Shown: one piece after another, positions 1 through 64,000 of the stretch
Position numbering within the stretch: position 1 is the stretch's first letter
Layout of the letters: the number at the start of each line of letters is the position of its first letter
Assembly: GCA_958366945.1 (NCBI GenBank)
Contig: CATXCY010000010.1
Location: 6,463-70,462, forward strand
Direction of reading: 5' to 3'
Length of the DNA: 64,000 bases
Source of the DNA: an uncultured bacterium
GTDB lineage: Bacteria; Vulcanimicrobiota; Xenobia; Xenobiales; Xenobiaceae
Program-made: the position numbers and the translations under genes
The notes under the pieces: model-generated
The model's input: only the letters and a program-made list of their open reading frames with translations
What the model was told of the DNA's origin: nothing
Database searches by the model: none

Positions 1-1439
1 CCGGCTTATATGCTACAGCTCCGGCGACCGAGGGCGGCTTAGGAGTAACCGCCGCTAAATTCGGTATTATCTTAATGGTCTGGTCTGGCTTCCAAGGATT
101 TGTACCCATTTTTGTTGGTGGCTTAGCCGATCGCTATGGATATAAATTAATGATTGGCATTTCTACGGCCGTAAAAATGGGCGCATATTTAATCATGGCC
201 GCTTTCCCAACTTTTTATGGATTTTTGTTGGGGGCTGTTTGCTTGGCTACAGGAACGGCTATATTTAAGCCTGGCATTCAAGGCACTTTAGCCAAATCGA
301 CTAAGCCGGAAAATAGTTCTATGGCTTGGGGAGTGTTCTATCAAACTGTAAATATCGGTGGTTTTATAGGCCCTGTTTTGGCTGGTTTTTTGCGTAAGAT
401 GGAATGGAGCCACGTCTTTTTGGCTTGTGCCCTGATTATTGCTTGTAATTTTCTACTTTTACTTACCTATAAAGAACCTGGCTTAGAAGAACGTTTGGCT
501 TTGGCCAAAGAGCGCGAGAAAAACAAAGAGAAACAGCGCAATATCGTTTGGGAAACTATAAACGAATTAAAACGCCCTCATTTATGCGTATTTTTGGCTA
601 TTTTTACTGGCTTCTACTTCATGTTTAATTGCATGTTTGACGTTTTGCCTTTGCATATTCGAGATTGGGTAGACAGCCGCGATGTAGTTACTACTGTTTC
701 TCACTTCCTTAATACTGATAATGCCATAGTCAGTTTTGTAATGATTTTGGACAAGACGAAAACCTTCATTCAGCCGGAAGGTATGTTGAACTTAAACTGT
801 GGCATGATCATGTTTACATGCTTCTTCTTTGCTTGGTTATCGTCTAAAATGCGCATTCTGCGCAGTATCGCCTTGGGGACTGCTTTGGCCGCTGTGTCAA
901 TGTGCTTAATTGGTATTTCCCATATGGGATGGTTCTGTTTATTGTCGATTGCTGTATTTAGCGTCGGAGAAATGCTTTCCAGCCCTAAATTTAGCGAATT
1001 TGTGGGCACTCACCTAGCTTCTAGCGATAAAAAAGGCATGTATTTAGGCTTGGGACAGATGTCTTTTGCTATAGGCTCAACTTTAGAAGGACTCGTCGCT
1101 CCCAGGCTTTACGACAAGCTGGCCTCTAAGGATACTTTCTCTAGACAGATGTTAGTAGATACTAATTTAATGACGCCAGATCAAGCAGCGGCTATTCAGC
1201 CAGGAGAAGCTTTCAATCAATTGGTGGCTTTAAGTGGCCGTACAGCTGAGGATTTGACTCAGTTTATGTATCACCATCACAATGTGGCTGCCATGTGGGA
1301 AATTATGGCTTGTATCGGTTTTGTAACCGCTTTGCTTATTTTGGCTTACTCTGTATGGTGGGCCAAAACTGGTCAGAGTGCTGCTGTAACAGCTACTTCC
1401 GTTCCCGCTAAAGTGGATAGCGAAGGCAAGGCTGAATAA
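1..1439 (+). CDS. MFS transporter (5'-partial; reading frame open to window start)
   Basis: Frame of the ORF at 75 stays open back to nt 3 with no stop. The 454-aa translation is highly hydrophobic with many TM segments and MFS-like loop motifs (GGLADRYGYK, G-rich helices). The C-terminus is hydrophilic. Confidence 0.65.
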   Translation, partial: GLYATAPATEGGLGVTAAKFGIILMVWSGFQGFVPIFVGGLADRYGYKLMIGISTAVKMGAYLIMAAFPTFYGFLLGAVCLATGTAIFKPGIQGTLAKSTKPENSSMAWGVFYQTVNIGGFIGPVLAGFLRKMEWSHVFLACALIIACNFLLLLTYKEPGLEERLALAKEREKNKEKQRNIVWETINELKRPHLCVFLAIFTGFYFMFNCMFDVLPLHIRDWVDSRDVVTTVSHFLNTDNAIVSFVMILDKTKTFIQPEGMLNLNCGMIMFTCFFFAWLSSKMRILRSIALGTALAAVSMCLIGISHMGWFCLLSIAVFSVGEMLSSPKFSEFVGTHLASSDKKGMYLGLGQMSFAIGSTLEGLVAPRLYDKLASKDTFSRQMLVDTNLMTPDQAAAIQPGEAFNQLVALSGRTAEDLTQFMYHHHNVAAMWEIMACIGFVTALLILAYSVWWAKTGQSAAVTATSVPAKVDSEGKAE

Positions 1440-1480
1440 TAAAAAAAACAACTAAATCGAGCGATAAATTAAAGTATAAT

Positions 1481-1516
1481 AAAAGGCAGAAGCTATTTAG
1501 CTTCTGCCTTTTATTT
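1481..1516. terminator. Bidirectional rho-independent terminator between convergent genes
   Basis: aaaaGGCAGAAGCTatttAGCTTCTGCCttttattt: perfect GC-rich stem flanked by an A-run and a T-run. Confidence 0.7.
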
Positions 1517-1546
1517 AGAAATGATCACTGACAAATGTAGCAATAA

Positions 1547-3757
1547 TTAGGGCTGTCGGACTTTTTGATAAATTTCGTCAAGTCGGCGATTGGGAGTTTG
1601 ATTAAGTTGGACTTTAAATGCTTTTTGTAAGTTTTCAAAGGTTTTAGCGGCCAATTGTGGTTGTTGTATGGCTATATATGCTTGCATAAGCAAATAAGTA
1701 CATTGCTCGTGGAGTGGCTCTAAGCTTATGGCCTGAGAGGTTGTCTCGACCAATTCCGGCCAATCTCTTTGCCTATATTGATAAGAGGCTAGTTCTGTGA
1801 GGGCTTGCAAGGATATGTAATCGAGACGAACTCTCTTTAACGTGGCCCACTCCATAGAGCATTGGGGCAGAAAATGGCCCTGACTTAATTGTTTAATTTC
1901 TTTGAGTAAATGGATATTTTTGTTGGCTCTATATTGTCTCCATAATTTCTCCAAACTTTGCCAATCGGCAATTACTCTCAGGCGTGGGTTGGGTGCCAGA
2001 GCCGAAGAACAACGCGCTATGGGATCAAAATCTGGGCATTTGTCTTTAAAGATCTTTTTAATGATAGATAAAGCTTTCCAAAGGCAAGCTTGTCCGTTGC
2101 TACTTTCAGGCCAAAATTCCTCGATAATTTGCTCACAGCTTAGATATGCACCGTGATTCAATAAACGCAGTAGCAAATGTTTGGCTTTTTGAGTTGTCCA
2201 AAGTTTTGCTTCTATTGTTTCACCATTTAGTTTTACGGAACATTGTCCCAAAAGTTTGAGTTCTAGAGTGGGGGTAGAGAGCGCAGCAGTAATTGATGGT
2301 GGAGATAAGCTTGAGTTCATCGTGTTTATGTTAAGTTGTTCAAGGAAAGTATAGGAAAGTTGCTTTTTCCATCTTGTGGCAAAGCGTTTTAGTTGAGTTA
2401 TATGCTCAGGTGCAAAGCTTTGTTTAGACAACATTTCCACAATTTGGGCACTTTGCCAGCGCAGTAGTTTAACCAACTTGCTTTCCAGCGGACAGGGCAA
2501 CTGGCAATGCTGGTACAGGAAGTTTAACAGTAAAGGTAGCAGCCAGGGCAAGTCTATTTCCATTTGGAGTTCGTGCTTGGCTTTAAGTAAATTACCTAAA
2601 GCTTGGCTAATTTGCTCTGCTTTTACTGGTAAACAGCTTGAACTGGCCAGAATAGATCTAGAATAATGGGGCTCCAATTGCAGCTGATCTAAGATTGTTT
2701 GGGCTTTTTGCAATTCACTGAGGAAATATCGGCAATCGACTTTTATATATAGTAGATACGCTTCCAAGGCTGTCCTAGCCCAGACAGGAGGCCCCAAAGA
2801 CTTTGCTATTTGCATAGCTGATTGTAAGTAATTCAGAGCTTGTTTATTTTGTGAATTGCGCAAACAAAGAGCAGCCAAGCGCAATTGGGCTTTGATACCG
2901 CTTAAAGTTGGCTGTGTGCTTAAATGTTTTAAAATTTTCTCTGCTTCTTGCCAATATCCGCAATGGAAAAACGTAGAAGCCAGAGAGAGGTCGGCTAAGT
3001 CTTCTTTGGCATGGAGGCTGGAAGTATTTGGTTGTAAAGAAGCTGATAAGGCAGAGTCGATTATATATCTGGCCAGAGAAAATTCTGGCTTGGAGTAGTT
3101 TTTGAGGAAGCTGTCCTCCCACAATTCTAGACTTTTAGCAGAATTGTACCAGTGTTTTTGGGCAGATAAAGCTTGAAGGACGGCCCCTATTTCTATTTCC
3201 TGAACTATTGGAGATTCCAAATTCGCTTGCTGAGCCAAACTTTTCGCTAAAAGACCAGCTTGCTGGGCTGTTTTTACTGTATGGTCGCTAAAGCGACCTT
3301 CCAAAAAGCTGTTCAGCAAAGTCTGAATTGACCACGAGTGCAAAGCTTGTAAGCACAAGCTTTCTTCGCGTTGTTGTTGGTGTTGACGGGTTAATTTCAG
3401 AAGGCGGCCGATACGCTCTAAAAAAATGCTCACTTCGAAGGGTTTTCGCAAATAGTCGGCGACACTGAAACGGAGGGATCGTATCGAATCTTCCTCACTG
3501 ACAGTTTTGGTAATAGCTAAAACTGCCGCTTCTTTTAGATAATGATGCACTCTGGAAAGAGTCCGGTAGCTACTTAAATTACCAGAATGCACATCTAAAA
3601 CAACTAAATCGAATAATTTGCGTGAGGAGATCGCGACAGCTTTTTCCCCCCTGGCCGCAGCCATTACGTCAAATCCTTCGTCTTGAAGGACGCTAGCGAG
3701 CTTCTCTCGCAACGGCGCGTCATCTTCAAGCACCAGAATTCGTGCTGTCTTGATCAC
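1547..3757 (-). CDS. Hybrid response regulator: N-terminal receiver (REC) domain, central helical/TPR-like region, C-terminal winged-helix plus BTAD (SARP-type) DNA-binding/activator module
   Basis: GTG start. The N-terminus RILVLEDDAPLRE...FDLVVLDV...YLRKPF is a canonical CheY-like receiver with the acidic pocket and phospho-Asp. The C-terminus LKLLGQCSVKLNGETIEAKLWTTQKAKHLLLRLL...EQIIEEFWPE resembles the OmpR/SARP winged helix. It is followed by a BTAD-like segment (LEPLHEQCTYLLMQAYIAIQQPQLAAKTFENLQKAFKVQLNQTPNRRLDEIYQKV). Confidence 0.6.
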   Translation of the reverse strand: MIKTARILVLEDDAPLREKLASVLQDEGFDVMAAARGEKAVAISSRKLFDLVVLDVHSGNLSSYRTLSRVHHYLKEAAVLAITKTVSEEDSIRSLRFSVADYLRKPFEVSIFLERIGRLLKLTRQHQQQREESLCLQALHSWSIQTLLNSFLEGRFSDHTVKTAQQAGLLAKSLAQQANLESPIVQEIEIGAVLQALSAQKHWYNSAKSLELWEDSFLKNYSKPEFSLARYIIDSALSASLQPNTSSLHAKEDLADLSLASTFFHCGYWQEAEKILKHLSTQPTLSGIKAQLRLAALCLRNSQNKQALNYLQSAMQIAKSLGPPVWARTALEAYLLYIKVDCRYFLSELQKAQTILDQLQLEPHYSRSILASSSCLPVKAEQISQALGNLLKAKHELQMEIDLPWLLPLLLNFLYQHCQLPCPLESKLVKLLRWQSAQIVEMLSKQSFAPEHITQLKRFATRWKKQLSYTFLEQLNINTMNSSLSPPSITAALSTPTLELKLLGQCSVKLNGETIEAKLWTTQKAKHLLLRLLNHGAYLSCEQIIEEFWPESSNGQACLWKALSIIKKIFKDKCPDFDPIARCSSALAPNPRLRVIADWQSLEKLWRQYRANKNIHLLKEIKQLSQGHFLPQCSMEWATLKRVRLDYISLQALTELASYQYRQRDWPELVETTSQAISLEPLHEQCTYLLMQAYIAIQQPQLAAKTFENLQKAFKVQLNQTPNRRLDEIYQKVRQP

Positions 3758-3883
3758 GTATCTATAATTAAATTCTATATAAGTTGATTTCCTGCCACTT
3801 AGTCAGCAAAAAATTTCCAGTTTATTTCAGTGGTGTAGTTTATAACCGTAATAGCTAATTTATCCATAAGGGGGGAAATCTTT
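3758..3883. promoter_or_regulatory. Divergent promoter region between the REC-SARP regulator (-) and the pilus/T2SS-like operon (+)
   Basis: AT-rich 126-bp spacer between divergent starts. A strong RBS (aagggggg) lies just before the ATG at 3884. Confidence 0.35.
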
Positions 3884-4264
3884 ATGCTGAATTTTTTACC
3901 TGTTTTGTTAGACAAAGCTAAAAAACGCACCCTTTCGCCTTATGAATTTTCCAGACGCTGGCACTATATAAAATTAGGTATAGAAGAGCGTTGTGTTGGA
4001 GTGCAGCAAGAATTTGAAGAGGTACGTCGCCAGGCTTCTGGACGTGTTTCTAAAGGCAGAGTAGATAAACTTTTAAAAGGTGTCAGTGAAAAGGAAATTG
4101 AGCATTGGAAAGTGCTGGTTATTTGTATAGAAAACTGGCTGGAGCGCAGCGGCGGTTTTGCCTATTTGCAGCAAGCTCAACATTCCTTTGAAGTTGTCGA
4201 AAAACTTTGGAATAAAAGAATTAAAGCTCTCAAAGCGGTATGGGAAAGAGAAATAATAAGCTGA
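3884..4264 (+). CDS. Hypothetical protein (first gene of pilus/T2SS-like operon)
   Basis: ATG preceded by the RBS aagggggg. 126 aa, charged/helical, no recognisable motif. Confidence 0.5.
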   Translation: MLNFLPVLLDKAKKRTLSPYEFSRRWHYIKLGIEERCVGVQQEFEEVRRQASGRVSKGRVDKLLKGVSEKEIEHWKVLVICIENWLERSGGFAYLQQAQHSFEVVEKLWNKRIKALKAVWEREIIS

Positions 4265-4318
4265 GTTTATCTATAACGGAAGACTGTATTCTGCCGCAAT
4301 TCGAAGGGGAAAGGTATT

Positions 4319-4879
4319 TTGCTGCATACGTACTTAGGACATATTAACAATTGGCAATGGTTGAAAAGCCGAAGTTCGTCTGGCAAGCGCTTCGGCTTAC
4401 GCCACCATAATCAGCGAGGCGGAGCCTTAATTTTAGCTATGATGCTGACAACTGTGATGCTCATTTTGGGGGCCGCCCATCTTTTTGCCTTGCAAAGTGA
4501 ACGCCGATTCTCTGGGGTTCAGGAACGCAATTTACAAGCTTGGTATTTAGCAAAATCAGGATGCGATTATTTTTTCTATTATTGCCAGGGCGGTTCCCCA
4601 TCTTTTTTGCTAGAAGCGCCTGGTAACAAGTTGTCAGCGGAGCAAAAAGCTGATTCTGGTGAGTTGATATTAGCAAAAGTTCCTGTAGTTGAGGGGCTAG
4701 ACCATTATTATTTTGAAATAAGTCGCTTATCTGCTAAGGTCGTAAGAGTTAGAGGAGTAGTCGAAGGAACTTTAAGCAGTAGTGGTAAGCCTACTTGTTT
4801 AGAAACCAGTCTTTATATCGTGCGCGATTCCGCAGGGGGGTGGAAAAATGCAACATACGAACAAAGGCCCAATTTATAG
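4319..4879 (+). CDS. GspK-like minor pseudopilin (type II secretion / type IV pilus family)
   Basis: TTG start 5 nt after the RBS gaaggggaaagg. The N-terminus ...QRGGALILAMMLTTVMLILGAAHLF resembles the GspK N-terminal helix (QRG-A-L, hydrophobic stretch, no Glu at +5). It overlaps the next gene by 32 nt. Confidence 0.45.
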   Translation: MLHTYLGHINNWQWLKSRSSSGKRFGLRHHNQRGGALILAMMLTTVMLILGAAHLFALQSERRFSGVQERNLQAWYLAKSGCDYFFYYCQGGSPSFLLEAPGNKLSAEQKADSGELILAKVPVVEGLDHYYFEISRLSAKVVRVRGVVEGTLSSSGKPTCLETSLYIVRDSAGGWKNATYEQRPNL

Positions 4880-5510
4880 AAGAAAAAGTTTGGGCATTAC
4901 TCTTGTAGAGCTATTAATATGTTGTGCCTTGACGGTTCTTTTCGTAAGTTTGGTCGGTCAACTTAGTTTGGCTTCCGTGCGCAACTATAAGCATAGCGAG
5001 ATGGGCATGAGAGCTATGCGCTCTGCTGCTATAGCCATGGAAGTAATGAGCCGTGATTTGCGCTCTTGTGAGCAAATACTTTGGCCTAAAATTAGTGCCA
5101 ATACTTGGCGCCAAGGCTATCGTCTTTGCGGTGATGATAAGCTTGGTTTCAAATTCATTTTTCGCCAAGCTCCGGCTGCAGACGGTAAAGTTTCCATTGT
5201 TGGCTTTCATTGGGACTCTGAAAGCAAAATTTTAACTAGATGTTTGTATCGGCCAGAATTTAAGCCCAATGCTGATAATTTATCCGATCCCAAGCAAATA
5301 AATTCACGGCGTATTTTAGCACGTGAATTATCTTCTATAAGCGTAAATTCTGTTAATTGGCGCATGCGCGGTGGTTTGCAATTCCTGGAACTCAGTTTAA
5401 CAATCTCTTTTAGTGAACTGGAATCACATAAAAATAAACTTCGCGTCAAAAACGACAAAGAAAAACTATTTAGGAATTTATATACAGAAATTGAAATTTT
5501 GGGGGTGTAG
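4848..5510 (+). CDS. Prepilin-type N-terminal cleavage/methylation domain protein (minor pseudopilin)
   Basis: ATG after the RBS gggggtgg. The N-terminus KSLG|ITLVELLICCALTVLFVSLVG has a class-III signal: G at -1, Glu at +5 and a hydrophobic helix. Confidence 0.6.
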   Translation: MQHTNKGPIYRRKSLGITLVELLICCALTVLFVSLVGQLSLASVRNYKHSEMGMRAMRSAAIAMEVMSRDLRSCEQILWPKISANTWRQGYRLCGDDKLGFKFIFRQAPAADGKVSIVGFHWDSESKILTRCLYRPEFKPNADNLSDPKQINSRRILARELSSISVNSVNWRMRGGLQFLELSLTISFSELESHKNKLRVKNDKEKLFRNLYTEIEILGV

Positions 5511-5516
5511 TTCAGT

Positions 5517-6786
5517 GAAAAAAAAGGCATTGCGTGCTTATACTTTGCTAGAGCTGATGATGGGAATATTTCTGGTCTTTTGCGCTGCTGGTTACTTGCT
5601 GGGAACTTATGCCTTTGGAGCTAGAGCTAGCTTGAGTACAGATCGCTTTACAGCGGCTGTAAACTTGGGCCAAGCAAAAATGGAAGAATTACAAAACTGT
5701 CCATCGGCGCATTTGCTTACGGAGCAAAAAGGCAAGTTCCCTTACCCTCATCAAGATTACTATTGGCATATAAAAGTTTCAGCTTTTAGTAAAGACTTCA
5801 ATTTGCTTACTGTGCGTACAGGCCAAAACGGCGCTCCTTTATGCACATTGCGTCGACTTATCAACACTGCTTCGTACACTTCTATAGATGCTCACATCTA
5901 CGATAGTGAAACTATTTTTACTGACAATAGTTCTAAGTTGCCTTTTGCCAAAGTCTCTTTTTGGGAGCCCTTTGCAACTACGCCTAAAACTGTTGGAGCT
6001 GCTGTCAACTGGCCCACGGGAGCAATTTGTGGCCATCCAGGATTGGGGATCGTTTGGGCTTCGCATAGTCAACAACCCAAGATCATGCAAATGCTTTTTA
6101 ATGCCGAGGGCAAGAATATTGCTTGTAAGACTATTGAAGTGCCTGCTAACAATCAGGGATACAGAGCTCACATAATTGATTTAGCTGCTGATAAGATGGG
6201 CAACTTCCTTTTTTGTGCTGACAGTGCCAATAGAGCTTTGTGGGTGTTAGATGATTCAGGCAGCAGTGGAGGAGACTATTCGTGGAAAGACGGTCTGTGT
6301 TTAGTAAGTAAACAAAAACCTATACAGGATTTGCGCGGAATTGCTTGTGATCAATACGGTAGCACTATTTGGCTTTGCGAAGGTGCTCCCCGTCGTTTGC
6401 GTCAGTTCTATTGGGGAAAAATGCCTAAAGAAGGAGTACAAGAAAAAATTAACTCCTTTTCTGGATGGGGCGAAATTGTGGATGTGCCTTTCTCTGGATC
6501 GGGGCGTTTGCATTCTGTCGCTGTCAATAGTTGGGGGTCTGCCATTTATACTATCGATAATAGTTTCGTTTACACTCTAATTTTTCAAGAAAATGGTGAC
6601 TGTGGTATTTGGCAGCAAATCCCTATGTCGGAAGCGTTGCGCAAAGCTCAACCTAGAGCTTTATGGATTGATCCTGGTAACAGCCGTTTATATATAAATA
6701 CGCTTGCAGGAGGACAGTGGGCAGCGGCGCCTTCGATAGATGGTACTTTAAAAAGCAGTAGTTTCAGTCGGATAAATTGGAGGTAA
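5517..6786 (+). CDS. Pilin-like protein with C-terminal NHL/beta-propeller-like domain (start placed at internal GTG; ORF track begins at 5413)
   Basis: GTG after the RBS gggggtg. The N-terminus VKKKALRA|YTLLELMMGIFLVF is prepilin-like with Glu at +5. The C-terminal ~250 aa show repeated Trp/Gly/Asp-rich blade-like motifs (LRGIACDQYGSTIWLCE, LHSVAVNSWGSAIYTID, PRALWIDPGNSRLYIN). Confidence 0.5.
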
Positions 6787-6791
6787 ATATA

Positions 6792-7823
6792 ATGGAGAAA
6801 ATTTTTATCTACCGCCAACTTGGAGTAATGCTTCGTTCTGGAGTTCATGTTGTCAAAGCTTTGGAAGCTGTCGCTCATTGTTGCAAATATAAAGACGAGC
6901 AAAACATTTGGTTGGAAGTGAGTCAAGAAGTTTGTCGAGGGAGTACTTTAACTCAGGCTTGGAGTTCGCATCCTGAATACTTTGAGTTGATAGAAGTAGG
7001 GCTAATTAAAGCTGGCGAAGCCTCTTGCGCTCTGGACGAAATTTGCTTTGATATTTCAAAGTTCTTTTCTATGGAGTTGGAGCTAAAACGTAAATTAAGT
7101 TCAGCTTTGCAATATCCATTGACGGTATGCTTGGGATTTGCCGTTTTAAGTTGTCTGGTTGCACTACATATTATTCCTTCATTTGCTCCTATCTTTGATT
7201 CTTTGGCCAGATTGCCTTTACCAACTTTAGTTTTATTGGGCTTTGTATCTTTATTGCAAAATAAAGCGCTTTGGGCTATTTGCGGAAGTTCTGTTTTAGC
7301 TTTTTGTCTAGCTTTAAAAACTTATCGCTTTTCTTCATACGGGCAGAGAAAATGGCAAATGTTTGTGCTGACCGTCCCTTTATTGGGTAAAATTGTCAGA
7401 AATATCGTTACCGCTCGTTTTTGCCACACACTGGCTGTACTTTTGCGCAGTGGTTTGCCGTTGAATAGCTCTTTGCAAATAACTGGTTTAGCTTTAGCTA
7501 ACTACCCGTTGGCTTCAGCTTTAGAACACACTATATCTGGAGTTAATCAAGGCTATGAGTTTAGTGAAGCCTTGCAAATAGGCAAGTATTTCTCCAAGAC
7601 ATTCATAAATGCTATGCGTGTAGCTACTGAGGCTAATAGCTTAGATGATGTTTTAGAGCGTTTGAGCAAGTTCTATAACGAACAAGTTAATTGTGATATA
7701 AGCAAATTCACAGTTTTAATCGAGCCCGTTTTGCTCTGTGTTATGGGGGTAGGTACTGCTGGGGTGCTTTTAGCCTTATTTGCACCTTTATATGAATTTA
7801 TCAATTTAAGCGCTGTTTTATAG
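6792..7823 (+). CDS. Type II secretion / type IV pilus platform protein, GspF/PilC family
   Basis: ATG 8 nt after the RBS ggagg. Two T2SSF repeats: IFIYRQLGVMLRSGVHVVKALEAV and TARFCHTLAVLLRSGLPLNSSLQITG...ATEANSLDDVLERL. Polytopic TM segments. Confidence 0.7.
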   Translation: MEKIFIYRQLGVMLRSGVHVVKALEAVAHCCKYKDEQNIWLEVSQEVCRGSTLTQAWSSHPEYFELIEVGLIKAGEASCALDEICFDISKFFSMELELKRKLSSALQYPLTVCLGFAVLSCLVALHIIPSFAPIFDSLARLPLPTLVLLGFVSLLQNKALWAICGSSVLAFCLALKTYRFSSYGQRKWQMFVLTVPLLGKIVRNIVTARFCHTLAVLLRSGLPLNSSLQITGLALANYPLASALEHTISGVNQGYEFSEALQIGKYFSKTFINAMRVATEANSLDDVLERLSKFYNEQVNCDISKFTVLIEPVLLCVMGVGTAGVLLALFAPLYEFINLSAVL

Positions 7824-7843
7824 GTAAGATTATAGGGGGAGAT

Positions 7844-8917
7844 ATGAGTAAAGAACATCATGTAATTATTTATGATCAAGATTGCATAGTTGGTGATATG
7901 CTTATCTATGCATTGCAAAATACAAATTGTAGAATCACTCGCCTAAGGGGGAATGCTGCGCGGCTTATCGACCAATTGCTCAAACAAAAAGCCGATCTTC
8001 TGATAGCCAACTCTGGCCCAAATCTTGGCAATTTATTACATTTGCTTCGATGTTGTCGTGCTAAATATCCTCAACAAAAGCAAATTTTAATTACGGCTGC
8101 TTGGAATAATTTAGATGAAATGCTCAAAGGTGAAAAAATAGAAGCTGTGCTTTTGAAGCCTTTTAAGCTAAGTCAGCTTAAGGAAATAATTGAAAATTTG
8201 CTTCCTGAAGAAAGGCCGATTGCGCAAATGAACTGGCGCAAAAAACTTTTGGGAGTCAAACGATGGATCGTCAATATGTTTCAGGATCTTAAACTTAAAA
8301 ATGTATTGGAGGGAATTAAGCAAAAATTAAAGCGGTTATGGCGATGTTGGCTTTTAAAAAGTATAGAAGATGAACGCTTACAAATGTTCAAGTTGGCTTA
8401 TCACTTTTGTCAATCAAAATTCGCTAGCCATAAGGGCATTTTAGACCTGTGGTTGTATTTAGAATTTTTGGAGAGGCGTTACCTTCTAGCCAAATGTGGT
8501 GTAAATGTTGAGCGTGACGCTTTGCAATTTTATTATGCTACTCTCAGAAGCAAACTTGAGCGAGGCCTTTGCGGTTGGGCTGTTTCACTTAAAGGTGGTG
8601 ACGGCTTGGGCCCAGAACTGGATTCTGCTCAATTTTCAAAGTTTTATTATCGACTCAAAAATAAAGAATTGAGCTTTAGTTGCTTTATACAAGCAGCCCA
8701 AGCCAGACTTGTGCGTTGGGCTCTAAGTCGTCCTTCAGCCGTCAGCATACACAAAATGCTTAAAAAAACACCCCTTACACTTCGAAAAACTTCGTCTTGG
8801 CAATCATTGTCCGACAAGAGACGAATTGAACAACTCAAAGCAGAAGCCGAAATTCTAGCCTTGACTTCGACTAATGAACACGAACTAAAAGAAGTTTTTC
8901 AAAAAGTGTGGTGCTGA
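7844..8917 (+). CDS. Pseudo-receiver domain protein with C-terminal helical domain of unknown function
   Basis: RBS gggggag. The N-terminus HHVIIYDQD...ADLLIANSGPN...LLKPFKL has a receiver-like fold, but the phospho-acceptor Asp position reads LLIAN, so there is no Asp. Confidence 0.45.
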   Translation: MSKEHHVIIYDQDCIVGDMLIYALQNTNCRITRLRGNAARLIDQLLKQKADLLIANSGPNLGNLLHLLRCCRAKYPQQKQILITAAWNNLDEMLKGEKIEAVLLKPFKLSQLKEIIENLLPEERPIAQMNWRKKLLGVKRWIVNMFQDLKLKNVLEGIKQKLKRLWRCWLLKSIEDERLQMFKLAYHFCQSKFASHKGILDLWLYLEFLERRYLLAKCGVNVERDALQFYYATLRSKLERGLCGWAVSLKGGDGLGPELDSAQFSKFYYRLKNKELSFSCFIQAAQARLVRWALSRPSAVSIHKMLKKTPLTLRKTSSWQSLSDKRRIEQLKAEAEILALTSTNEHELKEVFQKVWC

Positions 8918-8973
8918 CGGCCACAGATTAGTGCGGCTTGGCTTATTTCTCAAGTTTGCTCAACAACCATTTC

Positions 8974-9354
8974 CTACTTTTTATTTTTTGTACCGCCGGT
9001 AAATACTGAACCAAAACGGGCCAACTTGCTAAAAACGCCAAAGTGTTTTCTTATAGCTTTAATTTGCTCGGCACTGACAAAAATGCCTTGACAATGTTCA
9101 CATCTTGGTAAAGTTAAGTCAAATTCATCGATGTGCTCATTTTTGAGATCGAAGCCACAGTGCGGGCATTTCATGTAGTGAATGTTGGCCGCTTGTTCCT
9201 CTTCTTGCTTAGCCTGTTTCTCTCTCGTCTCTCTGGTCTTTTTTAGTTCGAGTAGCAGTCTTTCTTCATGCTCACGCAAGCCTCTGGCAGTATCATGTTT
9301 GCTGGCTAGTTGGTCTTGAGTTTTGCCTCTTCCGGACAAACTATCATTACTCAT
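8974..9354 (-). CDS. Zinc-ribbon domain protein
   Basis: CPHCG...x24...CEHCQG four-Cys ribbon after a charged coiled-coil-like N-terminus. Confidence 0.4.
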   Translation of the reverse strand: MSNDSLSGRGKTQDQLASKHDTARGLREHEERLLLELKKTRETREKQAKQEEEQAANIHYMKCPHCGFDLKNEHIDEFDLTLPRCEHCQGIFVSAEQIKAIRKHFGVFSKLARFGSVFTGGTKNKK

Positions 9355-9518
9355 TTATATACAACCTCCGAAATGTCGGGTACGCGAACTGCAACAGTTT
9401 CAAATTCGCCTGTTAATTATTTTCCCCTTTGTAAAAAAGTTAACGTCTAGCCTAAGAGCAGGAAGGCCAGATCTTGCATAAAATTTAGACGACAAGTTGT
9501 TTTTGAGGAAGATTCAGT

Positions 9519-10325
9519 ATGGAATTCTATTGCGAAGAAATACGTGATTGGGTGCATGAAAATTATCAAGCTGCCTATTGCTTGGGCACAGGTGCTCTTA
9601 CTCTGGCCGCTTGGGCATTATGTCCGGAAAAATATAGAAAAGCTTCTGTTTTCTTTGGAGCCTACAGTGCCATTCTTACTCTAGGCGCTCTCTTAGAACC
9701 TTGCGTCAATGTTACTTCATCTTTATATGGAGAAGTTCTTGCCTATGGCAGTCGCCAAGGCCATAAAATTGCTCTTACTTTCGATGATGGCCCCCATCCT
9801 CTCAACACTCCTTTGATTTTAGATGTTTTGGCTAAGGAAAATGTTAAGGCCTCATTTTTCTGTGTAGGACAAAATGTTCTTGAGTTTCCAAAATTAGTCA
9901 AGCGCATTAAAGCTGAAGGCCACTTGGTAGGTTCGCATAGCTTTTCGCATTGTAATTTCTTAGGCTGTACGCCAGGTCGCGCTCGTCGAGAAATCGCTGA
10001 AGGCGGTTTAGCTTTGGAAGCAGTTTTAGGTGAAAAAACGCGCTATTATCGTCCTCCTTACGGAATGCGTTATCCTTGGAATTTGGCTGATGGCAGTCGC
10101 TTGCGCCAGTTAGCTGTGTTGTGGTCTAATTGTCCTCGTGATTGGCAGCTCCCTGGAACTGATGTTATTGCCCAAAGGGTAGTATCTCAAGCCAAGCCCG
10201 GAGATATTGTTTTGTTGCATGATGGTGGCGGAGATCGCGAGCAAACTGCTCAGGCCTTACCTTTGATTATTGCTGGTTTGCGTGAGCGTGGCTTTGAATT
10301 TGTGCGTGTTGATGAATTAATCTAA
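9519..10325 (+). CDS. Polysaccharide deacetylase (NodB homology / CE4 family), membrane-anchored
   Basis: IALTFDDGPHPLNTPLILDVL...ASFFCVGQNV...EGHLVGSHSFSH: TFDDGP and His motifs typical of CE4. Hydrophobic N-terminal segment. Confidence 0.8.
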   Translation: MEFYCEEIRDWVHENYQAAYCLGTGALTLAAWALCPEKYRKASVFFGAYSAILTLGALLEPCVNVTSSLYGEVLAYGSRQGHKIALTFDDGPHPLNTPLILDVLAKENVKASFFCVGQNVLEFPKLVKRIKAEGHLVGSHSFSHCNFLGCTPGRARREIAEGGLALEAVLGEKTRYYRPPYGMRYPWNLADGSRLRQLAVLWSNCPRDWQLPGTDVIAQRVVSQAKPGDIVLLHDGGGDREQTAQALPLIIAGLRERGFEFVRVDELI

Positions 10326-10382
10326 AAATATTTCCATTTTCACTATCTGCAATTTTCTTGGAAAATTTTTTTGCAAATAAAA

Positions 10383-12479
10383 ATGAACAAACAGCCTAAA
10401 GTACGCCTTTTGGAAAAGAGTGTTTATGAGCGCATTGCTGCCGGAGAAGTTGTTGATCGCCCGGCTTCGGTTGTAAAAGAACTGGTAGAAAATGCTCTCG
10501 ATGCCGCTTCAAGTAAAATTAGTGTGAATATTCGCGGCGGTGGTAGAGAACTTATGCAAGTTGTAGATGATGGATGCGGAATGAGCAGTGAGGATGCTCG
10601 TTTAGCTGTTCAGCGTTTTGCAACTTCCAAAATAAAAGAATGGGAAGATCTAGACAACCTTTTTACTTTGGGATTTCGCGGTGAGGCTTTGCCCAGTATC
10701 GCCGCCGTCTCTCGCTTGGAAATTCGCACTTGCCAAGCTGGCGATCTTGAAGGTACTCTTCTCACCATGGAAGGAGCAAGCGAGCCGAATTTAAGTGTTT
10801 GCGCTGCTGTGCCTGGAACTCGCATTACAGTACGTGATCTCTTTTACAATACTCCGGCCCGTTTAAAATTTTTGCGTTCTGCAGGCGCCGAAAGCGCTCA
10901 AATTATCGATCTTTTAGGGCGTTTGGCCGCAGCTTGGCCCGAAGTCGCCTTTACGCTTCACTCCAATGATCGGGAAATTTTTTCTTTTACTGCCGATATG
11001 GGCAGCGACAAACGCTTAGCCAAACTGTGGAAATTGGATAGCACCAGTTTTATACCTATTTTTGACAGTGCTGAGGGCATGAGCATAGATGGTTTCGTGG
11101 CTCGTCCAGATGTGGCTAAAAGCAATCGCACCTATCAATTATTTGTCATGAATGGGCGAGTAATACGCTCGCAAAATCTTTCTCAGGCTCTATTGGAAGG
11201 TTTCTCGCCTTTGGTTGAAAAGGGCCGCTTTCCTGTGGGAATGTTGCGTTTGACCGTCGATCCAGCTTTTGTCGATGTCAATGTTCATCCTACCAAGTTG
11301 GAAGTAAGGTTCGCCGAGCCACGACCTGTGTTTTCTTTGGTATACAGAGCCGTCAGTAAAGCTTTGGAAGTTTATCGTGCTGATAGTGTCTTGCCCAAAC
11401 ATTTCGATTTCTTAGCTCGTAAAGCCGAAGCTCAAAGAGAAATGTCTATAGCTTCCTCTCGAATAGACGAAGCTTGCCTAGATGAAAAAAAATCAGAACA
11501 TATTGTCACAGCGGATACTGAAAGTAAGAAAGCTCTTTCGGCTAGTCAGGTTGAAAGGCAAAAGACACCTTCTGGTCGTTTGTATCTTCCAGAATCTGCT
11601 TTTAGCAATAAGTGCTTAGAAAAAGAAGTTACGCCCGCTTGTAAGCCCTTGGCTGGCAAAGCAAAATTAGCTCTGGAATTGTATACGCCTTTAAATGATG
11701 AGCGTGCTGCTTCAGATTCGTCTCAAGCTTCCCCAAGCACACATTCTGGAGACGAGCGCCAACTTGGAACGAGGGCGGTTGATGAAGTTATAGCCGAATC
11801 AAAACAAGAAAAAGCTGTCGCAACTTCTGAAACTTCTCATAATTCTGTACCTTTGCAACAGGGTGAGCTGTGGCGCGGTACGGTCGCAACGGAAGTTCCT
11901 AAATTCAAAGTACTTGGGCAAGTATACAAAACTTTTATAGTTGGATTATGTGAAGACAAGTTGTGGTTGGTCGATCAGCATACAGCTCAAGAACGCATCA
12001 ACTACGAGAAATTTGCCAATATACAAGCTCTAAGTGAACGATCACAAGGATTGCTTATTCCTGAAATAGTGGAATTTACTCCTCACGTCAGTCAGTTTTT
12101 GCAAGATAGTTTAGATTCTTTTCGCGAGTATGGCTATGAGGTAGAGAGCTTTGGCCCGGAACGTTTTGCTTTGAGAGGAGTGCCTGTTGCTTTACCTTTG
12201 CAAAAAGCTGCTGCCACTTTTGCCGAGTTGGTGGAAGAGCTAGCTGGGGAATTTATCTCTGTTCGCGATAATATCCGTGAGCATATGAGGGAAAAAATTA
12301 GAGCCATGGCTAGTTGCAAAGCCGCTGTCAAAGCTGGAGATGTTCTCAGCTTTGAAGCCATGGAAGGCTTGGTAAACAATATGCTTAAAGTTGAGCATTC
12401 ACTTTATTGTCCGCATGGTCGTCCCACTAGAATTATTTTAGAGGAAAAAGTACTAGAGCGTCTTTTCCATCGTATTTGA
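10383..12479 (+). CDS. mutL: DNA mismatch repair protein MutL
   Basis: IAAGEVVDRPASVVKELVENALDA...VVDDGCGMS GHKL ATPase motifs, and a C-terminal dimerisation domain. ATG at 10383 preferred over the TTG at 10371. Confidence 0.9.
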   Translation: MNKQPKVRLLEKSVYERIAAGEVVDRPASVVKELVENALDAASSKISVNIRGGGRELMQVVDDGCGMSSEDARLAVQRFATSKIKEWEDLDNLFTLGFRGEALPSIAAVSRLEIRTCQAGDLEGTLLTMEGASEPNLSVCAAVPGTRITVRDLFYNTPARLKFLRSAGAESAQIIDLLGRLAAAWPEVAFTLHSNDREIFSFTADMGSDKRLAKLWKLDSTSFIPIFDSAEGMSIDGFVARPDVAKSNRTYQLFVMNGRVIRSQNLSQALLEGFSPLVEKGRFPVGMLRLTVDPAFVDVNVHPTKLEVRFAEPRPVFSLVYRAVSKALEVYRADSVLPKHFDFLARKAEAQREMSIASSRIDEACLDEKKSEHIVTADTESKKALSASQVERQKTPSGRLYLPESAFSNKCLEKEVTPACKPLAGKAKLALELYTPLNDERAASDSSQASPSTHSGDERQLGTRAVDEVIAESKQEKAVATSETSHNSVPLQQGELWRGTVATEVPKFKVLGQVYKTFIVGLCEDKLWLVDQHTAQERINYEKFANIQALSERSQGLLIPEIVEFTPHVSQFLQDSLDSFREYGYEVESFGPERFALRGVPVALPLQKAAATFAELVEELAGEFISVRDNIREHMREKIRAMASCKAAVKAGDVLSFEAMEGLVNNMLKVEHSLYCPHGRPTRIILEEKVLERLFHRI

Positions 12480-12496
12480 GCAAATATCCAATAAAT

Positions 12497-12550
12497 AAAG
12501 AGAACAACCGCAGTCCGTTTGTGACTAAAAGAGGTTGTTCTCTTTATTTT
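12497..12550. terminator. Bidirectional rho-independent terminator (mutL / fic convergent)
   Basis: aaAGAGAACAACCgcagtccgtttgtgactaaaagaGGTTGTTCTCTttatttt. Confidence 0.7.
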
Positions 12551-12577
12551 GCGATCTAGTTTGGCGCTAAAAAGTAA

Positions 12578-13846
12578 TTAATTGATAACTTGGTGCAACT
12601 CTTTGCGGTTCATACAATTGAGATATATCTCTTCCAGGACGTATTTTACTTCATGATCGTTGCGCTTTTGCAATCCTTTTGTCACGATCAGAAAACGAGC
12701 AGCGAAGCTGTCGGGGATCTTCTCGAAAGGCATATGTAACATGTTCAGCATATGGCCCAAAATAATACGTGCAGTACGACTGTTTCCATCTTGGAAAGGA
12801 TGAATATGCACAAACTCGTTATAAGCGTAAGCGCACAAATCGAGAGCTTCTTCAAAAGTAGAAGGCTCGCAGCCTGATAGATTGTCAACTAACTGGCGCA
12901 ATCGCTGAGGAATTTCGTTAATAGGAGCAGGCTTGAAGTTGGGGTTATTAGCTATGACCACCTCATGATCTCGATAAACGCCACCAAAGTTTGTGTTGGC
13001 CATGGCTAAATGGTGATATTCGCGCAAAATATCTACGGTCAACCTTTTGCCGTCGCGACTGTATTCTTGCATCTTTTGCCAAGAATTTTCGTAACACTCC
13101 TTAGAAGCAGGATCGAACATTTCCGAATCTTCTTTTTCGACGCTTTCTTTTATCTCTTCTCCCAAAGGAGAAAGCCCCCAATTGCGTCCCGCTAGGTTTT
13201 TGTTATGAAAGAGTTCCATAGCCGCTTGCAACTGGGGATCGTCTGGATTTTGAAAATTCTCAGTGCGTCCTTCCAAAAATTGCTCTAAGGGCATCTTTCT
13301 CCTAAAAAAGAAAGACTTGGCACGTTTGATCTTTAAATAGTCGCATAAACCGTCCAAGAATATGTTCTCTACCATGCGTCCGGTAAATGGCTCATAGCTA
13401 TAAATAAGCAACAGAGCATTATCTACTAAACGACAGAGTAAAGCTGGATCTAAAAGCTCGGCAGGTACATCTCGATTATTAAAATGATCGCTTCTGTAGG
13501 CTTTTTTCAAGAAAGCAATCATTTGTTCGGAAAAATAAAAATTGTAGTCGCAATTAGAAGCTAGAGCGAAAGAGAGCGTTTGTCGCAAATTCTTAGCCAC
13601 TTGCGATTTATTGTTAAGAATGTAGTGATCGCGACTATCGCAGACAATTAGCCCTTCTTCTTCTAAGTCATACAGGGGCTTAATTAAAGAACGCTCACGA
13701 TCGACATGTAAGATGTGAGCTAGTCTGGTCAGAGCAATCCCTTCCGGGCGTCCGGCTACGCAAGCAAAAAGATCCCATCTGGTAATATCTTGAGAACTTA
13801 AATGAAAGCTGTGATTTGAAGGGAGAGACATTTTTGCAATACCCAA
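12578..13846 (-). CDS. Fic/DOC family protein with N-terminal winged-helix-like region
   Basis: Fic active-site motif HPFQDGNSRTAR (HxFx(D/E)GN(G/S)RxxR). Confidence 0.8.
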   Translation of the reverse strand: MGIAKMSLPSNHSFHLSSQDITRWDLFACVAGRPEGIALTRLAHILHVDRERSLIKPLYDLEEEGLIVCDSRDHYILNNKSQVAKNLRQTLSFALASNCDYNFYFSEQMIAFLKKAYRSDHFNNRDVPAELLDPALLCRLVDNALLLIYSYEPFTGRMVENIFLDGLCDYLKIKRAKSFFFRRKMPLEQFLEGRTENFQNPDDPQLQAAMELFHNKNLAGRNWGLSPLGEEIKESVEKEDSEMFDPASKECYENSWQKMQEYSRDGKRLTVDILREYHHLAMANTNFGGVYRDHEVVIANNPNFKPAPINEIPQRLRQLVDNLSGCEPSTFEEALDLCAYAYNEFVHIHPFQDGNSRTARIILGHMLNMLHMPFEKIPDSFAARFLIVTKGLQKRNDHEVKYVLEEIYLNCMNRKELHQVIN

Positions 13847-14002
13847 TCCTAAAAGTTGACTCCCCCTCTTCTATAGTTCGTTTATATATCCTAGCAAGGG
13901 TGTCAATTTTGAGAGCGCCTTGAAGTCGGCCTTCCAATTTCTTAGACAAAATTTCTTTTTATTTGAAGGAGTGGAGGGCCTTTAATTGAATGCGCACTCA
14001 TC

Positions 14003-14422
14003 ATGTTTTCAGAAGTAATCTCTTATCATGCCTCTTCTACGGGCTCTGCCCAGGGGCTTTATAACGTCACCCAGCAGATTAACGATGTTGTAAAGCACAG
14101 CAACATCGAAAATGGTATGTGCAACCTTTTTGTTTTGCATACTTCCTGCAGTTTGTGCATTCAAGAGAATCATGACCCCAACGCTCGTCATGACCTCGAA
14201 GAGTGGATGAAGCGCACTATTCCCTTTACCGACTGGTTCAAACATGTCGAAGAAGGCGAAGATGATATGCCTTCCCATATTAAGTCCGCTATTACCAACG
14301 TTTGCTTGACCATTCCCGTTATCGATGGCAAGTTGGCTATGGGACAGTGGCAGGGTATCTATCTTTGGGAACACCGCAACAACCCTGGCGCTCGCAAAAT
14401 CCGCGTTACTCTTTGGAGCTAA
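14003..14422 (+). CDS. YjbQ/UPF0047 family protein (secondary thiamine-phosphate synthase-like)
   Basis: 139 aa. LTIPVIDGKLAMGQWQGIYLWEHR is characteristic of the YjbQ family. Confidence 0.7.
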   Translation: MFSEVISYHASSTGSAQGLYNVTQQINDVVKHSNIENGMCNLFVLHTSCSLCIQENHDPNARHDLEEWMKRTIPFTDWFKHVEEGEDDMPSHIKSAITNVCLTIPVIDGKLAMGQWQGIYLWEHRNNPGARKIRVTLWS

Positions 14423-14449
14423 TTTTAACGCTTTCGAATTAAGCATGGT

Positions 14450-15157
14450 ATGACTGCAGAACGTTTACAGAAACTTATGGCTTCCGGTGGGGTTGGCTCA
14501 CGTCGACATTGTGAGTCTCTCATTACCGGTGGACAAGTAAAAGTAAACGGTCGGGTCGCTTCTTTAGGCGATAAGGCCGATCTTGACAGTGATGATGTTG
14601 AAGTCGTTGGTTGGGGAAAACTCGCCAAGGCTGTGTCTGAGAGAATTTACGTTGTTCTCAATAAACCTCGTGGCTTTGTCTCTACTGTTAAGGATCAAGC
14701 TGATCGTCCTACTGTTATGGAATTCGTCAAAGATATTCCTACCCGCATATATCCTGTCGGAAGATTGGATCGCGATACGGAAGGTCTCCTCATTTTTACC
14801 AATGATGGAGATTTGACCAATAAATTGCTCCACCCCAGCAGTTTGATCGATAAAGTTTATGTTGCCAATGTGGATGTAACTCCAGGTGAGCGCGAAGTTG
14901 GCTTCTTGGAAGAGGGAGTTTGCCTCGATGACGGTTGGACCGCTCCTGCCAAAGTAAAAATTTTGGCGGACAATGTCGTGCAAATAACTATCCATGAGGG
15001 GCGCAAGCGTCAAGTACGTCGTATGTTGGCCGCTGTAGGCTGTAAAGTCAAGAAACTGGAGAGAATAAAACTGGGGCCGATCAACTTAGGCAATCTGCCT
15101 CGTGGCAAGTATCGTCACTTGAGTGAAAGTGAAATAAAAGCTCTGAAAAAATTGTAA
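14450..15157 (+). CDS. rRNA pseudouridine synthase (RluB/RsuA family) with N-terminal S4 domain
   Basis: S4-like N-terminus (RLQKLMASGGVGSRRHCESLI), catalytic motif GRLDRDTEGLLIFTNDGDL, C-terminal KRQVRRM. Confidence 0.85.
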   Translation: MTAERLQKLMASGGVGSRRHCESLITGGQVKVNGRVASLGDKADLDSDDVEVVGWGKLAKAVSERIYVVLNKPRGFVSTVKDQADRPTVMEFVKDIPTRIYPVGRLDRDTEGLLIFTNDGDLTNKLLHPSSLIDKVYVANVDVTPGEREVGFLEEGVCLDDGWTAPAKVKILADNVVQITIHEGRKRQVRRMLAAVGCKVKKLERIKLGPINLGNLPRGKYRHLSESEIKALKKL

Positions 15158-15182
15158 GATTCAGAATTACTTGCCCTTATAG

Positions 15183-15211
15183 AAAAGCTCCCTGTCGGGA
15201 GCTTTTTTTGT
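15183..15211. terminator. Rho-independent terminator
   Basis: AAAAGCTCCCtgtcGGGAGCTTTTTTtg. Confidence 0.75.
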
Positions 15212-15241
15212 TGATCTTCTTATTTAGCGTCCAAGCTGACG

Positions 15242-15934
15242 TTAGATAAAGAGCCCTTGCTTCTTGGCTAGACGGCGCACAGTTTTGATATCTGCGCACA
15301 ATTTATCGTATTTGGGAAAAAAGAAGCGCTCTACCAAAAAACTCGTTTTTCCGTCGCTGATTACAGTATAGTCAAAGGGGCTTTTTGTTTGCTTCGTCTC
15401 GGTTGCTGTTTGAAAATCTTTCCAAGCCATATTTACTGGCTTGTCGTGTCCATTGTCATAGATTAAGTGGACAGGTGTAAGAGTAATAGTTCTGTTTCGA
15501 AATCTATAATAAGAAATGATTATCATGCACAGGCTGACAATAGCCAACAATATAGGCACAGAGGCTAAGATAATTACGTCCGGTTCGATTATGTCTCCAC
15601 GGCCGCTTATCATTAGAATACCCGATCTTATAAGCAAGACGGCCAGGACGGCGATGATGAAAGAAATAATATAAAAATTCTTCATAGAAGACTTGTAAAT
15701 GACTTTTTTGTCAAGTACATCGTCTTTACTTTCAGTAGCTGCCGAATTGCCAACAGGAGGAACCTGAGGATCGGAAGTATTATCTGAGCCCTGAGAGGGT
15801 GCGCCTTTTAATGTATCTTTACTCACCTTTGGCAAGTTATGGAAAAAAGTCAGAAATCCTTTTTGCAAAGCTTCGGAGGCTACACTGTCGCTTGCTGCAG
15901 AGGAGTTGTCTACTAAAAAGACGGAGTGGAACAA
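15242..15934 (-). CDS. Membrane protein with C-terminal bacterial PH-like domain (true start probably downstream of the annotated one)
   Basis: Two TM helices (FYIISFIIAVLAVLLI; ILASVPILLAIVSLCMIII) followed by YTVISDGKTSFLVERFFFPK. The annotated 5' end overlaps the divergent dnaG start, so an internal start is likely. Confidence 0.4.
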   Translation of the reverse strand: MFHSVFLVDNSSAASDSVASEALQKGFLTFFHNLPKVSKDTLKGAPSQGSDNTSDPQVPPVGNSAATESKDDVLDKKVIYKSSMKNFYIISFIIAVLAVLLIRSGILMISGRGDIIEPDVIILASVPILLAIVSLCMIIISYYRFRNRTITLTPVHLIYDNGHDKPVNMAWKDFQTATETKQTKSPFDYTVISDGKTSFLVERFFFPKYDKLCADIKTVRRLAKKQGLFI

Positions 15935-17677
15935 GCTGTGAAAATTCCGGAATCAGCTATCAATGAAATAAATAACCGTATAGAAATTACTGAAGTCATA
16001 GGTCGCTATTTGCAACTTAGGAGAGTCGGCAGTAAGTATGTCGGTTTATGTCCTTTTCATAATGAAAAAACTCCCTCGTTTAGTGTAGATCCTGATCGTC
16101 GCTTTTGGTATTGCTTTGGGTGTAAGCAAGGTGGAAATATTTTCCAATTTCTAATGAAAATGGAAGGCATGGGATTTCCTGAGGCTGTACGCAAATTGGC
16201 TGAAGAAGCCGGAGTGGAAATAAAGTGGGAAAATGATAGCTCCAAGCAAGATACTACCAGGCAAAGATACTTGCAACTTTTAGATCGTGTTTGCAAATAT
16301 TACAGTCACGTTTTATTCGAAACTGTGGAGGGGGCTCCAGGTCGTGAGTATTTGTTGCAGAGGCGTATTTCAAAGAGCGTGGCAGAAAAGTTTCGTTTAG
16401 GATTTGCACCTAGCAATGCTGCACCTTTGTTAAAAATAGTACATGAAGCCGGTTTTAGTGATGAAGAATTAGTTAATTGTGGCATATTCATTAGAAAAGA
16501 ACGTGGCGTGCGTGAACTTCTCAGCGGTCGCTTGATTTTTCCTATAGCTGATTTTCAAGGGCGTATTATTGCTATGGGTGGACGTATTTTGGGGACGGGT
16601 CTTCCTAAATACATAAATTCTCCGGAGACGGAAGTCTATTCCAAGAGATGTCATTTATATGGTCTCAATGTTGCCCGGGGGCCAATTTCGCGTGAAAATA
16701 GAGCTATAGTTGTTGAAGGGTATCTCGATGTTATTTCCATGCATCAAATAGGCTTTGATTGCTGTGTCGCTTCTTTGGGCACTGCTTTAACAACTGAACA
16801 AGCCAAATTATTAAAGCGTTATGCTACTCAAGTTATCTTGGCTTATGATGGTGATTCTGCTGGAGCTAAAGCTATCATTAAAGCTAATGATGTTTTGGAA
16901 GAAGAGGGATTACAAGTTGTAACTGCAGTTTGGCCTGATGGCGAAGATCCTGATTCTATGGCTGCCCGTGGTCGTCTGGCTGTTGAAGAAGTTCTCAAAG
17001 AAAAAATAGGTATCGTAAAATTTGTAATTCAGAGGCAACTTAAGCTGACAGATACGACTACTCCTGAAGGCAAAGAAAATTTAGTTAAGCTCGTACTTCC
17101 ATTTATTGAAAAAATTCAAGATCCAGTACGTCGTGATGCTTATGTGAGAGAGTTGGCCTATTATAGCGGCTTTTCTGAAAGTAAATTGGCACTGTATTTA
17201 CGCCGTCGCAAGCACAAAATTGATTATCACTCTTTTTCAGAGCCAAAATTACGCACTCGTCTTCTCAATACTGAAGAAAAATTATTTAGTTTGTGCACGG
17301 CACATCCAGAATGGTTGGAACAAGTTAAAAAGATTATCAGTCCAAGTTTAATAGATGATGAATATATGCGTCATTGGTTTGAGAAGCTTTGGCTTTTAGA
17401 TAAACAGGATGGACCTATTAGCGTTACCGAACTTTTGGGTGAAGGAGCTTCTGAAGATGATTGTGCTAAACTTACCGAGATTATGGCTTATGATCGCTTA
17501 GATTCCAACTTTGAGGATGCTATTCAGTTGGCTTCTAATATAAGAAATGAAAATTTAAAGAAATCTTTGGATAGAATAAAGTATCAAATGTTCGAAAAAA
17601 TGGCTTCCGGAAATATGACTGAAGATGATCCTCTTTATTTGGAATATATGAATTTGCAAAAGATATTGCGCGGATAA
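15926..17677 (+). CDS. dnaG: DNA primase DnaG
   Basis: CHC2 zinc finger CPFHNEKTPSFSV...YCFGCKQGG, and a TOPRIM region (EGYLDVIS...YDGDSAG). GTG start after the RBS acggag. Confidence 0.9.
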   Translation: MEQAVKIPESAINEINNRIEITEVIGRYLQLRRVGSKYVGLCPFHNEKTPSFSVDPDRRFWYCFGCKQGGNIFQFLMKMEGMGFPEAVRKLAEEAGVEIKWENDSSKQDTTRQRYLQLLDRVCKYYSHVLFETVEGAPGREYLLQRRISKSVAEKFRLGFAPSNAAPLLKIVHEAGFSDEELVNCGIFIRKERGVRELLSGRLIFPIADFQGRIIAMGGRILGTGLPKYINSPETEVYSKRCHLYGLNVARGPISRENRAIVVEGYLDVISMHQIGFDCCVASLGTALTTEQAKLLKRYATQVILAYDGDSAGAKAIIKANDVLEEEGLQVVTAVWPDGEDPDSMAARGRLAVEEVLKEKIGIVKFVIQRQLKLTDTTTPEGKENLVKLVLPFIEKIQDPVRRDAYVRELAYYSGFSESKLALYLRRRKHKIDYHSFSEPKLRTRLLNTEEKLFSLCTAHPEWLEQVKKIISPSLIDDEYMRHWFEKLWLLDKQDGPISVTELLGEGASEDDCAKLTEIMAYDRLDSNFEDAIQLASNIRNENLKKSLDRIKYQMFEKMASGNMTEDDPLYLEYMNLQKILRG

Positions 17678-18152
17678 AGTTAAGGAAGTTACATATTTTT
17701 ATAAAGTCATTGGCTTTGTTATCGGTCAAAGTGTGGCTGTGAGCAAAAAGCCTCATAACAAAAAGCAGGAAAAACCATTTTTCTTAGGTATTAACAAAAG
17801 CTGTTGTCAATGGTAAAGAGATATGCTTATTTGCACAACAGTCAGAGTTGTGCCTGACGATTTATGCTAGGCACTTTGATAGAAAAAAACAACATAATTG
17901 TATATGAGGTATTGTCGGGCAGAGTTTATGGCAGGAAATGGAATTTTATACCGTTCCAAAATTTGTTCTAGGTCTGTTCGATACTTGTCGGCTTTTTGTC
18001 GAAATATTGCAGCTTCGGACAAGCGAATAAGCTCTCTGTGGAGGGGGGCTTTCGGCCTTCTTCCGAAAGTGCAGAGTTTGTAGGCTGCTTATGTTAGCAG
18101 CATGTGAGACAAGATTCTGTTTTTTTTTAGCAGCGTAAGGTAAAGGTTTGTT

Positions 18153-19889
18153 ATGGAAAATATAAGGGGAGAAAAGCACACCAAGAGTATTGCGGAATTG
18201 GACCTAGGTACTTCTATGTCTGATTTATGTCTTGGAGCGGATCTCAGCTCGAGTGATAACCTTGGACTTGGTACTGTGGGGTCGGCTGCGAGCTACGGAG
18301 CATACGATTGTGAGGATCTGGATTTGGTAGATTCTGCTCCGTCCTCCAATTTTGACGAGCCTCCGGAACTTGTTGCTCCTGAATTGGCTCAAAAGAAGAG
18401 AGCGGAAGCTGCCAAGCATGCCGAACTTGAACTTAAGTTGGAAGAAGCCAGACAACAGCTCAAGAAAGCTGAGGCTAATAAGTCAAAATCTGTTAAGGTA
18501 GCGCACAAGCCCTCCAAAGCCAAGAAAAAGACCGATAGTTCTGTAGAGGTTACTGTAGACGATCCTGTACGCCAATATTTAAAAGAAATTGGTAGGGTCG
18601 AATTACTTACTCCGGAGCGAGAGTGTGAGCTGGCTCAGAGCATTGAAAAAGGCAATGAGGCTGCTGAGACTTTGCTTATGGAGCCAGGCTTCCGCGAATT
18701 AGTTTTGGATCTTTTAAGCGAAGTAGCTGATAAACGTGATGTCCCCGGATTTTCTCTCACTTTAGATGAAACTGAGCCTGATATAAATAAAGAAGATGAC
18801 ATTAATGATGCGGCACCAACTTCACATAGCACCTTGATTGATGTCGTCAATAGGCTTAAAACTTGTGATTCCAAAGTTTGGAAAATTAAGTTCCGTGAAT
18901 TGGTTGAACGTCAAAAGCTGGTTGAGGAGTGCTTCAACGAGGCTAAGCGTCAGTACCGTTTAGGAATACTCAAAGATGTAAAAAACGAAGTTCCCAAGGC
19001 CACTGAGCGTCTGAAACGCTTTGAAGATCTGGATAAATTGGTCAGAGCCGGAAGCTCTTCAAAACGTGATCTTACCGAAGCCAACTTACGTTTGGTAGTC
19101 AGCATAGCTAAAAAATATATTAGTCGTGGTATGCTCTTTTTGGATCTTATCCAAGAAGGCAATTTAGGCCTTATTCGTGCCGTAGAAAAATTTAATTATC
19201 GCAAAGGGTATAAGTTTAGTACATACGCCACGTGGTGGATTCGTCAAGCTATTACCAGAGCCTTGGCTGATCAAGCCCGTACTATCCGTATCCCTGTGCA
19301 TATGGTTGAAACGATCAATCGCCTTACTCGTGTCACTAGATTGCTGTTGCAAGAAAATGGCCGCGATCCAACGGTAGAAGAGATTGCTATGCGCATGTAT
19401 CCTATCGATGAAGATGCGCTTTGCAACGAGTTGAGTGAGCTTTACAAAGAGACCATTACTCCTGAGAATAAGCGCTATCAAGAAAAAGTAGCAGAGCGAA
19501 AGCGCAGTGCTGAAGCTAAAGTGCGTGAAATTCAAAAGATCGCTCAGGAGCCCATTTCTTTGGAAACTCCTATCGGTGAAGAAGAAGATTCTCACTTAGG
19601 AGATTTTATCGAGGATGAGGGAGCTGTCGCTCCGGCCGAAGCTGCTGCTAGAGTGTGGCTTAGTGAGCGTATAAAGGAAGTTTTGGATAAACTTTCGGTG
19701 CGCGAGCGGGAAGTGCTTGAGTTGCGTTTTGGCTTGCGTGATGGCCATACGCGTACTTTGGAAGAAGTAGGCAGCATCTTCAAAGTTACACGTGAGCGTA
19801 TCCGTCAAATTGAAGCTAAGGCTTTGCGCAAATTGCGTTTACCTGAGCCGCGTAAATTCTTGCAAGATTATTGGGATGCTAATAATTAA
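18153..19889 (+). CDS. rpoD: RNA polymerase primary sigma factor (sigma-70 family) RpoD
   Basis: Region 1.2 [17 protein letters not shown], region 2 [60 protein letters not shown], region 4 [27 protein letters not shown]. Confidence 0.92.
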
Positions 19890-19920
19890 GCTGCTGTTAT
19901 AAGCGGCCGCAAAAAAGTGG

Positions 19921-20898
19921 TTGGAGTTGAAAGATATGTTTAGTGGCAAGTTGCAGAAGTTCTTTGGTGGCCTGTTTGGGCGCTGTTTAAGAGCTTCTGT
20001 TGTGAGTGTGGGGCTGTTGGCTATTCTTGGTGGTGGCGCTCAGGCAGCTGAAAACCATACTGGTGCTGTAGTAAAGGCGCCCGCTAAAACACAGGCAATA
20101 TCAGCGCAAAAGTCCACTGCCGATGTCAGGGCAACTTCTGCTTCTCCTTCCAAGGCGGCCGCTTCGTCTGCTTCTGCTGAAAAAAAACAAGGTGCTTCTG
20201 AGATAAAAACTCAAACTCTTAGCCGTAAGGCTTTGGGGGTGCGTGCGTATGCTCGTATGCAAGTGCTGATCGAGTATTATTTTATGGAGAGTGGCTTGTA
20301 TCCAGTCAGCTTAAAAGCGCTGGAGCACAGTTTCAATGTTGGCTTGCCTGCCGATGCACCTAAAGTTGTCTTGGGAAATGATCCTCTCTCTGGCAAGCCT
20401 TTTGTCTACGAAGTCAGTAAAGATCGTCACCACTACACTTTGTCTGTGCCTGAGCCTGCCCAATATGGCCAGGACATTCCTAATTTGGAAACGATTGATT
20501 GGGGATGGTTGCTTTTAGCTGCAGAGGGAAAGCGCATGGAGCGCTTACTCTCCGACTGTACCAGAAATATTAACGAATTGGCTACCGCTTGCGAAATTTA
20601 TGCTAAAGATCACAATAAGGCCTTTCCTGCCAAATTAGAGTCTTTGCGCCCTCAATATATGTTTCGCGAATTGCGTTGTCCCGCTTCCGGAAAACCGTAT
20701 ATCTATGTTTTTAGGCGCGGCGGTTACACTATAGAGTGTCCTGAGGCCAACAAGCACGGTTTAGGGTCAGTAAAATATGACTCCGACAAGGGGCTTTTTG
20801 TTACTGGCGCCGACAGTGAAAAATCCCAAGAAACTAAAGCTGAAGCCAAGTCTAATGATAAGTCTGCCCCAAAAGCGCAAGGCAAGATCAAACAATAA
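19921..20898 (+). CDS. Hypothetical secreted protein
   Basis: Sec-type signal peptide (LLAILGGGAQA|AEN), a Ser/Ala-rich linker, a Cys-containing C-terminal domain. Confidence 0.5.
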   Translation: MELKDMFSGKLQKFFGGLFGRCLRASVVSVGLLAILGGGAQAAENHTGAVVKAPAKTQAISAQKSTADVRATSASPSKAAASSASAEKKQGASEIKTQTLSRKALGVRAYARMQVLIEYYFMESGLYPVSLKALEHSFNVGLPADAPKVVLGNDPLSGKPFVYEVSKDRHHYTLSVPEPAQYGQDIPNLETIDWGWLLLAAEGKRMERLLSDCTRNINELATACEIYAKDHNKAFPAKLESLRPQYMFRELRCPASGKPYIYVFRRGGYTIECPEANKHGLGSVKYDSDKGLFVTGADSEKSQETKAEAKSNDKSAPKAQGKIKQ

Positions 20899-21058
20899 CG
20901 TCGATTTTTGTGCTTGTTTGCCTATCTGTCACTAGGCAATAATTTTATGATTTTTCGTCAGATAATTTGAATATGCTCAAGCGTCTTGAGAATCAAGCTT
21001 AAGTCGTTCTCAGGACGCTCTTTTTTTGTATTTTTGATTTACTTGAAAGGTTTGAATA

Positions 21059-22980
21059 TGGAACTTATTCCTTTTACTCAATGGCCACTTAATAATGCTT
21101 TGCAAGAAAGTTTACAAAAAGCTGGCTTCACCACTCCTACCGAGGTACAGCAAGCTTGTTGGGATGATGTTTTAGCTGGAACTGATCTATTGGTTCAGTC
21201 TTGTACAGGAACAGGAAAAACTTTAGCCTTCTCTTTGCCTCTTCTTAATAATCCAGACAATACGCGTCCGGCTTCTATTTTGGTAGTTTTGCCCACCAGG
21301 GAATTGGCTATGCAAGTAGCTAGAGTAATAAATTCTCTTGGTACCAAAGCCGCTTTGTTGTATGGTGGAGGAAGTTATCACGAGCAAATGCGCTCTTTAA
21401 AGCAAGGAGCTCCAGTTATTGTCGGTACTCCTGGACGTTTGATCGACCATATTGAGCGTGGCTCTTTAGATTTAAGCGGCTGCCGAGCTTTAGTTTTAGA
21501 TGAAGCTGACGAAATTCTGGATATGGGTTTTGCCGAAGAATTAGATAAAATTTTGGCTTCTTTACCAGCAGAGCGTCAAACATTGCTTTTCTCAGCCACC
21601 ATGCCAGCTGAGATGGAAGAACTGGCTCAGAAAACTTTACGTGAAGATTGTCATCGCATTTCAATAAGCGTGGGTTTGACGGCAGCTCACGATATAAGCC
21701 ATGAAGTCTATTTAGTAGCTAAGGAGTGGCGTGCTAAAGCTCTTTGCAATATCTTACATGCCGAAGCTCCGCAATTGGCTATTATTTTCTGCCATACTAA
21801 AGTGGAAACAGATGAGCTCACGCAAACTTTGATCCACTCTGGCTTAAACGTGCTTTCTTTACACGGTGATATGGCCCAGGCTGAACGGACGCGTACTTTA
21901 AGTAGTTTCCGCAGTGGAGCTGCTAAATATTTGGTCGCTACTGATGTAGCTGCTCGAGGTTTGGATGTTGATGGAGTGACCCACGTAATAAATATGGCTC
22001 CTCCGCAAAATACTGAAACTTATATCCATCGTGTCGGCCGTACAGGTAGAGCTGGTAAGCGTGGCACAGCTATCACATTTGTGGCTAGACATGAACTTAA
22101 CCGTTTTAAGAGGTTGGTAGGTAAAGCCAAAATTGATATTGAGATTGGCAAGTTACCACAAGCTGAAGAAGTACGCCGTCGCATAAAAGCTGACTTCCAT
22201 AAAGAAGTGACAGAAAGATTGGCTTCTGTCGTTAATGAAGATTACCGGCTTTTGGCAGCTGAATTACTTAGCTATCTAAGTCCTTCCGATAGTTTGGCCG
22301 CTGTGCTTAGTATGTTGCCTAGGGCCAGAGCCATTTTTACAGCCGGTTGCAATGTATCTGTGCAAGAGCTTGATAGAGGCAGCCGCCGCAGTAAAGCTGA
22401 GCGCAATAGCCTTTTGGACAAAGCAGCCAAAAAGGCCGGTGCTGCAGCTGCTGAAGGCATGAGTTATATTCAGATAAATTTGGGACGCAGCGATGGTATC
22501 AACGTTCAGGCCATCTTGCGCATGTTGGCTGAAGCTGCTTCTTTATCAAAAACTGAAGTAGGCGATGTAGAATTGCGCTCTCACACTACTTTTGTGGAAC
22601 TTCCCAGTGAAGATACTGCTGCAGTTTTAGAAGCTTTGAATCATTATGACTTTGGCCCAGTGCGCTTGAGGGCTCGTTTAATTACACCCGAAAAACTTAA
22701 AGTGCTATTACCTGTTGAAGTAAAATCGGTTAAACATAAAAATGGTTTCAAAGAACGCCACGAGACTAAGGGTAGACGTGGTGAAGGACGCAAAAACGGT
22801 GGACGCAACTTTACCAAAGACGATAAGGGCAAACGGACTCACAGTAATGAGCACAGGAGTGGCCGACGCGGAGCATCTAACCACGCTTTCAAAGGCTCTG
22901 ATTCTGGAAATAGACGTGGACTTAAAAAAGACAGTTTCAATAGGGGAGGTCGAGCCCAGCGCAGAAATAAAAAATATTAG
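21059..22980 (+). CDS. DEAD-box ATP-dependent RNA helicase with DbpA-like C-terminal region and basic RGG-rich tail
   Basis: Q motif TPTEVQQ, motif I SCTGTGKT, motif II VLDEADEIL, motif III SAT, motif VI HRVGRTGRAG. ATG at 21059 after the RBS gaaagg (ORF track extends to 20986). Confidence 0.88.
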
Positions 22981-23006
22981 CTAAGTTAAGGGGAGTGCGT
23001 TTTTGT

Positions 23007-24692
23007 ATGTTATGTAAAGTAACTCTGCCTCACGGTGTTCAAGAAGTTTCCAACGATACTTTTATTTGCGATGTATTATGTCGCGATTTAGGTATAGATG
23101 GCTCGGCGCAAGCCATGAAATTGCCTCTGTGCATAAACCATTTGCGTAAGGTTGGCTACGTAGGAGCTCAAGTTGACGGTGAAATTGTCGATTTGAAAGC
23201 TCGCATAGCATCCGATTGCAAGATTACTCCTCTTACTAACGACGATTATTTTGGCCGCCATATTGTTACACGCAGTTCTGCCTATCTGTTAGTGTATGCC
23301 GCTAAATTGGTTAATCCTGAAGCTGCTTTGGAAATCGGTCAGTCTTTGCACAGTCAGTTATTCTTTTATGTTAAAAATGTAGAAGATATCGAAGCGTTTG
23401 GGAAAGAAGTCAATGACACATTCGCTAAGCTTTGTGCTAAGAGGGTGCCATTTAAAACTAGCTTAGTTCCTCCTTCTGCCGCTTTAAATATGGTAGACGA
23501 TCCTGATGGCGATAGACGTTACGTTGTCAATTGCTGGGTAGGATCTAAATTCGGTGTAGTCAACATCGGTGATTATACCGATTTGGCCTACGGACCTTTT
23601 GTGCCGGATGCCGGATTCTTGCGCTCTATCAAGGTTGTGGGCATACCAGAGGGTTTACTTTTAGCCCAGGAGCCGGTGCAACTTCCTTCTGAAGAGTTGA
23701 AAAGCTTTATGCTTGGAGCTGCTACTCAGGCTAAAAATTGGAATAAGCGCATGAATATCGACACCGTTGGCAAATTGAATCGGTTAATTTTGAGCGGTGA
23801 AGGTCAGAACTTAGTGCAAGTAAGTGAAACTTTGCACGAATTGCGCATAGGTGAAATCGCTCACGATATTCTTTCTCGCCCCGGTATCAAAGTCGTCTTT
23901 ATTTCCGGCCCTTCCAGCTCGGGAAAAACTAGCACGGTACGTCGTCTTTCCACTCACTTGCAAGCTATGGGAAAACGCACTGTTTATGTCGGTCTGGACG
24001 ATTATTATTTGCCTTGTGAGCAATGTCCGCGTGATGAAAAGGGTGACTACGATTTTGAAGCTATTGAAGCTTTGAATTTGCAGCGTATTAAGAGCGATTT
24101 ACAATCTTTAGTGGATGGTAAAGTCACCAAAATACCGCGCTTTGATTTTGTCAATCAGCGTCCTTTCCCCGCCGAAGAAGAGAGCTCGCTTTGTTTAGGC
24201 GATGATCAAATTCTGCTTATTGAAGGTATTCACGGCCTCAATCCGGCTATTACTGATGCCATATCCAGAGATAAACGTTATGCCATTTTTGTGAGCGCTT
24301 TGCCGCAGCTTAACATGGACAATGTTAATAGGGTTCCTACCACTTATGCGCGCTTGTTACGTCGTATCATTAGAGATAGGCGCTATAGAGGTGTGTCAGC
24401 TGATAGCACCATCAAGCGCTGGCCTAGTGTTCGACGAGGAGAAAATAAATATATTTTCCCCCATCAAAGCCGTTCAGACGCCATTTTTAATTCGGCTTTA
24501 GCTTATGAGCTGGCTGTTTTCCGCCATTATGCTTGGCCTTACCTTTTAGAAGTGCCTGAAGATAGCCCCTCTTACATAATGGCTAGAGATATGCTGCGCT
24601 TTTTAACTAAAGTAGTACCTATGGATTCAGAGTGGATTCCTAAAAACTCAGTTTTACGTGAATTCTTAGGTGGCAGTATTTACCAATACTAA
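23007..24692 (+). CDS. ThrRS-N-terminal-like (TGS) domain fused to uridine kinase/phosphoribulokinase-family P-loop kinase
   Basis: N-terminus KVTLPHGVQEV...AQVDGEIVDLKARIASDCKITPLT is TGS-like. P-loop VVFISGPSSSGKTSTVRRL and the downstream YVGLDDYY are typical of the uridine kinase family. ATG at 23007 after the RBS aaggggag. Confidence 0.6.
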   Translation: MLCKVTLPHGVQEVSNDTFICDVLCRDLGIDGSAQAMKLPLCINHLRKVGYVGAQVDGEIVDLKARIASDCKITPLTNDDYFGRHIVTRSSAYLLVYAAKLVNPEAALEIGQSLHSQLFFYVKNVEDIEAFGKEVNDTFAKLCAKRVPFKTSLVPPSAALNMVDDPDGDRRYVVNCWVGSKFGVVNIGDYTDLAYGPFVPDAGFLRSIKVVGIPEGLLLAQEPVQLPSEELKSFMLGAATQAKNWNKRMNIDTVGKLNRLILSGEGQNLVQVSETLHELRIGEIAHDILSRPGIKVVFISGPSSSGKTSTVRRLSTHLQAMGKRTVYVGLDDYYLPCEQCPRDEKGDYDFEAIEALNLQRIKSDLQSLVDGKVTKIPRFDFVNQRPFPAEEESSLCLGDDQILLIEGIHGLNPAITDAISRDKRYAIFVSALPQLNMDNVNRVPTTYARLLRRIIRDRRYRGVSADSTIKRWPSVRRGENKYIFPHQSRSDAIFNSALAYELAVFRHYAWPYLLEVPEDSPSYIMARDMLRFLTKVVPMDSEWIPKNSVLREFLGGSIYQY

Positions 24693-24704
24693 TAAATATT
24701 GAAT

Positions 24705-24755
24705 AAAACGCTCCATTGGGTTGCAACAGAAACCGAGTAGAGCGTTTTTTTTTGT
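24705..24755 (+). terminator. Rho-independent terminator after the kinase gene
   Basis: AAAACGCTC...(structured loop)...GAGCGTTTTTTTTT. Confidence 0.5.
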
Positions 24756-24864
24756 CTTTTATTACTCTTTCGCAATAACTATTGATATGCTAAACTGATC
24801 TTGCGCTCATATGTGAAGCGATTGAGCGATATAATCACATATCATATATAGAGGGGGAAGTGGT

Positions 24865-25881
24865 ATGGTAAAAATAAGTTCTGCCCAAAGTGGCACTTTT
24901 GCTGACGGTAGTATCGCAATATCTAGTTATAAAGCCAAAGCAGGCTACAGCGATAAGCCTGATTATCAAGCCGAGCAAATAGACAAGGGAGACAGTCTGT
25001 CCTTAACAACAGATATTGGCTCCTTTTTTAATTTTAACCATTTGTCTTCTGGACATCTTCGTCAAGGTACATTAAGTACATCTTCAACAAAGCAAGAACA
25101 AGTTTCTCCAAATTCTCTTATACCCAGACACTTAAGTGAGCAAGAAGCTGAAGCTTTATCCAACCAGCAACTCAAAGCAGAATATGGACGCCATAGTCAA
25201 ATATCTTCTGATTCGGAAGCCAAACAGCAGAAATGTATTAGTCGCTCCATTGTCTTAAGCCAAAATAGGGAGCAAGCTTTGCATATGAATAGGCTGAGCT
25301 CTACTTTGAAACAAAGCGGCCGAAAATTGGCACAGCAGGCTTTGGCTCAGATCGCTTCTGGAGTGGCACTTTACGCTTCAGGAGCGGCTATGGAAGCTGC
25401 GGGTAAGGCTATGCTTGGTTGTCCTTTTACCAAAGCTGCTGGCATGGCCCTCGTATCGAAAGGCAAAGCTTTGAAACAACGTGGTATGCAAATGCGCCAA
25501 TATGGGCAAAAATTGGAGCTTAGTTCTAAAAATTTATTGAGCTCTGGGCTCAGCTTAGGAGCTTCTGCCAATAAACAGATTAACTATGTTAAAAACGCTT
25601 GGCAAGCTCTCAATAATATTTATCAACAAATAAAAACTGTGGGAAATTTAGCCAAAAGTAGTATGCTTTGTGCTGAAAATGTGGGACGTAAACGTGGCCT
25701 TTCTTTTACTTCCACGCCTAGTGGAAATAAATTAAAGGTTGGATTGTCTGCTTCCAAAATTGACAATGCGGTTGTGAGCACGTCAAGTAAGGTAACCAAT
25801 TCGAAAAGTTCAGCCGTTACCAGCAGTGCCGTAAAGCCCCTGGCTTTAGTCATGGGGAGTATGCCAATTGAAGTAAAATAG
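24865..25881 (+). CDS. Hypothetical Ser/Ala/Gln-rich protein (first gene of paralog cassette)
   Basis: Strong RBS agagggggaag. 338 aa, low complexity, no signal peptide. Helical Ala/Gly/Met-rich central segment. Confidence 0.5.
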   Translation: MVKISSAQSGTFADGSIAISSYKAKAGYSDKPDYQAEQIDKGDSLSLTTDIGSFFNFNHLSSGHLRQGTLSTSSTKQEQVSPNSLIPRHLSEQEAEALSNQQLKAEYGRHSQISSDSEAKQQKCISRSIVLSQNREQALHMNRLSSTLKQSGRKLAQQALAQIASGVALYASGAAMEAAGKAMLGCPFTKAAGMALVSKGKALKQRGMQMRQYGQKLELSSKNLLSSGLSLGASANKQINYVKNAWQALNNIYQQIKTVGNLAKSSMLCAENVGRKRGLSFTSTPSGNKLKVGLSASKIDNAVVSTSSKVTNSKSSAVTSSAVKPLALVMGSMPIEVK

Positions 25882-26031
25882 CGGCGTAATTTTATACTTC
25901 TGCCAATCACTTTGCCTGCTGCTTTTGTCTATTCGGAGGCAAAGTGATTGTTCATTATAGAAAATTTTATATTCCATTGCTGGATAAAAATACAGGAAGC
26001 CCTGCAATACAATAGAACTTTCTACAGTATC

Positions 26032-27249
26032 ATGGCTAAATTTCCAGTGCTAGACGATAACTTTCCACGTATTATTCCTTCTTTCAGACAGTTAGTAAAA
26101 ATTATGTCCGAATGTGTGGCCGGCGGAGTTAGCTTAACTTGTACCGCCTTTGAGTTCCGCCAATGTGATGCTGCTTTAGGAACAGCTTTGGGCAATTTTA
26201 TGGAAGTTTTGCGCTTAAAAGAACTTCCTCCAGAGCGCAATGAAGCAATTAACGAAATAGTGCTTTTGTTTACGCGTATGAGTTCCGAAATGGCCAAATT
26301 AGAAACAGCTCTGAGTATGGATGCTACAGCTGCGGCCGTTTCTTGTGTGGCCAATATTTACGATCACTTAAAAGATTTGGAAGAATTAAATATGGACTTG
26401 AAAGCCGCTGTTGGCGATAGCCATATTTATTCCGAAGTGCCGGTGGTGGACAGTTTACTGCGAGCGGGCAATTTTGTCTTAGAAACTAACGGAGCCGAAT
26501 GGGAAGCTCTGAGTGCCCGTTTGGAAGCTCTTATTCCTCAGTGGAATGAGATCGTCTCTGGTACTGGACTGCCGGAAGAACTAATTCGCCACGACAGAGC
26601 GTTGGAGCGCCTCGTTGAGGTACTTAACGAGCGAAATTTAGAAGCTTTGCCAAAAGTTCTGGAAGAAGTAAAATCCAGCGGCGAAGATCTGGTCAACTTC
26701 CAAGATAGTCAAATAGACACCGATACTTCCTCTGTAGTTTTGTGCCCCTATTGTGGTAAGCCTATGATCGAGGGTAGTAAGAAGTGCTTCTCTTGCGGCG
26801 CCAGGATGCCAGAAGAATTTGAGCGAGATTCTACAGCCGACAAAGATTCTGAAAAAGGCGAAGCGGCTTATGAAGGCATGCCAGAATATGTACAGCGTAT
26901 TATGGATATCGCTCAAGAACTTCCCAATAATGCCAAGATGATTCGTCCTTTCAAACGTGCTGTGGGAGAATTGCGTAGACGTGTAGCCGATGCCAATTCG
27001 CGTATCAATAAAATGGCTTCTTCTAAAATTAAGACCACTCCGGAAGAACGCGAAAATATTGATGGCATCGTAGATTTAGCTAATACTTGCATAGAAAATC
27101 TCTCTAAAGCCGTTGAGCTTTTGGAGGAGTTTGAACCACCTGTCGACAGGTTCCATTTGCAATGTGCTTTGGAAGTTATGGTTAAAGCGGTCAAAGAAAT
27201 GCGTGGCATGGGCGGTTTGGCTCAAAAATATCGCAATTCTAAAAAGTAA
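26032..27249 (+). CDS. Zn-ribbon-containing helical protein, paralog A
   Basis: N-terminal motif FPVLDDNFPRIIP and central CPYCG...CFSCG ribbon. It aligns along its length to the next gene. Internal ATG chosen (ORF track starts at 25948). Confidence 0.5.
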   Translation: MAKFPVLDDNFPRIIPSFRQLVKIMSECVAGGVSLTCTAFEFRQCDAALGTALGNFMEVLRLKELPPERNEAINEIVLLFTRMSSEMAKLETALSMDATAAAVSCVANIYDHLKDLEELNMDLKAAVGDSHIYSEVPVVDSLLRAGNFVLETNGAEWEALSARLEALIPQWNEIVSGTGLPEELIRHDRALERLVEVLNERNLEALPKVLEEVKSSGEDLVNFQDSQIDTDTSSVVLCPYCGKPMIEGSKKCFSCGARMPEEFERDSTADKDSEKGEAAYEGMPEYVQRIMDIAQELPNNAKMIRPFKRAVGELRRRVADANSRINKMASSKIKTTPEERENIDGIVDLANTCIENLSKAVELLEEFEPPVDRFHLQCALEVMVKAVKEMRGMGGLAQKYRNSKK

Positions 27250-27294
27250 TCAGTTCTCTTTTGCGTGCACATGACACAGCTCATTGGAGGTACC

Positions 27295-28485
27295 ATGGTA
27301 GATAAGCTGCCTAAGCTAGATGATTCTTTCCCCAAATTGATTCCCCATTTGCGTACTTTTGTAAGTGGTTTGGAACATTGTATAGTCAATAAAGAACCTC
27401 TTTCCCAGCTTCGTGAAGAATTACACCAATGCGATGTTGTTATGTCTGCTTTTGTACTGGCTTTTAAGTACAGTGTGCGCGGCTATGACTACAACGAAGA
27501 AGAACTGGAACATATCGCTCAAGTTTATGCCGATATTGAAGGTGTCGGTGGTGTGCTTTCTTCTCTCATTTGTGATTTAAAAGACGATGATGTCGAAGGC
27601 GCTGTACGTGATGTTAATGCTCTGGTCAATCAGTTGAAAGAAACTGAAAAAAGCTTAGCCAAGCTCGAAGAACTAAGAAATTCCAAGGCAAAGATTTCTG
27701 AATTTGACAGCATTGATGGAGTCCTTAAAGCTGGTCAGGCCGTGGTTGAGGGACGTCGTGGTTGGGAAATGTTGGAAAATCGTCTCGACTATTTGCGCCC
27801 ATCTTTTGATAAGCTGGTCGCTTGCAACTCTTTGCCTGAGCATATAGAAGATTATTGCGAAGCTTTAGATAATTTATTTAGAGTTTGCGAATGTCAATCT
27901 GTAGAAGAATTACCTGCCGCCTTAGAAGCTTTAAAAGCGACTGGTGATGTACTGATAGAAAAATATAAAGAAGCTAAAGCTAAACAAGAAGCTTTGGCTG
28001 CACAACAAGTTTGGCATTGCCCTAAGTGTGGTTGTGAAGTCAGTGAATGGGATAAGCGTTGTCCTTCTTGTGGAATGAGGCTGCCTGAGCGTATCGTCAG
28101 TGAAGTAGGGACTGAGAATAATTGTTTATTGCCCATGTTACCTACATGCGTGCAAACAATTTTAGATAGCGTAAGCTCTTTGCGCGAAGGTAATGATGCT
28201 TGGGCCGAGTTCTCAGCTGGATTGCATGAATATGGCAAATTTGTAGGCGAGCTTAAAGATAGGTACGCCTCTTTGCCAGAAAGTGTTTTTAATGGCGCTG
28301 AAGCAGAAGGTGAGTCTTTGATTCTATCTCGCGAAGCTATGGAAGAAGGACTCACTAAATTAGAAAATGCCTATTATGTATGTGAACACATGCAAAATGG
28401 TGGCGAAGTTAGCGATGAGGAACTCGATTCTACGCTAGAAAGCATGATTGAGGGAGTAGAACAAACACGTCAAATAGCTGGTTAA
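27295..28485 (+). CDS. Zn-ribbon-containing helical protein, paralog B
   Basis: ATG after the RBS ggagg. N-terminus LPKLDDSFPKLIP, ribbon CPKCG...CPSCG, acidic helical regions. Collinear with paralog A. Confidence 0.55.
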   Translation: MVDKLPKLDDSFPKLIPHLRTFVSGLEHCIVNKEPLSQLREELHQCDVVMSAFVLAFKYSVRGYDYNEEELEHIAQVYADIEGVGGVLSSLICDLKDDDVEGAVRDVNALVNQLKETEKSLAKLEELRNSKAKISEFDSIDGVLKAGQAVVEGRRGWEMLENRLDYLRPSFDKLVACNSLPEHIEDYCEALDNLFRVCECQSVEELPAALEALKATGDVLIEKYKEAKAKQEALAAQQVWHCPKCGCEVSEWDKRCPSCGMRLPERIVSEVGTENNCLLPMLPTCVQTILDSVSSLREGNDAWAEFSAGLHEYGKFVGELKDRYASLPESVFNGAEAEGESLILSREAMEEGLTKLENAYYVCEHMQNGGEVSDEELDSTLESMIEGVEQTRQIAG

Positions 28486-28513
28486 AATTTCCCAAAGTTT
28501 GTCTTTTTCTATA

Positions 28514-28569
28514 ATACCCGCAAAAGTACGCGAGCTGCTTAGAAGTGCGTACAAAGCGGGTATTTTTTG
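28514..28569 (+). terminator. Strong rho-independent terminator
   Basis: ATACCCGCaaaaGTACGCgagctgcttagaagtGCGTACaaaGCGGGTATTTTTTgt: nested hairpin plus T-run. Confidence 0.75.
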
Positions 28570-28680
28570 TGATGAGTTAATTAAAAATATTCTATAAAAA
28601 ATTTGCCTGCAACTCTTTACTTTTAGGCCTTGTGCCTTGAAAATAAGGACAAGTCTAGTTTTAAAAGAGAGGTAATTCTC

Positions 28681-29814
28681 ATGGGTGTTTTATCTACTGC
28701 TTCTACTATAGCTATGATGACGGCTAACGATTACAAGAATGCTCAAGCCATCTATGCTAATATGCAACAACAGGCTACGCTTGCCCAGAATGGTGGTATG
28801 GGAGTTCTTACCCAGCAAGCTCTTAAGGCTGCCTCCGCGCAGAATATGGAATTGCTTAATCAGCAAGCCGCGCAAGCCGCTAAAGCTTCCTCTGGCTCTT
28901 CTTCTATCGATTCTATATCATCTTCTTTTAGTGACCAGATTCAGCAACTGACCTCTTCCAATCTTTCTGTCACTGATCAGATTAGCCAGATTACTTCCGC
29001 TTCTGGTATGTCTGCTTCTTCTGCTGCTGGTTTTTCTACTTCTACAGATTTTACTCAGGCTATTATTGATAGCATTTCTTCTGCTAGCAAGTCTTCTTCC
29101 AGCTCCAGCACCAATAGCGACGTAATGACTAGCGCTACCAATATGCTGAAGACTTACTTCAAACAGTTCTGCCCTGGCATGAGCGATGAGCAAATTTCTG
29201 CTATTTGCAAATTTGCCGCCTCTCAGTATGGTGACCTGGCTAAGGCCATGGATATGAGTTCCTTAACTTCTAGCGTTATGGGCTCTTCTTCTACCGGCAG
29301 TGCCAGCAGCTCTGGAAGTGCTAGCAGTGTAGGTAACAATGGCAACTACGGCGCCAATAAGGGCGTAAGCGGTTTGCTTTCCGATGCTGGCGCTATGGTT
29401 GGTATGACTGAGCAGTCTAATGCTGCTTCTATTAACAAAATCACCAAAAAGAGTGGTATCAATTGCCAGACTACCCCTTGGTGCGCTGCTTGGGCAATGA
29501 ATATGCTCAAAGACCATGGTGTGTTGGATACTTCTTCTTGCTCCAACGTCAACTATTGTCCCACTATCGTAAACTGGGCCAAAAAAGAAAATATTTGGGC
29601 TGGTCGCGGTTCTTACACTCCTCAAGCTGGTGACGCGATCCTCTTCGACTGGCAGGGTGATGGTACTTCCGATCACATTGGTATCGTAGAAAAAGTCGCC
29701 AACGGTAAGGTTTATACCATTGAAGGTAACTCTTCTGACTCCGTGGCCAGAAGAAGCTACAGCTTGAGCAGTAGCAAAGTTATGGGCTATATCAACTGCG
29801 CCGCTCAAAAATAA
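28681..29814 (+). CDS. Polymorphic-toxin-like protein: low-complexity N-terminal region, conserved internal module, C-terminal CHAP-domain peptidoglycan amidase/peptidase
   Basis: ATG after the RBS agagagg. C-terminus TPWCAAWAMNML...AGDAILFDWQGDGTSDHIGIVEKVANGKVYTIEGNSS has the CHAP Cys and His motifs. No signal peptide. Confidence 0.6.
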   Translation: MGVLSTASTIAMMTANDYKNAQAIYANMQQQATLAQNGGMGVLTQQALKAASAQNMELLNQQAAQAAKASSGSSSIDSISSSFSDQIQQLTSSNLSVTDQISQITSASGMSASSAAGFSTSTDFTQAIIDSISSASKSSSSSSTNSDVMTSATNMLKTYFKQFCPGMSDEQISAICKFAASQYGDLAKAMDMSSLTSSVMGSSSTGSASSSGSASSVGNNGNYGANKGVSGLLSDAGAMVGMTEQSNAASINKITKKSGINCQTTPWCAAWAMNMLKDHGVLDTSSCSNVNYCPTIVNWAKKENIWAGRGSYTPQAGDAILFDWQGDGTSDHIGIVEKVANGKVYTIEGNSSDSVARRSYSLSSSKVMGYINCAAQK

Positions 29815-29844
29815 GTAAATAGCACTATATAGCTTTGCAATAAC

Positions 29845-29888
29845 AACTCCCTCCGAGTATAAATTTAGCTCGGGGGGAGTTTTCTTTT
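29845..29888 (+). terminator. Rho-independent terminator
   Basis: AACTCCCTCCGAGtataaatttagCTCGGGGGGAGTTttctttt. Confidence 0.75.
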
Positions 29889-29993
29889 GACTAAGATTAG
29901 ATGCAAATAAAGAAATAATAAAGAAAAGTCTAGACGCCTTGGCAAGCTGTCGTTATACATAAGAAACTACTTTTTAGGTTTGGAAGGTGCGTT

Positions 29994-30938
29994 ATGTCTT
30001 TGCCATCTATCACCATGAATTTCTTGGCTGCGCAAGGTGTTGCGGGATTGCCAACCAGTTCCAATAGTGCAAGCACTGGCGTTAATAGTACTGCTGTTTC
30101 TGCTCTTGATAGCGCTTCTCTTAGTTCTTTAGCTACAGCAGGAACTGATGGATTGGCCAACCTTGGCTCTTTGTCTGATTACTTGTCTGGTCAGGCCTCT
30201 GGAAGTTCTGGCAGCAGTGCCTCTTTGGGACTTTCTGGCAGTGCCGATTTTGCTTCCATGGTTGGTGAAATTGCCAAGCAATATAAGGGCAGCAGTTCTT
30301 CTTCTGCCAACAATCAGGTAATGTCCACTGCTGCCAATATGTTAAAAACATATTTTAAGCAATTTTGTCCTGGTATGAGTGACGACCAGATTACCGCTAT
30401 TTGTAATATGGCCTCTGCACAATACGGCGATTTAGCTAAAGCTATGGATATGAGTTCTTTAACTTCCAGTGTTATGGGCTCTTCTTCTGCTGCTTCTGGA
30501 GCTACTGGCGCTTCTTCTAGTGCTGGTTCTTCCGCAGTTTCAAAAGTAAGTGCCAAAGACGTTAAGGGTACCGCTTGGGGCAAGGCTTTAGCTGCTGACG
30601 CAGAGTCTCATGCCACAGGTAGCGGCGGCTGGTGCTTCAAATATGTGCGCCAAGCTTTAGAGCGCCATGGAGTTACTGGAGTTGGTGGCGCCAGTGCTTA
30701 TATGGCTGCCGATCAATTAGCCCGCAATAGTAACTTCAAAGAAATTAGTGTTTCAGAATCAGATCTTCGCAATTTGCCTGCAGGTTATGTTGTCGTTTGG
30801 AATAGAGGTAACGGTGCTAGTAGGCAGCATGGCCATATTTGCATCTCTTTAGGCGATGGTAGAGAAGCTTCTGACGTTATTCGCAAAATGACTCAAGGAT
30901 ATGGCACTTCCTTTAGAGTTTTTCAGCCTGTAAAATAA
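29994..30938 (+). CDS. Polymorphic-toxin-like protein: low-complexity N-terminal region, same conserved internal module, C-terminal Tae4-like papain-fold peptidoglycan amidase
   Basis: C-terminus GGWCFKYVRQALERHG...AGYVVVWNRGNGASRQHGHICISLGDG parallels the Cys (xCxxxxxxLxxxG) and His (GH-hydrophobic) motifs of the Tae4 family of gamma-D-glutamyl-mDAP amidases. No signal peptide. Confidence 0.55.
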   Translation: MSLPSITMNFLAAQGVAGLPTSSNSASTGVNSTAVSALDSASLSSLATAGTDGLANLGSLSDYLSGQASGSSGSSASLGLSGSADFASMVGEIAKQYKGSSSSSANNQVMSTAANMLKTYFKQFCPGMSDDQITAICNMASAQYGDLAKAMDMSSLTSSVMGSSSAASGATGASSSAGSSAVSKVSAKDVKGTAWGKALAADAESHATGSGGWCFKYVRQALERHGVTGVGGASAYMAADQLARNSNFKEISVSESDLRNLPAGYVVVWNRGNGASRQHGHICISLGDGREASDVIRKMTQGYGTSFRVFQPVK

Positions 30939-30956
30939 GTTGCTATTAAAATAAAA

Positions 30957-31000
30957 AATAACGTTCTGTCTATATTTCATTTGCAGAACGTTATTTTTTT
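30957..31000. terminator. Bidirectional rho-independent terminator (convergent genes)
   Basis: aaaataAATAACGTTCTGtctatatttcatttgCAGAACGTTATTTTTTT. Confidence 0.75.
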
Positions 31001-31044
31001 GCTCACTTATAAAAATAATTGTTTGTTATTTTCTATACAACCAA

Positions 31045-33303
31045 CTAATCAAACATTTTATCTAATTCGGCTTTTTTAAAGCGTTGAGGCTCGTGACCAG
31101 TCCAGTCGATCACAAAATAAATCTTTTCTGGTTGTTGTATTTTGCTGAAAAAACGTATTTGATCTGTAGGTAGCATTTTATAATTGTAATACCAGCCAGT
31201 GGGAGAGGGTTTGGAAATTCCTTTGGCATGAAGATGGCGAGCACCTTTAGGGAAGAAGGGCATAACTCGTGCAGCCAATTTCTCGCCTAAAACTTTGCAC
31301 CCCATATCGCCGCGCATTATTAAGCGGAGGTGGGGAGCGAAGAGTAAGCTGCTTTCAAAGCCTACCGTCTGCCCTTGAAAATCGCCTTCTACGGTATCGC
31401 GAATTATCAATCTTTGTTCTGTAGGCTTAAAAAGAAGCTCACGTCTTAAACTTAAAACTAAACCGTTAGTTAGATGAGCTTGACGCCTTGTCCACAAGAG
31501 TACATCCGCTCCTCCTTTTCTTTCCCTATACAAAGGAGAGCAAAAAACGTAACCCTCTTTATGTATCTCAGTTATATTGTCAGGAAAATCTATGCGTTCG
31601 GAAGCGTTCAAATCTCCCAAATAGGCCACTTTAAAAGGCGAAACTTCCTCGGCAAGTGTGGGAGCGGAATGGGAAAAAAAGCTATTTAAATAAGGATAAG
31701 CGCTGCTAGAAATAGTGGAAAAACCAGCATCTATAAGGAATGGCTCATTTTCTATAGTTAAAAATATTGATAAGAAATCACAATGTGGCTGGGGCACAGC
31801 TTGGTGTAAATTGGGAGCTTTATAAAAACCTTTAGTTAGATCGGCAGTTGGACAACCTTTTATAATGGCCTGAGAACTGTTGGCTCCCCAATGATCACGC
31901 ACACTGCCTATACCATTGGCAACGAAATAAAAACTTGTCTCTTCAGGAAAATAATCTCCTCGACCAGCACCAAATTTGGCGGTGAGCTCTGGAGTAGGAG
32001 CTACCCACCAAGACACTTCCGCAGGCATACGCTCTATGCCACATAAGAATTCGTCATGGTCGAAAACTATGGCACCCAGACATAATAAAGTCTGAATATA
32101 CTCGGATATAGAGGATTGCCTTCCCATAAATCCTGGAGCACAAAATGTGCCTATATGAGGAGCTACTTTATTGGTGCCGTTAATAGCTTGCAAAGCTTCA
32201 AGAGAAATGCGCAGCGCTTCTGATAAATATTGCGGAGTTTGGGTATGATTGCTTACATGCTGCAATACAGGCAATAGCATCCATTCTAAAGCCGCACAAT
32301 GAGCGCATAAAGATCCACTTAAATGTAACCCGCTACTTCCAAACTCACGTTCAATAAGGTCTAAAAGCTTAGACTCTGCAACTGAACGCCACCGCTTAGA
32401 TAATTTTAATTCAGGAAAATTGCTTGCGAATACATAGAGACAGGCTGCAGCAGGGAACGATAAAACTGTATCGTAGCGAAGGTGCCAAGCCAAAGCTGCT
32501 CCGTGTACGATCATCGTTTCCATTATTTTCGCGAAAATACGGGGCGTAAAAGCAGAGCTGTGTAAACACATATCAACGGCAATCATCCAGTTCATCAGCC
32601 TGATGGCTACCGTATCAAAATTTAGCCAGTTTACACCTATCCAAAGAGGATTGCTGGCTCCCCATTCAGTCGCTTGAATGAGAATCTCGGAAGCGTATTT
32701 GTCCTGTTTGCTAAGCCAATAAGAGCGGGCCAAAGTGAGAAAATGATAATGCTCATTTAGCTCCCAGGTACGATCCAAAGAAGGATACTTGGCTAAGGGA
32801 GATTCGCTCAGATTGGCTTTATTATCCGGAGATAAAACTTTTCTCAGCTCTTTAACGGCAGTTCTAGGCCAGCTTCTAGAGCAAAAATCGGAAAACCAAT
32901 CAATGTTGCCAGTGAAAGTTTCTTGTTGGTTGGAAAGATAAGAAGAAAAAGTATGCCTCATCGCTTGCTGCGTCGAGTCACTGAGCTCTTTGACAGCTGA
33001 AGGAGAGGATTTAAACGCATTTGCAACTTCCTTGGTGTCTGAATGTCGCAAAAATAGCGTAGGGCGACTGCGGTCGCGGAAGTGATTGAAGAGCGCTTCC
33101 GCGGCCTTATCAGGTTGATCGTGCAAAGAATAATTTTTTGCTTCCTCGATTCCAGGTGCTCCAGAGAATTGCCCAAACAAATATTTGTCTTGCAAATCGT
33201 AAGTAGAACAACTGTCGTAAGCCAAATCGACCTGAGCCTCCAAGCTAAATGGCATGGAAGAAGTGATTATATTCTTACGTAACCAAGGAAACATATTATC
33301 CAA
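31045..33303 (-). CDS. Heparinase II/III-like (alginate-lyase superfamily) protein
   Basis: 752 aa. N-terminal alpha/alpha toroid-like region with W/N/R-rich motifs (WIGVNWLNFDTVAIRLMNWMIAVD) and a C-terminal beta-sandwich-like region. Immediately downstream of a DegT aminotransferase. Confidence 0.55.
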   Translation of the reverse strand: MDNMFPWLRKNIITSSMPFSLEAQVDLAYDSCSTYDLQDKYLFGQFSGAPGIEEAKNYSLHDQPDKAAEALFNHFRDRSRPTLFLRHSDTKEVANAFKSSPSAVKELSDSTQQAMRHTFSSYLSNQQETFTGNIDWFSDFCSRSWPRTAVKELRKVLSPDNKANLSESPLAKYPSLDRTWELNEHYHFLTLARSYWLSKQDKYASEILIQATEWGASNPLWIGVNWLNFDTVAIRLMNWMIAVDMCLHSSAFTPRIFAKIMETMIVHGAALAWHLRYDTVLSFPAAACLYVFASNFPELKLSKRWRSVAESKLLDLIEREFGSSGLHLSGSLCAHCAALEWMLLPVLQHVSNHTQTPQYLSEALRISLEALQAINGTNKVAPHIGTFCAPGFMGRQSSISEYIQTLLCLGAIVFDHDEFLCGIERMPAEVSWWVAPTPELTAKFGAGRGDYFPEETSFYFVANGIGSVRDHWGANSSQAIIKGCPTADLTKGFYKAPNLHQAVPQPHCDFLSIFLTIENEPFLIDAGFSTISSSAYPYLNSFFSHSAPTLAEEVSPFKVAYLGDLNASERIDFPDNITEIHKEGYVFCSPLYRERKGGADVLLWTRRQAHLTNGLVLSLRRELLFKPTEQRLIIRDTVEGDFQGQTVGFESSLLFAPHLRLIMRGDMGCKVLGEKLAARVMPFFPKGARHLHAKGISKPSPTGWYYNYKMLPTDQIRFFSKIQQPEKIYFVIDWTGHEPQRFKKAELDKMFD

Positions 33304-33315
33304 GCCGCAGATCTC

Positions 33316-34416
33316 CTAATGACGAGGGAAATTCTTAATTGTAGATACTACAGTGGCAATTTGCTCGTCGCTAAGTTCGGGGAACATAGGCAAGGACATG
33401 ACTTCTTTTTGCACTTGCTCGCAAATTGGCAAAGAGCCTTCCTTCATGCCGCTGGATGCAAAAGTTTTTTGCAAGTGAAGGCATACTGGGTAGTAAATGG
33501 CCGGACCAACACCGTTTTCACGCATATAATCGAAAAGCTCGTCACGATGAGGAGTGCGAATAGTGTACTGGTGGAAGACGTGATGGAAACCTTCGCGCTC
33601 AAGAGGAGTGATCACTCCGCTGTCTTTCAGAGCTTCTGTGTATTTTTGAGCTACAGAGCGACGCTTTTTATTCCACTCATCGACATGTTTGAGCTTGACG
33701 CGCAAAGCGGCAGCCTGAATTTCGTCTAAACGACTATTGGTGCCTAAAATTTCGTGATAGTATCTGACCTTACTGCCGTGACCGCGCAGCATTTGCACTT
33801 TTTCAAAGTACTCGTCGCTATTGGTTAAAACCATACCGCCGTCGCCAATACCGCCTAAGTTTTTGCTGGGGAAGAACGAGAAACAGCTGAGATCGCCGAA
33901 TCCTCCGACTTTTTTGCCATCTACGCAAGCTCCGGTAGCTTGAGCGCAGTCTTCAATTAAAGCTAAATTGTGCTCTTGGCAAATAGCCTTAATGGCTTTG
34001 ACATCGGCAGCGTGTCCGTAAAGGTGGACGCAAATTACAGCTTTGGTATGTGGAGTGATAGCTTTCTTTAAGCTTTCCGGATCTAAAGTAAAAGTGCGAG
34101 GGTCAATATCGGCAAATACAACTTTGGAACCAGCCAAAGCTACAGCGCCGGCGGAAGCTACAAAAGTGAAGGAAGGGACGATAACTTCATCGTCGGCTTT
34201 AAGATCTAGGGCTCTCACTGCCAATTGCAGAGCATCAGTGCCGTTCCCTACGCCTATACCGTGTTTAACTCCGTTCCAAGCCGCAAACTCTTCTTCGAAA
34301 GCTTTTACTTCGGGGCCTAAAACATATGCAGTAGAGCGCAGAACTTTCAGTACGGCTGCTTCCAATTCATCTTGGATTTGAGAGTACTGAGTGCGAAGCT
34401 CTAAAATAGGGATCAT
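33316..34416 (-). CDS. DegT/DnrJ/EryC1/StrS-family PLP-dependent sugar aminotransferase
   Basis: VIVPSFTFVASAGAVALAG, DCAQATGA, FSFFPSKNLG (PLP lysine). 366 aa. Confidence 0.88.
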   Translation of the reverse strand: MIPILELRTQYSQIQDELEAAVLKVLRSTAYVLGPEVKAFEEEFAAWNGVKHGIGVGNGTDALQLAVRALDLKADDEVIVPSFTFVASAGAVALAGSKVVFADIDPRTFTLDPESLKKAITPHTKAVICVHLYGHAADVKAIKAICQEHNLALIEDCAQATGACVDGKKVGGFGDLSCFSFFPSKNLGGIGDGGMVLTNSDEYFEKVQMLRGHGSKVRYYHEILGTNSRLDEIQAAALRVKLKHVDEWNKKRRSVAQKYTEALKDSGVITPLEREGFHHVFHQYTIRTPHRDELFDYMRENGVGPAIYYPVCLHLQKTFASSGMKEGSLPICEQVQKEVMSLPMFPELSDEQIATVVSTIKNFPRH

Positions 34417-34768
34417 AAATATGTCTCCTTCTATCCGTTCATCAGGAGCGGAACCGCTTTGATGGCAGAAAATTTCTCAGACTGAGTAAAATTTTCCGTC
34501 GGCAAAATATAGGTGATAAAAAATATCCAATCGGATTTTTGGCGTAGTATTGAAAATGCTTGTCTAAATGCCAAAACAGCGAGGGACGTACCGCTGCTCC
34601 AAAAACTGGAAGCACGGTTCGGCCAAATTGTTTCAGCGGAAGTATAGCACTCCAAAGACCTTACAAGCCACCTATTTTCCAAGCATAAGGGGCAAGCCCT
34701 GCCAAAACAGGTGATTTTTTTGTAACGAGGTCAAGTGAAGCGGCCGAAACTACGTCAAAAGTATGTTA

Positions 34769-36583
34769 TTAACCTTTGCTGCGTACTTCAAACTCTAAGC
34801 GCCATTTAGGAATGGAGTCTTGGCAACACCAAACTTCTAAGGTACCTACTTCGGTTACATAAGTTTCTAAAGTAACTGGTACTACTTTACCAATTTCTCC
34901 CGCTTCAGCCGGTAAAGTAATTTGCAACGAAGGCAATTCTTCTATATCGTCTTCCCAATCGTCGATTAAGTCACCAATTTTATCTTGCTGTCGACAAGTG
35001 GAAGCTAAAAATCTAAATTCAGCCAGTTCGCCTATGACCAGGCCGAAACTGCGATTAGGTAGACGCTCGCGTGAGTCTTCTTCCATGCCGAAAGGAGCGA
35101 CGCATAAAGCTTTAATGGGAGGAACAAGACCAGGAACAGCTGGCATGGAAGTTTCGATACCAACATAATAAGAGCGATTGGTACCGGCTTTAATTCTTAT
35201 TCCAGAACCTTGACTAGCCAAACCGCTGCGCACGGCTCCGCGAGCTACGGCCAAGTCGTAGTCCGCTCCTACTAATTCTTTGGCGGGAGGAGCTCCCACA
35301 GATTCTAACCAAGAGTTTACCGTTTCCAATAAACGACGGCGCAAGATGGGAGCTTTCAGCACGCCTCCGTTAAAGAGAATTGCTGTAGGAGCAAAAATGG
35401 GAGCGGAGCCATCTTCTGGTTTATTGGCTGCCAAAAATCTGGCCAAATGTTTGGTGATAGCCGGATTCGATTCAAAAGGCAAGCCCAATTCGCGCAAACC
35501 ACTTTGACGAGACCGTTCAGCTTGTTCATCAAGGGAACATTTAGGGAAGAATCCGTCTACAATTAGTTGCTCGGTAACTTGGCGGCTTAAGGAGTCGGCA
35601 ATGGAAGAAGCTATTAAGCTGCTGCCGCGTCCAGGAATGGTGACGCTCCACTCTTCCTCGGCGTATTCTTGTAACAGTTGCTCTTTGGCTGTGCGGCAAG
35701 CATGGGTGAGGACTTGCATTTGCCAAGCGTCAAGCTTAATTTTACGCTCTGATTTTAGCTTTTGCTGCATATACACAGCCAAAGTCAGATCCATGTTGTC
35801 TCCGCCAAGTAAGAGATGATCTCCTACAGCTGAGCGCTCTAAGCATAAGCTGCCGCCTTGGTCGGCTACAGTAATAAGGCTAAAGTCGGTAGTTCCTCCA
35901 CCTATATCACATACTAAAATTTTGTCTCCGACTGCTACTTGAGAGCGCCAATCTTCTTCAGTGTTAACCAACCAAGCATAAAAAGCGGCTTGAGGCTCTT
36001 CTAAGAGGGTTAAATTTTTGATGCCAGCTTTTTGAGCTGCTTGAACGGTTAGTTCTCTAGCTATCGTATCAAAGGAAGCAGGTACAGTTAAAACGACTTG
36101 CTGATCTTCTAAGGGCTGATCGGGGTGTTCAAAATTCCAAGCTGAACGTAAATGCTCCAAATAACGAGCCGAAGCGTCAATGGGGGAGATATGCTCCACT
36201 TCTTCGGGAGCGTTCCAAGGCAAAATAGGAGCACTGCGATCTATTTGCTCACTAGAAAGCCAAGACTTGGCTGAAGAAACAACTCTGTGGGGAACTTTAG
36301 CGCCTTGCTCACGGGCCATATATCCGACTATGTCTTTGGCCTCTTTATCCCAAGGCAATTCGATACTATGGGCTGGCAATTCGTGGGAGCCGGGGAAGTA
36401 AAGAAATGAAGGCAGAGTCTTGCGTGGCTCTACTGTAGCCGGATAGGTAAGCTGAGGAACAGCAAAATGATTTATAGGAGGAGTCTCTTTAGCTGCCTTC
36501 GCTTGTGCTGAAATGGATTCCGGATCAGACCAAGCTAAAGCGCAATTTGTTGTTCCCAAGTCTATACCTATAATCATATGCAA
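34769..36583 (-). CDS. Hsp70-family (actin-like ATPase) protein, non-canonical
   Basis: IIGIDLGTTNCALAW, VLTVPASFDTIARELTVQAAQKAGI, VCDIGGGTTDFSLI. Confidence 0.8.
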   Translation of the reverse strand: MHMIIGIDLGTTNCALAWSDPESISAQAKAAKETPPINHFAVPQLTYPATVEPRKTLPSFLYFPGSHELPAHSIELPWDKEAKDIVGYMAREQGAKVPHRVVSSAKSWLSSEQIDRSAPILPWNAPEEVEHISPIDASARYLEHLRSAWNFEHPDQPLEDQQVVLTVPASFDTIARELTVQAAQKAGIKNLTLLEEPQAAFYAWLVNTEEDWRSQVAVGDKILVCDIGGGTTDFSLITVADQGGSLCLERSAVGDHLLLGGDNMDLTLAVYMQQKLKSERKIKLDAWQMQVLTHACRTAKEQLLQEYAEEEWSVTIPGRGSSLIASSIADSLSRQVTEQLIVDGFFPKCSLDEQAERSRQSGLRELGLPFESNPAITKHLARFLAANKPEDGSAPIFAPTAILFNGGVLKAPILRRRLLETVNSWLESVGAPPAKELVGADYDLAVARGAVRSGLASQGSGIRIKAGTNRSYYVGIETSMPAVPGLVPPIKALCVAPFGMEEDSRERLPNRSFGLVIGELAEFRFLASTCRQQDKIGDLIDDWEDDIEELPSLQITLPAEAGEIGKVVPVTLETYVTEVGTLEVWCCQDSIPKWRLEFEVRSKG

Positions 36584-36624
36584 ACGTCTCCCAGAATAGT
36601 TTATAAAAGTCCCAATTTACCAGG

Positions 36625-37131
36625 CTATAACTCTACTTCAGCCGGACAAATAACGTCTGAATCTTCGTCCTGAGCGCTTTGGGGCAAATTGGCTTTTTGT
36701 AAGCGCCAGCCTTTGTGACGCAAGATCCCTTTGAAGGGCGGATCGCCTTCTACTTTGCCTACCAAACGAATTGCGCCTGGATCGAAGCCGTCTTCTACAG
36801 TAATTTCTATACCTTCTTCTTCGGTACGGATAGGCTCCAGAATCAAATACTCTTGGACAGCTTTGCGGCAGCCTTTATAAACAGTAGATTTTACTACAGC
36901 TCCGACTTGAGCGTCAGGGACATTCTCTAAATCTTCTTGCAAAAAGTCTATAAGCCGTCCTTCTCTCTGAAGCAAAGCTAAAACTCCTACCGCACCGGGA
37001 TAAAGCGAAGGTACTCCGGACGGAGTTTCTTGAACAACTTCGCGATCTGCCAGCAGAAGAGCCAACTTTTCGGCAAATTCTTTATTAAACAAAGCTTTGA
37101 AAAAAGCTTTAAAAGCTGTGATTATACGCAT
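36625..37131 (-). CDS. Small acidic protein, possibly DUF2760-like Hsp70 partner
   Basis: 168 aa, N-terminus MRIITAFKAFFKALF, directly downstream of the Hsp70-like gene on the same strand. Confidence 0.35.
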   Translation of the reverse strand: MRIITAFKAFFKALFNKEFAEKLALLLADREVVQETPSGVPSLYPGAVGVLALLQREGRLIDFLQEDLENVPDAQVGAVVKSTVYKGCRKAVQEYLILEPIRTEEEGIEITVEDGFDPGAIRLVGKVEGDPPFKGILRHKGWRLQKANLPQSAQDEDSDVICPAEVEL

Positions 37132-37259
37132 GATCTAAATTTTTGCCAAATTGGTGTCGACTCCTTGCCTTTATGTAATGTGGTAACAGCCGACGCTTCT
37201 TGACCGAAGTAAAACCTCTCTAACTGTAGATTCTTTTATCAGTGCATTGACACTATTGG

Positions 37260-38210
37260 TTAGCTGGCGCAGGCACGTTGCAATCTGTCTCTAACTGCGG
37301 CCCAACTTTCTTCATTTTGTGGTGGTTGTTCTATAAGAATGGATTGCGGCCGCAAGCTGTCCGCATACCTAAGCATACTATAAATAGATTGAGCGTATGC
37401 TTGAGGATCGTTTGGCAAACTGAGGCAGCGTACTTGTTGAGCATCAGGTATTGTCAACTTGTGCATAGCTAAAACTACCAATGGTGATGGATTGCATTTT
37501 ATAAGCTCAGATAACTCGGCGCCAGATACCATTCGTGCTGGAGTGTTGGGAGCGTAATGCTTCTTCAAGGTGCCTGGAGCTTTGCTGCCTTGGCCGCAAG
37601 CAATGGGAAAACCAGCAATTTCGCTAATTACTGAAGCACTAAGCATACCTGGACGGACAATGACTGGTTTATCCTTGGAAAAATCGACAATGGTAGATTC
37701 TACACCTACGGCACAAGGGCCGCCGTCCAGTATGTATTTAAGCTGATCGCCAAATTCTTCGCGTACGTGTTCAGCGCTGGTAGGGCTGATATGACCGAAG
37801 CGATTGGCTGAAGGGCCGATAATACCACGCCCGAACACGGAAATAAGCTCTCTGGTTAAGGGATGAGCTGGAATCCTTATTCCTACGCTATCTTGGCCAC
37901 CGGTTACTTGTGGCAATACTTCAGGGCGTTTGGGCAAAATAAGGGTCATGGGGCCTGGCCAAAAATGTTCAGCTAATTTGCGGGCTGCTTCTGGCACCTC
38001 TCTAGCCCAAAGCTCCAATTTGTCTAAACTATCTAAGTGGACAATAGAAGGATGATCGGCTGGTCTACCTTTTAGGGCGTACACTTTGCGGATAGCTTCT
38101 ATATTGGATGCATCTGCTCCTAAACCGTATACTGTTTCCGTAGGAAAAGCGACCATACCGCCTTGGGCCAACTCTTGAGCCGCTTGTTTTATAAGTTCGT
38201 TGTCAAACAT
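37260..38210 (-). CDS. L-threonylcarbamoyladenylate synthase (Sua5/YrdC/TsaC family, long Sua5 form)
   Basis: GGMVAFPTETVYGLGADASN YrdC motif plus a C-terminal Sua5 domain. 316 aa. Confidence 0.88.
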   Translation of the reverse strand: MFDNELIKQAAQELAQGGMVAFPTETVYGLGADASNIEAIRKVYALKGRPADHPSIVHLDSLDKLELWAREVPEAARKLAEHFWPGPMTLILPKRPEVLPQVTGGQDSVGIRIPAHPLTRELISVFGRGIIGPSANRFGHISPTSAEHVREEFGDQLKYILDGGPCAVGVESTIVDFSKDKPVIVRPGMLSASVISEIAGFPIACGQGSKAPGTLKKHYAPNTPARMVSGAELSELIKCNPSPLVVLAMHKLTIPDAQQVRCLSLPNDPQAYAQSIYSMLRYADSLRPQSILIEQPPQNEESWAAVRDRLQRACAS

Positions 38211-38368
38211 ATTTACGACTTTCTTTATTAAGGTGAAATCTTAAGGTTGCGGCGCTACTTCGCACAAAAAGAAAACCGTCCCCCCGCATGAAGGGACGGT
38301 TCATCGATTTTTTGAAGTTTCGAAAGACGAAAACAACCTAAAATCAGTAGATCGTTAGCTGATTTTTT

Positions 38369-38689
38369 TTAGCGGCGGGCTCCACCGTGATTTTTGAAGC
38401 ACTCCGCGCAATAAATGGGCTTATCGTTGCGAGGGCGGAAAGGTACTTTGGCGGTTTTGCCGCACTCAGCGCAAACTACTTCGAACATTTCACGAGTACC
38501 GTTAGAACGGCCTAAAGAGCCATTTTCACGCTCGCGTTTGTGGTTGCGGCGACACTCTGGGCAGCGGCGGGGATCACTGGAAAAACCTTTAGAACTGTAA
38601 AACTCTTGTTCACCGGCTGTAAAAACGAAAGTCTCGCCACAATCACAGCAAGTTAAAGTACGATCAGAAAACACTCTAATTTCCTCCAA
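38369..38689 (-). CDS. Internally duplicated zinc-ribbon protein (2 x CxxC...CxxC)
   Basis: CCDCGETFVFTAGEQEFY...CPECRRNH and CAECGKTAKVPF...CAECFKNH. Confidence 0.5.
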   Translation of the reverse strand: MEEIRVFSDRTLTCCDCGETFVFTAGEQEFYSSKGFSSDPRRCPECRRNHKRERENGSLGRSNGTREMFEVVCAECGKTAKVPFRPRNDKPIYCAECFKNHGGARR

Positions 38690-39176
38690 CAGGAAGTTGC
38701 CAACGGGAATGCGAGCTTCTCGACATACTTCCCAGGGGTCTAAACCCAGGAATCATCGGATACCAACAAATTTCGCCTGCTAAAATGCAGGTCTTACGAG
38801 TTCTCTCCGCAATGGATGATGCCCCACCCATATTTATTTTGACTAAATACAAGCAACGAAACAACCAGCATTAAGGGAAGCCGTAGCTTTTATTCCAATT
38901 CGCACCAAAATTGTAGACCGCCCCTAAAAAGTAGTCAAGGAGTGAAAGTGGCGAAAGGTTAAGAAAAATTTAATTAAATTGAGCTGAATTTTGCTTATAA
39001 TGCGCCTTTCTGCATGAATAAAGAGAATGAAAATGTATATCTCTCGAATCTACCTTTTCTAGTAAAAAAATAAAATCAATCAATAAAATATTGCACTTTG
39101 TCCTATCGCTTTATTTATGGAAAAAATCCTATAAATGTACCAAGTAAAAAGTACTTAACCTAAAAGCAAGTATAAT

Positions 39177-40880
39177 CTATTGACTGATTAATTTGCGCAA
39201 ATCCCCGTATTGTCTGATCTTAAACCAAGTTAATTCTCCGTTAAGTAAGTAACGCCAGGCTACAGCTCCCATTTTTATGAAATTAGTTGCCCAAGCTAAA
39301 TAAAACGGAAATTGCCAATGACGTTTAAAAAAATCTCGTCGCTCTAGCAAGAAATTTATGAAACTTTTGGGTATGAACGATTTTGAAGCCAGACAGTATA
39401 TAGCTAAATAAAAGCGATCTTCTGGACTACGAGGCCAATCCATCGAAACACGGAACTGCTTCCAAGCTTTGTTGTTCATGCCTTCAACCTCATCGGGAGA
39501 AAGTTTGCCTTCAGCCAGTAATCTTTTGGTTATGGCTGTGCCTGGAAAATAGTTAAGTGAGTAAAAATAGACGTCGTAAGGGCGTTCTAGCTCTAACATA
39601 AACTTGGCTGTTTCTAATTTCATCTTTTCATCGGCCCAAGGGTTGTCGATAATTAGATCATAAACAGCTGATATGCCCAGTTGTTTGTTGAATTTGGAAA
39701 AGGCTAGTATATTATCGTTGCCCGGTATGCGGTTATGAACAGCCAAACTTTCCTGCGGTGAGCCGCTTTCGATGCCTGTTTGCATTCGGACCAAGCCGGC
39801 TTTTTTTAGCTTCTCCAGAAAAGGCTGACGTAACATAGGTGGTATAAGCATACATTCAAAGGGCAAACCTATACGCTGTGGATATTTTGAGCAGAATTCG
39901 TCTACCCATGAGGGAGGGGCTGCAAAAGCTGTATCATCATCTATTTTTACTCTAGCCAAACGGGGAAAATGCTTTTTTATATATTCAAGCTCGCCTAAAA
40001 TGTGCTCTACGGAGCGTAGACGATAAAATTTTTGTTTGTCGGCCGCAAATTTTTCGCGCAGAATAGATACATAACAGTAAGAACAATTATAAGGACAGCC
40101 CCGTGAACAATAAATTCTGTATTCAGCTGTTCTCTTCCAGGGCTCTTCATTGTGAATTTTTTTATCTTCTATATAAAACTTATTGAAATCGTCTACATCT
40201 GGATAAGGCAATTCGTCCAAGTTGGCAATTAGAGGGCGCATTTCGTTTTTGTAAATTTTGTCTCCCAACTTTGCCCAAATATTGGGAATATCGCCGGTAA
40301 AATTATTGCTGTATAGAGCCTCGCATAAGTCTATAAGTGGAGCTTCTCCTTCGCCCAGACAGAGATAATCGGCGCAATCTAAAGCTCCTTCGGGGACAGC
40401 AGTAACGTGAATACCGCCCCAACATACTGGTAAATCAGAAAAGCGTTTTTTTAGTGCTTTGGTAAGCTCTTTTACCATTGGCAACAAGCTAGAAATAAAG
40501 CCTATGCCTACAAGATTGGCTTGTTTGTCGGCTATAATTTTGAATACCAACTCTAGTTCTTGAGCTGAAGGCATTTCCAATTTGTTATTTACCCAATCGC
40601 GCAAGAAAATTAGATCCACCTGGAAACCGGCGCGGCGTAAAGCTGCTGATAAGTAGCGCAAACCGGAATTTTCAACGCTGTAAATAGCTATTAATATTAC
40701 ATTAAATTGTTTTGGCTCTCCGTACCAACCAGAGCGAGGTGCCCAGGGAGCATGAATTTGTTTCTGTGCCGATCCTAAAGCCGGATCGAAAAGAGCCTCT
40801 GCCGATCCTGGAGAAGCGCCGGGAGCAGTTAATTTTGATGAAAAATTGTCATAAGTAATAGTTTTATCTGAATTTAACAT
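39177..40880 (-). CDS. B12-binding-domain radical SAM protein
   Basis: N-terminal B12-binding Rossmann region (VILIAIYSVENSGLRYLSAALRRAGF), radical SAM motif CSRGCPYNCSYC. Overlaps the upstream gene by 7 nt. Confidence 0.8.
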   Translation of the reverse strand: MLNSDKTITYDNFSSKLTAPGASPGSAEALFDPALGSAQKQIHAPWAPRSGWYGEPKQFNVILIAIYSVENSGLRYLSAALRRAGFQVDLIFLRDWVNNKLEMPSAQELELVFKIIADKQANLVGIGFISSLLPMVKELTKALKKRFSDLPVCWGGIHVTAVPEGALDCADYLCLGEGEAPLIDLCEALYSNNFTGDIPNIWAKLGDKIYKNEMRPLIANLDELPYPDVDDFNKFYIEDKKIHNEEPWKRTAEYRIYCSRGCPYNCSYCYVSILREKFAADKQKFYRLRSVEHILGELEYIKKHFPRLARVKIDDDTAFAAPPSWVDEFCSKYPQRIGLPFECMLIPPMLRQPFLEKLKKAGLVRMQTGIESGSPQESLAVHNRIPGNDNILAFSKFNKQLGISAVYDLIIDNPWADEKMKLETAKFMLELERPYDVYFYSLNYFPGTAITKRLLAEGKLSPDEVEGMNNKAWKQFRVSMDWPRSPEDRFYLAIYCLASKSFIPKSFINFLLERRDFFKRHWQFPFYLAWATNFIKMGAVAWRYLLNGELTWFKIRQYGDLRKLISQ

Positions 40881-42049
40881 AGCGGACTTACCCTTTTTAT
40901 TTCGTTAGCTAGATCCGAGGGAGAAGGCAGAGGCTTAGCGGAAAAACGGCGGAAATTCATGCGCAGAGCGTTAAAAAAAGCGGAGGTATTATGCAAAGTT
41001 AAAGCTATCTCCCACCAACAAGGACGCAAGCAAGCTCGACAATTATGACGCAAATTTTTGAGATAATTTAAGTCGCGTTTTTGCTGGTACCAATTTACAA
41101 AATCGCTTTCATAGACTTTGGGCGCTTTACTGGAAGCGTCATTTTGAAAATGACACATAGAGTAAGTGCCGCTTGGGCTGATAGAAAAACTAAGGCCGCC
41201 AGTTTGGCAATCTGTTCCTGTGCCCCAATAATTGGTATTCGTCTGTTGCGCAGTAGTAGATTTTGTGCTGTCGGCAGCTTTTAAGAAATTGACCATAGCT
41301 TTTAAATAAGGCTCAGAATTAAAAATCGGTGATTGTGGTTGCCGTTTAGCTTGTAATATGTAGTTAAGCAATTTGTTGAGAGCGGCTTCATCTTTTTCAC
41401 TAAAGCGCATTGCTTCTGAATCAGCAGAACAAGCCAGAATTTCTCCTTGATAGCTGTGTCTTTCTAAGGGAACTAAAGATAAATAAAAATTATAGGCTTT
41501 GGCTATAGCTAGCATTTGCGGAATATCTTTTATATTGCGCGTTGAAACTACACAATTTAAGATGCCAGTTCCGCCACGTTTACGAATTATTTCCGCCCAA
41601 AATTTAATTCGCTCAATTATCTTTTCCCAAATTTCTGGCTTGTGGCATATTTCACTCTGAACTTGGGGATGAGGAGTATCTAAAGAAATTGAAATGTGAC
41701 GCAACCCAGCCTCGACTACTGCCATATGTAATTCCTCTGTGCCTGCTAGGGCGTTGGTCAAGACTCTAGTTTCAATTCCTCTGTCGATAAAAGCTTTGAC
41801 TATTTTAGGTAAGTCTGGGCGCAGAAAAGGTTCACCACCTCCCAGAGAAATGGCCATAGTGCCGAGGCGACGCAGATTATCGGCTGTGGATTCTATTTGC
41901 GCAATTGTAAGTTCTTCGTCTTGACGCCCTTTTTTCCATAATCCACACATGGCACAAGTGAGGTTGCAGCGGTGAGTCAAGCCAAAATGAACATATATAG
42001 GTGTGTTGCCGTTCCAAAAAGCTTTAACAAGCGACCAAGGGTTTTTCAC
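40874..42049 (-). CDS. Radical SAM protein with C-terminal SPASM-like Cys cluster
   Basis: THRCNLTCAMCG (CxxxCxxC), GGGEPFLRPDL, C-terminal CRACLRPCWWE. Confidence 0.75.
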   Translation of the reverse strand: MKNPWSLVKAFWNGNTPIYVHFGLTHRCNLTCAMCGLWKKGRQDEELTIAQIESTADNLRRLGTMAISLGGGEPFLRPDLPKIVKAFIDRGIETRVLTNALAGTEELHMAVVEAGLRHISISLDTPHPQVQSEICHKPEIWEKIIERIKFWAEIIRKRGGTGILNCVVSTRNIKDIPQMLAIAKAYNFYLSLVPLERHSYQGEILACSADSEAMRFSEKDEAALNKLLNYILQAKRQPQSPIFNSEPYLKAMVNFLKAADSTKSTTAQQTNTNYWGTGTDCQTGGLSFSISPSGTYSMCHFQNDASSKAPKVYESDFVNWYQQKRDLNYLKNLRHNCRACLRPCWWEIALTLHNTSAFFNALRMNFRRFSAKPLPSPSDLANEIKRVSPLC

Positions 42050-43503
42050 AATTTCAGGATCTCCCAGCCAGCTTTTAATTTGCGGGCCATATCATTAAAA
42101 TTTTTAAGCTCTAGCAACTTGCGGAACATTTGCTTAGGGCGCAAATAAAAGCGTTTGAAAGCTTTATCGCATAGAGAGCTGAGCTCTGAGGCTGTAAAAA
42201 ATTCTGTCCATACTTGAGGCTTAAAATCAGGATATGGATTGGCCAAAAAATTCTCCCAATGTTGCGGATCGAGAATGCCTCTAGCTACACCTTGATCATA
42301 AATCAAAGTGTTAGGATAAGGAGTTAAAATTCCAAATAGAGCGTAATCAGGATCGAGAGAAATGGCAAAATCTACAGTACGATTTATTTCATCTATAGAA
42401 CTGTCATGAGGACAGCCGATCATAAAGTAGCATACCGTAGTTAAACCTTCATCAGTAAGCATTTTGAAGGCCTGACGCACCTTATCTGTAGTCAGATTTT
42501 TATTTAAAGCCTTCATACCAGCATCTGTACCAGACTCAACTCCTATATGCACTCTGGTACAACCTGCCAAACGCATAGCTTTTACGGTTTCTGGAGTTAG
42601 GCAATTGGCGCGGGCTCGAATATTCCAATTTACTTTAATGGAGCGTTTATTTATTTCTTCACAAATAGCCAAAACGCGGTCTCGACGGACGTTAAAGGTA
42701 TCGTCTACTATATATATTTCATGTACACCTAAATTGGCGCAAACTTCCATTTCATCTACTACTGACTTGGCACTTCGCCAACGCCAGGTAGTACGTCCGG
42801 GAGTGTTGCAAAAAGAACATTTGTAAGGACAGCCACGGCTGGTTAAGAGAGAAGTTGCTATAGCTTCACTACCCAAAACGTAGCTATACTTGCGGTAGTC
42901 TAGTATCTCGCGTCGAGGAAAAGGTAGTTTATCCAAATCGTCTATGGGTGGTCGTGAACATGTTTGCACGATATTCCCTTGATTGTCTTTAAAAAATAAG
43001 CCTGCAATGTTGCGCAAGCTATTTTCTAAAGTTTGACAATCGTAACCGTGGCTGTCGCTCCAGGAGGCTAAGTGGGCTTGCACAACTTCTGTAAAAGCTT
43101 CTTCTCCTTCAAAGGGAATGCAACCATCCAAACATTGGTATTTCATGCACTGTTGGGGAAAATCAGAAACATGCGGGCCGCCCCACCAAACCTTTACCGT
43201 TTTACCCAAATCTTTTTTTACCGACTCAGATACTTGAATCATGTCAATTAGATCATGAGTATGACCGGTTAGGCCTACTATTTGTGGTTTATAGTCAATT
43301 ATAAGTTTGCGCAATTGCTCAAGGTGAAGATGATCGGCCAAACAATCGATAAGACGTGTTTCTACCTGAGTATACTTATGGAGATGGGCTTCTATATAAA
43401 GCAAGCCTAAAGGCGGAATAGTGTTGGTTTCCGCATTTACCGTAGTTGGCACTTCTGAGGATATACTGTTGTCACGTGGTGGATTTATTAAAAGGATTCT
43501 CAT
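42046..43503 (-). CDS. B12-binding-domain radical SAM protein
   Basis: MRILLINPP N-terminus, radical SAM motif TSRGCPYKCSFCNTP. Confidence 0.82.
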   Translation of the reverse strand: MRILLINPPRDNSISSEVPTTVNAETNTIPPLGLLYIEAHLHKYTQVETRLIDCLADHLHLEQLRKLIIDYKPQIVGLTGHTHDLIDMIQVSESVKKDLGKTVKVWWGGPHVSDFPQQCMKYQCLDGCIPFEGEEAFTEVVQAHLASWSDSHGYDCQTLENSLRNIAGLFFKDNQGNIVQTCSRPPIDDLDKLPFPRREILDYRKYSYVLGSEAIATSLLTSRGCPYKCSFCNTPGRTTWRWRSAKSVVDEMEVCANLGVHEIYIVDDTFNVRRDRVLAICEEINKRSIKVNWNIRARANCLTPETVKAMRLAGCTRVHIGVESGTDAGMKALNKNLTTDKVRQAFKMLTDEGLTTVCYFMIGCPHDSSIDEINRTVDFAISLDPDYALFGILTPYPNTLIYDQGVARGILDPQHWENFLANPYPDFKPQVWTEFFTASELSSLCDKAFKRFYLRPKQMFRKLLELKNFNDMARKLKAGWEILKL

Positions 43504-43567
43504 AAGGTTGTTTTGACAGCTCTCGGACTTTTATTGCATGTATATGCATTGATTAATTAGCGGATTG

Positions 43568-44596
43568 TTAGGAGCGCAGTTTGTTGCCCATTGCCATAAC
43601 CCATTGCAAAATAGTGCGATGATTGAGAGAAAAAAGTAGGTTGTACTCAGTAAAGCAAGTAGCCGAACAACTTTGGCAAGGCAATAGCTTTTGTCTGAGT
43701 TGCTTGGCTGCTTCAGCAAAACCTAATTCTATGGCATTGGGCCCCTGTTGATCACCTATAAGCAAAGAACAAGGATAAAGGCATCCATCTGCGTCTATAT
43801 TCAAATAGAACTGTCCGGCCCAACATTTTTTCCAAGCAGATCCACTGTCTGTAGAAGTGTTGTGACTGTAGTCTTTCCAATTGATAAGATGATCCAAACA
43901 CTGAATGGAATTACCTATCTTGCGCCCTTTAAGTTTAGCTTCTTTCAAATATTGTAAACATTCTCGATATTCTTCGTCAGAAGGGCGCAAGGGGTTGTTC
44001 ACTCCAAAATGATCGCTGTGATGCAATACTTGGAAAGTGGGAGTAAAACCATACTTTTCTGCTTCTTTTAAGATCCAGTCTACTTTGTAAATATTGTTAA
44101 TGGTTAAAACTGTAATAGTCCATAAAGCAACTGGACTTTGGGAGGCAATTTCTATGGCCGCCATCGCCTTTTCATAGGAGCCAGGCTCACGGTTGGCGTC
44201 ATGCGCTTCCTGAGGGCCGTCCAAAGATATGATTAAATGATCTAACTTTTCCAAGAGCTTAGTCTTTTGGGAAATGAGATATCCGTTAGTGTCTAGGGTT
44301 GTATATAAATTATTCTCTTTGGCACAACTGACGATTTCTTCAATATCAGGACGCAACAAAGGCTCGCCGCCCCAAATGCCCAAACGCTGAATACCGCAGG
44401 CTGCCATTTCTCGAATCAGTTTTCGCATTTGCTCTGTGCTCAATTCTGGCTGACGGCGGGCTGGAATTTTGCAATAGCGACAGTGCGACTGACAAGCATT
44501 ATTGGTGGCGATAGTGGCAAAAATCGGAGTTGGAGCACCGCTTAGGCGCCCTTTTAGGACGGCTGCTCCGGCTTTAGCCATGGTAATGAATTTCAT
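43568..44596 (-). CDS. Radical SAM protein with SPASM-like C-terminal Cys cluster
   Basis: NNACQSHCRYCK (CxxxCxxC), GGEPLLRPDI, C-terminal CQSCSATC and CLYPC. Confidence 0.75.
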   Translation of the reverse strand: MKFITMAKAGAAVLKGRLSGAPTPIFATIATNNACQSHCRYCKIPARRQPELSTEQMRKLIREMAACGIQRLGIWGGEPLLRPDIEEIVSCAKENNLYTTLDTNGYLISQKTKLLEKLDHLIISLDGPQEAHDANREPGSYEKAMAAIEIASQSPVALWTITVLTINNIYKVDWILKEAEKYGFTPTFQVLHHSDHFGVNNPLRPSDEEYRECLQYLKEAKLKGRKIGNSIQCLDHLINWKDYSHNTSTDSGSAWKKCWAGQFYLNIDADGCLYPCSLLIGDQQGPNAIELGFAEAAKQLRQKLLPCQSCSATCFTEYNLLFSLNHRTILQWVMAMGNKLRS

Positions 44597-44623
44597 GTTG
44601 CTTTTTGTCTCTCCGTATTGTGC

Positions 44624-46423
44624 CTAGTTTTTTTGAGAGTCAGTCGACTCGACTGCCTCTGCCGGAACATGCTCACTTACGACTGCTGAGTCGGAGCTGT
44701 TGCTCTTGCTTAAAGTTGTATTTTTGCGTAAAGCTAAAATGTTTTTGGCAACTGAAGAAGCAACTGGTCTGGCTGAAAGCGGTAGAGCCGCTGGTCGCGG
44801 AGGAGCAGTGTGTGTAGCAGCTGCTGTAGGCAACGGCGGAGCTACTGGTCGCGGAGGAGCAGCGTGTGTGGCAGCTGCTGTAGGCAACGGCGGAGTTACT
44901 GGTCGCGGAGGAGCAGCGTGGGTAGCAGCTGTTGTAGGCAACGGAGGAGCAGCTGTTCGCGAAGGAGCAGCGTGGGTAGTAGCAATAGGAGCAGCCAAGT
45001 CGGAATCAATATCGTAGGTGGCAGCTTCATCTATGACGGCGGCTCTGGCTTTGGTAAGGCTGTTATGTTTTGTCGGCTCATTTGTTTTTCTGTAGGTAAC
45101 AGAGTGGGGCTTTTCGTTTTTCACTTGGGGCAGAGCAAATTCTTTCTGCCCTCCGTAGTGAAGAATAGTGTCCAGCGAATAGCGGCACCCCTCAACTATG
45201 CGTTCTAAGTCGGCATCTTTAAGTCTAGGATAAATAGGTAAATGTAATTGCACACGGGCTAACAAGTTAGCGTTGGTCAACTTGCTAGTATAGCTAACAG
45301 AATCAGATAAAATGGAAATTTGCTGAATTGGTTTTAAATATCCTGGAGATGTATCGATGGCATGACTGGAAAGTTGTCTAGCTAATTTTTCATTTTCAAT
45401 ATGGCCGATTACAAATGAATTAAAGACCGATTCGCCATAGTCGGGATATTCAGGAATAATCAGTCCTGGTAAATCGGCTTGCTTAAAAAGCTTAATCAAT
45501 TTTTTGCCATTTTGCGTACGCAGCGCGTTCTGCTCTTCAGCCCAGTCTAGCAAGCGGCGTCCCAAAGCGGCTTGTGCTGGTGAGGGCTTAAAGCTTATAT
45601 CAGGAGCGTTAGTATTGACACTATCTTCAAACATGCTATGCAAGGCATCCTTGCCTAAAAAAGACCAACCGATGCTTAGCAAAATATAAGCGCTAGCTGT
45701 AAAACCTAAAGTTGTCGTACCTGCCCACATAGCTGCGGCTTTGAATATTTGGGGATAAATAGAAGAGCTGGGAGCTATATAGGAGTCTTCCATGCGCAAG
45801 GTTGCTATTTCAGCTAAATGCTGATCTTGGAAAACGGCCATACCGCCGCCCAAGGTGGTGAAATTTTTCGTCAAGGCAAACGAGAAAATAGCCGCATCAC
45901 CGAAAGAACCTGCTTTTTTGCCATTTATGGTTGCGCCAAAACCTTGGGCGCAGTCTTCAATTACAAATATGTTTTTGCTTCTAGCTATAGTAGCGAGCTC
46001 TTCTGCAGGAGCTGGACAGCCATACATATGGGTAATAATAATAGCGGAAACGCCTTCCCAATCTTCATCTTTGATAGTTTCGGGGCCCATTACCCAGCTG
46101 CCCTGACGAATATCTACTAAGTGTGGTTGGAGGCCGGCAGCAATGATGGTGGAAGGAATAGAGTGATGGGTCCAAGCTGGGATCATCACCTTAGAATGGG
46201 GCGCTAAGTTCAGACATTGTAAAATAAGGTACAGCGCACCTCTAGCCGAATTCATATAAATAGCTTTTTTGACGCCTATATGTTCGGCGAATTTATTTTC
46301 GAATTTTTCTACTTCGCTGTTTCTTGCCTGACTTATTTCGCTGATAAACCATTGAATGTCTGTAAAATTTAGGGCTAAGTCGAACCTAGGAATTGGCCAC
46401 CCGTTTTTCAAAAAATTTGACAT
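44624..46423 (-). CDS. DegT-like PLP aminotransferase fused to C-terminal proline-rich tandem-repeat and Ser-rich tail
   Basis: DCAQGFGA...GSFGDAAIFSFALTKN (PLP Lys). The C-terminus carries four AATHAAPPRPVxPPLPT repeats encoded by 51-bp tandem repeats. Confidence 0.65.
   Translation of the reverse strand: MSNFLKNGWPIPRFDLALNFTDIQWFISEISQARNSEVEKFENKFAEHIGVKKAIYMNSARGALYLILQCLNLAPHSKVMIPAWTHHSIPSTIIAAGLQPHLVDIRQGSWVMGPETIKDEDWEGVSAIIITHMYGCPAPAEELATIARSKNIFVIEDCAQGFGATINGKKAGSFGDAAIFSFALTKNFTTLGGGMAVFQDQHLAEIATLRMEDSYIAPSSSIYPQIFKAAAMWAGTTTLGFTASAYILLSIGWSFLGKDALHSMFEDSVNTNAPDISFKPSPAQAALGRRLLDWAEEQNALRTQNGKKLIKLFKQADLPGLIIPEYPDYGESVFNSFVIGHIENEKLARQLSSHAIDTSPGYLKPIQQISILSDSVSYTSKLTNANLLARVQLHLPIYPRLKDADLERIVEGCRYSLDTILHYGGQKEFALPQVKNEKPHSVTYRKTNEPTKHNSLTKARAAVIDEAATYDIDSDLAAPIATTHAAPSRTAAPPLPTTAATHAAPPRPVTPPLPTAAATHAAPPRPVAPPLPTAAATHTAPPRPAALPLSARPVASSVAKNILALRKNTTLSKSNSSDSAVVSEHVPAEAVESTDSQKN
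44781..44990. repeat. Coding tandem direct repeat, about 4 units of 51 bp
   Basis: gcagctgctgtaggcaacggcggag(c/t)tactggtcgcggaggagcagcgtg(t/g)gt(g/a) repeated head-to-tail on the + strand. It encodes the PxxP repeats of the minus-strand aminotransferase. Confidence 0.8.
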
Positions 46424-46607
46424 CTTACTGCGTATTGACTAATCCTATCCAGATCAACTCTAAGGTAGCTTCGGTCTAAGGCTGGTAGCTACCGACAGAA
46501 AAGTCAATTATCCCTTTCTGAAAATTAGATTGTCTATTTTGTGCGTTGTCAGTGAAAGCAATAAACTGAAATTTCAAGACTTATTTTCCGCTCAAATTTA
46601 GGAAATA

Positions 46608-47996
46608 TCAATTAACTTCCTTCAATACGGACTCTTCTTGAGCGCTTAAATTATCGAGTTTTAGAAGATATTTGGCCGCTGTACTTAACGAATTCTCTAT
46701 TGAATGATCCAAGTTGTTATACCAGAATCTGCCTGTTCTCCCCAAAAGCTCTAAATTCTCAAATTCTGAGCATTCTTTTTCCAAAGAGTTGAGCTTATCG
46801 ATATAGTTTAAACTGTATATAGGATATGCATCCCTAATCTTTTCTAACTTTGTATCTAAAACTTTGAAACTTTCGTCTATAACTTTTACTTGCTTCAATT
46901 CTTTTAATAAGCGAGGAAGTTGCTTTTCCGGATCTTGCCATAAATCGTCTTGGTAGCGGCAAGTAATTTCCAGACAAAGGCCACCTTTGCGGGCAGGCAC
47001 GCAGTCTGAACTAAAATAAGCAGGGTTGGATAGGCGAGAAAATAGCAAATTTTTATCACCGAAATAACACCATTGAGAGCGTTGTAAAGGCTCTTTGTCT
47101 AGCATTACATTGCATATCAGCTGGGAACGATAATCTAGTTCTGTGGGAGTGAGTGACAACTTGGCTGCCAATTCGTTAATAGAAGCGCTCCAGGCAACTT
47201 GTTCACAGTCGAAAGTGGCTTGTGTTGTAACTACCTTCTCAATTCTTTGGTGTCCATTAACCGTAGGAGCGCAAATGAGTTCGGTTACATCACAATTAGT
47301 GATGATCTCTCCGCCCAGTTTTTCAATTTGTCTTTGGCAGCTTTCCCAAAAGGCACAGATTCCACCCTGTTTGGGATAAAGGAAATTGAGCTCGGCTTTT
47401 TTGGGAAGCAGCATGAGCTTAAAAATCTCAAACAGAGAAGCTGTGTTGACGTTGTCATCAATAGTCGCTCTCTCCAAGCCAATCTTGGCCCAATTCCTAT
47501 GAGTTTGTTCAGTTGAAATACCGACAAATTTTTCGGTGTAATCTTTGAAAAATGTTTCGTAAAGCGTTTTCCCGTAGCGGCAAAGTACATACTCCTTGAA
47601 AGATTGGCTAGGACGTTGGCTGCGTCCTGTTCTCAGGATCATGTCTAGACCAGCTTGAATGGCAATATGCAAAGGCAATTTAGCTATGGTCGCCAAGCGG
47701 AGAGGCCAATCATGATATTGTCCCATAAAGTAAACTTGGGAGAAACGTTGAATTTCCGTAAATCGATCTTGATGGATCTCTTTTAGAAAGCGATTTACTT
47801 TAGGATTTTGCGAGTAAAAACGATGTGGCCCTATATCAAAAGTCCACTCTCCGTAGTGAAAGCTGCGCGACAAGCCTCCCGCTTTTTTCTCGCGCTCCAA
47901 TACAGTTACAGGCAATCCTGCTTTACAGAGATAATAGGCCAAAGTCAGGCCGGCTGCCCCTCCGCCGACTATTACATAGCGCTTCACAGAAACCAC
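46608..47996 (-). CDS. FAD/NAD(P)-binding oxidoreductase (amine-oxidase / UDP-galactopyranose-mutase-like fold)
   Basis: N-terminal dinucleotide-binding motif YVIVGGGAAGLTLAYYL...VLEREKKAGG. Confidence 0.65.
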   Translation of the reverse strand: MVSVKRYVIVGGGAAGLTLAYYLCKAGLPVTVLEREKKAGGLSRSFHYGEWTFDIGPHRFYSQNPKVNRFLKEIHQDRFTEIQRFSQVYFMGQYHDWPLRLATIAKLPLHIAIQAGLDMILRTGRSQRPSQSFKEYVLCRYGKTLYETFFKDYTEKFVGISTEQTHRNWAKIGLERATIDDNVNTASLFEIFKLMLLPKKAELNFLYPKQGGICAFWESCQRQIEKLGGEIITNCDVTELICAPTVNGHQRIEKVVTTQATFDCEQVAWSASINELAAKLSLTPTELDYRSQLICNVMLDKEPLQRSQWCYFGDKNLLFSRLSNPAYFSSDCVPARKGGLCLEITCRYQDDLWQDPEKQLPRLLKELKQVKVIDESFKVLDTKLEKIRDAYPIYSLNYIDKLNSLEKECSEFENLELLGRTGRFWYNNLDHSIENSLSTAAKYLLKLDNLSAQEESVLKEVN

Positions 47997-48852
47997 CTAA
48001 AAAAACAAAGTATCAGGGCTTCAGAATAAGGTTGCGCCATGTCGGTTGTAGCATGTACCTCAATAGGAGCCTTTTCTTTAAACCACCTACTTCCATTCCT
48101 CAGCCAAGGCGGGGGTGGTTCTTCTTGAATATAAGTCTAACCTGCTATTTTTCGGGGATTTTGCCGCATCTTAGACTGTAAAAAAATATTATAAAATTTT
48201 AACATCGCGCCATAATTTAAAAATAAAAAAATATTTTTTGGGCTTGGTCTCAATAAGTAAAATATTATCTCATATACAGTGTATGCTTTGGCTGAATAAA
48301 GCGATATGTCTCATTTCTGCCCCTGCTAGATGCTATATGTGGAACCTAATATATACAATATAGTGTTAAAAAATCACTATATATAGTATAAAAAGCAGGA
48401 AAAATGTGCTCAGAAGTCGCATGTTTACTTTCTGGTTTGAATTGACGAAATCAGCTGTGATAGTTAGTATCAGAGAAGATGCGGAGTAGGGTGCGGTACT
48501 TATTAGGACGGTTGAAGCTGTGTGCGGGGGCCTCCATAGGTTGAGAAAATATGGCAGTTCTGGTAGCGCCGAAGCAGACAATGCTCATATAAATAAAGAT
48601 CCGGAGGCGGAGATCTTTGAAGAGTATGGCTGGTAACAATACAAAGGGAGTTATGTATCCTCTAAGAGCTCAGCTTAGCCTAAACGATTGGCAGCGAGTA
48701 AGTACAGATAAGGCTTTGGCAGAGTTTTCTGGTATAGCTAGATATACAACTATAAAATTTGCTTTAAAATCCGCTTCTTCTTTTTCGTCTGTAAAAAATA
48801 TTAACAGTAAGTTGAAAAAAATATAAGGGTTTTGCTTTCGGCATAAAATCAA
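47997..48852. promoter_or_regulatory. Long AT-rich divergent intergenic region (radical SAM operon leader / rsmH promoter)
   Basis: About 850 bp with no convincing ORF, extreme AT runs and several TATAAT-like hexamers. Confidence 0.3.
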
Positions 48853-49842
48853 ATGAGCGAATATCATGTTCCCGTTCTTCTACATGAAGTTCTGGATTTT
48901 CTGAAAATTGAGCGCGGCGGTATATATTTGGATGCGACTTTAGGAGGCGGCGGCCATACTTTGGCTATCTTACAAAAGTTGCGCGAGTGCGGTGGCGGTA
49001 GTTTATTTTCTATAGATCAAGATCCTGAGGCTATAGCCGAAGCTACGAAAGCTATAGATGCTAGTGGAGTTTTGCAAGGAGAAGCTGGCAAGAGAGTTTC
49101 TTTCAAGATTTTGCGTGGCAATTTCTCTAACATGAAGGAACTACTTGCCCAGGATGGAATTTTTAGAGTTAACGGTATTCTTATGGATTTGGGGGTATCT
49201 TCTCACCAACTCGATGCACCTTGGCGTGGCTTTTCCTTTAGATACGACGGAAACTTAGATATGAGGATGTCTGATTCTGAAGAAGTGGCCAGTGCTGCCG
49301 ATTTGGTCAATAGTGCGTCCTACGAAGACTTATATCGAATAATAAGCGATTATGGAGAAGAACGCTTCGCCGGGAGGATAGCTCGAGCTATCGTTGCTGA
49401 GCGAGAATTAAAGCCTATAGCTACTACCTTCGAGTTAGCCAACCTTATCTCTCATGTTGTCCCCGCTCCCAGAGCTTCCTCACACGGTAAAGGCAAAGCT
49501 ATACATCCGGCCACTCGAACTTTTCAAGCTTTGCGCATTGCGGTAAATGACGAACTGACTGTTTTAGAAGAAGGCGTACATGCTGCTATCGGGCTGCTTG
49601 ATGCGGGTGGGCGTATCGCTGTGATCAGCTATCACTCTTTAGAAGATCGTATTATCAAGACGGCTATAAAACAATGCTTGGGACACTGCACCTGTCCCCC
49701 TCTGGCTCCTATTTGTACTTGTGGAGCTAAGGCTACTCTCAAAGAAATCACAAAGCGCCCAGTGGCTCCAAGCGATGAAGAATTAAAATTAAATCCGCGC
49801 TCTCGTTCGGCTAAGTTGCGTGTAGCCGAGCGTTTGCAATGA
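48853..49842 (+). CDS. rsmH: 16S rRNA (cytosine1402-N4)-methyltransferase RsmH (MraW)
   Basis: YHVPVLLHEVLDFL, YLDATLGGGGH, DLGVSSHQLD. Confidence 0.92.
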   Translation: MSEYHVPVLLHEVLDFLKIERGGIYLDATLGGGGHTLAILQKLRECGGGSLFSIDQDPEAIAEATKAIDASGVLQGEAGKRVSFKILRGNFSNMKELLAQDGIFRVNGILMDLGVSSHQLDAPWRGFSFRYDGNLDMRMSDSEEVASAADLVNSASYEDLYRIISDYGEERFAGRIARAIVAERELKPIATTFELANLISHVVPAPRASSHGKGKAIHPATRTFQALRIAVNDELTVLEEGVHAAIGLLDAGGRIAVISYHSLEDRIIKTAIKQCLGHCTCPPLAPICTCGAKATLKEITKRPVAPSDEELKLNPRSRSAKLRVAERLQ

Positions 49843-49927
49843 AAGGTTGTCTCTACCTTTAGAGGTTGCCTTTTAGGTAAAAAAATTAGTTATTTTACGC
49901 AAGTTTTTCTGTGGTGGAGGAAAACAA

Positions 49928-50404
49928 ATGTCTCAGTTTAGTGTGCGTCCTGCTATCAGTGTAGGCAGGTTGCCTGAATGGACTAGACAAATTCGGAGGC
50001 GGGCAGTGCGTTCAACGGAGGGCTTGAGCACTATTTCGGCTCAGGCTAAGGCTGAAATTCCTAAGCTAGCTACCGTTCCTAAAGTATGGTGCTTTTGTGT
50101 TGCGGCCGTATTGCTATCGTTTTTATTCTTGGTTACTTTGCAATATGCCGGCATAGTGGAAGTGCAATACGAACTGAATAGAGCTCAGTGTAAGCTGTCC
50201 AGCCTAGAGAAACAAAAGGTTGAGGCCGACTTGCAAGTCGAACAGTTGTCTTCTTTGAAGAGAATCTCTGAGCAAGCTCTCAAATTAGGTATGGAATACC
50301 CCTCCGCCGACGGTGTGCAAGTAGTGCGCGTATCTGTTGCTGATAATGGCAAAGTAAACGTCGCTTACGTGCCTTCGACGAACTCTGCTGATTATAAGCC
50401 ATAA
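49928..50404 (+). CDS. ftsL: FtsL-like cell-division protein (single TM helix plus coiled coil)
   Basis: Position between rsmH and ftsI. TM helix VWCFCVAAVLLSFLFLVTL followed by a Leu-heptad-rich stretch. Confidence 0.5.
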   Translation: MSQFSVRPAISVGRLPEWTRQIRRRAVRSTEGLSTISAQAKAEIPKLATVPKVWCFCVAAVLLSFLFLVTLQYAGIVEVQYELNRAQCKLSSLEKQKVEADLQVEQLSSLKRISEQALKLGMEYPSADGVQVVRVSVADNGKVNVAYVPSTNSADYKP

Positions 50405-50486
50405 GCAAAGCGTAAAGCCTACGTTATTCTTTTGAAGCATATATAAAGTGTTTTCAGGTGGCGCTGCTTTAGAATTTAAGATTGAG

Positions 50487-50518
50487 ATCTGCGCAGGTTT
50501 CTGCGCGGATATTTTTTT
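50487..50518 (+). terminator. Rho-independent terminator inside the dcw cluster (ftsL-ftsI spacer)
   Basis: ATCTGCGCAGgtttCTGCGCGGATatTTTTTTg: 10-bp stem with one G-U pair, plus a T-run. Confidence 0.6.
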
Positions 50519-50672
50519 GTGGTATCCAAGGTTGAGGCAAAGAGCTTAAGGCAGTCGTTTGAACATAAAATTTTAGATTTATACCTCGTTCATCGGTAAA
50601 GTGTTATCTAAGTTCAAGGTGGTCTGGTTCTATCCATTCGAACCTTTGTTAATGGGCAAAAAAGTTTAAAGT

Positions 50673-52550
50673 ATGGACAAACTCTGGAAAGAAACCTTTA
50701 AACAAAGAGCTATATTGGTTTTTGTACTGCTGCTGGTGTTTCTGGGCATAGTTATGCTCAGGCAACTCTGGCTTCAGTGTTTTAATGACAGCTTTTATAA
50801 ATATGAAGCGCGAAAGAAGCAAAGCTATCTAAAACAAGTTGTGGGGGTCAAGCGTGGTCTTAGAGGTGATATTCTTGACCGCAATCATCAGGCCTTAGCT
50901 ACCAGCAGTGATCGTCGCTCTATCAATAGCCATCCCTATCAAATAAAAGATCCTGCCTTAGTTAGTACTTGGCTGGCTCCTATTTTGAAAATGGACCAGG
51001 GGAAGCTCTATTCCATTTTAAGTAGCGATGAAACTTTTGTTAATTTGAAGTACAAAGCGCCTGACGAGATGTGCGATGCTGTAAAAAAACTTTACAGAGA
51101 GAAGCAACCTGAAGACGATCCTGACGATGAGACCAAAAATCCTTTATATGGTATCGAAGTTGTCAGAGAAAATTCTGGCCATCGTTTTTATCCCAAAGGG
51201 CGTTTAGCTTCACATATTTTAGGTATTGTCAATCGTGACGAAGAAGGAGTAGAAGGAACAGAGCTTCTCTTCGATCGTGAGCTTGCTCCTCAAACTTATA
51301 ATTTAGATGAAGAGATGGACGTTGCCGGCAATACTATTCCCGGAGCTCCTTCAGCTGCAGCAAAAAAGAACAAAGAATTTGATGAAGCCTCTCTCAATGG
51401 CAGTAGTATCGTTCTTACCATAGACGAGCGTATTCAGTTTATAGTTGAAGAAGAACTGAGAAAAACAGTAGCGCAGTTTAATGCTTTTGGCGGATCTATA
51501 GTAGTTCTTGATGCAAAAAACGCCGATATTTTGGCTATGGCTACTTATCCTGACTTTGATCCGGCCACCTATTATAAGTTCCCCCAAGAGCGCTGGCGCA
51601 ATAGGGCCGTTTGCGATGTTTATGAGCCTGGATCTATTTTCAAAGTTTTATCTGCTGGTGTGGCTATTAACAATGGCTACAGAGCCAGTTCCCAGTTCTA
51701 TTGTCCTGGCCGTCTCTATATAGAGGGCGATGTCGTCAACAATGCCGATGATGGACTTTATTCTAAAGGATACGAGACCATTGCCGATATTGTAGCTTAC
51801 TCTTTTAACACCGGAACGGCGTCTTTCGCTTTAGAGTTGGGCAAGAAAAAAATGGGCGAAGGTCTGGATAAATTTGGCATTGGCCACGTTACTGGTACAG
51901 AGGTTTTGGGCGAATCTTGCGGTCTTTTCGATAACTGGGAAGACTGGGGACGCTTTAGATTGGCCAATATTTCCTTTGGACAGGGAGTAGCCATTACACC
52001 TTTGCAATTGGCTTCTGCTGTACAAGCTATTGCTAATGACGGTGTGCGTATGAAACCCCATCTAGTAAAAGAAATTCTTACTCCGGATGGCAAAGTTGTA
52101 CACGAGTACATACGCAAAGAAGCCGATGAAGACAGGAATGGAGCTTACAAGGAAGTTATTCATTCGCTTAAGCCGGAAGTTTTGAGCAAGCCCATGACTA
52201 AGAGTGGGGCCCGGGAAATGCGTGAAGTTATGGCTGGAGTAATTAGCCATGGTACCGGTTCCAGGGCTAGAGTGCCCGGCTATAAAGTTGGAGGCAAAAC
52301 TGGTACTGCTCAGGTTGCTGGTGAGCACGGCTATATGGAAGGACAATATATAGCTGGTTTTGTGGGCATAGCTCCTATAGACAATCCTGAAGTGGTAGTT
52401 GTTGTGAAGATTGAAAGGCCCGGGCCTATATATTACGGTGGTTTGGTGGCTGCTCCGGTTTTCAATAAAGTTTGCACCAAGATTTTGCCTGTGTTGGGAG
52501 TACCTCCAACTCCGGGCTATAAACAACTGAATCCGGAAACGGGTTTATAA
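50673..52550 (+). CDS. ftsI: Peptidoglycan D,D-transpeptidase FtsI (class B PBP)
   Basis: SIFK (SxxK), SFN (SxN), KTGT motifs. N-terminal TM anchor. Confidence 0.9.
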   Translation: MDKLWKETFKQRAILVFVLLLVFLGIVMLRQLWLQCFNDSFYKYEARKKQSYLKQVVGVKRGLRGDILDRNHQALATSSDRRSINSHPYQIKDPALVSTWLAPILKMDQGKLYSILSSDETFVNLKYKAPDEMCDAVKKLYREKQPEDDPDDETKNPLYGIEVVRENSGHRFYPKGRLASHILGIVNRDEEGVEGTELLFDRELAPQTYNLDEEMDVAGNTIPGAPSAAAKKNKEFDEASLNGSSIVLTIDERIQFIVEEELRKTVAQFNAFGGSIVVLDAKNADILAMATYPDFDPATYYKFPQERWRNRAVCDVYEPGSIFKVLSAGVAINNGYRASSQFYCPGRLYIEGDVVNNADDGLYSKGYETIADIVAYSFNTGTASFALELGKKKMGEGLDKFGIGHVTGTEVLGESCGLFDNWEDWGRFRLANISFGQGVAITPLQLASAVQAIANDGVRMKPHLVKEILTPDGKVVHEYIRKEADEDRNGAYKEVIHSLKPEVLSKPMTKSGAREMREVMAGVISHGTGSRARVPGYKVGGKTGTAQVAGEHGYMEGQYIAGFVGIAPIDNPEVVVVVKIERPGPIYYGGLVAAPVFNKVCTKILPVLGVPPTPGYKQLNPETGL

Positions 52551-52590
52551 AAGGTACGTTGAGTAAAGTGAGGAGAACTCGAAAAAAGTT

Positions 52591-54192
52591 ATGGCAAGCA
52601 TAGCTGAGTTAAGTCAACTGCTGAAACATGCTGAAATTATAGGCGATCCTTGTGTGGAAGTTAGCGGCTTGAGTTGCGATTCCCGACAAGTAAAGCCAGG
52701 AGATCTTTTTGTTTGCGTTACTGGCTTCCAAAGTGATGGCCATGCTTTCGCCGCTGACGCTGTGGCCAAAGGGGCTAAAGCTTTGGTTGTAGAGCATATC
52801 CCTGAAAGCGTAGCCAATTCTGGGATCACATTCATAAAGACGAATAAGGCTCGTCGGGCTCTGGCCATCTTGGCGGCTCACTTTTTTGGCAATCCGGCTC
52901 AAAAATTGCTTAATATCGGTATTACCGGCACGAACGGCAAAACTACTACTTCCTACTTGGTAGAAGCTGTGCTGAAAGCTGCTGGTTACGATCCAGGCAT
53001 GTTAGGTACCATTGAAGCTCATGTGGCCGGAGAAGTGCAAAAACTTTCCAATACTACTCCTGGTTCTTTCGACTTACATAAAATGTTTGCTCAAATGGTA
53101 GAAGCCGGGCAAGACAGTGTCGTTATGGAAGTATCTTCTCACGCCATAGCTTTGGATCGCGTCTATGGTATACCTTATGACATTGCTGTCTTTACCAACT
53201 TAACTCAGGATCACTTAGATTTCCATGGTACTATGGAAAACTATTTCCAAGCCAAGGCGAAACTCTTCACTCGTCTGGGCGTTTATGGCGAAAGAGCTGT
53301 GGGGCCTTTTGCCGTGATTAATTTGGATGATCCTTACAGTGAACGTCTTATCGGCCTTATCAAAGATAGAGTTCCAGTTATCACTTACGGAACTAGCCAC
53401 AAAGCCGATGTACGTGCTTTCAATGTGGTTGCTGGCCCCAGCGGCTTGAGCTTTACGCTTGAGACTAGAGTTGGTGAGCGTGACGTTAACTTGCAACTAT
53501 CCGGTTTATTCAATTTGCACAATGCCTTGGCAGCTGTGGCTGTGGGCATGGCTTTGCGTATTGGCTTGGATTGTGTCGTTAAGGCGCTTGAATCAGTAGC
53601 TGCAGTTCCCGGACGCTTCCAATTGGTGCGTATGGGACAAAGTTTTACAGTTATTGTCGATTATGCCCACACTCCCGATGGCTTAGAGCATTTGCTTGAT
53701 TCGGCTCGTCTAATTACGACTGGACGCCTTTGTTTGGTCTTCGGATGTGGAGGCGATCGTGATAAGGGAAAACGTCCTATTATGGGACGCTTGGCTGTAG
53801 AAAAAGCGGACAAAGTTTATATTACTACAGATAATCCGCGCAGCGAAGCTCCTGAGAGTATTGTCAAGCAAATCTTGTCTGGCATTTCTACCGCTAATAT
53901 GGAGCACGTTGAAATTATTTACGATAGGGCTGAAGCTATAGAAAAAGCGATAAGCAATGCCAAGCCTGGTGACACTGTCGTTATTGCTGGCAAAGGGCAT
54001 GAGACTTATCAAAAATTCGGTGATCACACTACCCATTTCGATGATGTTGAGCAGGCGAAGAAGGCTTTAAGCAAATCTGCTCTTCAGTCTGGAGCTTTAG
54101 ATACTTTGGCTGCTAGCCGTATCCGCATGCACACTGCCTGGAATCGTCGAGCTTTGGATCATAGTCGTTACGTTATCGGCAGCGCTCTTTAA
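52591..54192 (+). CDS. murE: UDP-N-acetylmuramoyl-L-alanyl-D-glutamate--2,6-diaminopimelate ligase MurE
   Basis: GITGTNGKTTTSYL P-loop, and the DNPRSE motif typical of mDAP-adding MurE. Confidence 0.92.
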   Translation: MASIAELSQLLKHAEIIGDPCVEVSGLSCDSRQVKPGDLFVCVTGFQSDGHAFAADAVAKGAKALVVEHIPESVANSGITFIKTNKARRALAILAAHFFGNPAQKLLNIGITGTNGKTTTSYLVEAVLKAAGYDPGMLGTIEAHVAGEVQKLSNTTPGSFDLHKMFAQMVEAGQDSVVMEVSSHAIALDRVYGIPYDIAVFTNLTQDHLDFHGTMENYFQAKAKLFTRLGVYGERAVGPFAVINLDDPYSERLIGLIKDRVPVITYGTSHKADVRAFNVVAGPSGLSFTLETRVGERDVNLQLSGLFNLHNALAAVAVGMALRIGLDCVVKALESVAAVPGRFQLVRMGQSFTVIVDYAHTPDGLEHLLDSARLITTGRLCLVFGCGGDRDKGKRPIMGRLAVEKADKVYITTDNPRSEAPESIVKQILSGISTANMEHVEIIYDRAEAIEKAISNAKPGDTVVIAGKGHETYQKFGDHTTHFDDVEQAKKALSKSALQSGALDTLAASRIRMHTAWNRRALDHSRYVIGSAL

Positions 54193-54301
54193 TTTTACCT
54201 ATTTTCGGCAGTCCTCTCACCTTGAATTGCTTTTGTATTCTTGATGAGGGGACTTTGTTGTACAGTTATCTTTTTAGAAACGGAACTTATCAATCTGAAT
54301 T

Positions 54302-55792
54302 ATGGACAAAATTTGGCAAGCTGATGCTGTGGCTCGGGTACTCAACACCGAATTTCCCAAAAATATAGCCAACGATTATTGTTTTACTGGAATTTTTACC
54401 GACAGCAGACATCCTGTGGCGGGAGGGTTGTTTGTTCCTTTGTGCGGAGAGCGTTTCAATGCTCACAAATTTGTGCAATCTGCTTTGCAAGGAGGCGCGG
54501 CCGCGTCTCTTTGGTCGAGGCGTGAAGCTGGAGAAATTGAAGTACCTGAAGCCTATCGAGATCGCCTAATTTACGTAGACTCTGGTTTGCAAGCTTATCT
54601 GTTGCTTAGTGGCTACTATATGCACTTCTGTGGAGTTAAAGTTTTAGGTATAACTGGTTCTGTAGGCAAAACTACTACTAAAGATTTCGCTAAGGCCATT
54701 TTGGGGCAAAAATATTGTGTGGGAGCTACGCTCGCCAATCACAACAATGAGGTAGGTTTTGCCGAAACTTTGCTTTCTTTAAGCCGAGAGAGCGAATGGG
54801 CTGTTGTAGAAATGGGCATGAGAGCTCGCGGAGAGATAGAGCGTTTGGCTAAAATTGCCCAGCCCCAAGTCAGTATTATTACTACCATCGGTGAATCTCA
54901 TTTAGAACGTTTGGGTACTCGTCGGGAAATTGCCTTAGCTAAAGCCGAGTTATTGGACTATAGCTCTAAAGATGGTGTGGCTATTTTGCCTGCCGATTCC
55001 GATTTTTATGAACTTTTGTGCGAACATGCTCTAGGAAAGCGTGTTTCTTTTGCTGTTAGCAGCGCTGAGGCCGATTGGCATTTGTTGGCAACTGAAGAAA
55101 AAATTCTTTTGGGAGAACACTCTAAAGATTCTGCTATGCGGCGCTTAATCTGTGGGCAAATGGTGCGTTTTGTCTGCCCTGAAGGGGAAAAAGAACTTTT
55201 CTTACCTGCGCCGGGACGCCATAATTGTGTCAATATGTTGGCTGCTTTGGCTGCTGGCTATGAAGTGGGTATTTCGGTAGAGGAGGCGGCTCAAGGATTA
55301 GCTTCTTGCAAACTTACTGGCAAGCGTTTGGAAATGGAAATAGCTCCAGATGGCACAGTTTTAATTGACGATTCTTATAATGCTGCTCCCAGTTCTGTGA
55401 AAGCTGCTTTGGAGCTATTAGCCAAATTGCCGGAGCTATCGGTAGATAAAGGCCAGATCGCTAATTGCCAAACTAAGAAAAGACAGCGCATAGCCATTTT
55501 GGGAGATATGCTTGAATTGGGTGGCAATGAGCGACAAATGCACGAGGAATTAGGAACTGTCTGTGCCGATTGCTGTGTGGATCTTTTAATAGGTGTGGGC
55601 GAATTGAGCCGTTATACGGTACGCAATGCTCAAGAGCATGGCTTGAAGACCGTTTGGGCCGCCGATTTTGAGCAAGCGTTGGAAAAGCTAAATGCTCTGC
55701 GTCAGCCTGGCGATTATCTGTTAGTAAAAGCCTCTCATTCGATCAATCTTTCCGCTTTAGCTCAAAAGATTAGAGCAAATTATGTTGTATAA
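54302..55792 (+). CDS. murF: UDP-N-acetylmuramoyl-tripeptide--D-alanyl-D-alanine ligase MurF
   Basis: GITGSVGKTTTKDF. Mur ligase domain order. Confidence 0.9.
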   Translation: MDKIWQADAVARVLNTEFPKNIANDYCFTGIFTDSRHPVAGGLFVPLCGERFNAHKFVQSALQGGAAASLWSRREAGEIEVPEAYRDRLIYVDSGLQAYLLLSGYYMHFCGVKVLGITGSVGKTTTKDFAKAILGQKYCVGATLANHNNEVGFAETLLSLSRESEWAVVEMGMRARGEIERLAKIAQPQVSIITTIGESHLERLGTRREIALAKAELLDYSSKDGVAILPADSDFYELLCEHALGKRVSFAVSSAEADWHLLATEEKILLGEHSKDSAMRRLICGQMVRFVCPEGEKELFLPAPGRHNCVNMLAALAAGYEVGISVEEAAQGLASCKLTGKRLEMEIAPDGTVLIDDSYNAAPSSVKAALELLAKLPELSVDKGQIANCQTKKRQRIAILGDMLELGGNERQMHEELGTVCADCCVDLLIGVGELSRYTVRNAQEHGLKTVWAADFEQALEKLNALRQPGDYLLVKASHSINLSALAQKIRANYVV

Positions 55793-55835
55793 TGGGCGAT
55801 ATTTTTGATTATAAAATTAAAGAAAGAGGCGCTTT

Positions 55836-56810
55836 ATGTGTAGTTTGCCTTGGCTGCATTCTGTTGGATTGGCTATTCTGACTGGTTTGGGATTAGCTTT
55901 GGTAAGTATGCCCATCTTTTTGCGATGGGCTAAAGGTCATGGTTGGGGACAGGAGGTTCGAGAAGAAGGGCCTAAAGCTCACCTTTCCAAGGCTGGCACT
56001 CCTACTATGGGAGGAATTGTACTGATTTTAGCTGGCTTAATCGCCAGTTTTTGGGCTCCCAATAGCCTAGACTTGTGGATATTCCGCTTTACAGTAGTAG
56101 TTTGTGCTGGTGTGGGCATGGTCGACGACTTAAGCAAACTTATGAAACATCGCAGCTTAGGCCTAAAAGCGCGTCATAAGATGGCTGTGCTATTGGTACT
56201 GGGTCTGATCCTTTTCGCTTATTTGGCTCTTACTCGCCAAAATTTTGGTGTAAATATTCCATTAGTTGGCTTTGTTGGCAGCACTTGGGTTGTGCTGGCC
56301 GTTACCCTTTTACTCACTAGCGGTACCGTCAATGCTGTAAATTTAACTGACGGCTTAGACGGCTTGGCTGGAGGTACATGCACGGCCGCTTTGTTGGCGT
56401 ACTCAGCTATCGCCGCTCACACTGGTCATACCGAGTTGTGCATTGCTTCTGCGGCCATGGCTGGAGCTTGTGTAGGTTTCCTTTGGTATAATGTTTTCCC
56501 GGCTAGAGTTTTTATGGGAGATACCGGATCTCTGGCTTTGGGAGGAGCTTTAGCATCCTTGGCCCTTTTGACCGGAACAGAATTTTTACTTGTTTTGGTG
56601 GGCGGAATTTTTGTTATAGAAGCCCTTTCCGTAATCATTCAAGTTTCTTACTTTAAGTTAACTAATGGTAAGCGCATCTTTAAGATGAGCCCTATTCACC
56701 ATCACTTTGAACTGAGTGGTTTACATGAAGTTCAGGTAACGGCTCGCTTTACGATTATTTCCGTAATTTTAGCTTTGTTAGGCGTTCTTTATTGCTTGGG
56801 AGGTCTATAA
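55836..56810 (+). CDS. mraY: Phospho-N-acetylmuramoyl-pentapeptide-transferase MraY
   Basis: GTPTMGG, DDxxK, polytopic membrane protein. Confidence 0.92.
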   Translation: MCSLPWLHSVGLAILTGLGLALVSMPIFLRWAKGHGWGQEVREEGPKAHLSKAGTPTMGGIVLILAGLIASFWAPNSLDLWIFRFTVVVCAGVGMVDDLSKLMKHRSLGLKARHKMAVLLVLGLILFAYLALTRQNFGVNIPLVGFVGSTWVVLAVTLLLTSGTVNAVNLTDGLDGLAGGTCTAALLAYSAIAAHTGHTELCIASAAMAGACVGFLWYNVFPARVFMGDTGSLALGGALASLALLTGTEFLLVLVGGIFVIEALSVIIQVSYFKLTNGKRIFKMSPIHHHFELSGLHEVQVTARFTIISVILALLGVLYCLGGL

Positions 56811-58246
56811 TGACTAATTCCAATATGATTCACGATTATAAAGGCAAAAATATTGCCGTCTTGGGGATGGGCAAAAGTGGCATAGCTTTAGCTGAAGTGC
56901 TCAGTCAGCGTGGTGCCCATGTTTTAGTTAGCGATACTAGAAGTGCTGAACAATTGGGGGCAGCTGTTGAAACATTAAGCAAGCTTCCTGTCGAGTATGA
57001 ATGTGGCGGCCATTCTGAGCGTGTGTTAGCAAGTGATATTATCGTCATCAGCCCTGGCGTCTCGATTCACAGTCCACTGATAGAGAAGGCGCTCTCAATG
57101 GGTGTTAAAGTGCTGGGTGAAGTGGAAATTGCTTGGAGTATTTCTCCAGCTCCCTTTATTGCCGTAACTGGTACCAATGGTAAATCTACTACTGTTACTT
57201 TGATTGATCGTATGCTGGGAGAGCGCTCCGTATTGGCAGGCAATATCGGCAATCCGTTGGTAGCTGAAGTAGGTAAAGCTCGTCCTGATGGCTTCGTTAC
57301 GGCGGAAATATCTAGCTTTCAATTAGAAAGTGTCGATCAATTCCATCCTCATATCGGCGTACTTACCAATGTAACTCCCGATCATTTGGACCGTCACCCC
57401 AATTTAGAAGAATACTTCGCTGCTAAAGCTCGTCTTTTTGCTCGTATGGGCCCCAAAGATTTGGCTATTTTCAGCGATGATGATCCTGAGGCTAAACGCA
57501 TGGCCAAACTTTTGCGTGAAGGTAAGTTGCCCTCTTGGTTACCTACTTATCCCGCTCCCGAAGTTCCGGCTTGTCCTCAGATTATGACCTTTTCAGTCGA
57601 TCATCCAGTAGCTAAAGGTACTTGGTATGAAAAAGGCTTAATTTGGTATCGCAATGAATCTTGTGCCGAGCCGGTAGTTGAATGGAATGAAGATGAATAT
57701 CCTGGCTTACCTGGACCTCACAATTTAGCCAATGCTTTGGCCGCCACTGCTGTAGCTCGTTTTCTTCATGTCGATCAAGAGACTATTCGCCGCGCTTTTG
57801 TGGCTCATAAGCCTTTGCACTATCGCATGGAAGAAGTGCGCAATTATAAAGGAGTTCGTTTTATTGACGACTCTAAAGCTACCAATACCAGCTCGGTAAT
57901 AGCTGCTGTTGATGCTTTTAAGAGCGCCCCTCTAGTGTTGATCGCTGGAGGTAAAGACAAAGGTTTCGATTTTTCTCCTTTAGGGAAAGCTATTATTGAT
58001 TGCTGTGATTATCTGATTCTCATTGGAGAGGCTGCCGATAGGTTGGAAAAGTCTGTTTTGCAATTTGGAACTTTGCCTATTTCCCGCGCGGCTAGTTTAG
58101 AAGAGGCTGTCAATTTAGGTTGGGAAAAAGTGAAAGAAAGTGGCGGTACGGTACTTCTCTCTCCGGCTTGTTCCAGCTTCGATATGTTCCACAACGCTGA
58201 AGAGCGGGGCCAGCTTTTTGCCGAGTATGCACTTAAAATCCGCTAG
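56810..58246 (+). CDS. murD: UDP-N-acetylmuramoylalanine--D-glutamate ligase MurD
   Basis: KNIAVLGMGKSG, AVTGTNGKSTTVTLI. ATG at 56810 after the RBS gggagg, overlapping the mraY stop. Confidence 0.9.
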   Translation: MTNSNMIHDYKGKNIAVLGMGKSGIALAEVLSQRGAHVLVSDTRSAEQLGAAVETLSKLPVEYECGGHSERVLASDIIVISPGVSIHSPLIEKALSMGVKVLGEVEIAWSISPAPFIAVTGTNGKSTTVTLIDRMLGERSVLAGNIGNPLVAEVGKARPDGFVTAEISSFQLESVDQFHPHIGVLTNVTPDHLDRHPNLEEYFAAKARLFARMGPKDLAIFSDDDPEAKRMAKLLREGKLPSWLPTYPAPEVPACPQIMTFSVDHPVAKGTWYEKGLIWYRNESCAEPVVEWNEDEYPGLPGPHNLANALAATAVARFLHVDQETIRRAFVAHKPLHYRMEEVRNYKGVRFIDDSKATNTSSVIAAVDAFKSAPLVLIAGGKDKGFDFSPLGKAIIDCCDYLILIGEAADRLEKSVLQFGTLPISRAASLEEAVNLGWEKVKESGGTVLLSPACSSFDMFHNAEERGQLFAEYALKIR

Positions 58247-58281
58247 GATGCCCGATGAAAAAGGCCGGAGGTCGCATATAA

Positions 58282-59778
58282 TTGAAATTTGAATATTTTA
58301 ATAAACCGCTGACGGGCGCTATCCTGACCATTATCTTATCTTTGGTTGGTTTCGGGCTTTTGATTATGCTTTCGGCTTCTTTGGGATTGGGAGCCATGTC
58401 GGCAGAGTATGAGTATAGCTCGCTCCATTTTTTTGTACGTCAACTTCTTTTCATGATTGTTGGCTTAATATTAATGTTTGTCATATATAAAGGCCCAGAT
58501 ATTAGCAAGTTGCGCAGTAAGTTCACTTGGCCGTTGATAATCGTTACTGGCATCTTGTTGGTTTGGGCCTTATGTACTCCTTCCGTAAATGGTGTGCGCC
58601 GTTGGATTAGTGTAGGCGGTTTCCGTTTTCAACCTGGTGAATTGGCCAAACTGACTATAGTTTTGCTTTGGGCTTGGTATTTGGTTAACAAGCGCAAAAA
58701 AATTATGGAAGTCAGTCGAACTCAAGCGGCATCTGTCAAAAGCAAAAATGGCAGTCAGGAAAAAAAATCCTGGTTGTCTATTTTTAGCAAAGATTGGTTA
58801 AAAGCGCAGTGGAGGGGAGCTTTCGAAAGTATTAAAGTGCTTTGGCCGGCTATGTTTATTACCGTTTTAATTCTTACTCTGATTGAAATTGGTAAAGACT
58901 TAGGTACAGTTATTGTTATTGTTGCCACTATGGCAATTATGATTTTTGTAGCCGGTACCGCCTTGGAGCTGATGACTATGGCCGTTTTAGGTGGCTGTGT
59001 GGGAGTTGTAGCTCTACTTTTAAAAGAGTCTTACCGTGTGTCTCGTATTGCTTATTGGCTGGATCCTTTTGCATATCAAGAAAAGGGCGGATATCAAGCG
59101 GTAAACTCTTTTATTGCCATTGGCTCTGGTGGCTTTTGGGGAGTAGGCATACCGTTTTCGCGTCAAAAATTTGATTTTCTGCCGGAAATGCACTGCGACT
59201 TTATTTATGCCATTGTCTGTGAAGAGCTGGGCTTTGCTGGAGCTTTTGGTCTTTTGCTTCTATTCGTTTGCTTAATTTGCTGTTGTTTGCGCATTGCTTC
59301 CGATTGCAAAGATCCTTACAAGTCGATGGTCGCTTTTGGTATTGCTGTTCAGGTAACTGGCCAGGCTCTATTCAATATTGGTGTAGTGACTGGCTTGCTT
59401 CCTAATAAAGGTTTACCTTTGCCATTTGTCTCGGCTGGTGGTAGCTCGCTCATTGTTACCTTAATTTCTATGGGCATATTGCTGAATATTTCCAGATATG
59501 TTGAAACTAATCCTAAGCAAGACATAATTCCTCCCAAGAAGCGCAAAATTCCGCGTGAGGGAGCCACTATTTCTTCTTCGGATCAGCAAGTTTGCGTTAC
59601 TCCAGTTAATAGCAATGAATGGGAAGCTATTGTCGCTGTATCTCGCGTAAAAAGTGAAGCTAAGTTGCCTCGTCCGGCTATTAAGGCCAGTTGGTCGTCT
59701 GCTGTCGAAGCATCTGCCAATAATGACAATTCTGAGGATGATCCTAAAGAAAATATAGAACAAAAGCCATTAGCTTAA
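58282..59778 (+). CDS. ftsW: SEDS-family peptidoglycan glycosyltransferase FtsW with long cytoplasmic C-terminal tail
   Basis: GVRRWISVGGFRFQPGELAKL. The polytopic core is about 390 aa, followed by a roughly 100-aa hydrophilic tail. Confidence 0.85.
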   Translation: MKFEYFNKPLTGAILTIILSLVGFGLLIMLSASLGLGAMSAEYEYSSLHFFVRQLLFMIVGLILMFVIYKGPDISKLRSKFTWPLIIVTGILLVWALCTPSVNGVRRWISVGGFRFQPGELAKLTIVLLWAWYLVNKRKKIMEVSRTQAASVKSKNGSQEKKSWLSIFSKDWLKAQWRGAFESIKVLWPAMFITVLILTLIEIGKDLGTVIVIVATMAIMIFVAGTALELMTMAVLGGCVGVVALLLKESYRVSRIAYWLDPFAYQEKGGYQAVNSFIAIGSGGFWGVGIPFSRQKFDFLPEMHCDFIYAIVCEELGFAGAFGLLLLFVCLICCCLRIASDCKDPYKSMVAFGIAVQVTGQALFNIGVVTGLLPNKGLPLPFVSAGGSSLIVTLISMGILLNISRYVETNPKQDIIPPKKRKIPREGATISSSDQQVCVTPVNSNEWEAIVAVSRVKSEAKLPRPAIKASWSSAVEASANNDNSEDDPKENIEQKPLA

Positions 59779-60120
59779 GTTCTTGGTAACAATGCTCTAT
59801 AAGGAGCCGCCTGATCGGATTACTCTAAGTAAAGGTGTCTCGATTTGGCGGCTGCTTATTTGCAATTACAATTAGCACTACAATGACTCATCTTGGTATA
59901 CAGCATCAGCTTTTCTCTTGTTGAGGTATCAGGCAAACTCAAAATAATTTTAACTAAATGCCTAATTATAAAACAGACTTATGCTTAAGAGCCAATTTGT
60001 TCTGCTTAAATGTTGTAAAATGGACCCGCTTAGCCAGGAAGTCGCACTTATTTTGACCAATAGTAAGCGGCAAGTTTTTCCAGGGGTGCAGTCGTTTTGC
60101 CAGAAGATAATCAGAGCCAG

Positions 60121-61488
60121 ATGAAAAATGAACAGCAGCAGCGTTCTGCCGCTCGTCCTTTAACAGCAATTTCTCCAGAAGTGGCCAAAGCTATAGCCAA
60201 AGCTTTCGGCAATCGTAAAGCTTCCAACTCAGCTTCCGAGGTGCTGGGCCAGCAGCAAAAAGGAACTGAAGCAAGTAAGAGCGCTCAAGCTCTTGGGCAG
60301 TTGCCTTTTTCTAGTGAGAACACTTTTTTGCCGTCTCCGGTCAATGTTCTTATGGGTTCTCAGCCCCTGAAAGTAGCTTTTGCTGGTGGAGGTACTGGAG
60401 GCCATTTATATCCCGCTTTAGCTGTGGCTGAGGTTCTCAGACAGAATGGCGTTCAAACTTTATTCTTCGACTCTTACCGTGGTGTAGGTCGAGAAATCGT
60501 AGGGCCGCTGGGTTATAATCTCAAAAATATCCATGCTCAAGGGCTTAGTGGCAGTATTTTTAATAAACTTTTGGCTGTAGGCAAGACTGGCCTGGGCTTT
60601 TTGGAAAGTTTGTATCATCTTTCGATTTTTAAGCCTGCTATTGTGGTTGCTTCCGGTGGCTACGTTTGCGCTCCTGTGGCTTTGGCGGCTGCTTGCTTAG
60701 ATATTCCTATTTTGCTTATGGAGCAAAACGCTTTCTTGGGCAAATCGGCTAAGTTTATTTCTTACTTAGCTCAGAAAGTATGTTTGTCTTTACCAGGCAA
60801 TTATGGCGCTGCAGTAAGTTCCAAAGCTGTTTTGACTGGCAACCCGGTGCGCACTTCCATCTTGCTTAAGGGAAGGGCCGAGGCTAGACAGGCTTTGCAA
60901 ATCCCTGCTGAGCGTTGCTGTGTGGTAGCTATGGGTGGAAGTCAGGGAGCATCCAGCTTAAATAATGCTATTTTGGCCGCTTTGCCTACTTTGGCTGATC
61001 GTGAACTTACCCTAATTCATCTTACTGGGCCCAAACATATTGAAGAAGTTACTGCTCGTAGCGTCGACTTAGTAAATGCTCACAAGATAGATTATCGCCC
61101 TCTGGCTTATACTGAAGATATGGCTTCTTTGTATGCTGTTGCCAATTTGATTATTTGCCGCTCCGGAGCTACTACTTTGGCAGAAATTACCGCTCGTGGC
61201 TTGCCTTCTATTTTGGTTCCCTATCCTTACGCTGCCGAAAATCATCAGGAAGCGAATGCCAGAATATTAGAAAATAATGGAGCTGCTCAGGTAATTTTAG
61301 ATAAGCAAGTTGAAGCTGAGCTGACTAGCAACTTAGTCTCCCTTTTGGAAGACAAAGAAAAATTAGCAACAATGGCCCGTGCCTCCGCCTCCTTGGGACA
61401 CAAGGGTGCTACCGAGGCTGTTATTGCTCAAATTCTTGAGATTATCTATAAAAATAGAACTAAAGCTTTATCCAAAAAAGGGCGCTAA
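60121..61488 (+). CDS. murG: Undecaprenyldiphospho-muramoylpentapeptide beta-N-acetylglucosaminyltransferase MurG (N-terminal boundary uncertain: TTG 60097, ATG 60121 or ATG 60352)
   Basis: LKVAFAGGGTGGHLYPALAVAEVL G-loop, C-terminal GGSQGA. The upstream in-frame Lys/Gln/Ala-rich stretch is of uncertain reality. Confidence 0.8.
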   Translation: MKNEQQQRSAARPLTAISPEVAKAIAKAFGNRKASNSASEVLGQQQKGTEASKSAQALGQLPFSSENTFLPSPVNVLMGSQPLKVAFAGGGTGGHLYPALAVAEVLRQNGVQTLFFDSYRGVGREIVGPLGYNLKNIHAQGLSGSIFNKLLAVGKTGLGFLESLYHLSIFKPAIVVASGGYVCAPVALAAACLDIPILLMEQNAFLGKSAKFISYLAQKVCLSLPGNYGAAVSSKAVLTGNPVRTSILLKGRAEARQALQIPAERCCVVAMGGSQGASSLNNAILAALPTLADRELTLIHLTGPKHIEEVTARSVDLVNAHKIDYRPLAYTEDMASLYAVANLIICRSGATTLAEITARGLPSILVPYPYAAENHQEANARILENNGAAQVILDKQVEAELTSNLVSLLEDKEKLATMARASASLGHKGATEAVIAQILEIIYKNRTKALSKKGR

Positions 61489-61595
61489 GAGCGTCCGCTG
61501 GGGCAAGCAACTTGTCTTCTTAAATTGCTTGCCTACGTTTTGTTCCGGCCTTCAGTCCAATTACCTAGTAACCGTTTACTGAAGGTTGCAAAATT

Positions 61596-63047
61596 ATGAT
61601 TAGAATGAAAGGTAACGTCATGTTGGACTTTAAACATGCCCATTTTGTTGGTATTGGGGGAATTGGTATGAGCGGTATCGCTCGTATTCTGTTACAGATG
61701 GGACATAGCGTTTCTGGTTCCGACTTGAAGAGCTCACGTATTACTCAGCGCTTAGAAGAGCTGGGAGCCCAAATTTTTTGTGGTCATAGTGCGGCTAACG
61801 TACCTGCCGACACTGATATCTTAGTGGTCTCTTCTGCCGTGCCAGCCGACAATCCGGAAGTTATGGAAGCTAAAAAACGCCATATTTTAATCGTGCAGCG
61901 CGGTCACATGCTTAGCTTGCTTATGAAACCTACCAAAGGTATAGCCGTAGCCGGTACTCATGGTAAAACTACCACTACTTCTATGATTGCTACTATGTTG
62001 GAGAGCGCTAATTTGCATCCAACAGTAGTTGTAGGCGGTGAGCTGAACGATTTAGGATCTAATGCCAAATTGGGTGACGGCAGTTATCTGGTGGCCGAGG
62101 CTGATGAATCTGACGCTTCTTTTGTCGATCTTTCTCCTTACGCGGCTGTGATAACTAGCATCGACCCTGATGTTAACTTATCTACTGAAGCTTATTGCGA
62201 TTGTGGCTATGATCATAAAAAGACTGGTCAGCGCGTAGAAGAACTCTTTTTACAATTCGCTCACCGTGTAGCTGAAGATGGCTTCGTGGTAATGTGTGGT
62301 GATCATGAAGGAGTTCGTTCTCTTATCCCTAGAGTAAAACGCAAAGTTATTTCTTACGGTTTGGGTAAAGATAATGAAATTCACGCTATAGATGTCAGCT
62401 TTGCCGATTATGCATCTCGATGCACTGTAGTGCGCAATGGTCAGAAGTTGGGCGAACTCATTTTGCGTGTGCCCGGTTTGCATAATATCCAGAATGCTTT
62501 AGCCACAGTAGCGATTGGTTTAGAAATAGGCTTGAAGTTTGAAGACATCTCTCGCTATATGGCTGGTTTTAGAGGAGTACAACGCCGCTTCCAAATTTTA
62601 GGCGAGTTTGACGGTGTTACTATTGTAGACGATTATGCTCACAATCCTAGCAAAATTAAAGCGGCCATAAAAGCTGCTCATACGGGCGAGGCTAAGCGAG
62701 TTATCGCTGTTTTCCAGCCTCATCGTTATACTCGCACTAAATTCTTCCAGGACGAATATTGTACTATTTTCGGCGAAGCTGATGTTCTGTTGGTGACTGA
62801 TGTTTACTCTGCCGGTGAAAAACCTATTGAGGGTGTAAGTGCGGAAGCCATTGTAGAAGGTGTACGCAAGTTCGGCGCTCCTCACGATGTAGTTTATGTT
62901 CCTACAGCTGCTGATATTTTGGATTATATCGGTAAGAATTGTCGTGCTGGTGATATTGTAATCTTCTTAGGTGCTGGCGACATAAATAAATGTGCTGTCC
63001 GCTGTGCCGAATTTTTAACCGCCCCGTCTCAGCCTTGTGCTAACTGA
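61596..63047 (+). CDS. murC: UDP-N-acetylmuramate--L-alanine ligase MurC
   Basis: HFVGIGGIGMSGIARIL, GTHGKTTTTSMI. Confidence 0.92.
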   Translation: MIRMKGNVMLDFKHAHFVGIGGIGMSGIARILLQMGHSVSGSDLKSSRITQRLEELGAQIFCGHSAANVPADTDILVVSSAVPADNPEVMEAKKRHILIVQRGHMLSLLMKPTKGIAVAGTHGKTTTTSMIATMLESANLHPTVVVGGELNDLGSNAKLGDGSYLVAEADESDASFVDLSPYAAVITSIDPDVNLSTEAYCDCGYDHKKTGQRVEELFLQFAHRVAEDGFVVMCGDHEGVRSLIPRVKRKVISYGLGKDNEIHAIDVSFADYASRCTVVRNGQKLGELILRVPGLHNIQNALATVAIGLEIGLKFEDISRYMAGFRGVQRRFQILGEFDGVTIVDDYAHNPSKIKAAIKAAHTGEAKRVIAVFQPHRYTRTKFFQDEYCTIFGEADVLLVTDVYSAGEKPIEGVSAEAIVEGVRKFGAPHDVVYVPTAADILDYIGKNCRAGDIVIFLGAGDINKCAVRCAEFLTAPSQPCAN

Positions 63048-63170
63048 GCGTCTCTAACTTTTTAAGGCTTTATTGAGGGCATGTTGCCTATACATTAGGG
63101 CAGCTGTCCTCTTTTGTTCCGGCTTTGGCCCAGACTACTAGACAATAACGAGGAATAGACCGTGCATTCC

Positions 63171-64000
63171 ATGCATTTGCTGCGGCGAGTATTATTGATA
63201 ATCTTTTTCTGTATGGCCCAGGGTATATTTCTTCTTTCGCCTGTATTTAAGATCGCTCACGTTCGTGTGGAAGGTAACACCCTTTTTAGTGCCGAGGAGG
63301 TAGAACGCGAATCTCCTTATAAAACCGGCTTGCTTTATTGGGCCGTGTGGCTAAATTGTGGGTCTCATCCTCTAATCGATTCGGCCATTTTGGAAAACAG
63401 TGTTTCTCTGGAGAGAAACGGCCAAGTTGTTATAAAGATAAAAGAGCGTCAGCCTGCGGTATTAGTATATTCAGAAAAGGGCCGTAACCATTGGTTTATT
63501 GTCGATAAAGAAGGTTATATTCTGAGCGAAGAGCGTCCTGGCTTTGATTGTCCTCGCCTCAAGGTCGATTTTGATGTACCTAGGCGTGGACAGATGAAAA
63601 ATGCTCTGATTAATGTTGTACTTAAGGCTGCTCCTCAATTTGAAAAAACTATCGATATAAAGCCTTTATTCTATTCTGTGGACAGTGTACAAAGCGTCAG
63701 TGCTCATATCAATTTTTTGGATCATGAAACTCTTATTAAGTTAGGTACTTTGGATAATTTTGATGTTAAATTGGAAATTGCTCGTACTTTGCTTAATCAG
63801 TTTAAGATGAAGCTGAAAAAGGTAGACATAATCGATGTTCGCTTTAATAATGTTTTTATAAAAGAATATAAACCTGACAAAGTAACAGCGTCTGCTGCTT
63901 CTAAAGATAGCGCTAAAGAGGGTGAGGAAAACAACTCGTCTGAGCCTGTTTCTGAGCAACAGTCTACTAATGAAACTGAGTCTAGAGCTGAAGTTGGTAA
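63171..64000 (+). CDS. ftsQ: FtsQ/DivIB-like cell-division protein (3'-partial; frame open to window end)
   Basis: ATG after the RBS aggaatag. TM helix LLIIFFCMAQGIFLL, then POTRA-like IAHVRVEGNTLFSAEEV. No stop codon before nt 64000. Confidence 0.6.
   Translation, partial: MHLLRRVLLIIFFCMAQGIFLLSPVFKIAHVRVEGNTLFSAEEVERESPYKTGLLYWAVWLNCGSHPLIDSAILENSVSLERNGQVVIKIKERQPAVLVYSEKGRNHWFIVDKEGYILSEERPGFDCPRLKVDFDVPRRGQMKNALINVVLKAAPQFEKTIDIKPLFYSVDSVQSVSAHINFLDHETLIKLGTLDNFDVKLEIARTLLNQFKMKLKKVDIIDVRFNNVFIKEYKPDKVTASAASKDSAKEGEENNSSEPVSEQQSTNETESRAEVG

Follow-up and report, generated by a model that had tools for sequence, protein, structure and literature searches.

How does an enzyme that is predicted to cut peptidoglycan reach the cell wall if it carries no recognizable export signal? 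In diderm bacteria, hydrolases of the cell's own wall normally leave the cytoplasm by the Sec, Tat or lipoprotein route, with FlgJ, injected effectors and phage lysins as the exceptions known to us. The question matters because the export of wall hydrolases, and their restraint, is central to how bacteria grow and how they kill one another. It is raised here by a CHAP-domain gene in a 64,000-nucleotide stretch of DNA, which we call the window and to which all coordinates refer.

The CHAP gene and its companion

The ATG at 28681 is the start codon in the database orthologues as well (coverage 100%), and the alternative in-frame start, TTG 28630, would add only 17 residues that do not resemble a signal. 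A hairpin separates the gene from the zinc-ribbon gene upstream, and because strong terminators stand on both sides, the CHAP gene looks like its own transcription unit; a terminator also follows the companion gene downstream. No RNA family was found within the window by Rfam at gathering thresholds, and PADLOC defence models and NCBIfam returned nothing beyond one sub-threshold match, to TIGR02594.

Table 1. Features of the CHAP locus, in window coordinates
Feature	Position	Strand	Details and basis
Two paralogous zinc-ribbon helical proteins	25948-27249 and 27265-28485	+	Directly upstream of CHAP gene
Terminator-like hairpin and U-run closing upstream zinc-ribbon gene	28505-28572	+	-23.5 kcal/mol, z -3.6 (RNA fold)
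Ribosome-binding site GAGAGG	28667-28672	+	8 nt 5' of ATG; read from sequence
Gene for leader and putative CHAP wall hydrolase	28681-29814	+	377 aa, stop codon included; ORF list, same-length orthologues
Fast-evolving leader part	28681-29046	+	aa 1-122; composition, hydropathy, pLDDT 33-57, dN/dS
Module common to neighbouring gene	29047-29280	+	aa 123-200; 69% identity (BLASTP)
Flexible Ser/Gly-rich linker	29281-29355	+	aa 201-225; pLDDT 33-38, composition
CHAP catalytic domain	29356-29811	+	aa 226-377; Pfam, invariant residues, AlphaFold2, Foldseek
Catalytic codons, CHAP gene	Cys268 29482-29484; His332 29674-29676; Glu348 29722-29724; Asn350 29728-29730	+	
Intrinsic terminator of CHAP gene	29845-29895	+	14-bp stem and U-run, -24.2 kcal/mol, z -6.0
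Companion gene	29994-30938	+	314 aa: signal-less leader, same module, Tae3-like Cys/His/Ser putative wall peptidase domain
Module in companion	30246-30476	+	aa 85-161
Tae3-like domain in companion	30549-30935	+	aa ~186-314
Candidate catalytic residues, companion	Cys214 30633-30635; His281 30834-30836; Ser293	+	

The Pfam CHAP profile (PF05257) matches aa 264-350 of the product (E 7e-13; score 49.3 bits, cut-off 26), and AlphaFold2 models the protein from about aa 222 to aa 377 at pLDDT above 90 as a papain-like alpha+beta fold, with Cys268 opening a helix (268-278) and His332 opening a strand (332-340). Cys268 (in PWCAAW), His332 (in SDHIGIV) and Glu348 and Asn350 (both in TIEGNSS) are invariant in 52 aligned homologues; the motifs picked out in the original prediction are thus the true catalytic ones, in a conserved domain that measures about 150 aa instead of the roughly 120 aa given there. 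Because PDB sequence searches found nothing significant for the CHAP domain and only a weak Tae3 match for the domain of the neighbouring protein, a fold search was needed. The Foldseek neighbours of the CHAP model are CHAP lysins and autolysins, namely Ly7917 (5d74, E 2e-4), Acd24020, PlyC and PlyPy, and the E. coli Gsp amidase is also among the matches. The TIGR02594 match spans the entire domain (aa 232-370, aligned to positions 2-130 of a 132-position model) at 26.2 bits, below the curated cut-off of 70.55, and TIGR02594 is a distant relative only. The co-occurrence of cysteines, as a hint of a disulfide, was confounded by phylogeny. We also considered and rejected a recent phage origin of the gene, as its viral relatives are just 29-50% identical and its context is not that of a prophage.

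CHAP domains are either MurNAc-L-Ala amidases or endopeptidases of the stem or cross-bridge. The best reading of the product is a predicted peptidoglycan-cutting cysteine peptidase or amidase, whose target would be the stem, the cross-link or the MurNAc-L-Ala bond. Pfam and fold agree on a CHAP enzyme, as had been proposed, but the narrower label of amidase is not established, since either activity is open to a CHAP domain.

The companion gene shares more than its position, for 54 of 78 residues of its module (69%) are identical to those in the CHAP protein (BLASTP, E 2e-32). The companion protein has no Pfam match; a profile search matched its C-terminal domain weakly to PDB 4hz9, and its AlphaFold2 model superposes on 4hz9_A with E 1e-5, TM 0.78, rmsd 2.6 Å and 24% identity (Foldseek). 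4HZ9 is Tae3, which has a C-H-S triad (PMC10318531), and C214, H281 and S293 are invariant. An hhalign comparison of this domain with the CHAP profile gave a probability of 4%: the Cys and His columns align, and no relationship at the level of the family was detected. Among close relatives the companion was detected at loci L010 and L013, with a partial match at L045, and went undetected at L007-L009, L011, L012 and L024. No ORF that could plausibly encode an immunity protein lies in either 29815-29993 or 30939-31044.

A leader shared across the lineage

As judged from sequence, the first 225 aa of the CHAP protein contain neither a membrane helix nor a signal of the Sec, Tat or lipoprotein kind. 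The highest Kyte-Doolittle score of any 19-residue window (KD19) is 0.57 across the protein and 0.38 within its N-terminal 45 residues, residues 1-15 hold no K or R, and neither an RR motif nor a lipobox Cys was met on reading the first 40 residues. Control proteins with a signal peptide or a transmembrane helix, taken from the source genome and from related Eremiobacterota genomes, have KD19 values of 1.8-2.7 and 2-4 K/R. The absence of a Sec signal, with which interest in this gene began, is therefore borne out. With KD19 at most 0.57 anywhere in the protein, no weakly hydrophobic transmembrane domain of the SAR-endolysin type was found, and a transmembrane or signal-anchor reading was ruled out here and for most of the family. 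LXG and WXG100, the T7SS families, gave no Pfam match with the full protein or its N-terminal parts; Trp is absent from the N-terminal 225 aa, and the protein terminates in the CHAP domain, without RTX repeats.

What the region does contain is an uncharged N-terminus, two predicted A/Q-rich helices (aa 5-36 and 42-71) of low confidence (pLDDT 44-57) and hypervariable sequence, and then a Ser-rich stretch; A makes up 21% and Q 13% of residues 1-80, and S makes up 30% of residues 81-170. The module that follows opens with an aromatic motif, 'TDFTQA', and holds a helical hairpin at aa 144-190, 'NMLKTYFKQFCPGMSDEQISAICKFAASQYGDLAKAMD', whose helices H144-163 and H169-190 are modelled by AlphaFold2 at pLDDT 77-81. 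It occurs in one to three copies among relatives, with repeats in the homologues P0016, P0043 and P0093, and has no Pfam match even at E 10. The original prediction had described 250 aa of low complexity, A/Q-rich and then S-rich. We measured 225 aa and found the same order of composition, but the low complexity is not uniform, as the hairpin folds.

From sequence comparison, this region is best explained as the form that a more widespread leader takes here; the leader occurs in Eremiobacterota (UBP9/Xenobia, 'Ca. Bruticola') from the gut and from the environment. In order, that leader consists of an uncharged low-complexity stretch, a Met/Gln-rich helix, a short aromatic motif (NFLGG, SYLNG or DYLSG) and a flexible linker; in the clade of the window gene, a 45-aa helical hairpin stands between the motif and the linker. 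In the window protein an Ala/Gln-rich helix replaces the Met/Gln-rich one, and 'TDFTQA' is possibly the counterpart of the aromatic leader motif. What links the A/Q/S-rich N-terminus to the Met-rich leader in this proposal is a common architecture, together with short motifs and intermediate forms ('SLNFLDS' at L013, 'DYLNG' in the P0023 clade), and not a significant alignment. In our leader alignment A4, FG and FLG are invariant, and the motif [FY][LM][GNS][GS] is found in 55 of 73 and 46 of 119 N-terminal regions, where shuffled sequences lead one to expect 10.7 and 15.8. Lack of hydrophobicity is general: among 118 homologues of the CHAP family and 73 of the Tae3-like family, N-terminal regions have a median best KD19 of 0.9-1.0, and a value of 1.6 is reached in only 3 and 6 of them, respectively.

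The leader precedes at least six wall-hydrolase classes, comprising two CHAP subfamilies (the second represented by P0225), Tae3-like, NlpC/P60, SLT and, at L048, GH19-like domains. Four tandem leader genes at L001 carry two CHAP domains, an NlpC/P60 domain and an SLT domain, an arrangement met again at L020 and L022, and tandem paralogue arrays number four genes at both L066 and L001. Other relatives combine a glucosaminidase with this CHAP domain, and at L023 a single protein of 1988 aa unites four domains of this CHAP subfamily with RTX repeats and a Peptidase_M91 domain. Every leader cargo found was a wall hydrolase, in about 70 loci that were fetched around CHAP and Tae3-like genes and are biased towards the neighbours of these. 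The cargo list is incomplete because leader profile searches of large databases failed: profile A4 gave one match in a collection of 5.8 billion proteins, where low-complexity proteins swamped the word prefilter, and four matches at E <= 1e-3 in an exhaustive HMMER search of 1.84 billion representatives, and a narrower alignment, A6, confirmed one locus in a metagenome scan.

The attachment of one leader to at least six wall-hydrolase classes points to a putative export or control route that has not been described. The suggestion that the N-terminus serves in targeting or translocation is upheld in this way, as the leader is common to several unrelated wall-hydrolase domains, and we regard this sharing as much stronger evidence for targeting than composition alone. 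Neither the leader nor the 45-aa hairpin module has been described as a domain before.

Conservation, neighbours and the export route

The two halves of the protein evolve at very different rates. With L007 excluded from the comparison, dN/dS is 0.14-0.39 for the leader, a sign that it is translated and under purifying selection, and 0.01-0.06 for the CHAP domain. Residues 1-122 are 39-89% identical in five closer orthologues (L045, L010, L011, L008 and L012) and cannot be aligned in L007, L024, L013 and L014, whose CHAP domains nevertheless remain 81-95% identical. Across the lineage the domain retains 60-70% identity; in comparisons that give 75-77% identity for the DEAD helicase and 76-77% for Sua5 it reaches 95%, and it is the most conserved protein segment of its neighbourhood. 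Synteny is fixed, with rpoD, the DEAD-box helicase gene and sua5 around the CHAP gene; dnaG lies further upstream in the window, and the dcw cluster is 19 kb off.

After removal of clade-limited synteny and of generic families (kinases, radical SAM), a single recurrent conserved neighbour was left. This is the zinc-ribbon family, found immediately 5' of leader-CHAP genes in 14 of 50 Eremiobacterota loci (some redundant), in two distant clades with 31% identity. Neither PDB nor Pfam offers an informative relative of the zinc-ribbon protein; from its position, it may be functionally linked to the leader-CHAP genes. At L067 a Tae3-like relative stands directly 3' of mreB-mreC-mreD-pbp2-rodA. One Tae3-like gene is adjoined by a gene for a periplasmic ankyrin-repeat protein, which is reminiscent of the Bdellovibrio immunity protein Bd3460.

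We found no export machine beside the CHAP gene or in the 64-kb window, which holds only a type IV pilus/T2SS-like cluster 20 kb off. Genes for T6SS, T7SS and T1SS are absent from the scanned ORFs of the window and not recurrent in about 50 related loci; for T6SS this covers the Pfam-scanned ORFs, which among ORFs of at least 150 aa means all but three (49928-50404, 60097-61488 and 61596-63047). ABC and HlyD genes are likewise absent from the window and not recurrent in the related loci, and the window has no flagellar genes and no genes for FtsE or FtsX.

The best lead on the route is a flagellar-type (T3SS-like) export gate. At L070 a solitary FliQ/SctS gene lies 83 bp 5' of a gene for a leader with a Tae3-like domain, and at L068 and L072 stand-alone genes for an FlhA C-terminal domain lie 2-3 kb from such genes; these neighbours were noticed post hoc, at three of about 10 loci, in the Tae3-like family only. 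To our knowledge, FlgJ is the one signal-less wall hydrolase that is sent into the cell's own periplasm, and it travels by flagellar-type export. The order UBP9 does possess flagellar genes (PMC9259500 supplement). A likeness between the Met-rich helix and the rod-binding motif of FlgJ ('GMFVQMMLKSMR' against 'TFMMKMIQS' and 'LMLKQMQAM') is tempting by eye, and we rejected it: the rod-binding domain of E. coli FlgJ (aa 1-127) aligned to the leader profile with an hhalign probability of 0.3%, and the Pfam rod-binding domain (PF10135) found no match in 20 leaders even at E 10. The number of paralogues per genome exceeds the needs of a flagellum. A further lead on the route is the RTX-bearing relative at L023.

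More broadly, we offer as a tentative proposal, which may well prove wrong, that UBP9/Xenobia Eremiobacterota, and perhaps Gastranaerophilales, possess an undescribed Sec-independent pathway, dedicated to wall hydrolases, that recognizes them by the uncharged disordered N-terminus, the Met/Gln-rich helix and the aromatic 'NFLGG' motif of their leader, maybe with a flagellar-type gate or FliQ- and FlhA-C-like pieces, and with zinc-ribbon proteins as cytoplasmic partners.

Own wall or weapon, and comparison with known systems

We favour the view, which we hold at somewhat less than an even chance, that the CHAP protein hydrolyses peptidoglycan after leaving the cytoplasm by a route that depends on the leader and not on Sec, and that its target is more likely the producer's own wall than that of another cell. 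In this scheme the leader, and not a Sec signal, would carry the unfolded enzyme out through a dedicated machine and may restrain it until it is outside. The exported CHAP domain would then cut murein, probably that of the producer, in growth, division or the insertion of envelope machines, with the Tae3-like protein as a possible accessory enzyme on the same route. We lean towards the own wall because the gene is core and syntenic, is under exceptionally strong purifying selection and has no immunity gene. For the same reasons, and given the elongasome setting of the relative at L067, we do not favour the suggestion that the enzyme serves in something other than housekeeping wall turnover.

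Its most serious competitor, a possible reading to which we give distinctly less credence, is an interbacterial or predatory weapon, in which the leader would be a one-step export signal (T1SS/PCAT-like, T3SS-like or other) and the enzyme would lyse other bacteria, especially Gram-positives. Signal-less wall hydrolases are classically effectors. Tae3, to which the domain of the neighbouring gene is matched, is a T6SS effector; the CHAP domain has its nearest relatives, both by structure and among phages, in lysins of Gram-positive walls; and a single leader has been shuffled onto many lytic domains, with tandem arrays at L066 and L001 and the four-CHAP, RTX and Peptidase_M91 protein at L023. 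The variable presence of the Tae3-like gene in close relatives and the ankyrin-repeat neighbour, with its likeness to Bd3460, point the same way, as does the predatory lifestyle suggested for the order UBP9 (PMC9259500). The presence among the cargos of Tae3-like, GH19 and CHAP domains, the last closest to lysins of Gram-positive phages, the modular shuffling, the RTX/M91 relative and the predatory proposal fit a weapon equally well as an own-wall enzyme. Against it stand the lack of an immunity gene beside the window genes or within the tandem clusters, although the producer of such a weapon would need none because its diderm outer membrane shields it, and the lack of T6SS, T7SS and T1SS genes noted above. 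Moreover, typical effectors are patchy and fast-evolving, whereas the CHAP gene is core, syntenic and conserved above its housekeeping neighbours, and one relative sits within an elongasome operon.

We consider each of the remaining alternatives improbable. The Met-rich helix could be an internal, weakly hydrophobic signal-anchor (SAR-like) that takes the protein by the ordinary Sec/SRP route to the periplasm; some relatives do have fairly hydrophobic, Gly-zipper-like helices (P0046 'LLSMVLELLMGILMGGMLG', KD 1.95; P0165; P0199), and P0184 has what looks like a signal peptide whose basic n-region is long. That idea fares poorly with the window protein, which has no hydrophobic stretch (best KD19 0.57), and with the family, whose median is 0.9-1.0 and in which 1.6 is reached in only 9 of 191 N-terminal regions; Q, N and K interrupt the helices, no K or R precedes them, and the conserved Lys C-terminal to the helix gives the wrong orientation for the positive-inside rule. 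Slightly less credible still is an enzyme of the endolysin or the colicin M/pesticin type, which would stay in the cytoplasm until lysis or a holin released it and whose disordered N-terminus would import it into targets. It would account for the missing signal peptide, for the distant phage endolysin relatives and for the disordered Gly/Ser/Asn-rich N-terminus with short linear motifs, which resembles the translocation domains of colicins, but the setting is chromosomal and housekeeping, with no holin, lysis, immunity or prophage genes nearby, viral relatives are 29-50% identical at most, and the gene is core and vertically inherited. Least probable, and very unlikely in our estimation, is an amidase that acts in the cytoplasm on a substrate other than the wall, as the CHAP domain of the Gsp amidase does, with the N-terminus as a scaffold or condensate-forming region. 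The absence of an export signal, the Gsp amidase among the structural matches and the prion-like composition of the N-terminus would suit it; the best structural matches, however, are lysins and autolysins and not Gsp, the leader is found on SLT, GH19-like and NlpC/P60 domains, and relatives join this CHAP domain to a glucosaminidase, all of which points to murein. Because the SLT and GH19-like cargos act on murein glycan, the site of action should be outside the cytoplasm, and a cytoplasmic role is unlikely.

A lineage-wide signal-less leader on at least six unrelated lytic domains is unusual, as is a catalytic domain whose conservation exceeds that of core housekeeping proteins. Should the leader prove to be an export signal, it would mark out a new substrate class, and perhaps a known machine put to a new use, in a phylum that is poorly known and has members in the human gut; should the system be a weapon, the gain would be a family of bacteriolytic enzymes that carry a portable tag for delivery.

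Several known systems share part of this design. Pesticin and colicin M likewise lack a signal and place a disordered N-terminus with short linear motifs before the enzymatic domain, but they are plasmid- or island-borne, patchy and accompanied by immunity genes, whereas the window gene is core, chromosomal and without one. Tae1-4 are signal-less papain-like wall peptidases, and the domain of the neighbouring gene superposes on Tae3 with Cys, His and Ser kept; Tae proteins are small and single-domain, with an adjacent Tai gene and a T6SS, whereas here a leader of 185-225 aa is present and the scanned window ORFs include no immunity or T6SS genes. CHAP hydrolases such as Ly7917, PlyC and LysK and the staphylococcal and streptococcal autolysins have the same fold and the same Cys-His-Glu-Asn set as the window protein. 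The autolysins have Sec signals and the phage lysins depend on holins, in contrast to its signal-less leader, and their accessory modules bind the wall (SH3b, LysM), whereas the leader has no known domain and the host is diderm.

FlgJ, the flagellar rod-cap/muramidase, also lacks a signal and has a disordered N-terminal part; the flagellar type III apparatus exports it across the inner membrane into the producer's own periplasm, and it is known for its domain plasticity. The FliQ-like and FlhA-C-like genes near three relatives add to the likeness; the differences are the lack of detectable rod-binding homology and of flagellar genes in the window, the many paralogues and the six cargo classes. 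A similar layout is seen in PcsB, CwlO, RipC and EnvC, coiled-coil hydrolases which are controlled by FtsEX. These proteins have a Sec signal, a conserved coiled coil and ftsEX, whereas the window protein has no signal, low-confidence hypervariable helices and no ftsEX nearby; long canonical coiled coils are found in Melainabacterial and some UBP9 relatives. Their order of N-terminal helices, flexible linker and C-terminal hydrolase (a CHAP domain in PcsB) is the same as that found here, and their role in growth and division of the producer's own wall matches the role that we propose for the CHAP protein.

Catalytic domain and N-terminal region of the CHAP protein

From its sequence, we predict that the CHAP gene encodes a true CHAP wall hydrolase whose leader is non-classical and specific to the lineage. 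The catalytic domain, which is a member of an already known family, matches Pfam CHAP at aa 264-350 (E 7e-13); Cys268, His332, Glu348 and Asn350 show no variation in 52 homologues, the AlphaFold2 model has pLDDT >90 for aa ~222-377, and its Foldseek matches are CHAP lysins and autolysins (Ly7917, Acd24020, PlyC, PlyPy and Gsp amidase). The original prediction of a CHAP domain is thus upheld, and so is its C-terminal placement, although the domain spans ~150 aa rather than ~120. Likewise, the N-terminal region is long, as had been proposed, but measures 225 aa rather than 250 and includes a folded hairpin, and is not all low-complexity. In 117 of 119 CHAP homologues one more Cys, outside the catalytic set ('NYC', domain position 67), is retained, and a further three co-occur in 31, with disulfides or a catalytic helper as candidate roles.

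The predicted lack of a signal peptide was also borne out: no hydrophobic stretch is present (best 19-residue Kyte-Doolittle window 0.57) and the first 15 aa contain no basic residue, against 1.8-2.7 and 2-4 K/R in signal-peptide or TM-helix controls from the same genome and related Eremiobacterota. Among N-terminal regions of the wider family the median best window is 0.9-1.0, and only 9/191 reach 1.6; a cryptic signal-anchor is therefore ruled out for this protein and most of its relatives.

Gut metagenome-assembled genomes with the labels UBP9, 'Ca. Bruticola' or Hadza gut bins supply the near homologues; farther ones carry the label Eremiobacteraeota, Vulcanimicrobiota or 'Ca. Xenobia'. 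Over this whole set the catalytic domain is 60-70% identical, and most of the length of the N-terminal regions cannot be aligned. Gastranaerophilales and related gut MAGs (L051-L056) encode ~600-aa proteins without a signal peptide; these have an 'MTNLNFNSF' N-terminus, an EF-hand-like motif (DADGNGELD), a long coiled coil and, at the C-terminus, a CHAP domain that shares 35-39% identity with that of the CHAP gene.

A leader common to several murein hydrolases

On the evidence of sequence comparison, the N-terminal region is a leader common to several wall hydrolases and not junk, a reading that draws on constraint, on a module found in the neighbouring gene and on a common architecture in relatives. 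With dN/dS at 0.14-0.39, aa 1-122 are translated and constrained; the CHAP domain has 0.01-0.06. The 78-aa module is 69% identical between the CHAP protein and its Tae3-like neighbour, and the models of both proteins fold it into a helical hairpin at pLDDT ~80-90.

In relatives of higher G+C (the window is ~42%), one architecture precedes many catalytic domains: an uncharged N-terminus, frequently 'MxNxNF' or 'MQ[FY]G', then G/M/F-rich low complexity, a conserved Met/Gln-rich helix, 'FGG...' and an aromatic motif (NFLGG, SYMNG or DYLNG) 18-33 residues ahead of the catalytic domain. This motif occurs in 55/73 and 46/119 N-terminal regions (10.7 and 15.8 expected from shuffling), and in aligned CHAP-family and Tae3-like-family leaders alike FG and FLG never vary. 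Composition is G 18%, S 13%, A 11%, M 9% and Q 7% in the CHAP family and similar in the Tae3-like family, and charged residues are scarce in the sequences listed. The window's clade would have Ala/Gln/Ser in place of Met/Gly and would have gained the hairpin module; the two versions are connected by intermediate forms, namely '...SLNFLDS' immediately ahead of the module in one relative (L013) and 'DYLNG' together with the module in the P0023 clade. Neither leader nor module matches a Pfam family, and we found no description of them, or of the route that they imply, in Pfam, NCBIfam, PADLOC or the papers retrieved.

Every leader protein seen carries a murein hydrolase. Tandem genes in three loci (L001, L020 and L022) join it to CHAP, CHAP, NlpC/P60 and SLT domains, and further cargos are a second CHAP subfamily (P0225), a GH19-like domain (L048) and Tae3-like domains; the census is partial, the leader being of low complexity, and these types are a lower bound. 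A zinc-ribbon protein gene stands ahead of the L001-type arrays.

Conservation and gene neighbourhood

Coordinates are collected in the table. The window holds the housekeeping genes mutL, dnaG, rpoD, a DEAD-box helicase gene, sua5 and a dcw cluster (mraW-ftsI-murE-murF-mraY-murD-ftsW), and strong terminator hairpins lie on both sides of the CHAP gene. Its position is unchanged in 9/9 clade genomes sampled, and within the clade no other segment of the neighbourhood is as well conserved as its CHAP domain (95% identical, versus 75-77% for the DEAD helicase, 76-77% for Sua5 and 83-85% for the Hsp70-like protein; 81-84% versus 72-75% for DegT). The Tae3-like neighbour was detected in only two clade loci, L010 and L013, and matched in part in L045; it belongs to a lineage-wide family of >100 proteins with the same leader.

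Both zinc-ribbon proteins are all-helical, and the CxxC...CxxC zinc ribbon at their centre is their one known domain; Zn1, one of the pair, shows 89-97% conservation within the clade. Members of the family also immediately precede leader-CHAP genes in another, distant clade (31% identity), which brings the total to 14/50 loci. The Ser/Lys-rich orphan evolves very fast (47-79% identity between close relatives). In an unrelated locus (L018) an Hsp70-like gene begins immediately after a CHAP gene. The heparinase, DegT and radical-SAM genes may form a surface-glycan or natural-product cluster.

Features of the window and of loci from relatives
Feature	Position	Strand	Content
Type IV pilus/T2SS-like cluster	4319-8917	+	PilX_N protein, two ORFs with prepilin-type N-termini, GspF/PilC homologue, 357-aa protein
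Orphan	24865-25881	+	338 aa, Ser/Lys-rich, no family match
Zinc-ribbon genes	25948-27249, 27265-28485	+	Paralogous pair (26% identity), directly upstream of CHAP gene
CHAP gene	28681-29814	+	377 aa; ATG start, GAGAGG upstream of start
CHAP domain	29356-29811	+	
Tae3-like neighbour gene	29994-30938	+	Signal-less protein, module and C-terminal domain
Putative glycan or natural-product genes	31045-34416, 39177-46423	-	Heparinase II/III-like protein, two DegT-type aminotransferases, four radical-SAM genes (two B12-binding)
Hsp70-like and DUF2760 genes	34769-36583, 36625-37131	-	Divergent Hsp70-like ATPase beside DUF2760 protein
Tandem genes	L001:10001-14131 (also L020, L022)		Gly-Met-repeat and Met/Gln-helix leader on each
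Giant ORF	L023:72-6038 (JAUNIO010000058.1)	+	1988 aa, no signal peptide; coiled coil, 2 CHAP, glucosaminidase, 2 CHAP, RTX calcium-binding repeats, C-terminal Peptidase_M91 effector domain
Elongation-gene locus	L067:2911-11061	one strand	mreB, mreB/mreC fusion, mreD-like, pbp2, rodA, signal-peptide and ankyrin-repeat protein, leader and Tae3-like, 125-aa orphan
Flagellar-type neighbours	L070:933-2010		FliQ/SctS
	L068:12833-13948		FlhA C-terminal
	L072:3880-5031		FlhA C-terminal

Site of action and export route

It is very unlikely that the enzymes act in the cytoplasm, since murein glycan is the substrate that SLT, GH19-like and glucosaminidase cargos require. Release by phage or lysis is unsupported: the surroundings show neither holin nor prophage genes, and relatives in viruses reach only 29-50% identity; these two readings and a cryptic Sec signal receive only smaller shares of probability. 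We tentatively favour, at a little short of even chances, an own-wall enzyme exported by a Sec-independent route, which would act on the producer's own wall. Consistent with this are the core status of the gene and its extreme purifying selection, both of which speak against a weapon, and the Tae3-like member that follows mreB-mreC-mreD-pbp2-rodA in L067, a periplasmic ankyrin-repeat protein lying between. No immunity-like ORF was found beside the CHAP gene or its Tae3-like neighbour, which also fits an own-wall role; a diderm secreting lysins beyond its own outer membrane, however, would need no immunity gene either. Genomic markers place Eremiobacterota among diderms (PMC6664022), and in the sole species in culture the murein layer is thin and the outer membrane contains LPS (PMC9758169).

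That the enzymes are weapons against other bacteria we regard as the less likely of the two remaining readings, even though several observations point that way: effector- and lysin-type cargos, modular domain shuffling and tandem arrays (four in L066), and the predatory lifestyle proposed for order UBP9 (PMC9259500). To these may be added the giant L023 protein, which looks like a secreted lytic toxin and whose four CHAP domains all belong to the window's subfamily.

Some leads to an export route come from Tae3-like loci. In L070 a leader and Tae3-like gene has a solitary FliQ/SctS gene (86.7 bits) 83 bp upstream of it, and in L068 and L072 stand-alone FlhA C-terminal-domain genes (371-394 aa, membrane part missing) lie 2-3 kb from such genes. 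By a rough estimate, three such neighbours in about 10 Tae3-like loci exceed chance, the observation being post hoc; none occurs near the CHAP gene of the window. Flagellar genes are present in order UBP9 (PMC9259500). A direct test for homology of the leader helix to the FlgJ rod-binding domain was negative. That the leader marks a new export pathway is, in our judgement, doubtful.

The C-terminal catalytic domain of the Tae3-like neighbour has no Pfam match, and its model can be overlaid on Tae3, an amidase effector of the T6SS (4hz9_A; TM 0.78, rmsd 2.6 A, E 1e-5). Its invariant candidate catalytic residues, Cys214, His281 and Ser293, agree with the Cys-His-Ser triad of Tae3 (PMC10318531). 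In the CHAP protein the catalytic family is known, and what may be new is the leader, the hairpin module and the putative export route that they imply.

Follow-up and report, generated by a model that had tools for sequence, protein, structure and literature searches.

The stretch of DNA analysed here (the window) comprises 64,000 nucleotides from a gut member of the Vulcanimicrobiota, Candidatus Bruticola, a lineage that is labelled Riflebacteria in an older record. Two adjacent genes on its + strand, each with its own terminator, encode modular peptidoglycan hydrolases that share a short non-catalytic module. Gene A (28681-29814, + strand, 377 aa) is preceded by a GAGAGG ribosome-binding site 7 nt 5' of its ATG, a start on which gene callers agree across all relatives, and its product consists of a helical N-terminal region rich in Gln, Ala and Ser, the module, a Ser/Gly linker and a C-terminal CHAP domain. 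That of gene B (29994-30938, + strand, 314 aa) consists of a disordered Ser-rich N-terminal region, the module, a Ser/Ala/Gly linker and a C-terminal Tae3-like amidase domain. The NCBI labels are 'CHAP domain-containing protein [Candidatus Bruticola sp.]' for A and 'hypothetical protein [Candidatus Bruticola sp.]' for B.

Gene A is set apart from the genes before it by a hairpin and T-run on the + strand, 3' of the upstream zinc-ribbon gene (28513-28570; -23.5 kcal/mol, z=-4.2, with 0 of 200 shuffles as good). An intrinsic-terminator-like hairpin and U-tract lies 3' of gene A (29845-29889, + strand; -24.7 kcal/mol, z=-5.8), and was missed by a simple consensus terminator scan because its loop is 9 nt long, while a further hairpin and T-run 3' of gene B (30953-31000, + strand; -18.4 kcal/mol, z=-8.2) is common to B and the convergent heparinase-II/III-like gene. 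A functional tie to the zinc-ribbon paralogues upstream was considered, but these are probably unrelated, given the strong hairpin that separates them from A and their absence at the distant locus L011. The neighbours of A and B are chromosomal housekeeping genes (dnaG, rpoD, a DEAD-box helicase and sua5), and the module is absent from the viral contigs scanned, for which reasons a prophage or endolysin cassette was rejected. The window species, L009 and L012 possess gene B, L010 and L015 have it deleted, and L008 retains a remnant of ~170 nt; in the assembly collection the exact sequence of A is indexed in 194 blocks and that of B in 96.

The catalytic domain of A (29359-29811, + strand) is a CHAP-type peptidoglycan amidase/endopeptidase domain (Pfam PF05257; 49.3 bits against a gathering cut-off of 26, E=7.3e-13, aa 264-350), in which the Cys of PWCAAW (C42) and the His of DHIGIV (H106; domain-alignment numbering) are invariant in 6 orthologues. 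It resembles the CHAP endolysins and autolysins in passing this threshold and in matching phage endolysin families in PHROGs (E=1.7e-17), but differs from them in its housekeeping surroundings, in carrying a module that the viral contigs scanned lack, and in its weak match to TIGR02594 (26 bits, far below the cut-off of 70.6).

The catalytic domain of B (30561-30935, + strand) is predicted by AlphaFold2, with pLDDT >90, to have a papain fold of the NlpC/P60-CHAP superfamily. Its best PDB match in a Foldseek search is Tae3, the type VI secretion amidase effector 3 of Ralstonia pickettii (4hz9_A; E=1.7e-6, TM 0.81 normalised to the target, rmsd 2.1 Å, 23% identity), followed by NlpC/P60, Tae4 and Tae1 entries with E of at least 0.01; sequence searches of the PDB with the CHAP domain of A and with B gave no significant match. 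Pfam finds nothing in B at E<=0.1, and a distant B orthologue, P0064, scores 19.2 bits against the PF05257 cut-off of 26, so that B belongs to the superfamily by fold and yet is not a member of Pfam CHAP. Homologues of the domain number 61, mostly from Vulcanimicrobiota, some of them flagged as PF05257 in precomputed annotation; across 56 sequences Cys214 is invariant and His281 nearly so. At two loci of such homologues (L018 and L026) small genes overlap the stop codon; judged by eye these are unrelated to one another, and the window has no equivalent of them.

With Tae3 the B domain shares the compact papain-like fold and the conserved catalytic Cys and His, and B may resemble it also in having no Sec signal. 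B differs in bearing an N-terminal extension of ~185 residues that includes the module, and in belonging to a family found throughout the Vulcanimicrobiota, one member of which is encoded directly 3' of mreBCD-pbp2-rodA. An adjacent Tai3-like immunity gene is missing, there being no ORF from the B stop codon (30938) to the start of the interval's far side, the convergent heparinase-like gene at 31045, nor any between A and B; type VI secretion genes are absent from the Pfam-scanned ORFs of the window, and the literature searched under the older Riflebacteria label makes no mention of such a system in the lineage.

As regards export, both proteins appear to lack a Sec-type signal, as judged by a hydropathy heuristic rather than a trained predictor: within the first 60-70 residues, hydropathy over 12-residue stretches peaks at 1.2-1.4. 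The same measure gives 2.0-2.5 for B-domain homologues from other Vulcanimicrobiota and for a canonical signal peptide encoded in the window, the latter reaching 2.5.

The module itself was first noticed as two near-identical peptides of about 50 residues, and these are indeed present, in frame in both genes, the second beginning at 30339, not 30340 as first given. The conserved block is longer than the first-pass annotation had it, however, amounting to 59 codons (VM.. to ..GSSS) in each gene: copy 1 (29116-29292, + strand) reads SDVMTSATNMLKTYFKQFCPGMSDEQISAICKFAASQYGDLAKAMDMSSLTSSVMGSSS and scores 89.5 bits against a local HMM of the module, and copy 2 (30312-30488, + strand) reads NQVMSTAANMLKTYFKQFCPGMSDDQITAICNMASAQYGDLAKAMDMSSLTSSVMGSSS. 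Over this full length 48 of 59 residues are identical (81%), and over the original 50 codons 44 of 50 (88%, with 76% nucleotide identity); a weakly similar helix lies ~25 residues upstream of the block in both proteins. BLASTP of A against B gives one significant segment (54/78 identical, E=2e-32) and leaves the remainder of both proteins unaligned, while at the DNA level the similarity forms an ungapped repeat of 182 nt (29111-29292 and 30307-30488; 75% identity, spacing 1196).

The many third-position differences first reported are also there, with 6, 0 and 30 differences at codon positions 1, 2 and 3 of the 50 codons. By the Nei-Gojobori method pN is 0.058 and dN 0.061, while 29.0 synonymous differences fall on 29.8 synonymous sites; these sites are therefore saturated, and dN/dS for the A-B pair can be given only as an upper bound, of roughly <0.03. 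Where dS is unsaturated, i.e. between orthologues, the module gives values far from 1 (for A 0.004, 0.005, 0.033 and, in one higher comparison, 0.135; for B 0.018), which match or fall below the values of the catalytic domains and compare with 0.12-0.20 for the N-terminal regions; the module has a single SNP, a synonymous one, across six strains of the species. The proposed purifying selection is thus well founded. Where identical residues have degenerate codons, the same codon is used in 15 of 39 cases, against 15.3 expected from a random draw on the codon usage of the window, so that the DNA similarity is no greater than protein constraint demands. The window pair does show some excess of difference (14 of its 16 twofold-degenerate codons are different, and over the 5' 35 codons 6 are shared where 12 would be expected, P~0.01), and selection against DNA identity of direct repeats was accordingly considered; it was rejected because only 6-10 of 15-16 twofold-degenerate codons differ when A and B are paired across species in nine further combinations, and the window value is ascribed to chance and a modest difference in GC3 (0.53 vs 0.34).

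The copies are evidently old, as their saturation indicates and as had been proposed, but a simple duplication fits poorly. The module of B in the window is only 49% identical to that of its syntenic but distant orthologue at L012, both being about equally far from outgroup copies, so that the A and B modules of the window are closer to one another than B orthologues are among themselves. Although a single distant genome lies behind this comparison, it suggests ancient homogenisation or co-evolution of the two modules.

When 1.84 billion proteins were searched exhaustively with HMMER, only 4 cluster representatives proved to have the module, all within one small group of CHAP-associated proteins, and a word-indexed protein search returned a single fragment, P0001. 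No curated profile matches it in Pfam (E up to 10), NCBIfam, PADLOC or PHROGs. By sequence, then, the module represents a previously undescribed, lineage-restricted and very rare family; that it might be a generic low-complexity linker is contradicted both by this rarity and by the composition-adjusted BLASTP score between A and B. The family pattern is aromatic-x-x-[FY]-P-x-[ML]-S-[DE]-[EQ]-[IV] ... Q-Y ... A-M-D-M-S-x-L. Each enzyme of the window clade has one copy, with nearly all positions fixed in both paralogues, whereas distant copies keep only core positions (aromatics, Pro and Ser); the distant CHAP protein of L011 has 3 in tandem, the small protein P0065, encoded directly upstream of that CHAP gene, has 2-3 in tandem and no enzyme domain, and P0066 likewise carries copies without an enzyme domain. 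The AMDMS-x-L motif is retained in P0064, P0065 and P0066, but this tail motif is missing from the L011 repeats, even though these are placed equivalently. Judged by sequence, the L011 copies are strongly acidic and those of the window about neutral.

In B the module is predicted to form a helix (aa 104-124), a turn, a second helix (aa 130-144) and a low-confidence tail, with pLDDT 84-87 at aa 110-140 and <50 at aa 150-178, no more than 3 sequences underlying this part of the model. For A, likewise modelled from a 3-sequence alignment, pLDDT was 35, and the model was left out of the fold search. The invariant stretch AMDMSSLTSSVMG falls in the low-confidence and possibly flexible region, which would suit a linear binding motif.

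The module is most likely a docking piece, as opposed to a catalytic or a cysteine-based core, so that the docking or recognition role tentatively raised at the outset is still the best guess. The proposal that it is a protein-protein docking or targeting unit on modular peptidoglycan hydrolases seems to us to have about an even chance of being right. Such a unit would take the A and B hydrolases to the same partner or site, candidates for which include a regulator, an anchor in the envelope and a route of export, and binding to one common partner would explain why the surfaces of the A and B copies are ~81-88% identical while the module differs by ~50% in the next related lineage. There are points that weigh against docking: no secretion-system or immunity gene lies beside A and B within the window, a varying tandem copy number is also typical of cell-wall-binding repeats, and the B-domain homologue beside the mreBCD cluster would fit a housekeeping enzyme that has no need of special delivery.

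Possible analogues are to be found in two quite different settings. Polymorphic effectors with shared N-terminal delivery domains such as MIX, FIX and LXG likewise combine one conserved non-catalytic module with different C-terminal enzymes of one genome, and A and B would further resemble them in their lack of Sec signals and in the gain or loss of gene B between close species. They differ in that the module has no sequence relation to those domains, that it is internal (aa ~105-205) and not at the extreme N terminus, and that there is no secretion apparatus, adaptor or immunity gene nearby. The other analogy is with PcsB, CwlO and RipC, hydrolases controlled by FtsEX that have signal peptides and long coiled coils; here the likeness is one of layout, a helical non-catalytic N-terminal half being joined through a flexible linker to an amidase of the CHAP or NlpC/P60 type at the C terminus, while A and B are not known to have sequence similarity to these proteins and ftsEX is absent from the window.

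An alternative that is distinctly less probable than docking, though it deserves to be taken seriously, is that the module is a cell-wall-binding repeat, anchoring the hydrolases to their substrate by avidity as a functional analogue of LysM, Cpl-7, SPOR or PG_binding_1. In its favour, the module precedes CHAP domains in 1-3 tandem copies and also occurs in repeat-only proteins, and the size of ~55 aa and the helical prediction recall Cpl-7 or PG_binding_1 units. However, even at E up to 10 the module matches none of the known wall-binding families in sequence, the charge of the copies (strongly acidic in L011, about neutral in the window) is unusual for binders of anionic wall polymers, and wall binding leaves unexplained why paralogous copies should be near-identical when orthologous ones have diverged by 50%.

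Rather unlikely, to our minds, is a reading in which the N-terminal half, module included, is a pro-region or leader that prevents amidase activity in the cytoplasm and/or serves as a target for recognition and removal during Sec-independent export, the AMDMSSLTSSVMG-SSS tail being the processing or recognition site. It would be consistent with the apparent lack of a Sec signal, with the fact that the most conserved stretch is the C-terminal end of the module, immediately before the Ser/Gly linker and in a low-confidence region of the model, and with the persistence of AMDMS-x-L in P0064, P0065 and P0066. Against it, neither a processing protease nor a dedicated transporter is encoded in the window, the motif does not follow the double-glycine leader pattern on inspection, and the L011 repeats are positioned in the same way without having the tail motif at all.

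A bolder extension of the docking proposal, which must be considered speculative and if anything slightly less probable than the pro-region, is that the module marks a hitherto undescribed route by which gut Vulcanimicrobiota of the class Xenobia would deliver peptidoglycan-degrading effectors independently of Sec. Differing killing or remodelling domains would then be loaded via the same docking module, P0065 and P0066 would be adaptors or plugs, and B would be an accessory effector gained or lost between species. Flagellar type III export was also considered, as the N termini of P0065 and P0066 loosely recall axial flagellar proteins, but this likeness has no Pfam support. The only cultured member of the phylum is without flagella (PMC9758169).

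The explanation originally offered, namely an old duplication with a conserved Cys pair marking the module as the functional core, now looks very improbable if taken to mean a duplication passively kept and a disulfide or metal site. Synonymous saturation does agree with old copies, and Cys occupies the two positions in both copies of the window and in most close orthologues, but the mutual closeness of the A and B modules relative to B orthologues tells against passive retention, and conservation of the pair itself breaks down: the A orthologues of L015 and L007 have Phe in place of the first Cys, both Cys are replaced (by Phe and Thr) in P0064, and in more distant copies the same columns hold Phe/Tyr/Asn and Thr/Ser/Val/Cys, which look like buried hydrophobic or small positions. 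Nor is the module a catalytic core: the catalytic Cys and His belong to the C-terminal domains.

Least credible of all is that the similarity reflects recent gene conversion, an assembly artefact or a DNA-level function of the direct repeat, which for the module as a whole is refuted by the random level of codon identity, by a quartet comparison of A and B in the window and L009 (19 sites for orthology, 2 for within-genome conversion and 4 for the third pattern, in agreement with the original view that no recent conversion had occurred) and by the recovery of the same or nearly the same locus in independent assemblies from many samples, although a short conversion tract is possible at the 3' end, where the last 45 nt are 93% identical and 9 of 12 degenerate codons are the same against 3.2-4.2 expected.

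That different hydrolase domains may carry a common non-catalytic module is a well-known principle, and the present result extends existing knowledge without overturning any. The module provides a clean example of conservation at the protein level with fully randomised synonymous sites, and the relationship between the A and B copies gives a hint of ancient homogenisation of a module between neighbouring genes. What is new is an extremely narrow domain family, from an uncultured gut phylum of very little-known cell biology, tied to two different cell-wall amidases that seem to lack an export signal. If it is indeed a docking unit, the module gives a handle on the delivery or control of peptidoglycan hydrolases in these bacteria.

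Genes A (28681-29814, plus strand, 377 aa) and B (29994-30938, plus strand, 314 aa) share a single significant BLASTP segment (54 of 78 residues identical, E = 2e-32), with no alignment of either protein outside it. At the DNA level this appears as an ungapped direct repeat of 182 nt (29111-29292 and 30307-30488, 1196 nt apart, 75% identity), within which the conserved block comprises 59 codons (VM...GSSS); ahead of it lies a helix (DF..) with weak similarity between the two. The first-pass annotation had picked out 50 of these codons as encoding nearly identical peptides with many differences at third codon positions; its coordinates and quoted strings hold, except that the second copy begins at 30339 rather than 30340, and so does the description, since 44 of the 50 residues are identical and the 36 nucleotide differences are distributed 6, 0 and 30 over codon positions 1, 2 and 3. 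By the Nei-Gojobori method these codons give pN = 0.058 and 29.0 synonymous differences on 29.8 synonymous sites, i.e. saturation. The same codon is used at 15 of 39 identical degenerate residues, against 15.3 expected for random draws from the codon usage of the window, implying that conservation of the protein accounts for all the DNA similarity left between the copies. However, this overall figure masks heterogeneity along the module: its first 35 codons have 69% DNA identity and share fewer codons than random, whereas the last 15 (MDMSSLTSSVMGSSS; 29248-29292 and 30444-30488) are 93% identical over 45 nt, with 9 of 12 degenerate codons alike where 3-4 would be expected (P ~ 0.0004-0.005), so that this short 3' tract may have had a different history or be under some codon constraint. 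GC3 is 0.45 in gene A (module 0.53, CHAP domain 0.48) and 0.34 in gene B, other genes of the window ranging from 0.29 to 0.44.

Because the A/B pair is saturated, orthologues were fetched, comprising the same species from many metagenomes (L001-L006, 99.85-99.92% identity), related species at about 80-85% nucleotide identity (L008, L009, L010 and L015) and a more distant, syntenic relative (L012); in the assembly collection, 194 indexed blocks contain the exact sequence of A and 96 that of B. Module dN/dS for gene A of the window is 0.004 against L008, 0.005 against L009, 0.033 against L010 and 0.135 against L015, and for gene B 0.018 against L009, as compared with 0.009-0.069 for the catalytic domains and 0.12-0.20 for the N-terminal regions. 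Within the species the module has just one SNP, which is synonymous. The purifying selection originally proposed is thus confirmed on unsaturated orthologues, with ratios nowhere near 1, and the module is under strong constraint.

The proposal that no recent gene conversion has occurred is likewise borne out: among the four modules of A and B in the window and L009 (171 nt), 19 sites support orthology, 2 within-genome conversion and 4 the third pattern, so there has been none since these two species separated, and recent conversion or artefact is refuted as the source of the similarity. The description "old duplication" needs more care. In the window clade the A and B modules have 48 of 59 residues in common, whereas those of window B and L012 B have just 29 of 59 (dN 0.45), these two genes being syntenic and both carrying the N-terminal sequence MSL(P/S)(S/P)ITMNFLAAQGV. 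Of the 24 residues known for the L012 copy of A, 14 match either window copy and 12 match L012 B. Outgroup copies lie at about the same distance from the window copies as from those of L012, and in the helix directly upstream divergence is, by eye, about equal for A versus B and B versus B. The simplest reading, drawn tentatively from these alignments with one distant genome (L012) as their basis, is that homogenisation of the module between A and B, or co-evolution of the copies, took place later than the divergence of the L012 lineage and long enough ago for synonymous sites to have randomised; the alternative would be an acceleration specific to the module in L012. "Ancient, probably homogenised or co-evolving module" is therefore the better wording.

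Outside the module the two proteins are different enzymes. Gene A encodes a C-terminal CHAP domain (Pfam, 49.3 bits, E = 7e-13), which also matches PHROG endolysin families (E = 1.7e-17) and, weakly, TIGR02594, and its Cys and His are invariant among orthologues. Gene B has no Pfam match, but for its last 134 residues there are 61 homologues, most of them in Vulcanimicrobiota/Eremiobacterota, and an AlphaFold2 model built with their alignment has pLDDT >90 over residues 190-314. Among solved structures, Foldseek ranks the type VI amidase effector Tae3 first (E = 1.7e-6, TM 0.81, rmsd 2.1 Å), ahead of NlpC/P60, Tae4 and Tae1 (E of 0.01 or more); among viral proteins it matches virion-associated hydrolase domains and CHAP. 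Cys214 is invariant and His281 nearly so. On this evidence A and B are both peptidoglycan amidases or endopeptidases with a papain fold, but from different families.

No profile in Pfam, NCBIfam, PADLOC or PHROGs matches the module itself. When 1.84 billion cluster representatives were searched exhaustively with HMMER, just four proteins proved to carry it, namely an A orthologue (P0063), a distant B orthologue (P0064) and two proteins of ~205 aa (P0065 and P0066) that lack any enzyme domain and are built from two to three module copies and Ser-rich spacers; it is thus no generic linker. The gene for P0065 lies directly upstream of one for a protein of 456 aa, which has a CHAP domain sharing 63% identity with that of A and, in its N-terminal half, three tandem module-like units (each E ~ 1e-20, local HMM). 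Genome and metagenome scans added close relatives only, a viral scan gave no matches, and within the 64-kb window A and B are the sole carriers. At MFPELSDEQIATVV, in the C-terminus of a DegT aminotransferase (33316-34416), the module HMM gives a weak hit by chance (E ~ 0.01), which indicates that F-P-x-L-S-D-E-Q-I is a generic helix-start motif and that searches with short module patterns are not specific.

Across all copies only the Pro and Ser of a P-x-[ML]-S turn are invariant, with a surrounding aromatic/hydrophobic pattern and a Q-Y motif recurring. The conserved Cys pair suggested earlier does not survive this comparison: L015/L007 and P0064 have Phe at the first position, where distant copies have Phe, Tyr or Asn, and the second position holds Thr in P0064 and Thr/Ser/Val/Cys in distant copies, which contradicts a cysteine-centred reading. 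In the gene B model, where the alignment of this part holds three sequences only, the module consists of two helices (104-124 and 130-144) joined by a turn at P-G-M-S (pLDDT 84-87), its invariant AMDMSSLTSSVMG tail being of low confidence.

A and B are each bracketed by strong hairpins with U-tracts, and so are separate transcription units. The genes around them are ordinary chromosomal ones (upstream type IV pilus genes, mutL, dnaG, rpoD and a DEAD-box helicase; downstream a heparinase-II/III-like gene, the DegT aminotransferase, an Hsp70-like/DUF2760 pair, sua5, a radical-SAM cluster and the start of the dcw cluster), with no secretion-system, immunity or prophage gene next to A/B. Directly upstream of A, beyond a terminator-like hairpin (28513-28570), lie tandem paralogues of ~405 aa (26032-27249 and 27271-28485), helical proteins each with a central zinc ribbon, 26% identical to each other (E = 5e-36), without family assignment and syntenic in all close relatives. 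At 24865-25881 is a 338-aa Ser/Gln-rich protein with no family match or signal peptide; it contains a hydrophobic internal stretch rich in Ala/Gly/Met and resembles the N-terminal parts of A and B in style, yet shows no detectable similarity to A. The Hsp70-like protein (603 aa, partial HSP70/MreB match) and its DUF2760 partner (34769-37131) keep their synteny in all relatives, L012 included. At 39177-46423 four radical-SAM genes in a row, two with B12-binding domains, are accompanied by a DegT-type aminotransferase and a flavin amine oxidase-like gene on the minus strand, and may form a modification or biosynthesis cluster. NCBI assigns the host and the window's own proteins to Candidatus Bruticola sp. 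(Vulcanimicrobiota (Eremiobacterota), class Xenobia), whereas sister-species locus L009 (CAAGRW010000158.1), an older 2019-style human-gut MAG record, is labelled 'Candidatus Riflebacteria bacterium'; the homologues of the gene B catalytic domain, also from Vulcanimicrobiota, support the former label.

A and B may be housekeeping autolysins, as suggested by retention of gene A in every species compared and by one B-domain homologue (P0008) that directly follows mreBCD-pbp2-rodA. In that locus (L018, 911-9061, Vulcanimicrobiota) P0008 ends the mreB-mreC-mreD-pbp2-rodA row, with a signal-peptide ankyrin-repeat protein directly before it and a 125-aa gene overlapping its stop codon. Alternatively they may be antibacterial effectors, a reading that has no immunity gene to go with it but fits the Tae3-like and endolysin-like domains, the apparent lack of a Sec signal and the loss of gene B in three of six lineages: B is intact in the window species, L009 and distant L012, wholly missing from L010 and L015, and reduced in L008 to a ~170-nt remnant of its catalytic domain only (10789-10960). 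As to the signal, the N-termini of both proteins lack a hydrophobic stretch comparable to the canonical signal peptide of ORF 19921 in the window or to those of B-domain homologues elsewhere, the 12-residue hydropathy maximum (a heuristic only) being 1.2-1.4 against 2.0-2.5. FHIPEP-only (FlhA/SctV-type export gate) proteins of 371-397 aa are encoded within ~2-3 kb of B-domain homologues P0019 and P0026 (L020 5156-6349 and L025 9833-10948, loci that may be in synteny with each other and would then not be independent); no FHIPEP gene occurs in the window.

Taken together, this is a new helical module of very narrow distribution, fused to the non-catalytic N-terminal half of two unrelated amidase domains, variable in copy number, and found also in a stand-alone repeat protein adjoining such an enzyme. 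Since the catalytic domains are C-terminal, "functional core" is a misnomer, and "putative non-catalytic docking module" is to be preferred. There is perhaps an even chance that it would act as a docking or targeting unit taking A and B to one common partner or site, which would best explain why whole surfaces, not core positions alone, are frozen in both paralogues, why the A and B copies track each other while the orthologous module of the next lineage differs by half, and why neither enzyme has an evident Sec signal. A wall-binding repeat seems rather unlikely: tandem copy number fits, but neither the acidic or neutral charge of the module nor the way the paralogues track each other does. 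More doubtful still is a pro-region or leader that would be processed at the conserved tail. That the same non-catalytic module may be carried by different hydrolase or toxin domains is a known principle, seen in modular endolysins, in polymorphic effectors with MIX/FIX/LXG-type N-terminal domains and in PcsB/CwlO/RipC; what is new here is the putative docking module family itself, undescribed and restricted to a handful of gut Vulcanimicrobiota genomes.

Follow-up and report, generated by a model that had tools for sequence, protein, structure and literature searches.

Tae3, an effector exported through a type VI secretion system (T6SS), is the closest solved relative of the catalytic domain described here (R. 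pickettii structures 4HZ9/4HZB; Salmonella Tae3-Tai3). It has been described as a D,D-endopeptidase (PMC12700454) and as using a Cys-His-Ser triad (PMC10318531). Tae4 (4HFF, 4J30, 4JUR) likewise belongs to the superfamily of papain-like Cys-His wall hydrolases, with the cysteine on a helix and the histidine on a strand; as a DL-endopeptidase, it cuts gamma-D-Glu-mDAP. Autolysins of the modular NlpC/P60 and CHAP types, such as LytE, LytF, CwlS, CwlO, PcsB, SagA, and MepS, carry Sec or lipoprotein signals and are targeted by folded domains (LysM, coiled coil). Wall hydrolases that do without a signal peptide are not unprecedented, as FlgJ, pneumococcal LytA, and canonical phage endolysins attest; in FlgJ, a disordered N-terminal half precedes the C-terminal hydrolase, and the protein has a machine of its own for export.

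We analyzed a gene from a member of the Vulcanimicrobiota, located in a 64-kb stretch of DNA that is referred to below as the window. The original prediction was that it encodes a Tae4-like papain-fold amidase domain, fused to a different N terminus and standing outside any T6SS context.

The gene and its downstream region

The open reading frame (ORF) begins with ATG and is preceded by a Shine-Dalgarno-like sequence, GGAAGGTG. The identical 314-aa protein was found, in the same synteny, on contigs from many metagenomes. The gene and the features downstream of it are as follows.

29994..30938, plus strand: Tae3-like hydrolase gene encoding 314 aa, with a presumably disordered N-terminal carrier and a C-terminal hydrolase domain (ORF list, sequence)
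30953..30999, no strand assigned: hairpin with an A run on one side and a T run on the other (folding)
31045..33303, minus strand: convergent heparinase II/III-like gene (Pfam Hepar_II_III_N, 1.3e-18)

Only 106 bp separate the stop codon of the 314-aa ORF from the convergent gene, and a search for a downstream ORF in this gap, which has no room for one, found none. The hairpin (-18.4 kcal/mol, z -8.16, equaled by 0 of 200 shuffles) is probably a bidirectional intrinsic terminator serving both the Tae3-like gene and the convergent gene. An automatic consensus terminator scan passed over this terminator and a further one at 29845-29881 because their stems failed the criteria of the scan; both were confirmed by folding. 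The expectation that a terminator and a convergent gene directly follow the ORF, leaving no immunity ORF downstream, was thus borne out.

The C-terminal domain is a relative of Tae3

A Pfam-A scan of the 314-aa protein returned zero families at an E value of ≤1 (NLPC_P60, CHAP, and Tae4 included), scans against NCBIfam and PHROGs gave chance-level matches only (E values of 0.23 and 0.042, respectively), and a single-sequence search of the PDB likewise gave only a chance match. In a collection of 5.8 billion proteins, 125 homologues were found, all of them unnamed "hypothetical" proteins, and most of these matched the last ~125 residues only, with 45 to 74% identity. We aligned the catalytic region of 40 diverse copies (alignment A1). 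Twenty-four columns were invariant, including those of Cys214, Gly280-His281, Glu291, and Ser293 (full-length numbering), and Asp294 was kept in 39 of the 40 sequences. The features of the domain are the following.

30561..30935, plus strand: Tae3-like papain-fold catalytic domain (residues 190 to 314)
30633..30635, plus strand: codon of Cys214, the predicted nucleophile (invariant, 40/40; aligns with the Tae3 family cysteine)
30834..30836, plus strand: codon of His281, the predicted general base, in a G-H-I motif (invariant, 40/40; aligns with the Tae3 G-H)
30864..30875, plus strand: E291-A-S293-D294 motif (E, S, and D invariant or nearly so in the family)

When the A1 profile was searched against all PDB sequences (hmmsearch), 4hz9/4hzb was the single real relative (E value of 0.02), with both the cysteine and the histidine stretches aligned, and Tae4 chains were absent even at an E value of ≤10. 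An AlphaFold2 (AF2) model built on A1 (pLDDT 94.5, pTM 0.90) displayed a papain-like core, with the cysteine at the N terminus of a helix and the histidine on a β-strand. In the fold search, Tae3 was the top structural match by a wide margin, and Tae4 ranked under ordinary NlpC/P60 autolysins and endolysins.

The Tae3 family was gathered with the Salmonella protein (122 aa, annotated as "NlpC/P60 family protein"), whose gene is directly followed by a YbjP/YqhG-family gene, i.e., Tai3. Alignment of A1 to 103 aligned Tae3 proteins by hhalign gave a probability of 95.7% and an E value of 9.8e-9 over 91 columns, with 29% identity. Cys214 shares its column with the Tae3 family cysteine (Cys24 of the Salmonella protein), which is kept in 100 of the 103 proteins, and the counterpart of His281 is the G-H motif of Tae3, which in the R. 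pickettii protein is GHPHGH. The S-D pair, near-invariant in the Tae3 family (S in 95 and D in 94 of 96), falls in the same columns as Ser293-Asp294. By alignment alone, Ser293 is likely the third member of a Cys-His-Ser triad.

Many relatives of the window protein score 15 to 25 bits against the Pfam CHAP model, whose cutoff is 26, and Tae3 itself scores 21.5 bits against NLPC_P60, whose cutoff is 23; because these scores lie below threshold, neither family is annotated. Taken together, the fold and profile matches bear out the prediction of a C-terminal papain-fold (NlpC/P60-CHAP superfamily) Cys-His hydrolase akin to type VI amidase effectors. The two peptides that had been put forward as catalytic motifs (residues 211 to 226 and 263 to 289) do hold the catalytic cysteine and histidine, Cys214 and His281, but their counterpart is Tae3 and not Tae4. 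With no Pfam match, no Tae4 in the PDB profile search, a low Tae4 rank in the fold search, and Tae3 best in both sequence and fold, we rejected the Tae4 assignment; the catalytic domain is Tae3-like, a relative of Tae3 rather than of Tae4.

A low-complexity N-terminal carrier without a Sec signal

The prediction that the domain is fused to a different N terminus held, the extension of ~190 aa being an unrelated sequence that Tae proteins lack. Residues 1 to 190 consist to 64% of S, G, A, T, N, and Q, and on composition only, residues 1 to 189 are presumed to be disordered.

29994..30560, plus strand: low-complexity N-terminal region (residues 1 to 189; 24.7% Ser, 15.8% Ala, 10% Gly)
29994..30041, plus strand: N-terminal 16-residue peptide MSLPSITMNFLAAQGV, conserved in homologues

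The 16-residue peptide is retained in homologues that are 49 to 54% identical overall (P0014, MSLSPITMNFLAAQGV; P0015, MGMSPVNMNFMQSQGA). By a crude heuristic, it has neither a basic n-region nor a hydrophobic core and is not a Sec signal; it may be an export or targeting signal of another kind. The N terminus of the window protein contains a weakly hydrophobic stretch without a basic n-region, and the idea of a weak membrane anchor of the SAR-endolysin type was not adopted.

Among 233 complete family members, the domain lies at the extreme C terminus, with a median tail of 1 residue, and is preceded by an N-region of median length 133 aa that is rich in G, A, S, Q, P, M, and N and has few charges; many of these regions are strikingly rich in Met, Gln, and Gly. 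A Sec-like signal was absent from 228 of the 233, as judged by a crude hydrophobicity heuristic, while other proteins of the same genomes bear textbook signal peptides. Since no Sec signal is present here or in ~98% of the family members checked, the route to the wall would be Sec independent. In some relatives (13/233), a recurring D-x-V-x-L-S motif precedes the domain. Export of the flagellar FlgM/FlgJ type was considered and dropped, given that the motif occurs in only these 13 proteins and that there was no FlgM or FlgJ Pfam match.

A tandem CHAP paralogue shares a 53-residue module

Directly upstream lies a second hydrolase gene, with which the Tae3-like gene has part of its carrier in common.

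28681..29814, plus strand: CHAP paralogue with an S/Q-rich carrier and the shared module (Pfam CHAP, 8e-13, residues 281 to 367 of the 394-aa ORF)
29845-29881, strand unstated: terminator of the CHAP gene (-25.1 kcal/mol, z -6.0)
30318..30476, plus strand: 53-aa module VMSTAANMLKTYFKQFCPGMSDDQITAICNMASAQYGDLAKAMDMSSLTSSVM (residues 109 to 161 of the Tae3-like protein), common to the upstream CHAP gene

The CHAP paralogue, which is called as 377 aa on identical contigs, matches PHROG endolysin families with E values down to 1.8e-17. Its copy of the 53-aa module is 83% identical to that of the Tae3-like protein (BLASTP E value of 4e-28). Two further genomes retain the pair together with its module and the synteny downstream: a human-gut metagenome-assembled genome (MAG; L008), with 94 to 95% identity to the window pair, and a second species (L009), where identity is 65 to 72% and the module is again present in both paralogues. 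GC content is flat across the window (0.39 to 0.46), and given this and the conserved synteny, a horizontal-transfer island was rejected. Rather than being an orphan, the window gene comes second in a conserved tandem arrangement whose first gene is a CHAP-domain paralogue.

A zinc ribbon protein is the recurring neighbor

Clustering of all ORFs in 82 related loci yielded a sole strongly recurring neighbor family, which we call c1. The window contains two copies upstream of the hydrolase pair.

26032..27249, plus strand: c1a, 405 aa, all-helical with a central CxxC...CxxC zinc ribbon (neighbor clustering, alignment, Pfam, AF2)
27271..28485, plus strand: c1b, the second copy of the zinc ribbon partner, 26% identical to c1a

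The c1 alignment contains the four invariant cysteines of the zinc ribbon, Pfam matches are to zinc ribbons only, and a search for c1 in the PDB found no relatives. The AF2 model consists of helical bundles and the ribbon (pLDDT 76.9, pTM 0.38), and a fold search with it gave generic helical-bundle matches only. In a six-frame HMM search, 18 of the 93 family genes had c1 no more than 3 kb away, mostly as the immediate neighbor. This adjacency holds across four different gene orders: c1 divergent from an operon of hydrolase and acidic ORF, with an RraA-like gene after c1; c1 adjoining RNase E/G and EEP nuclease; c1 between CxxCxxCC proteins; and the gut-lineage arrangement, as in the window. 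In four independent look-ups outward from c1, two encountered a divergent family gene, one a 198-aa "carrier-only" protein without a catalytic head, and the remaining one (L088) no family gene within 6 kb. Homologues of c1 are confined to MAGs of the Eremiobacterota type, and that of Candidatus Bruticola sp. is 90% identical to the window copy, which assigns the window to a gut-associated lineage of the Vulcanimicrobiota, class Ca. Xenobia. Because only about one-fifth of the paralogues have c1 adjacent, c1 would not be a per-copy immunity protein.

In ~10 related loci, the hydrolase gene is directly followed by small acidic ORFs of 110 to 145 aa that have no signal peptide (c3, ~140 aa; c6, ~110 aa); the window has no equivalent of c3 or c6. 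The other recurrent neighbors are housekeeping genes, encoding histidine kinases, UvrD, a subtilase, a tubulin-like protein, HlyD, PilT, and RNase E/G.

Family size, distribution, and link to peptidoglycan

When 1.84 billion cluster representatives were searched exhaustively with an HMM, 1430 of them proved to be members of the Tae3-like family at an E value of ≤1e-3 and 932 at ≤1e-10. The family, for which Pfam has no model, is found mainly in Vulcanimicrobiota/Ca. Xenobia and also in Myxococcota and Sericytochromatia/Blackallbacteria. Some soil Xenobia (isolates ACE_ERE1 and SCN18) have at least six family loci per genome, and tandem arrays of three to four copies occur at two loci (L005/L011). 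In one genome, a relative lies directly after mreB-mreC-mreD-pbp2-rodA. A related species from the gut (L091) lacks the hydrolase heads.

Few family members bear recognizable partner domains. PG_binding_1 is fused to the domain in P0253 (two repeats), P0141 (one), and P0239 (one), with E values of 4.9e-35, 8e-15, and 8e-13 in family members. P0224, a protein of 1191 aa with a tape-measure-like look, combines a Glucosaminidase domain (1.5e-10) with the family domain, P0229 has a signal peptide and a weak SleB-type hydrolase match in addition to it, and on a phage contig (L096) the domain is fused to LysM (1.2e-7). The window protein itself contains no PG_binding_1, LysM, or Glucosaminidase domain; it is the fusions of its relatives to these domains that tie the Tae3-like domain to peptidoglycan. 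Among 2.9 million viral contigs (IMG/VR), only five relatives of the domain were found, one of them combining it with LysM and one with a lipoprotein-type signal. On these grounds, an origin as a typical phage endolysin family was rejected.

Search for T6SS and immunity genes

The annotated ORFs of the window encode an MFS transporter, a response regulator, a small pilin/PilC cluster, a polysaccharide deacetylase, MutL, a Fic protein, DnaG, RpoD, a DEAD-box helicase, a pair of Hsp70-like and DUF2760 proteins, Sua5, radical-SAM proteins, and the dcw cluster from mraW on. No T6SS family was present among the annotated ORFs of the window, and no T6SS or other secretion apparatus recurred in the flanks of ~90 related loci. 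A phmmer search of six-frame ORFs, of limited sensitivity since it relied on a single Salmonella Tai3 query, found no Tai3-like ORF at an E value of ≤10 in the window or in the ~90 loci, and Tai3-like immunity was dropped. The predicted lack of a T6SS context was thereby confirmed for the window and the related loci; within the sequence examined, the gene is not part of a T6SS effector-immunity module, and nothing points to a more distant T6SS. The picture of an orphan domain did not survive, given the tandem CHAP gene with its 53-aa module and the two c1 copies upstream.

Proposed mechanism, target, and alternative explanations

On balance, we favor the view that the gene encodes a Sec-independent, peptidoglycan-cleaving cysteine hydrolase of the Tae3 type. 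In the proposed mechanism, the Ser/Ala/Gly-rich carrier would be recognized by a Sec-independent export route, and Cys214, at the start of a helix, would act as the nucleophile and attack an amide within the peptide moiety of the sacculus. His281, which is located on the central sheet, would act as the base, oriented by Ser293 of the invariant E-x-S-D motif. The substrate would be cross-linked stems, as for DD-endopeptidases acting on mDAP-D-Ala cross-links, a bond specificity that is probable from the ~26 to 29% identity to Tae3. For the part of a cognate chaperone, adaptor, or regulator, the leading candidate is the cytoplasmic c1, present in two copies beside two hydrolases.

Whose wall would be cleaved is a separate matter, and our tentative preference is for the producer's own, the enzyme being an autolysin, a remodeling enzyme, or one that clears the way for a machine. 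The gene is syntenic, vertically inherited, and set in a core neighborhood, it has no immunity gene, and one relative directly follows mreB-mreC-mreD-pbp2-rodA. However, it would be unusual for a wall hydrolase with a housekeeping role to lack a signal peptide, and the c3/c6 ORFs downstream, the tandem arrays, and the presence of at least six loci per genome fit a weapon at least as well. That the walls of other bacteria are the target is possible, if rather doubtful. The enzyme would then be an antibacterial or predatory lytic effector, a proposal that we regard as somewhat unlikely, with the carrier as a one-step Sec-independent secretion signal, the CHAP and Tae3-like heads as a two-enzyme cocktail against other bacteria, and c1 and the c3/c6 of relatives as chaperones or adaptors. 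The closest characterized relative is indeed a T6SS toxin, the Sec signal is absent, and one carrier module joined to two different hydrolase heads follows the logic of polymorphic toxins. The paralogue expansion (at least six loci each in ACE_ERE1 and SCN18, three to four tandem copies at L005/L011) and the cytoplasmic acidic ORFs of 110 to 145 aa directly downstream in ~10 loci point the same way, as does the absence of the heads from the related gut species, which is expected of accessory weapons. The hosts of the family (Xenobia, Myxococcota, and Sericytochromatia/Blackallbacteria) also include lineages for which predation is suspected or known; a predatory lifestyle has been suggested for a marine UBP9 family (PMC9259500), and a secreted wall hydrolase has been postulated, not identified, in contact killing by Myxococcus (PMC8460266). 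On the other hand, no secretion apparatus gene recurs near family members, the locus is without an immunity gene, and the synteny, vertical inheritance, and normal GC content of the gene, together with the copy after mreB-mreC-mreD-pbp2-rodA, speak against a weapon. It is unlikely, in our view, that the family is the cargo of an unrecognized Sec-independent export or delivery route, with the carrier as its signal and c1 and c3/c6 as adaptors or chaperones, by which Xenobia and some Myxococcota/Sericytochromatia lyse other bacteria; if this were true, the family would be a candidate for the kind of secreted wall hydrolase postulated in predatory contact-dependent killing (PMC8460266).

Two further explanations dispense with a wall hydrolase of this kind. 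A cytoplasmic papain-fold amidase or protease that is regulated by c1 and acts on a nonwall substrate (a small-molecule amide or a protein) would account for the missing export signal, but relatives fuse the domain to PG_binding_1, LysM, glucosaminidase, and signal or lipoprotein peptides, the nearest homologue is a wall endopeptidase, and the sister gene carries a CHAP domain with endolysin-family matches, so that we consider this very improbable. We give even less credence to the original prediction of a displaced T6SS amidase effector of the Tae4 family, whose Tai4-type immunity gene and T6SS would lie elsewhere in the genome. Tae4 was matched neither in Pfam (E value of ≤1) nor in the PDB profile search (E value of ≤10) and ranked structurally below ordinary NlpC/P60 autolysins and endolysins, and the ~190-aa extension is foreign to Tae proteins. 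Moreover, no immunity gene adjoins it, whereas Tai3 stays beside Tae3 even where the latter is an orphan, and T6SS genes were found neither within the 64-kb window nor flanking the ~90 loci.

Significance and comparison with known systems

The class of enzyme is known; what is new is the family, its architecture, its phylogenetic home, and its conserved partner. The Tae3-like family is matched in neither Pfam nor NCBIfam, none of the sources searched gives it an informative name, and a Pfam-type model of the domain would annotate more than 1000 clusters of "hypothetical" proteins. The interest of the locus lies in the export route and in c1, rather than in the claimed resemblance to Tae4 or in a displaced T6SS toxin. 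If the favored reading of a Sec-independent wall hydrolase is true, a Tae3-type wall endopeptidase domain whose sole known form has been a small proteobacterial T6SS toxin is the catalytic head of a very large family without annotation. The phylum concerned has barely been studied and has members in human and animal guts; the architecture of the family implies a non-Sec route to the wall, and the family has a conserved cytoplasmic partner, c1. Pairing of c1 with the hydrolase gives a concrete point of entry into the way in which Xenobia remodel or attack cell walls, and the CHAP and Tae3-like pair offers, in compact form, lytic activities that may complement each other. If the enzyme is simply a lineage-specific autolysin, the outcome is a corrected annotation: Tae3-like, not Tae4-like, and not a T6SS effector.

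Compared with Tae3, which is a single domain of ~120 aa, the window protein has 314 aa, including the presumably disordered extension of ~190 aa. The Tae3 gene is directly followed by tai3, encoding a lipoprotein immunity protein of the IseA/YbjP family, and Tae3 is exported by the T6SS, whereas the window gene has no Tai3 and no T6SS gene in the sequence examined; it differs further in its conserved partner, c1, and in its host, a member of the Vulcanimicrobiota. Unlike the modular autolysins, the Tae3-like family has neither a Sec or lipoprotein signal nor a folded targeting domain, and it scores below the Pfam thresholds, with 17 to 21 bits for CHAP in relatives and no match for the window protein. 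FlgJ, LytA, and the phage endolysins have catalytic folds that differ from that of the window domain, and the window gene neither lies in a flagellar, holin, or phage context nor matches the FlgM or FlgJ families. Polymorphic toxin systems likewise combine a shared N-terminal module with alternative C-terminal hydrolase heads in adjacent genes. The window pair, in contrast, has no trafficking domain in Pfam (PAAR, Rhs, LXG, etc.) and no immunity gene after either head, terminators following both directly, and it displays stable synteny instead of cassette shuffling.

Genes adjoining the zinc-ribbon partner

RNA-degradosome-type genes repeatedly adjoin the zinc-ribbon helical partner protein c1, both in the window (c1 copies at 26032-27249 and 27271-28485) and in related loci. 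The c1 stop codon is overlapped by an RraA-like gene in soil Xenobia (loci L040, L045, L089, and L090), RNase E/G lies two genes from c1 in another lineage (L058, L078, and L079), and a DEAD-box/DbpA helicase is encoded about 3 kb upstream of c1 in the window. Because genes of this type recur beside c1, the protein might be an RNA-linked regulator instead of a chaperone.

The N-terminal carrier

In a related gut species (L091), the two c1 genes are still present, as is the heparinase-like gene downstream, and a single 198-aa Met/Gly/Ser-rich protein (8579-9175), consisting of the carrier without a catalytic domain, replaces both hydrolases. Since the carrier is encoded there on its own, it may have a function of its own. 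The N-termini of the relatives P0188, P0139, P0133, P0155, and P0222 are extraordinarily rich in Met, Gln, and Gly (e.g., MDPRMMMMMQQQQQMMMMEQMMGMLMQMM and repeated PMMMGG units), and we know of no precedent for such N-termini among wall hydrolases.

Genomic surroundings in the window and in relatives

Three further gene groups were observed in the window, namely, a small cluster of type IV pilus/T2SS-like genes, a minus-strand block probably devoted to polysaccharide or sugar modification, and a dcw (division and cell-wall) cluster that starts about 18 kb downstream from the two hydrolase genes.

Gene groups of the window
4319-4879, PilX_N protein
4848-5510, protein with prepilin-type N-methylation motif
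5413-6786, unannotated 457-aa ORF
6777-7823, T2SSF/PilC-like protein
within 4319-8917 (pilus/T2SS-like cluster), ORF of 357 aa that weakly matches a receiver domain
31045-47996 (-), heparinase II/III-like protein, two DegT-type aminotransferases, flavin amine oxidase, and four B12-binding/radical-SAM or radical-SAM proteins, interspersed with an Hsp70-like + DUF2760 pair and Sua5
48853-63047, mraW, ftsI-type PBP, murE, murF, mraY, murD, ftsW, murG, and one more ORF of 483 aa

At L005/L011 (5113-8768) and L013, three to four tandem Tae3-like family paralogues (254 to 272 aa) are followed by a 596- to 642-aa PLDc_2 protein and a metallo-beta-lactamase-fold protein, an arrangement kept in two genomes. 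At L006/L020 (911-9061), from a Vulcanimicrobiota MAG, the order is mreB, mreC-like, an mreD-size ORF, PBP2, and RodA, then an ankyrin-repeat protein (247 aa), a family member (228 aa), and an overlapping uncharacterised 125-aa ORF.

Many family-bearing MAGs are labelled at NCBI as Riflebacteria, Burkholderiales, Gammaproteobacteria, Selenomonadaceae, Muribaculaceae, etc. However, the gene content of the discordantly labelled MAGs (L008 [CAAGRW010000158.1], L010, L016, L022, L028, L059, and others) fits Xenobia/Eremiobacterota loci, and these are therefore probably mislabelled bins.

Comparison with the Salmonella Tae3-Tai3 locus

In Salmonella Infantis (CP148763.1; L087, 8974-9860), the pair formed by Tae3 and its immunity protein Tai3 lies between flk/pdxB and fabB. 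The record, deposited as a 500-kb plasmid, holds the core chromosomal genes accD, folC, fabB, and aroC, and thus resembles a piece of a chromosome. Its sole annotations for the pair are "NlpC/P60 family protein" (Tae3) and "YbjP/YqhG family protein" (Tai3), and within the L087 stretch the pair stands far from any T6SS gene.
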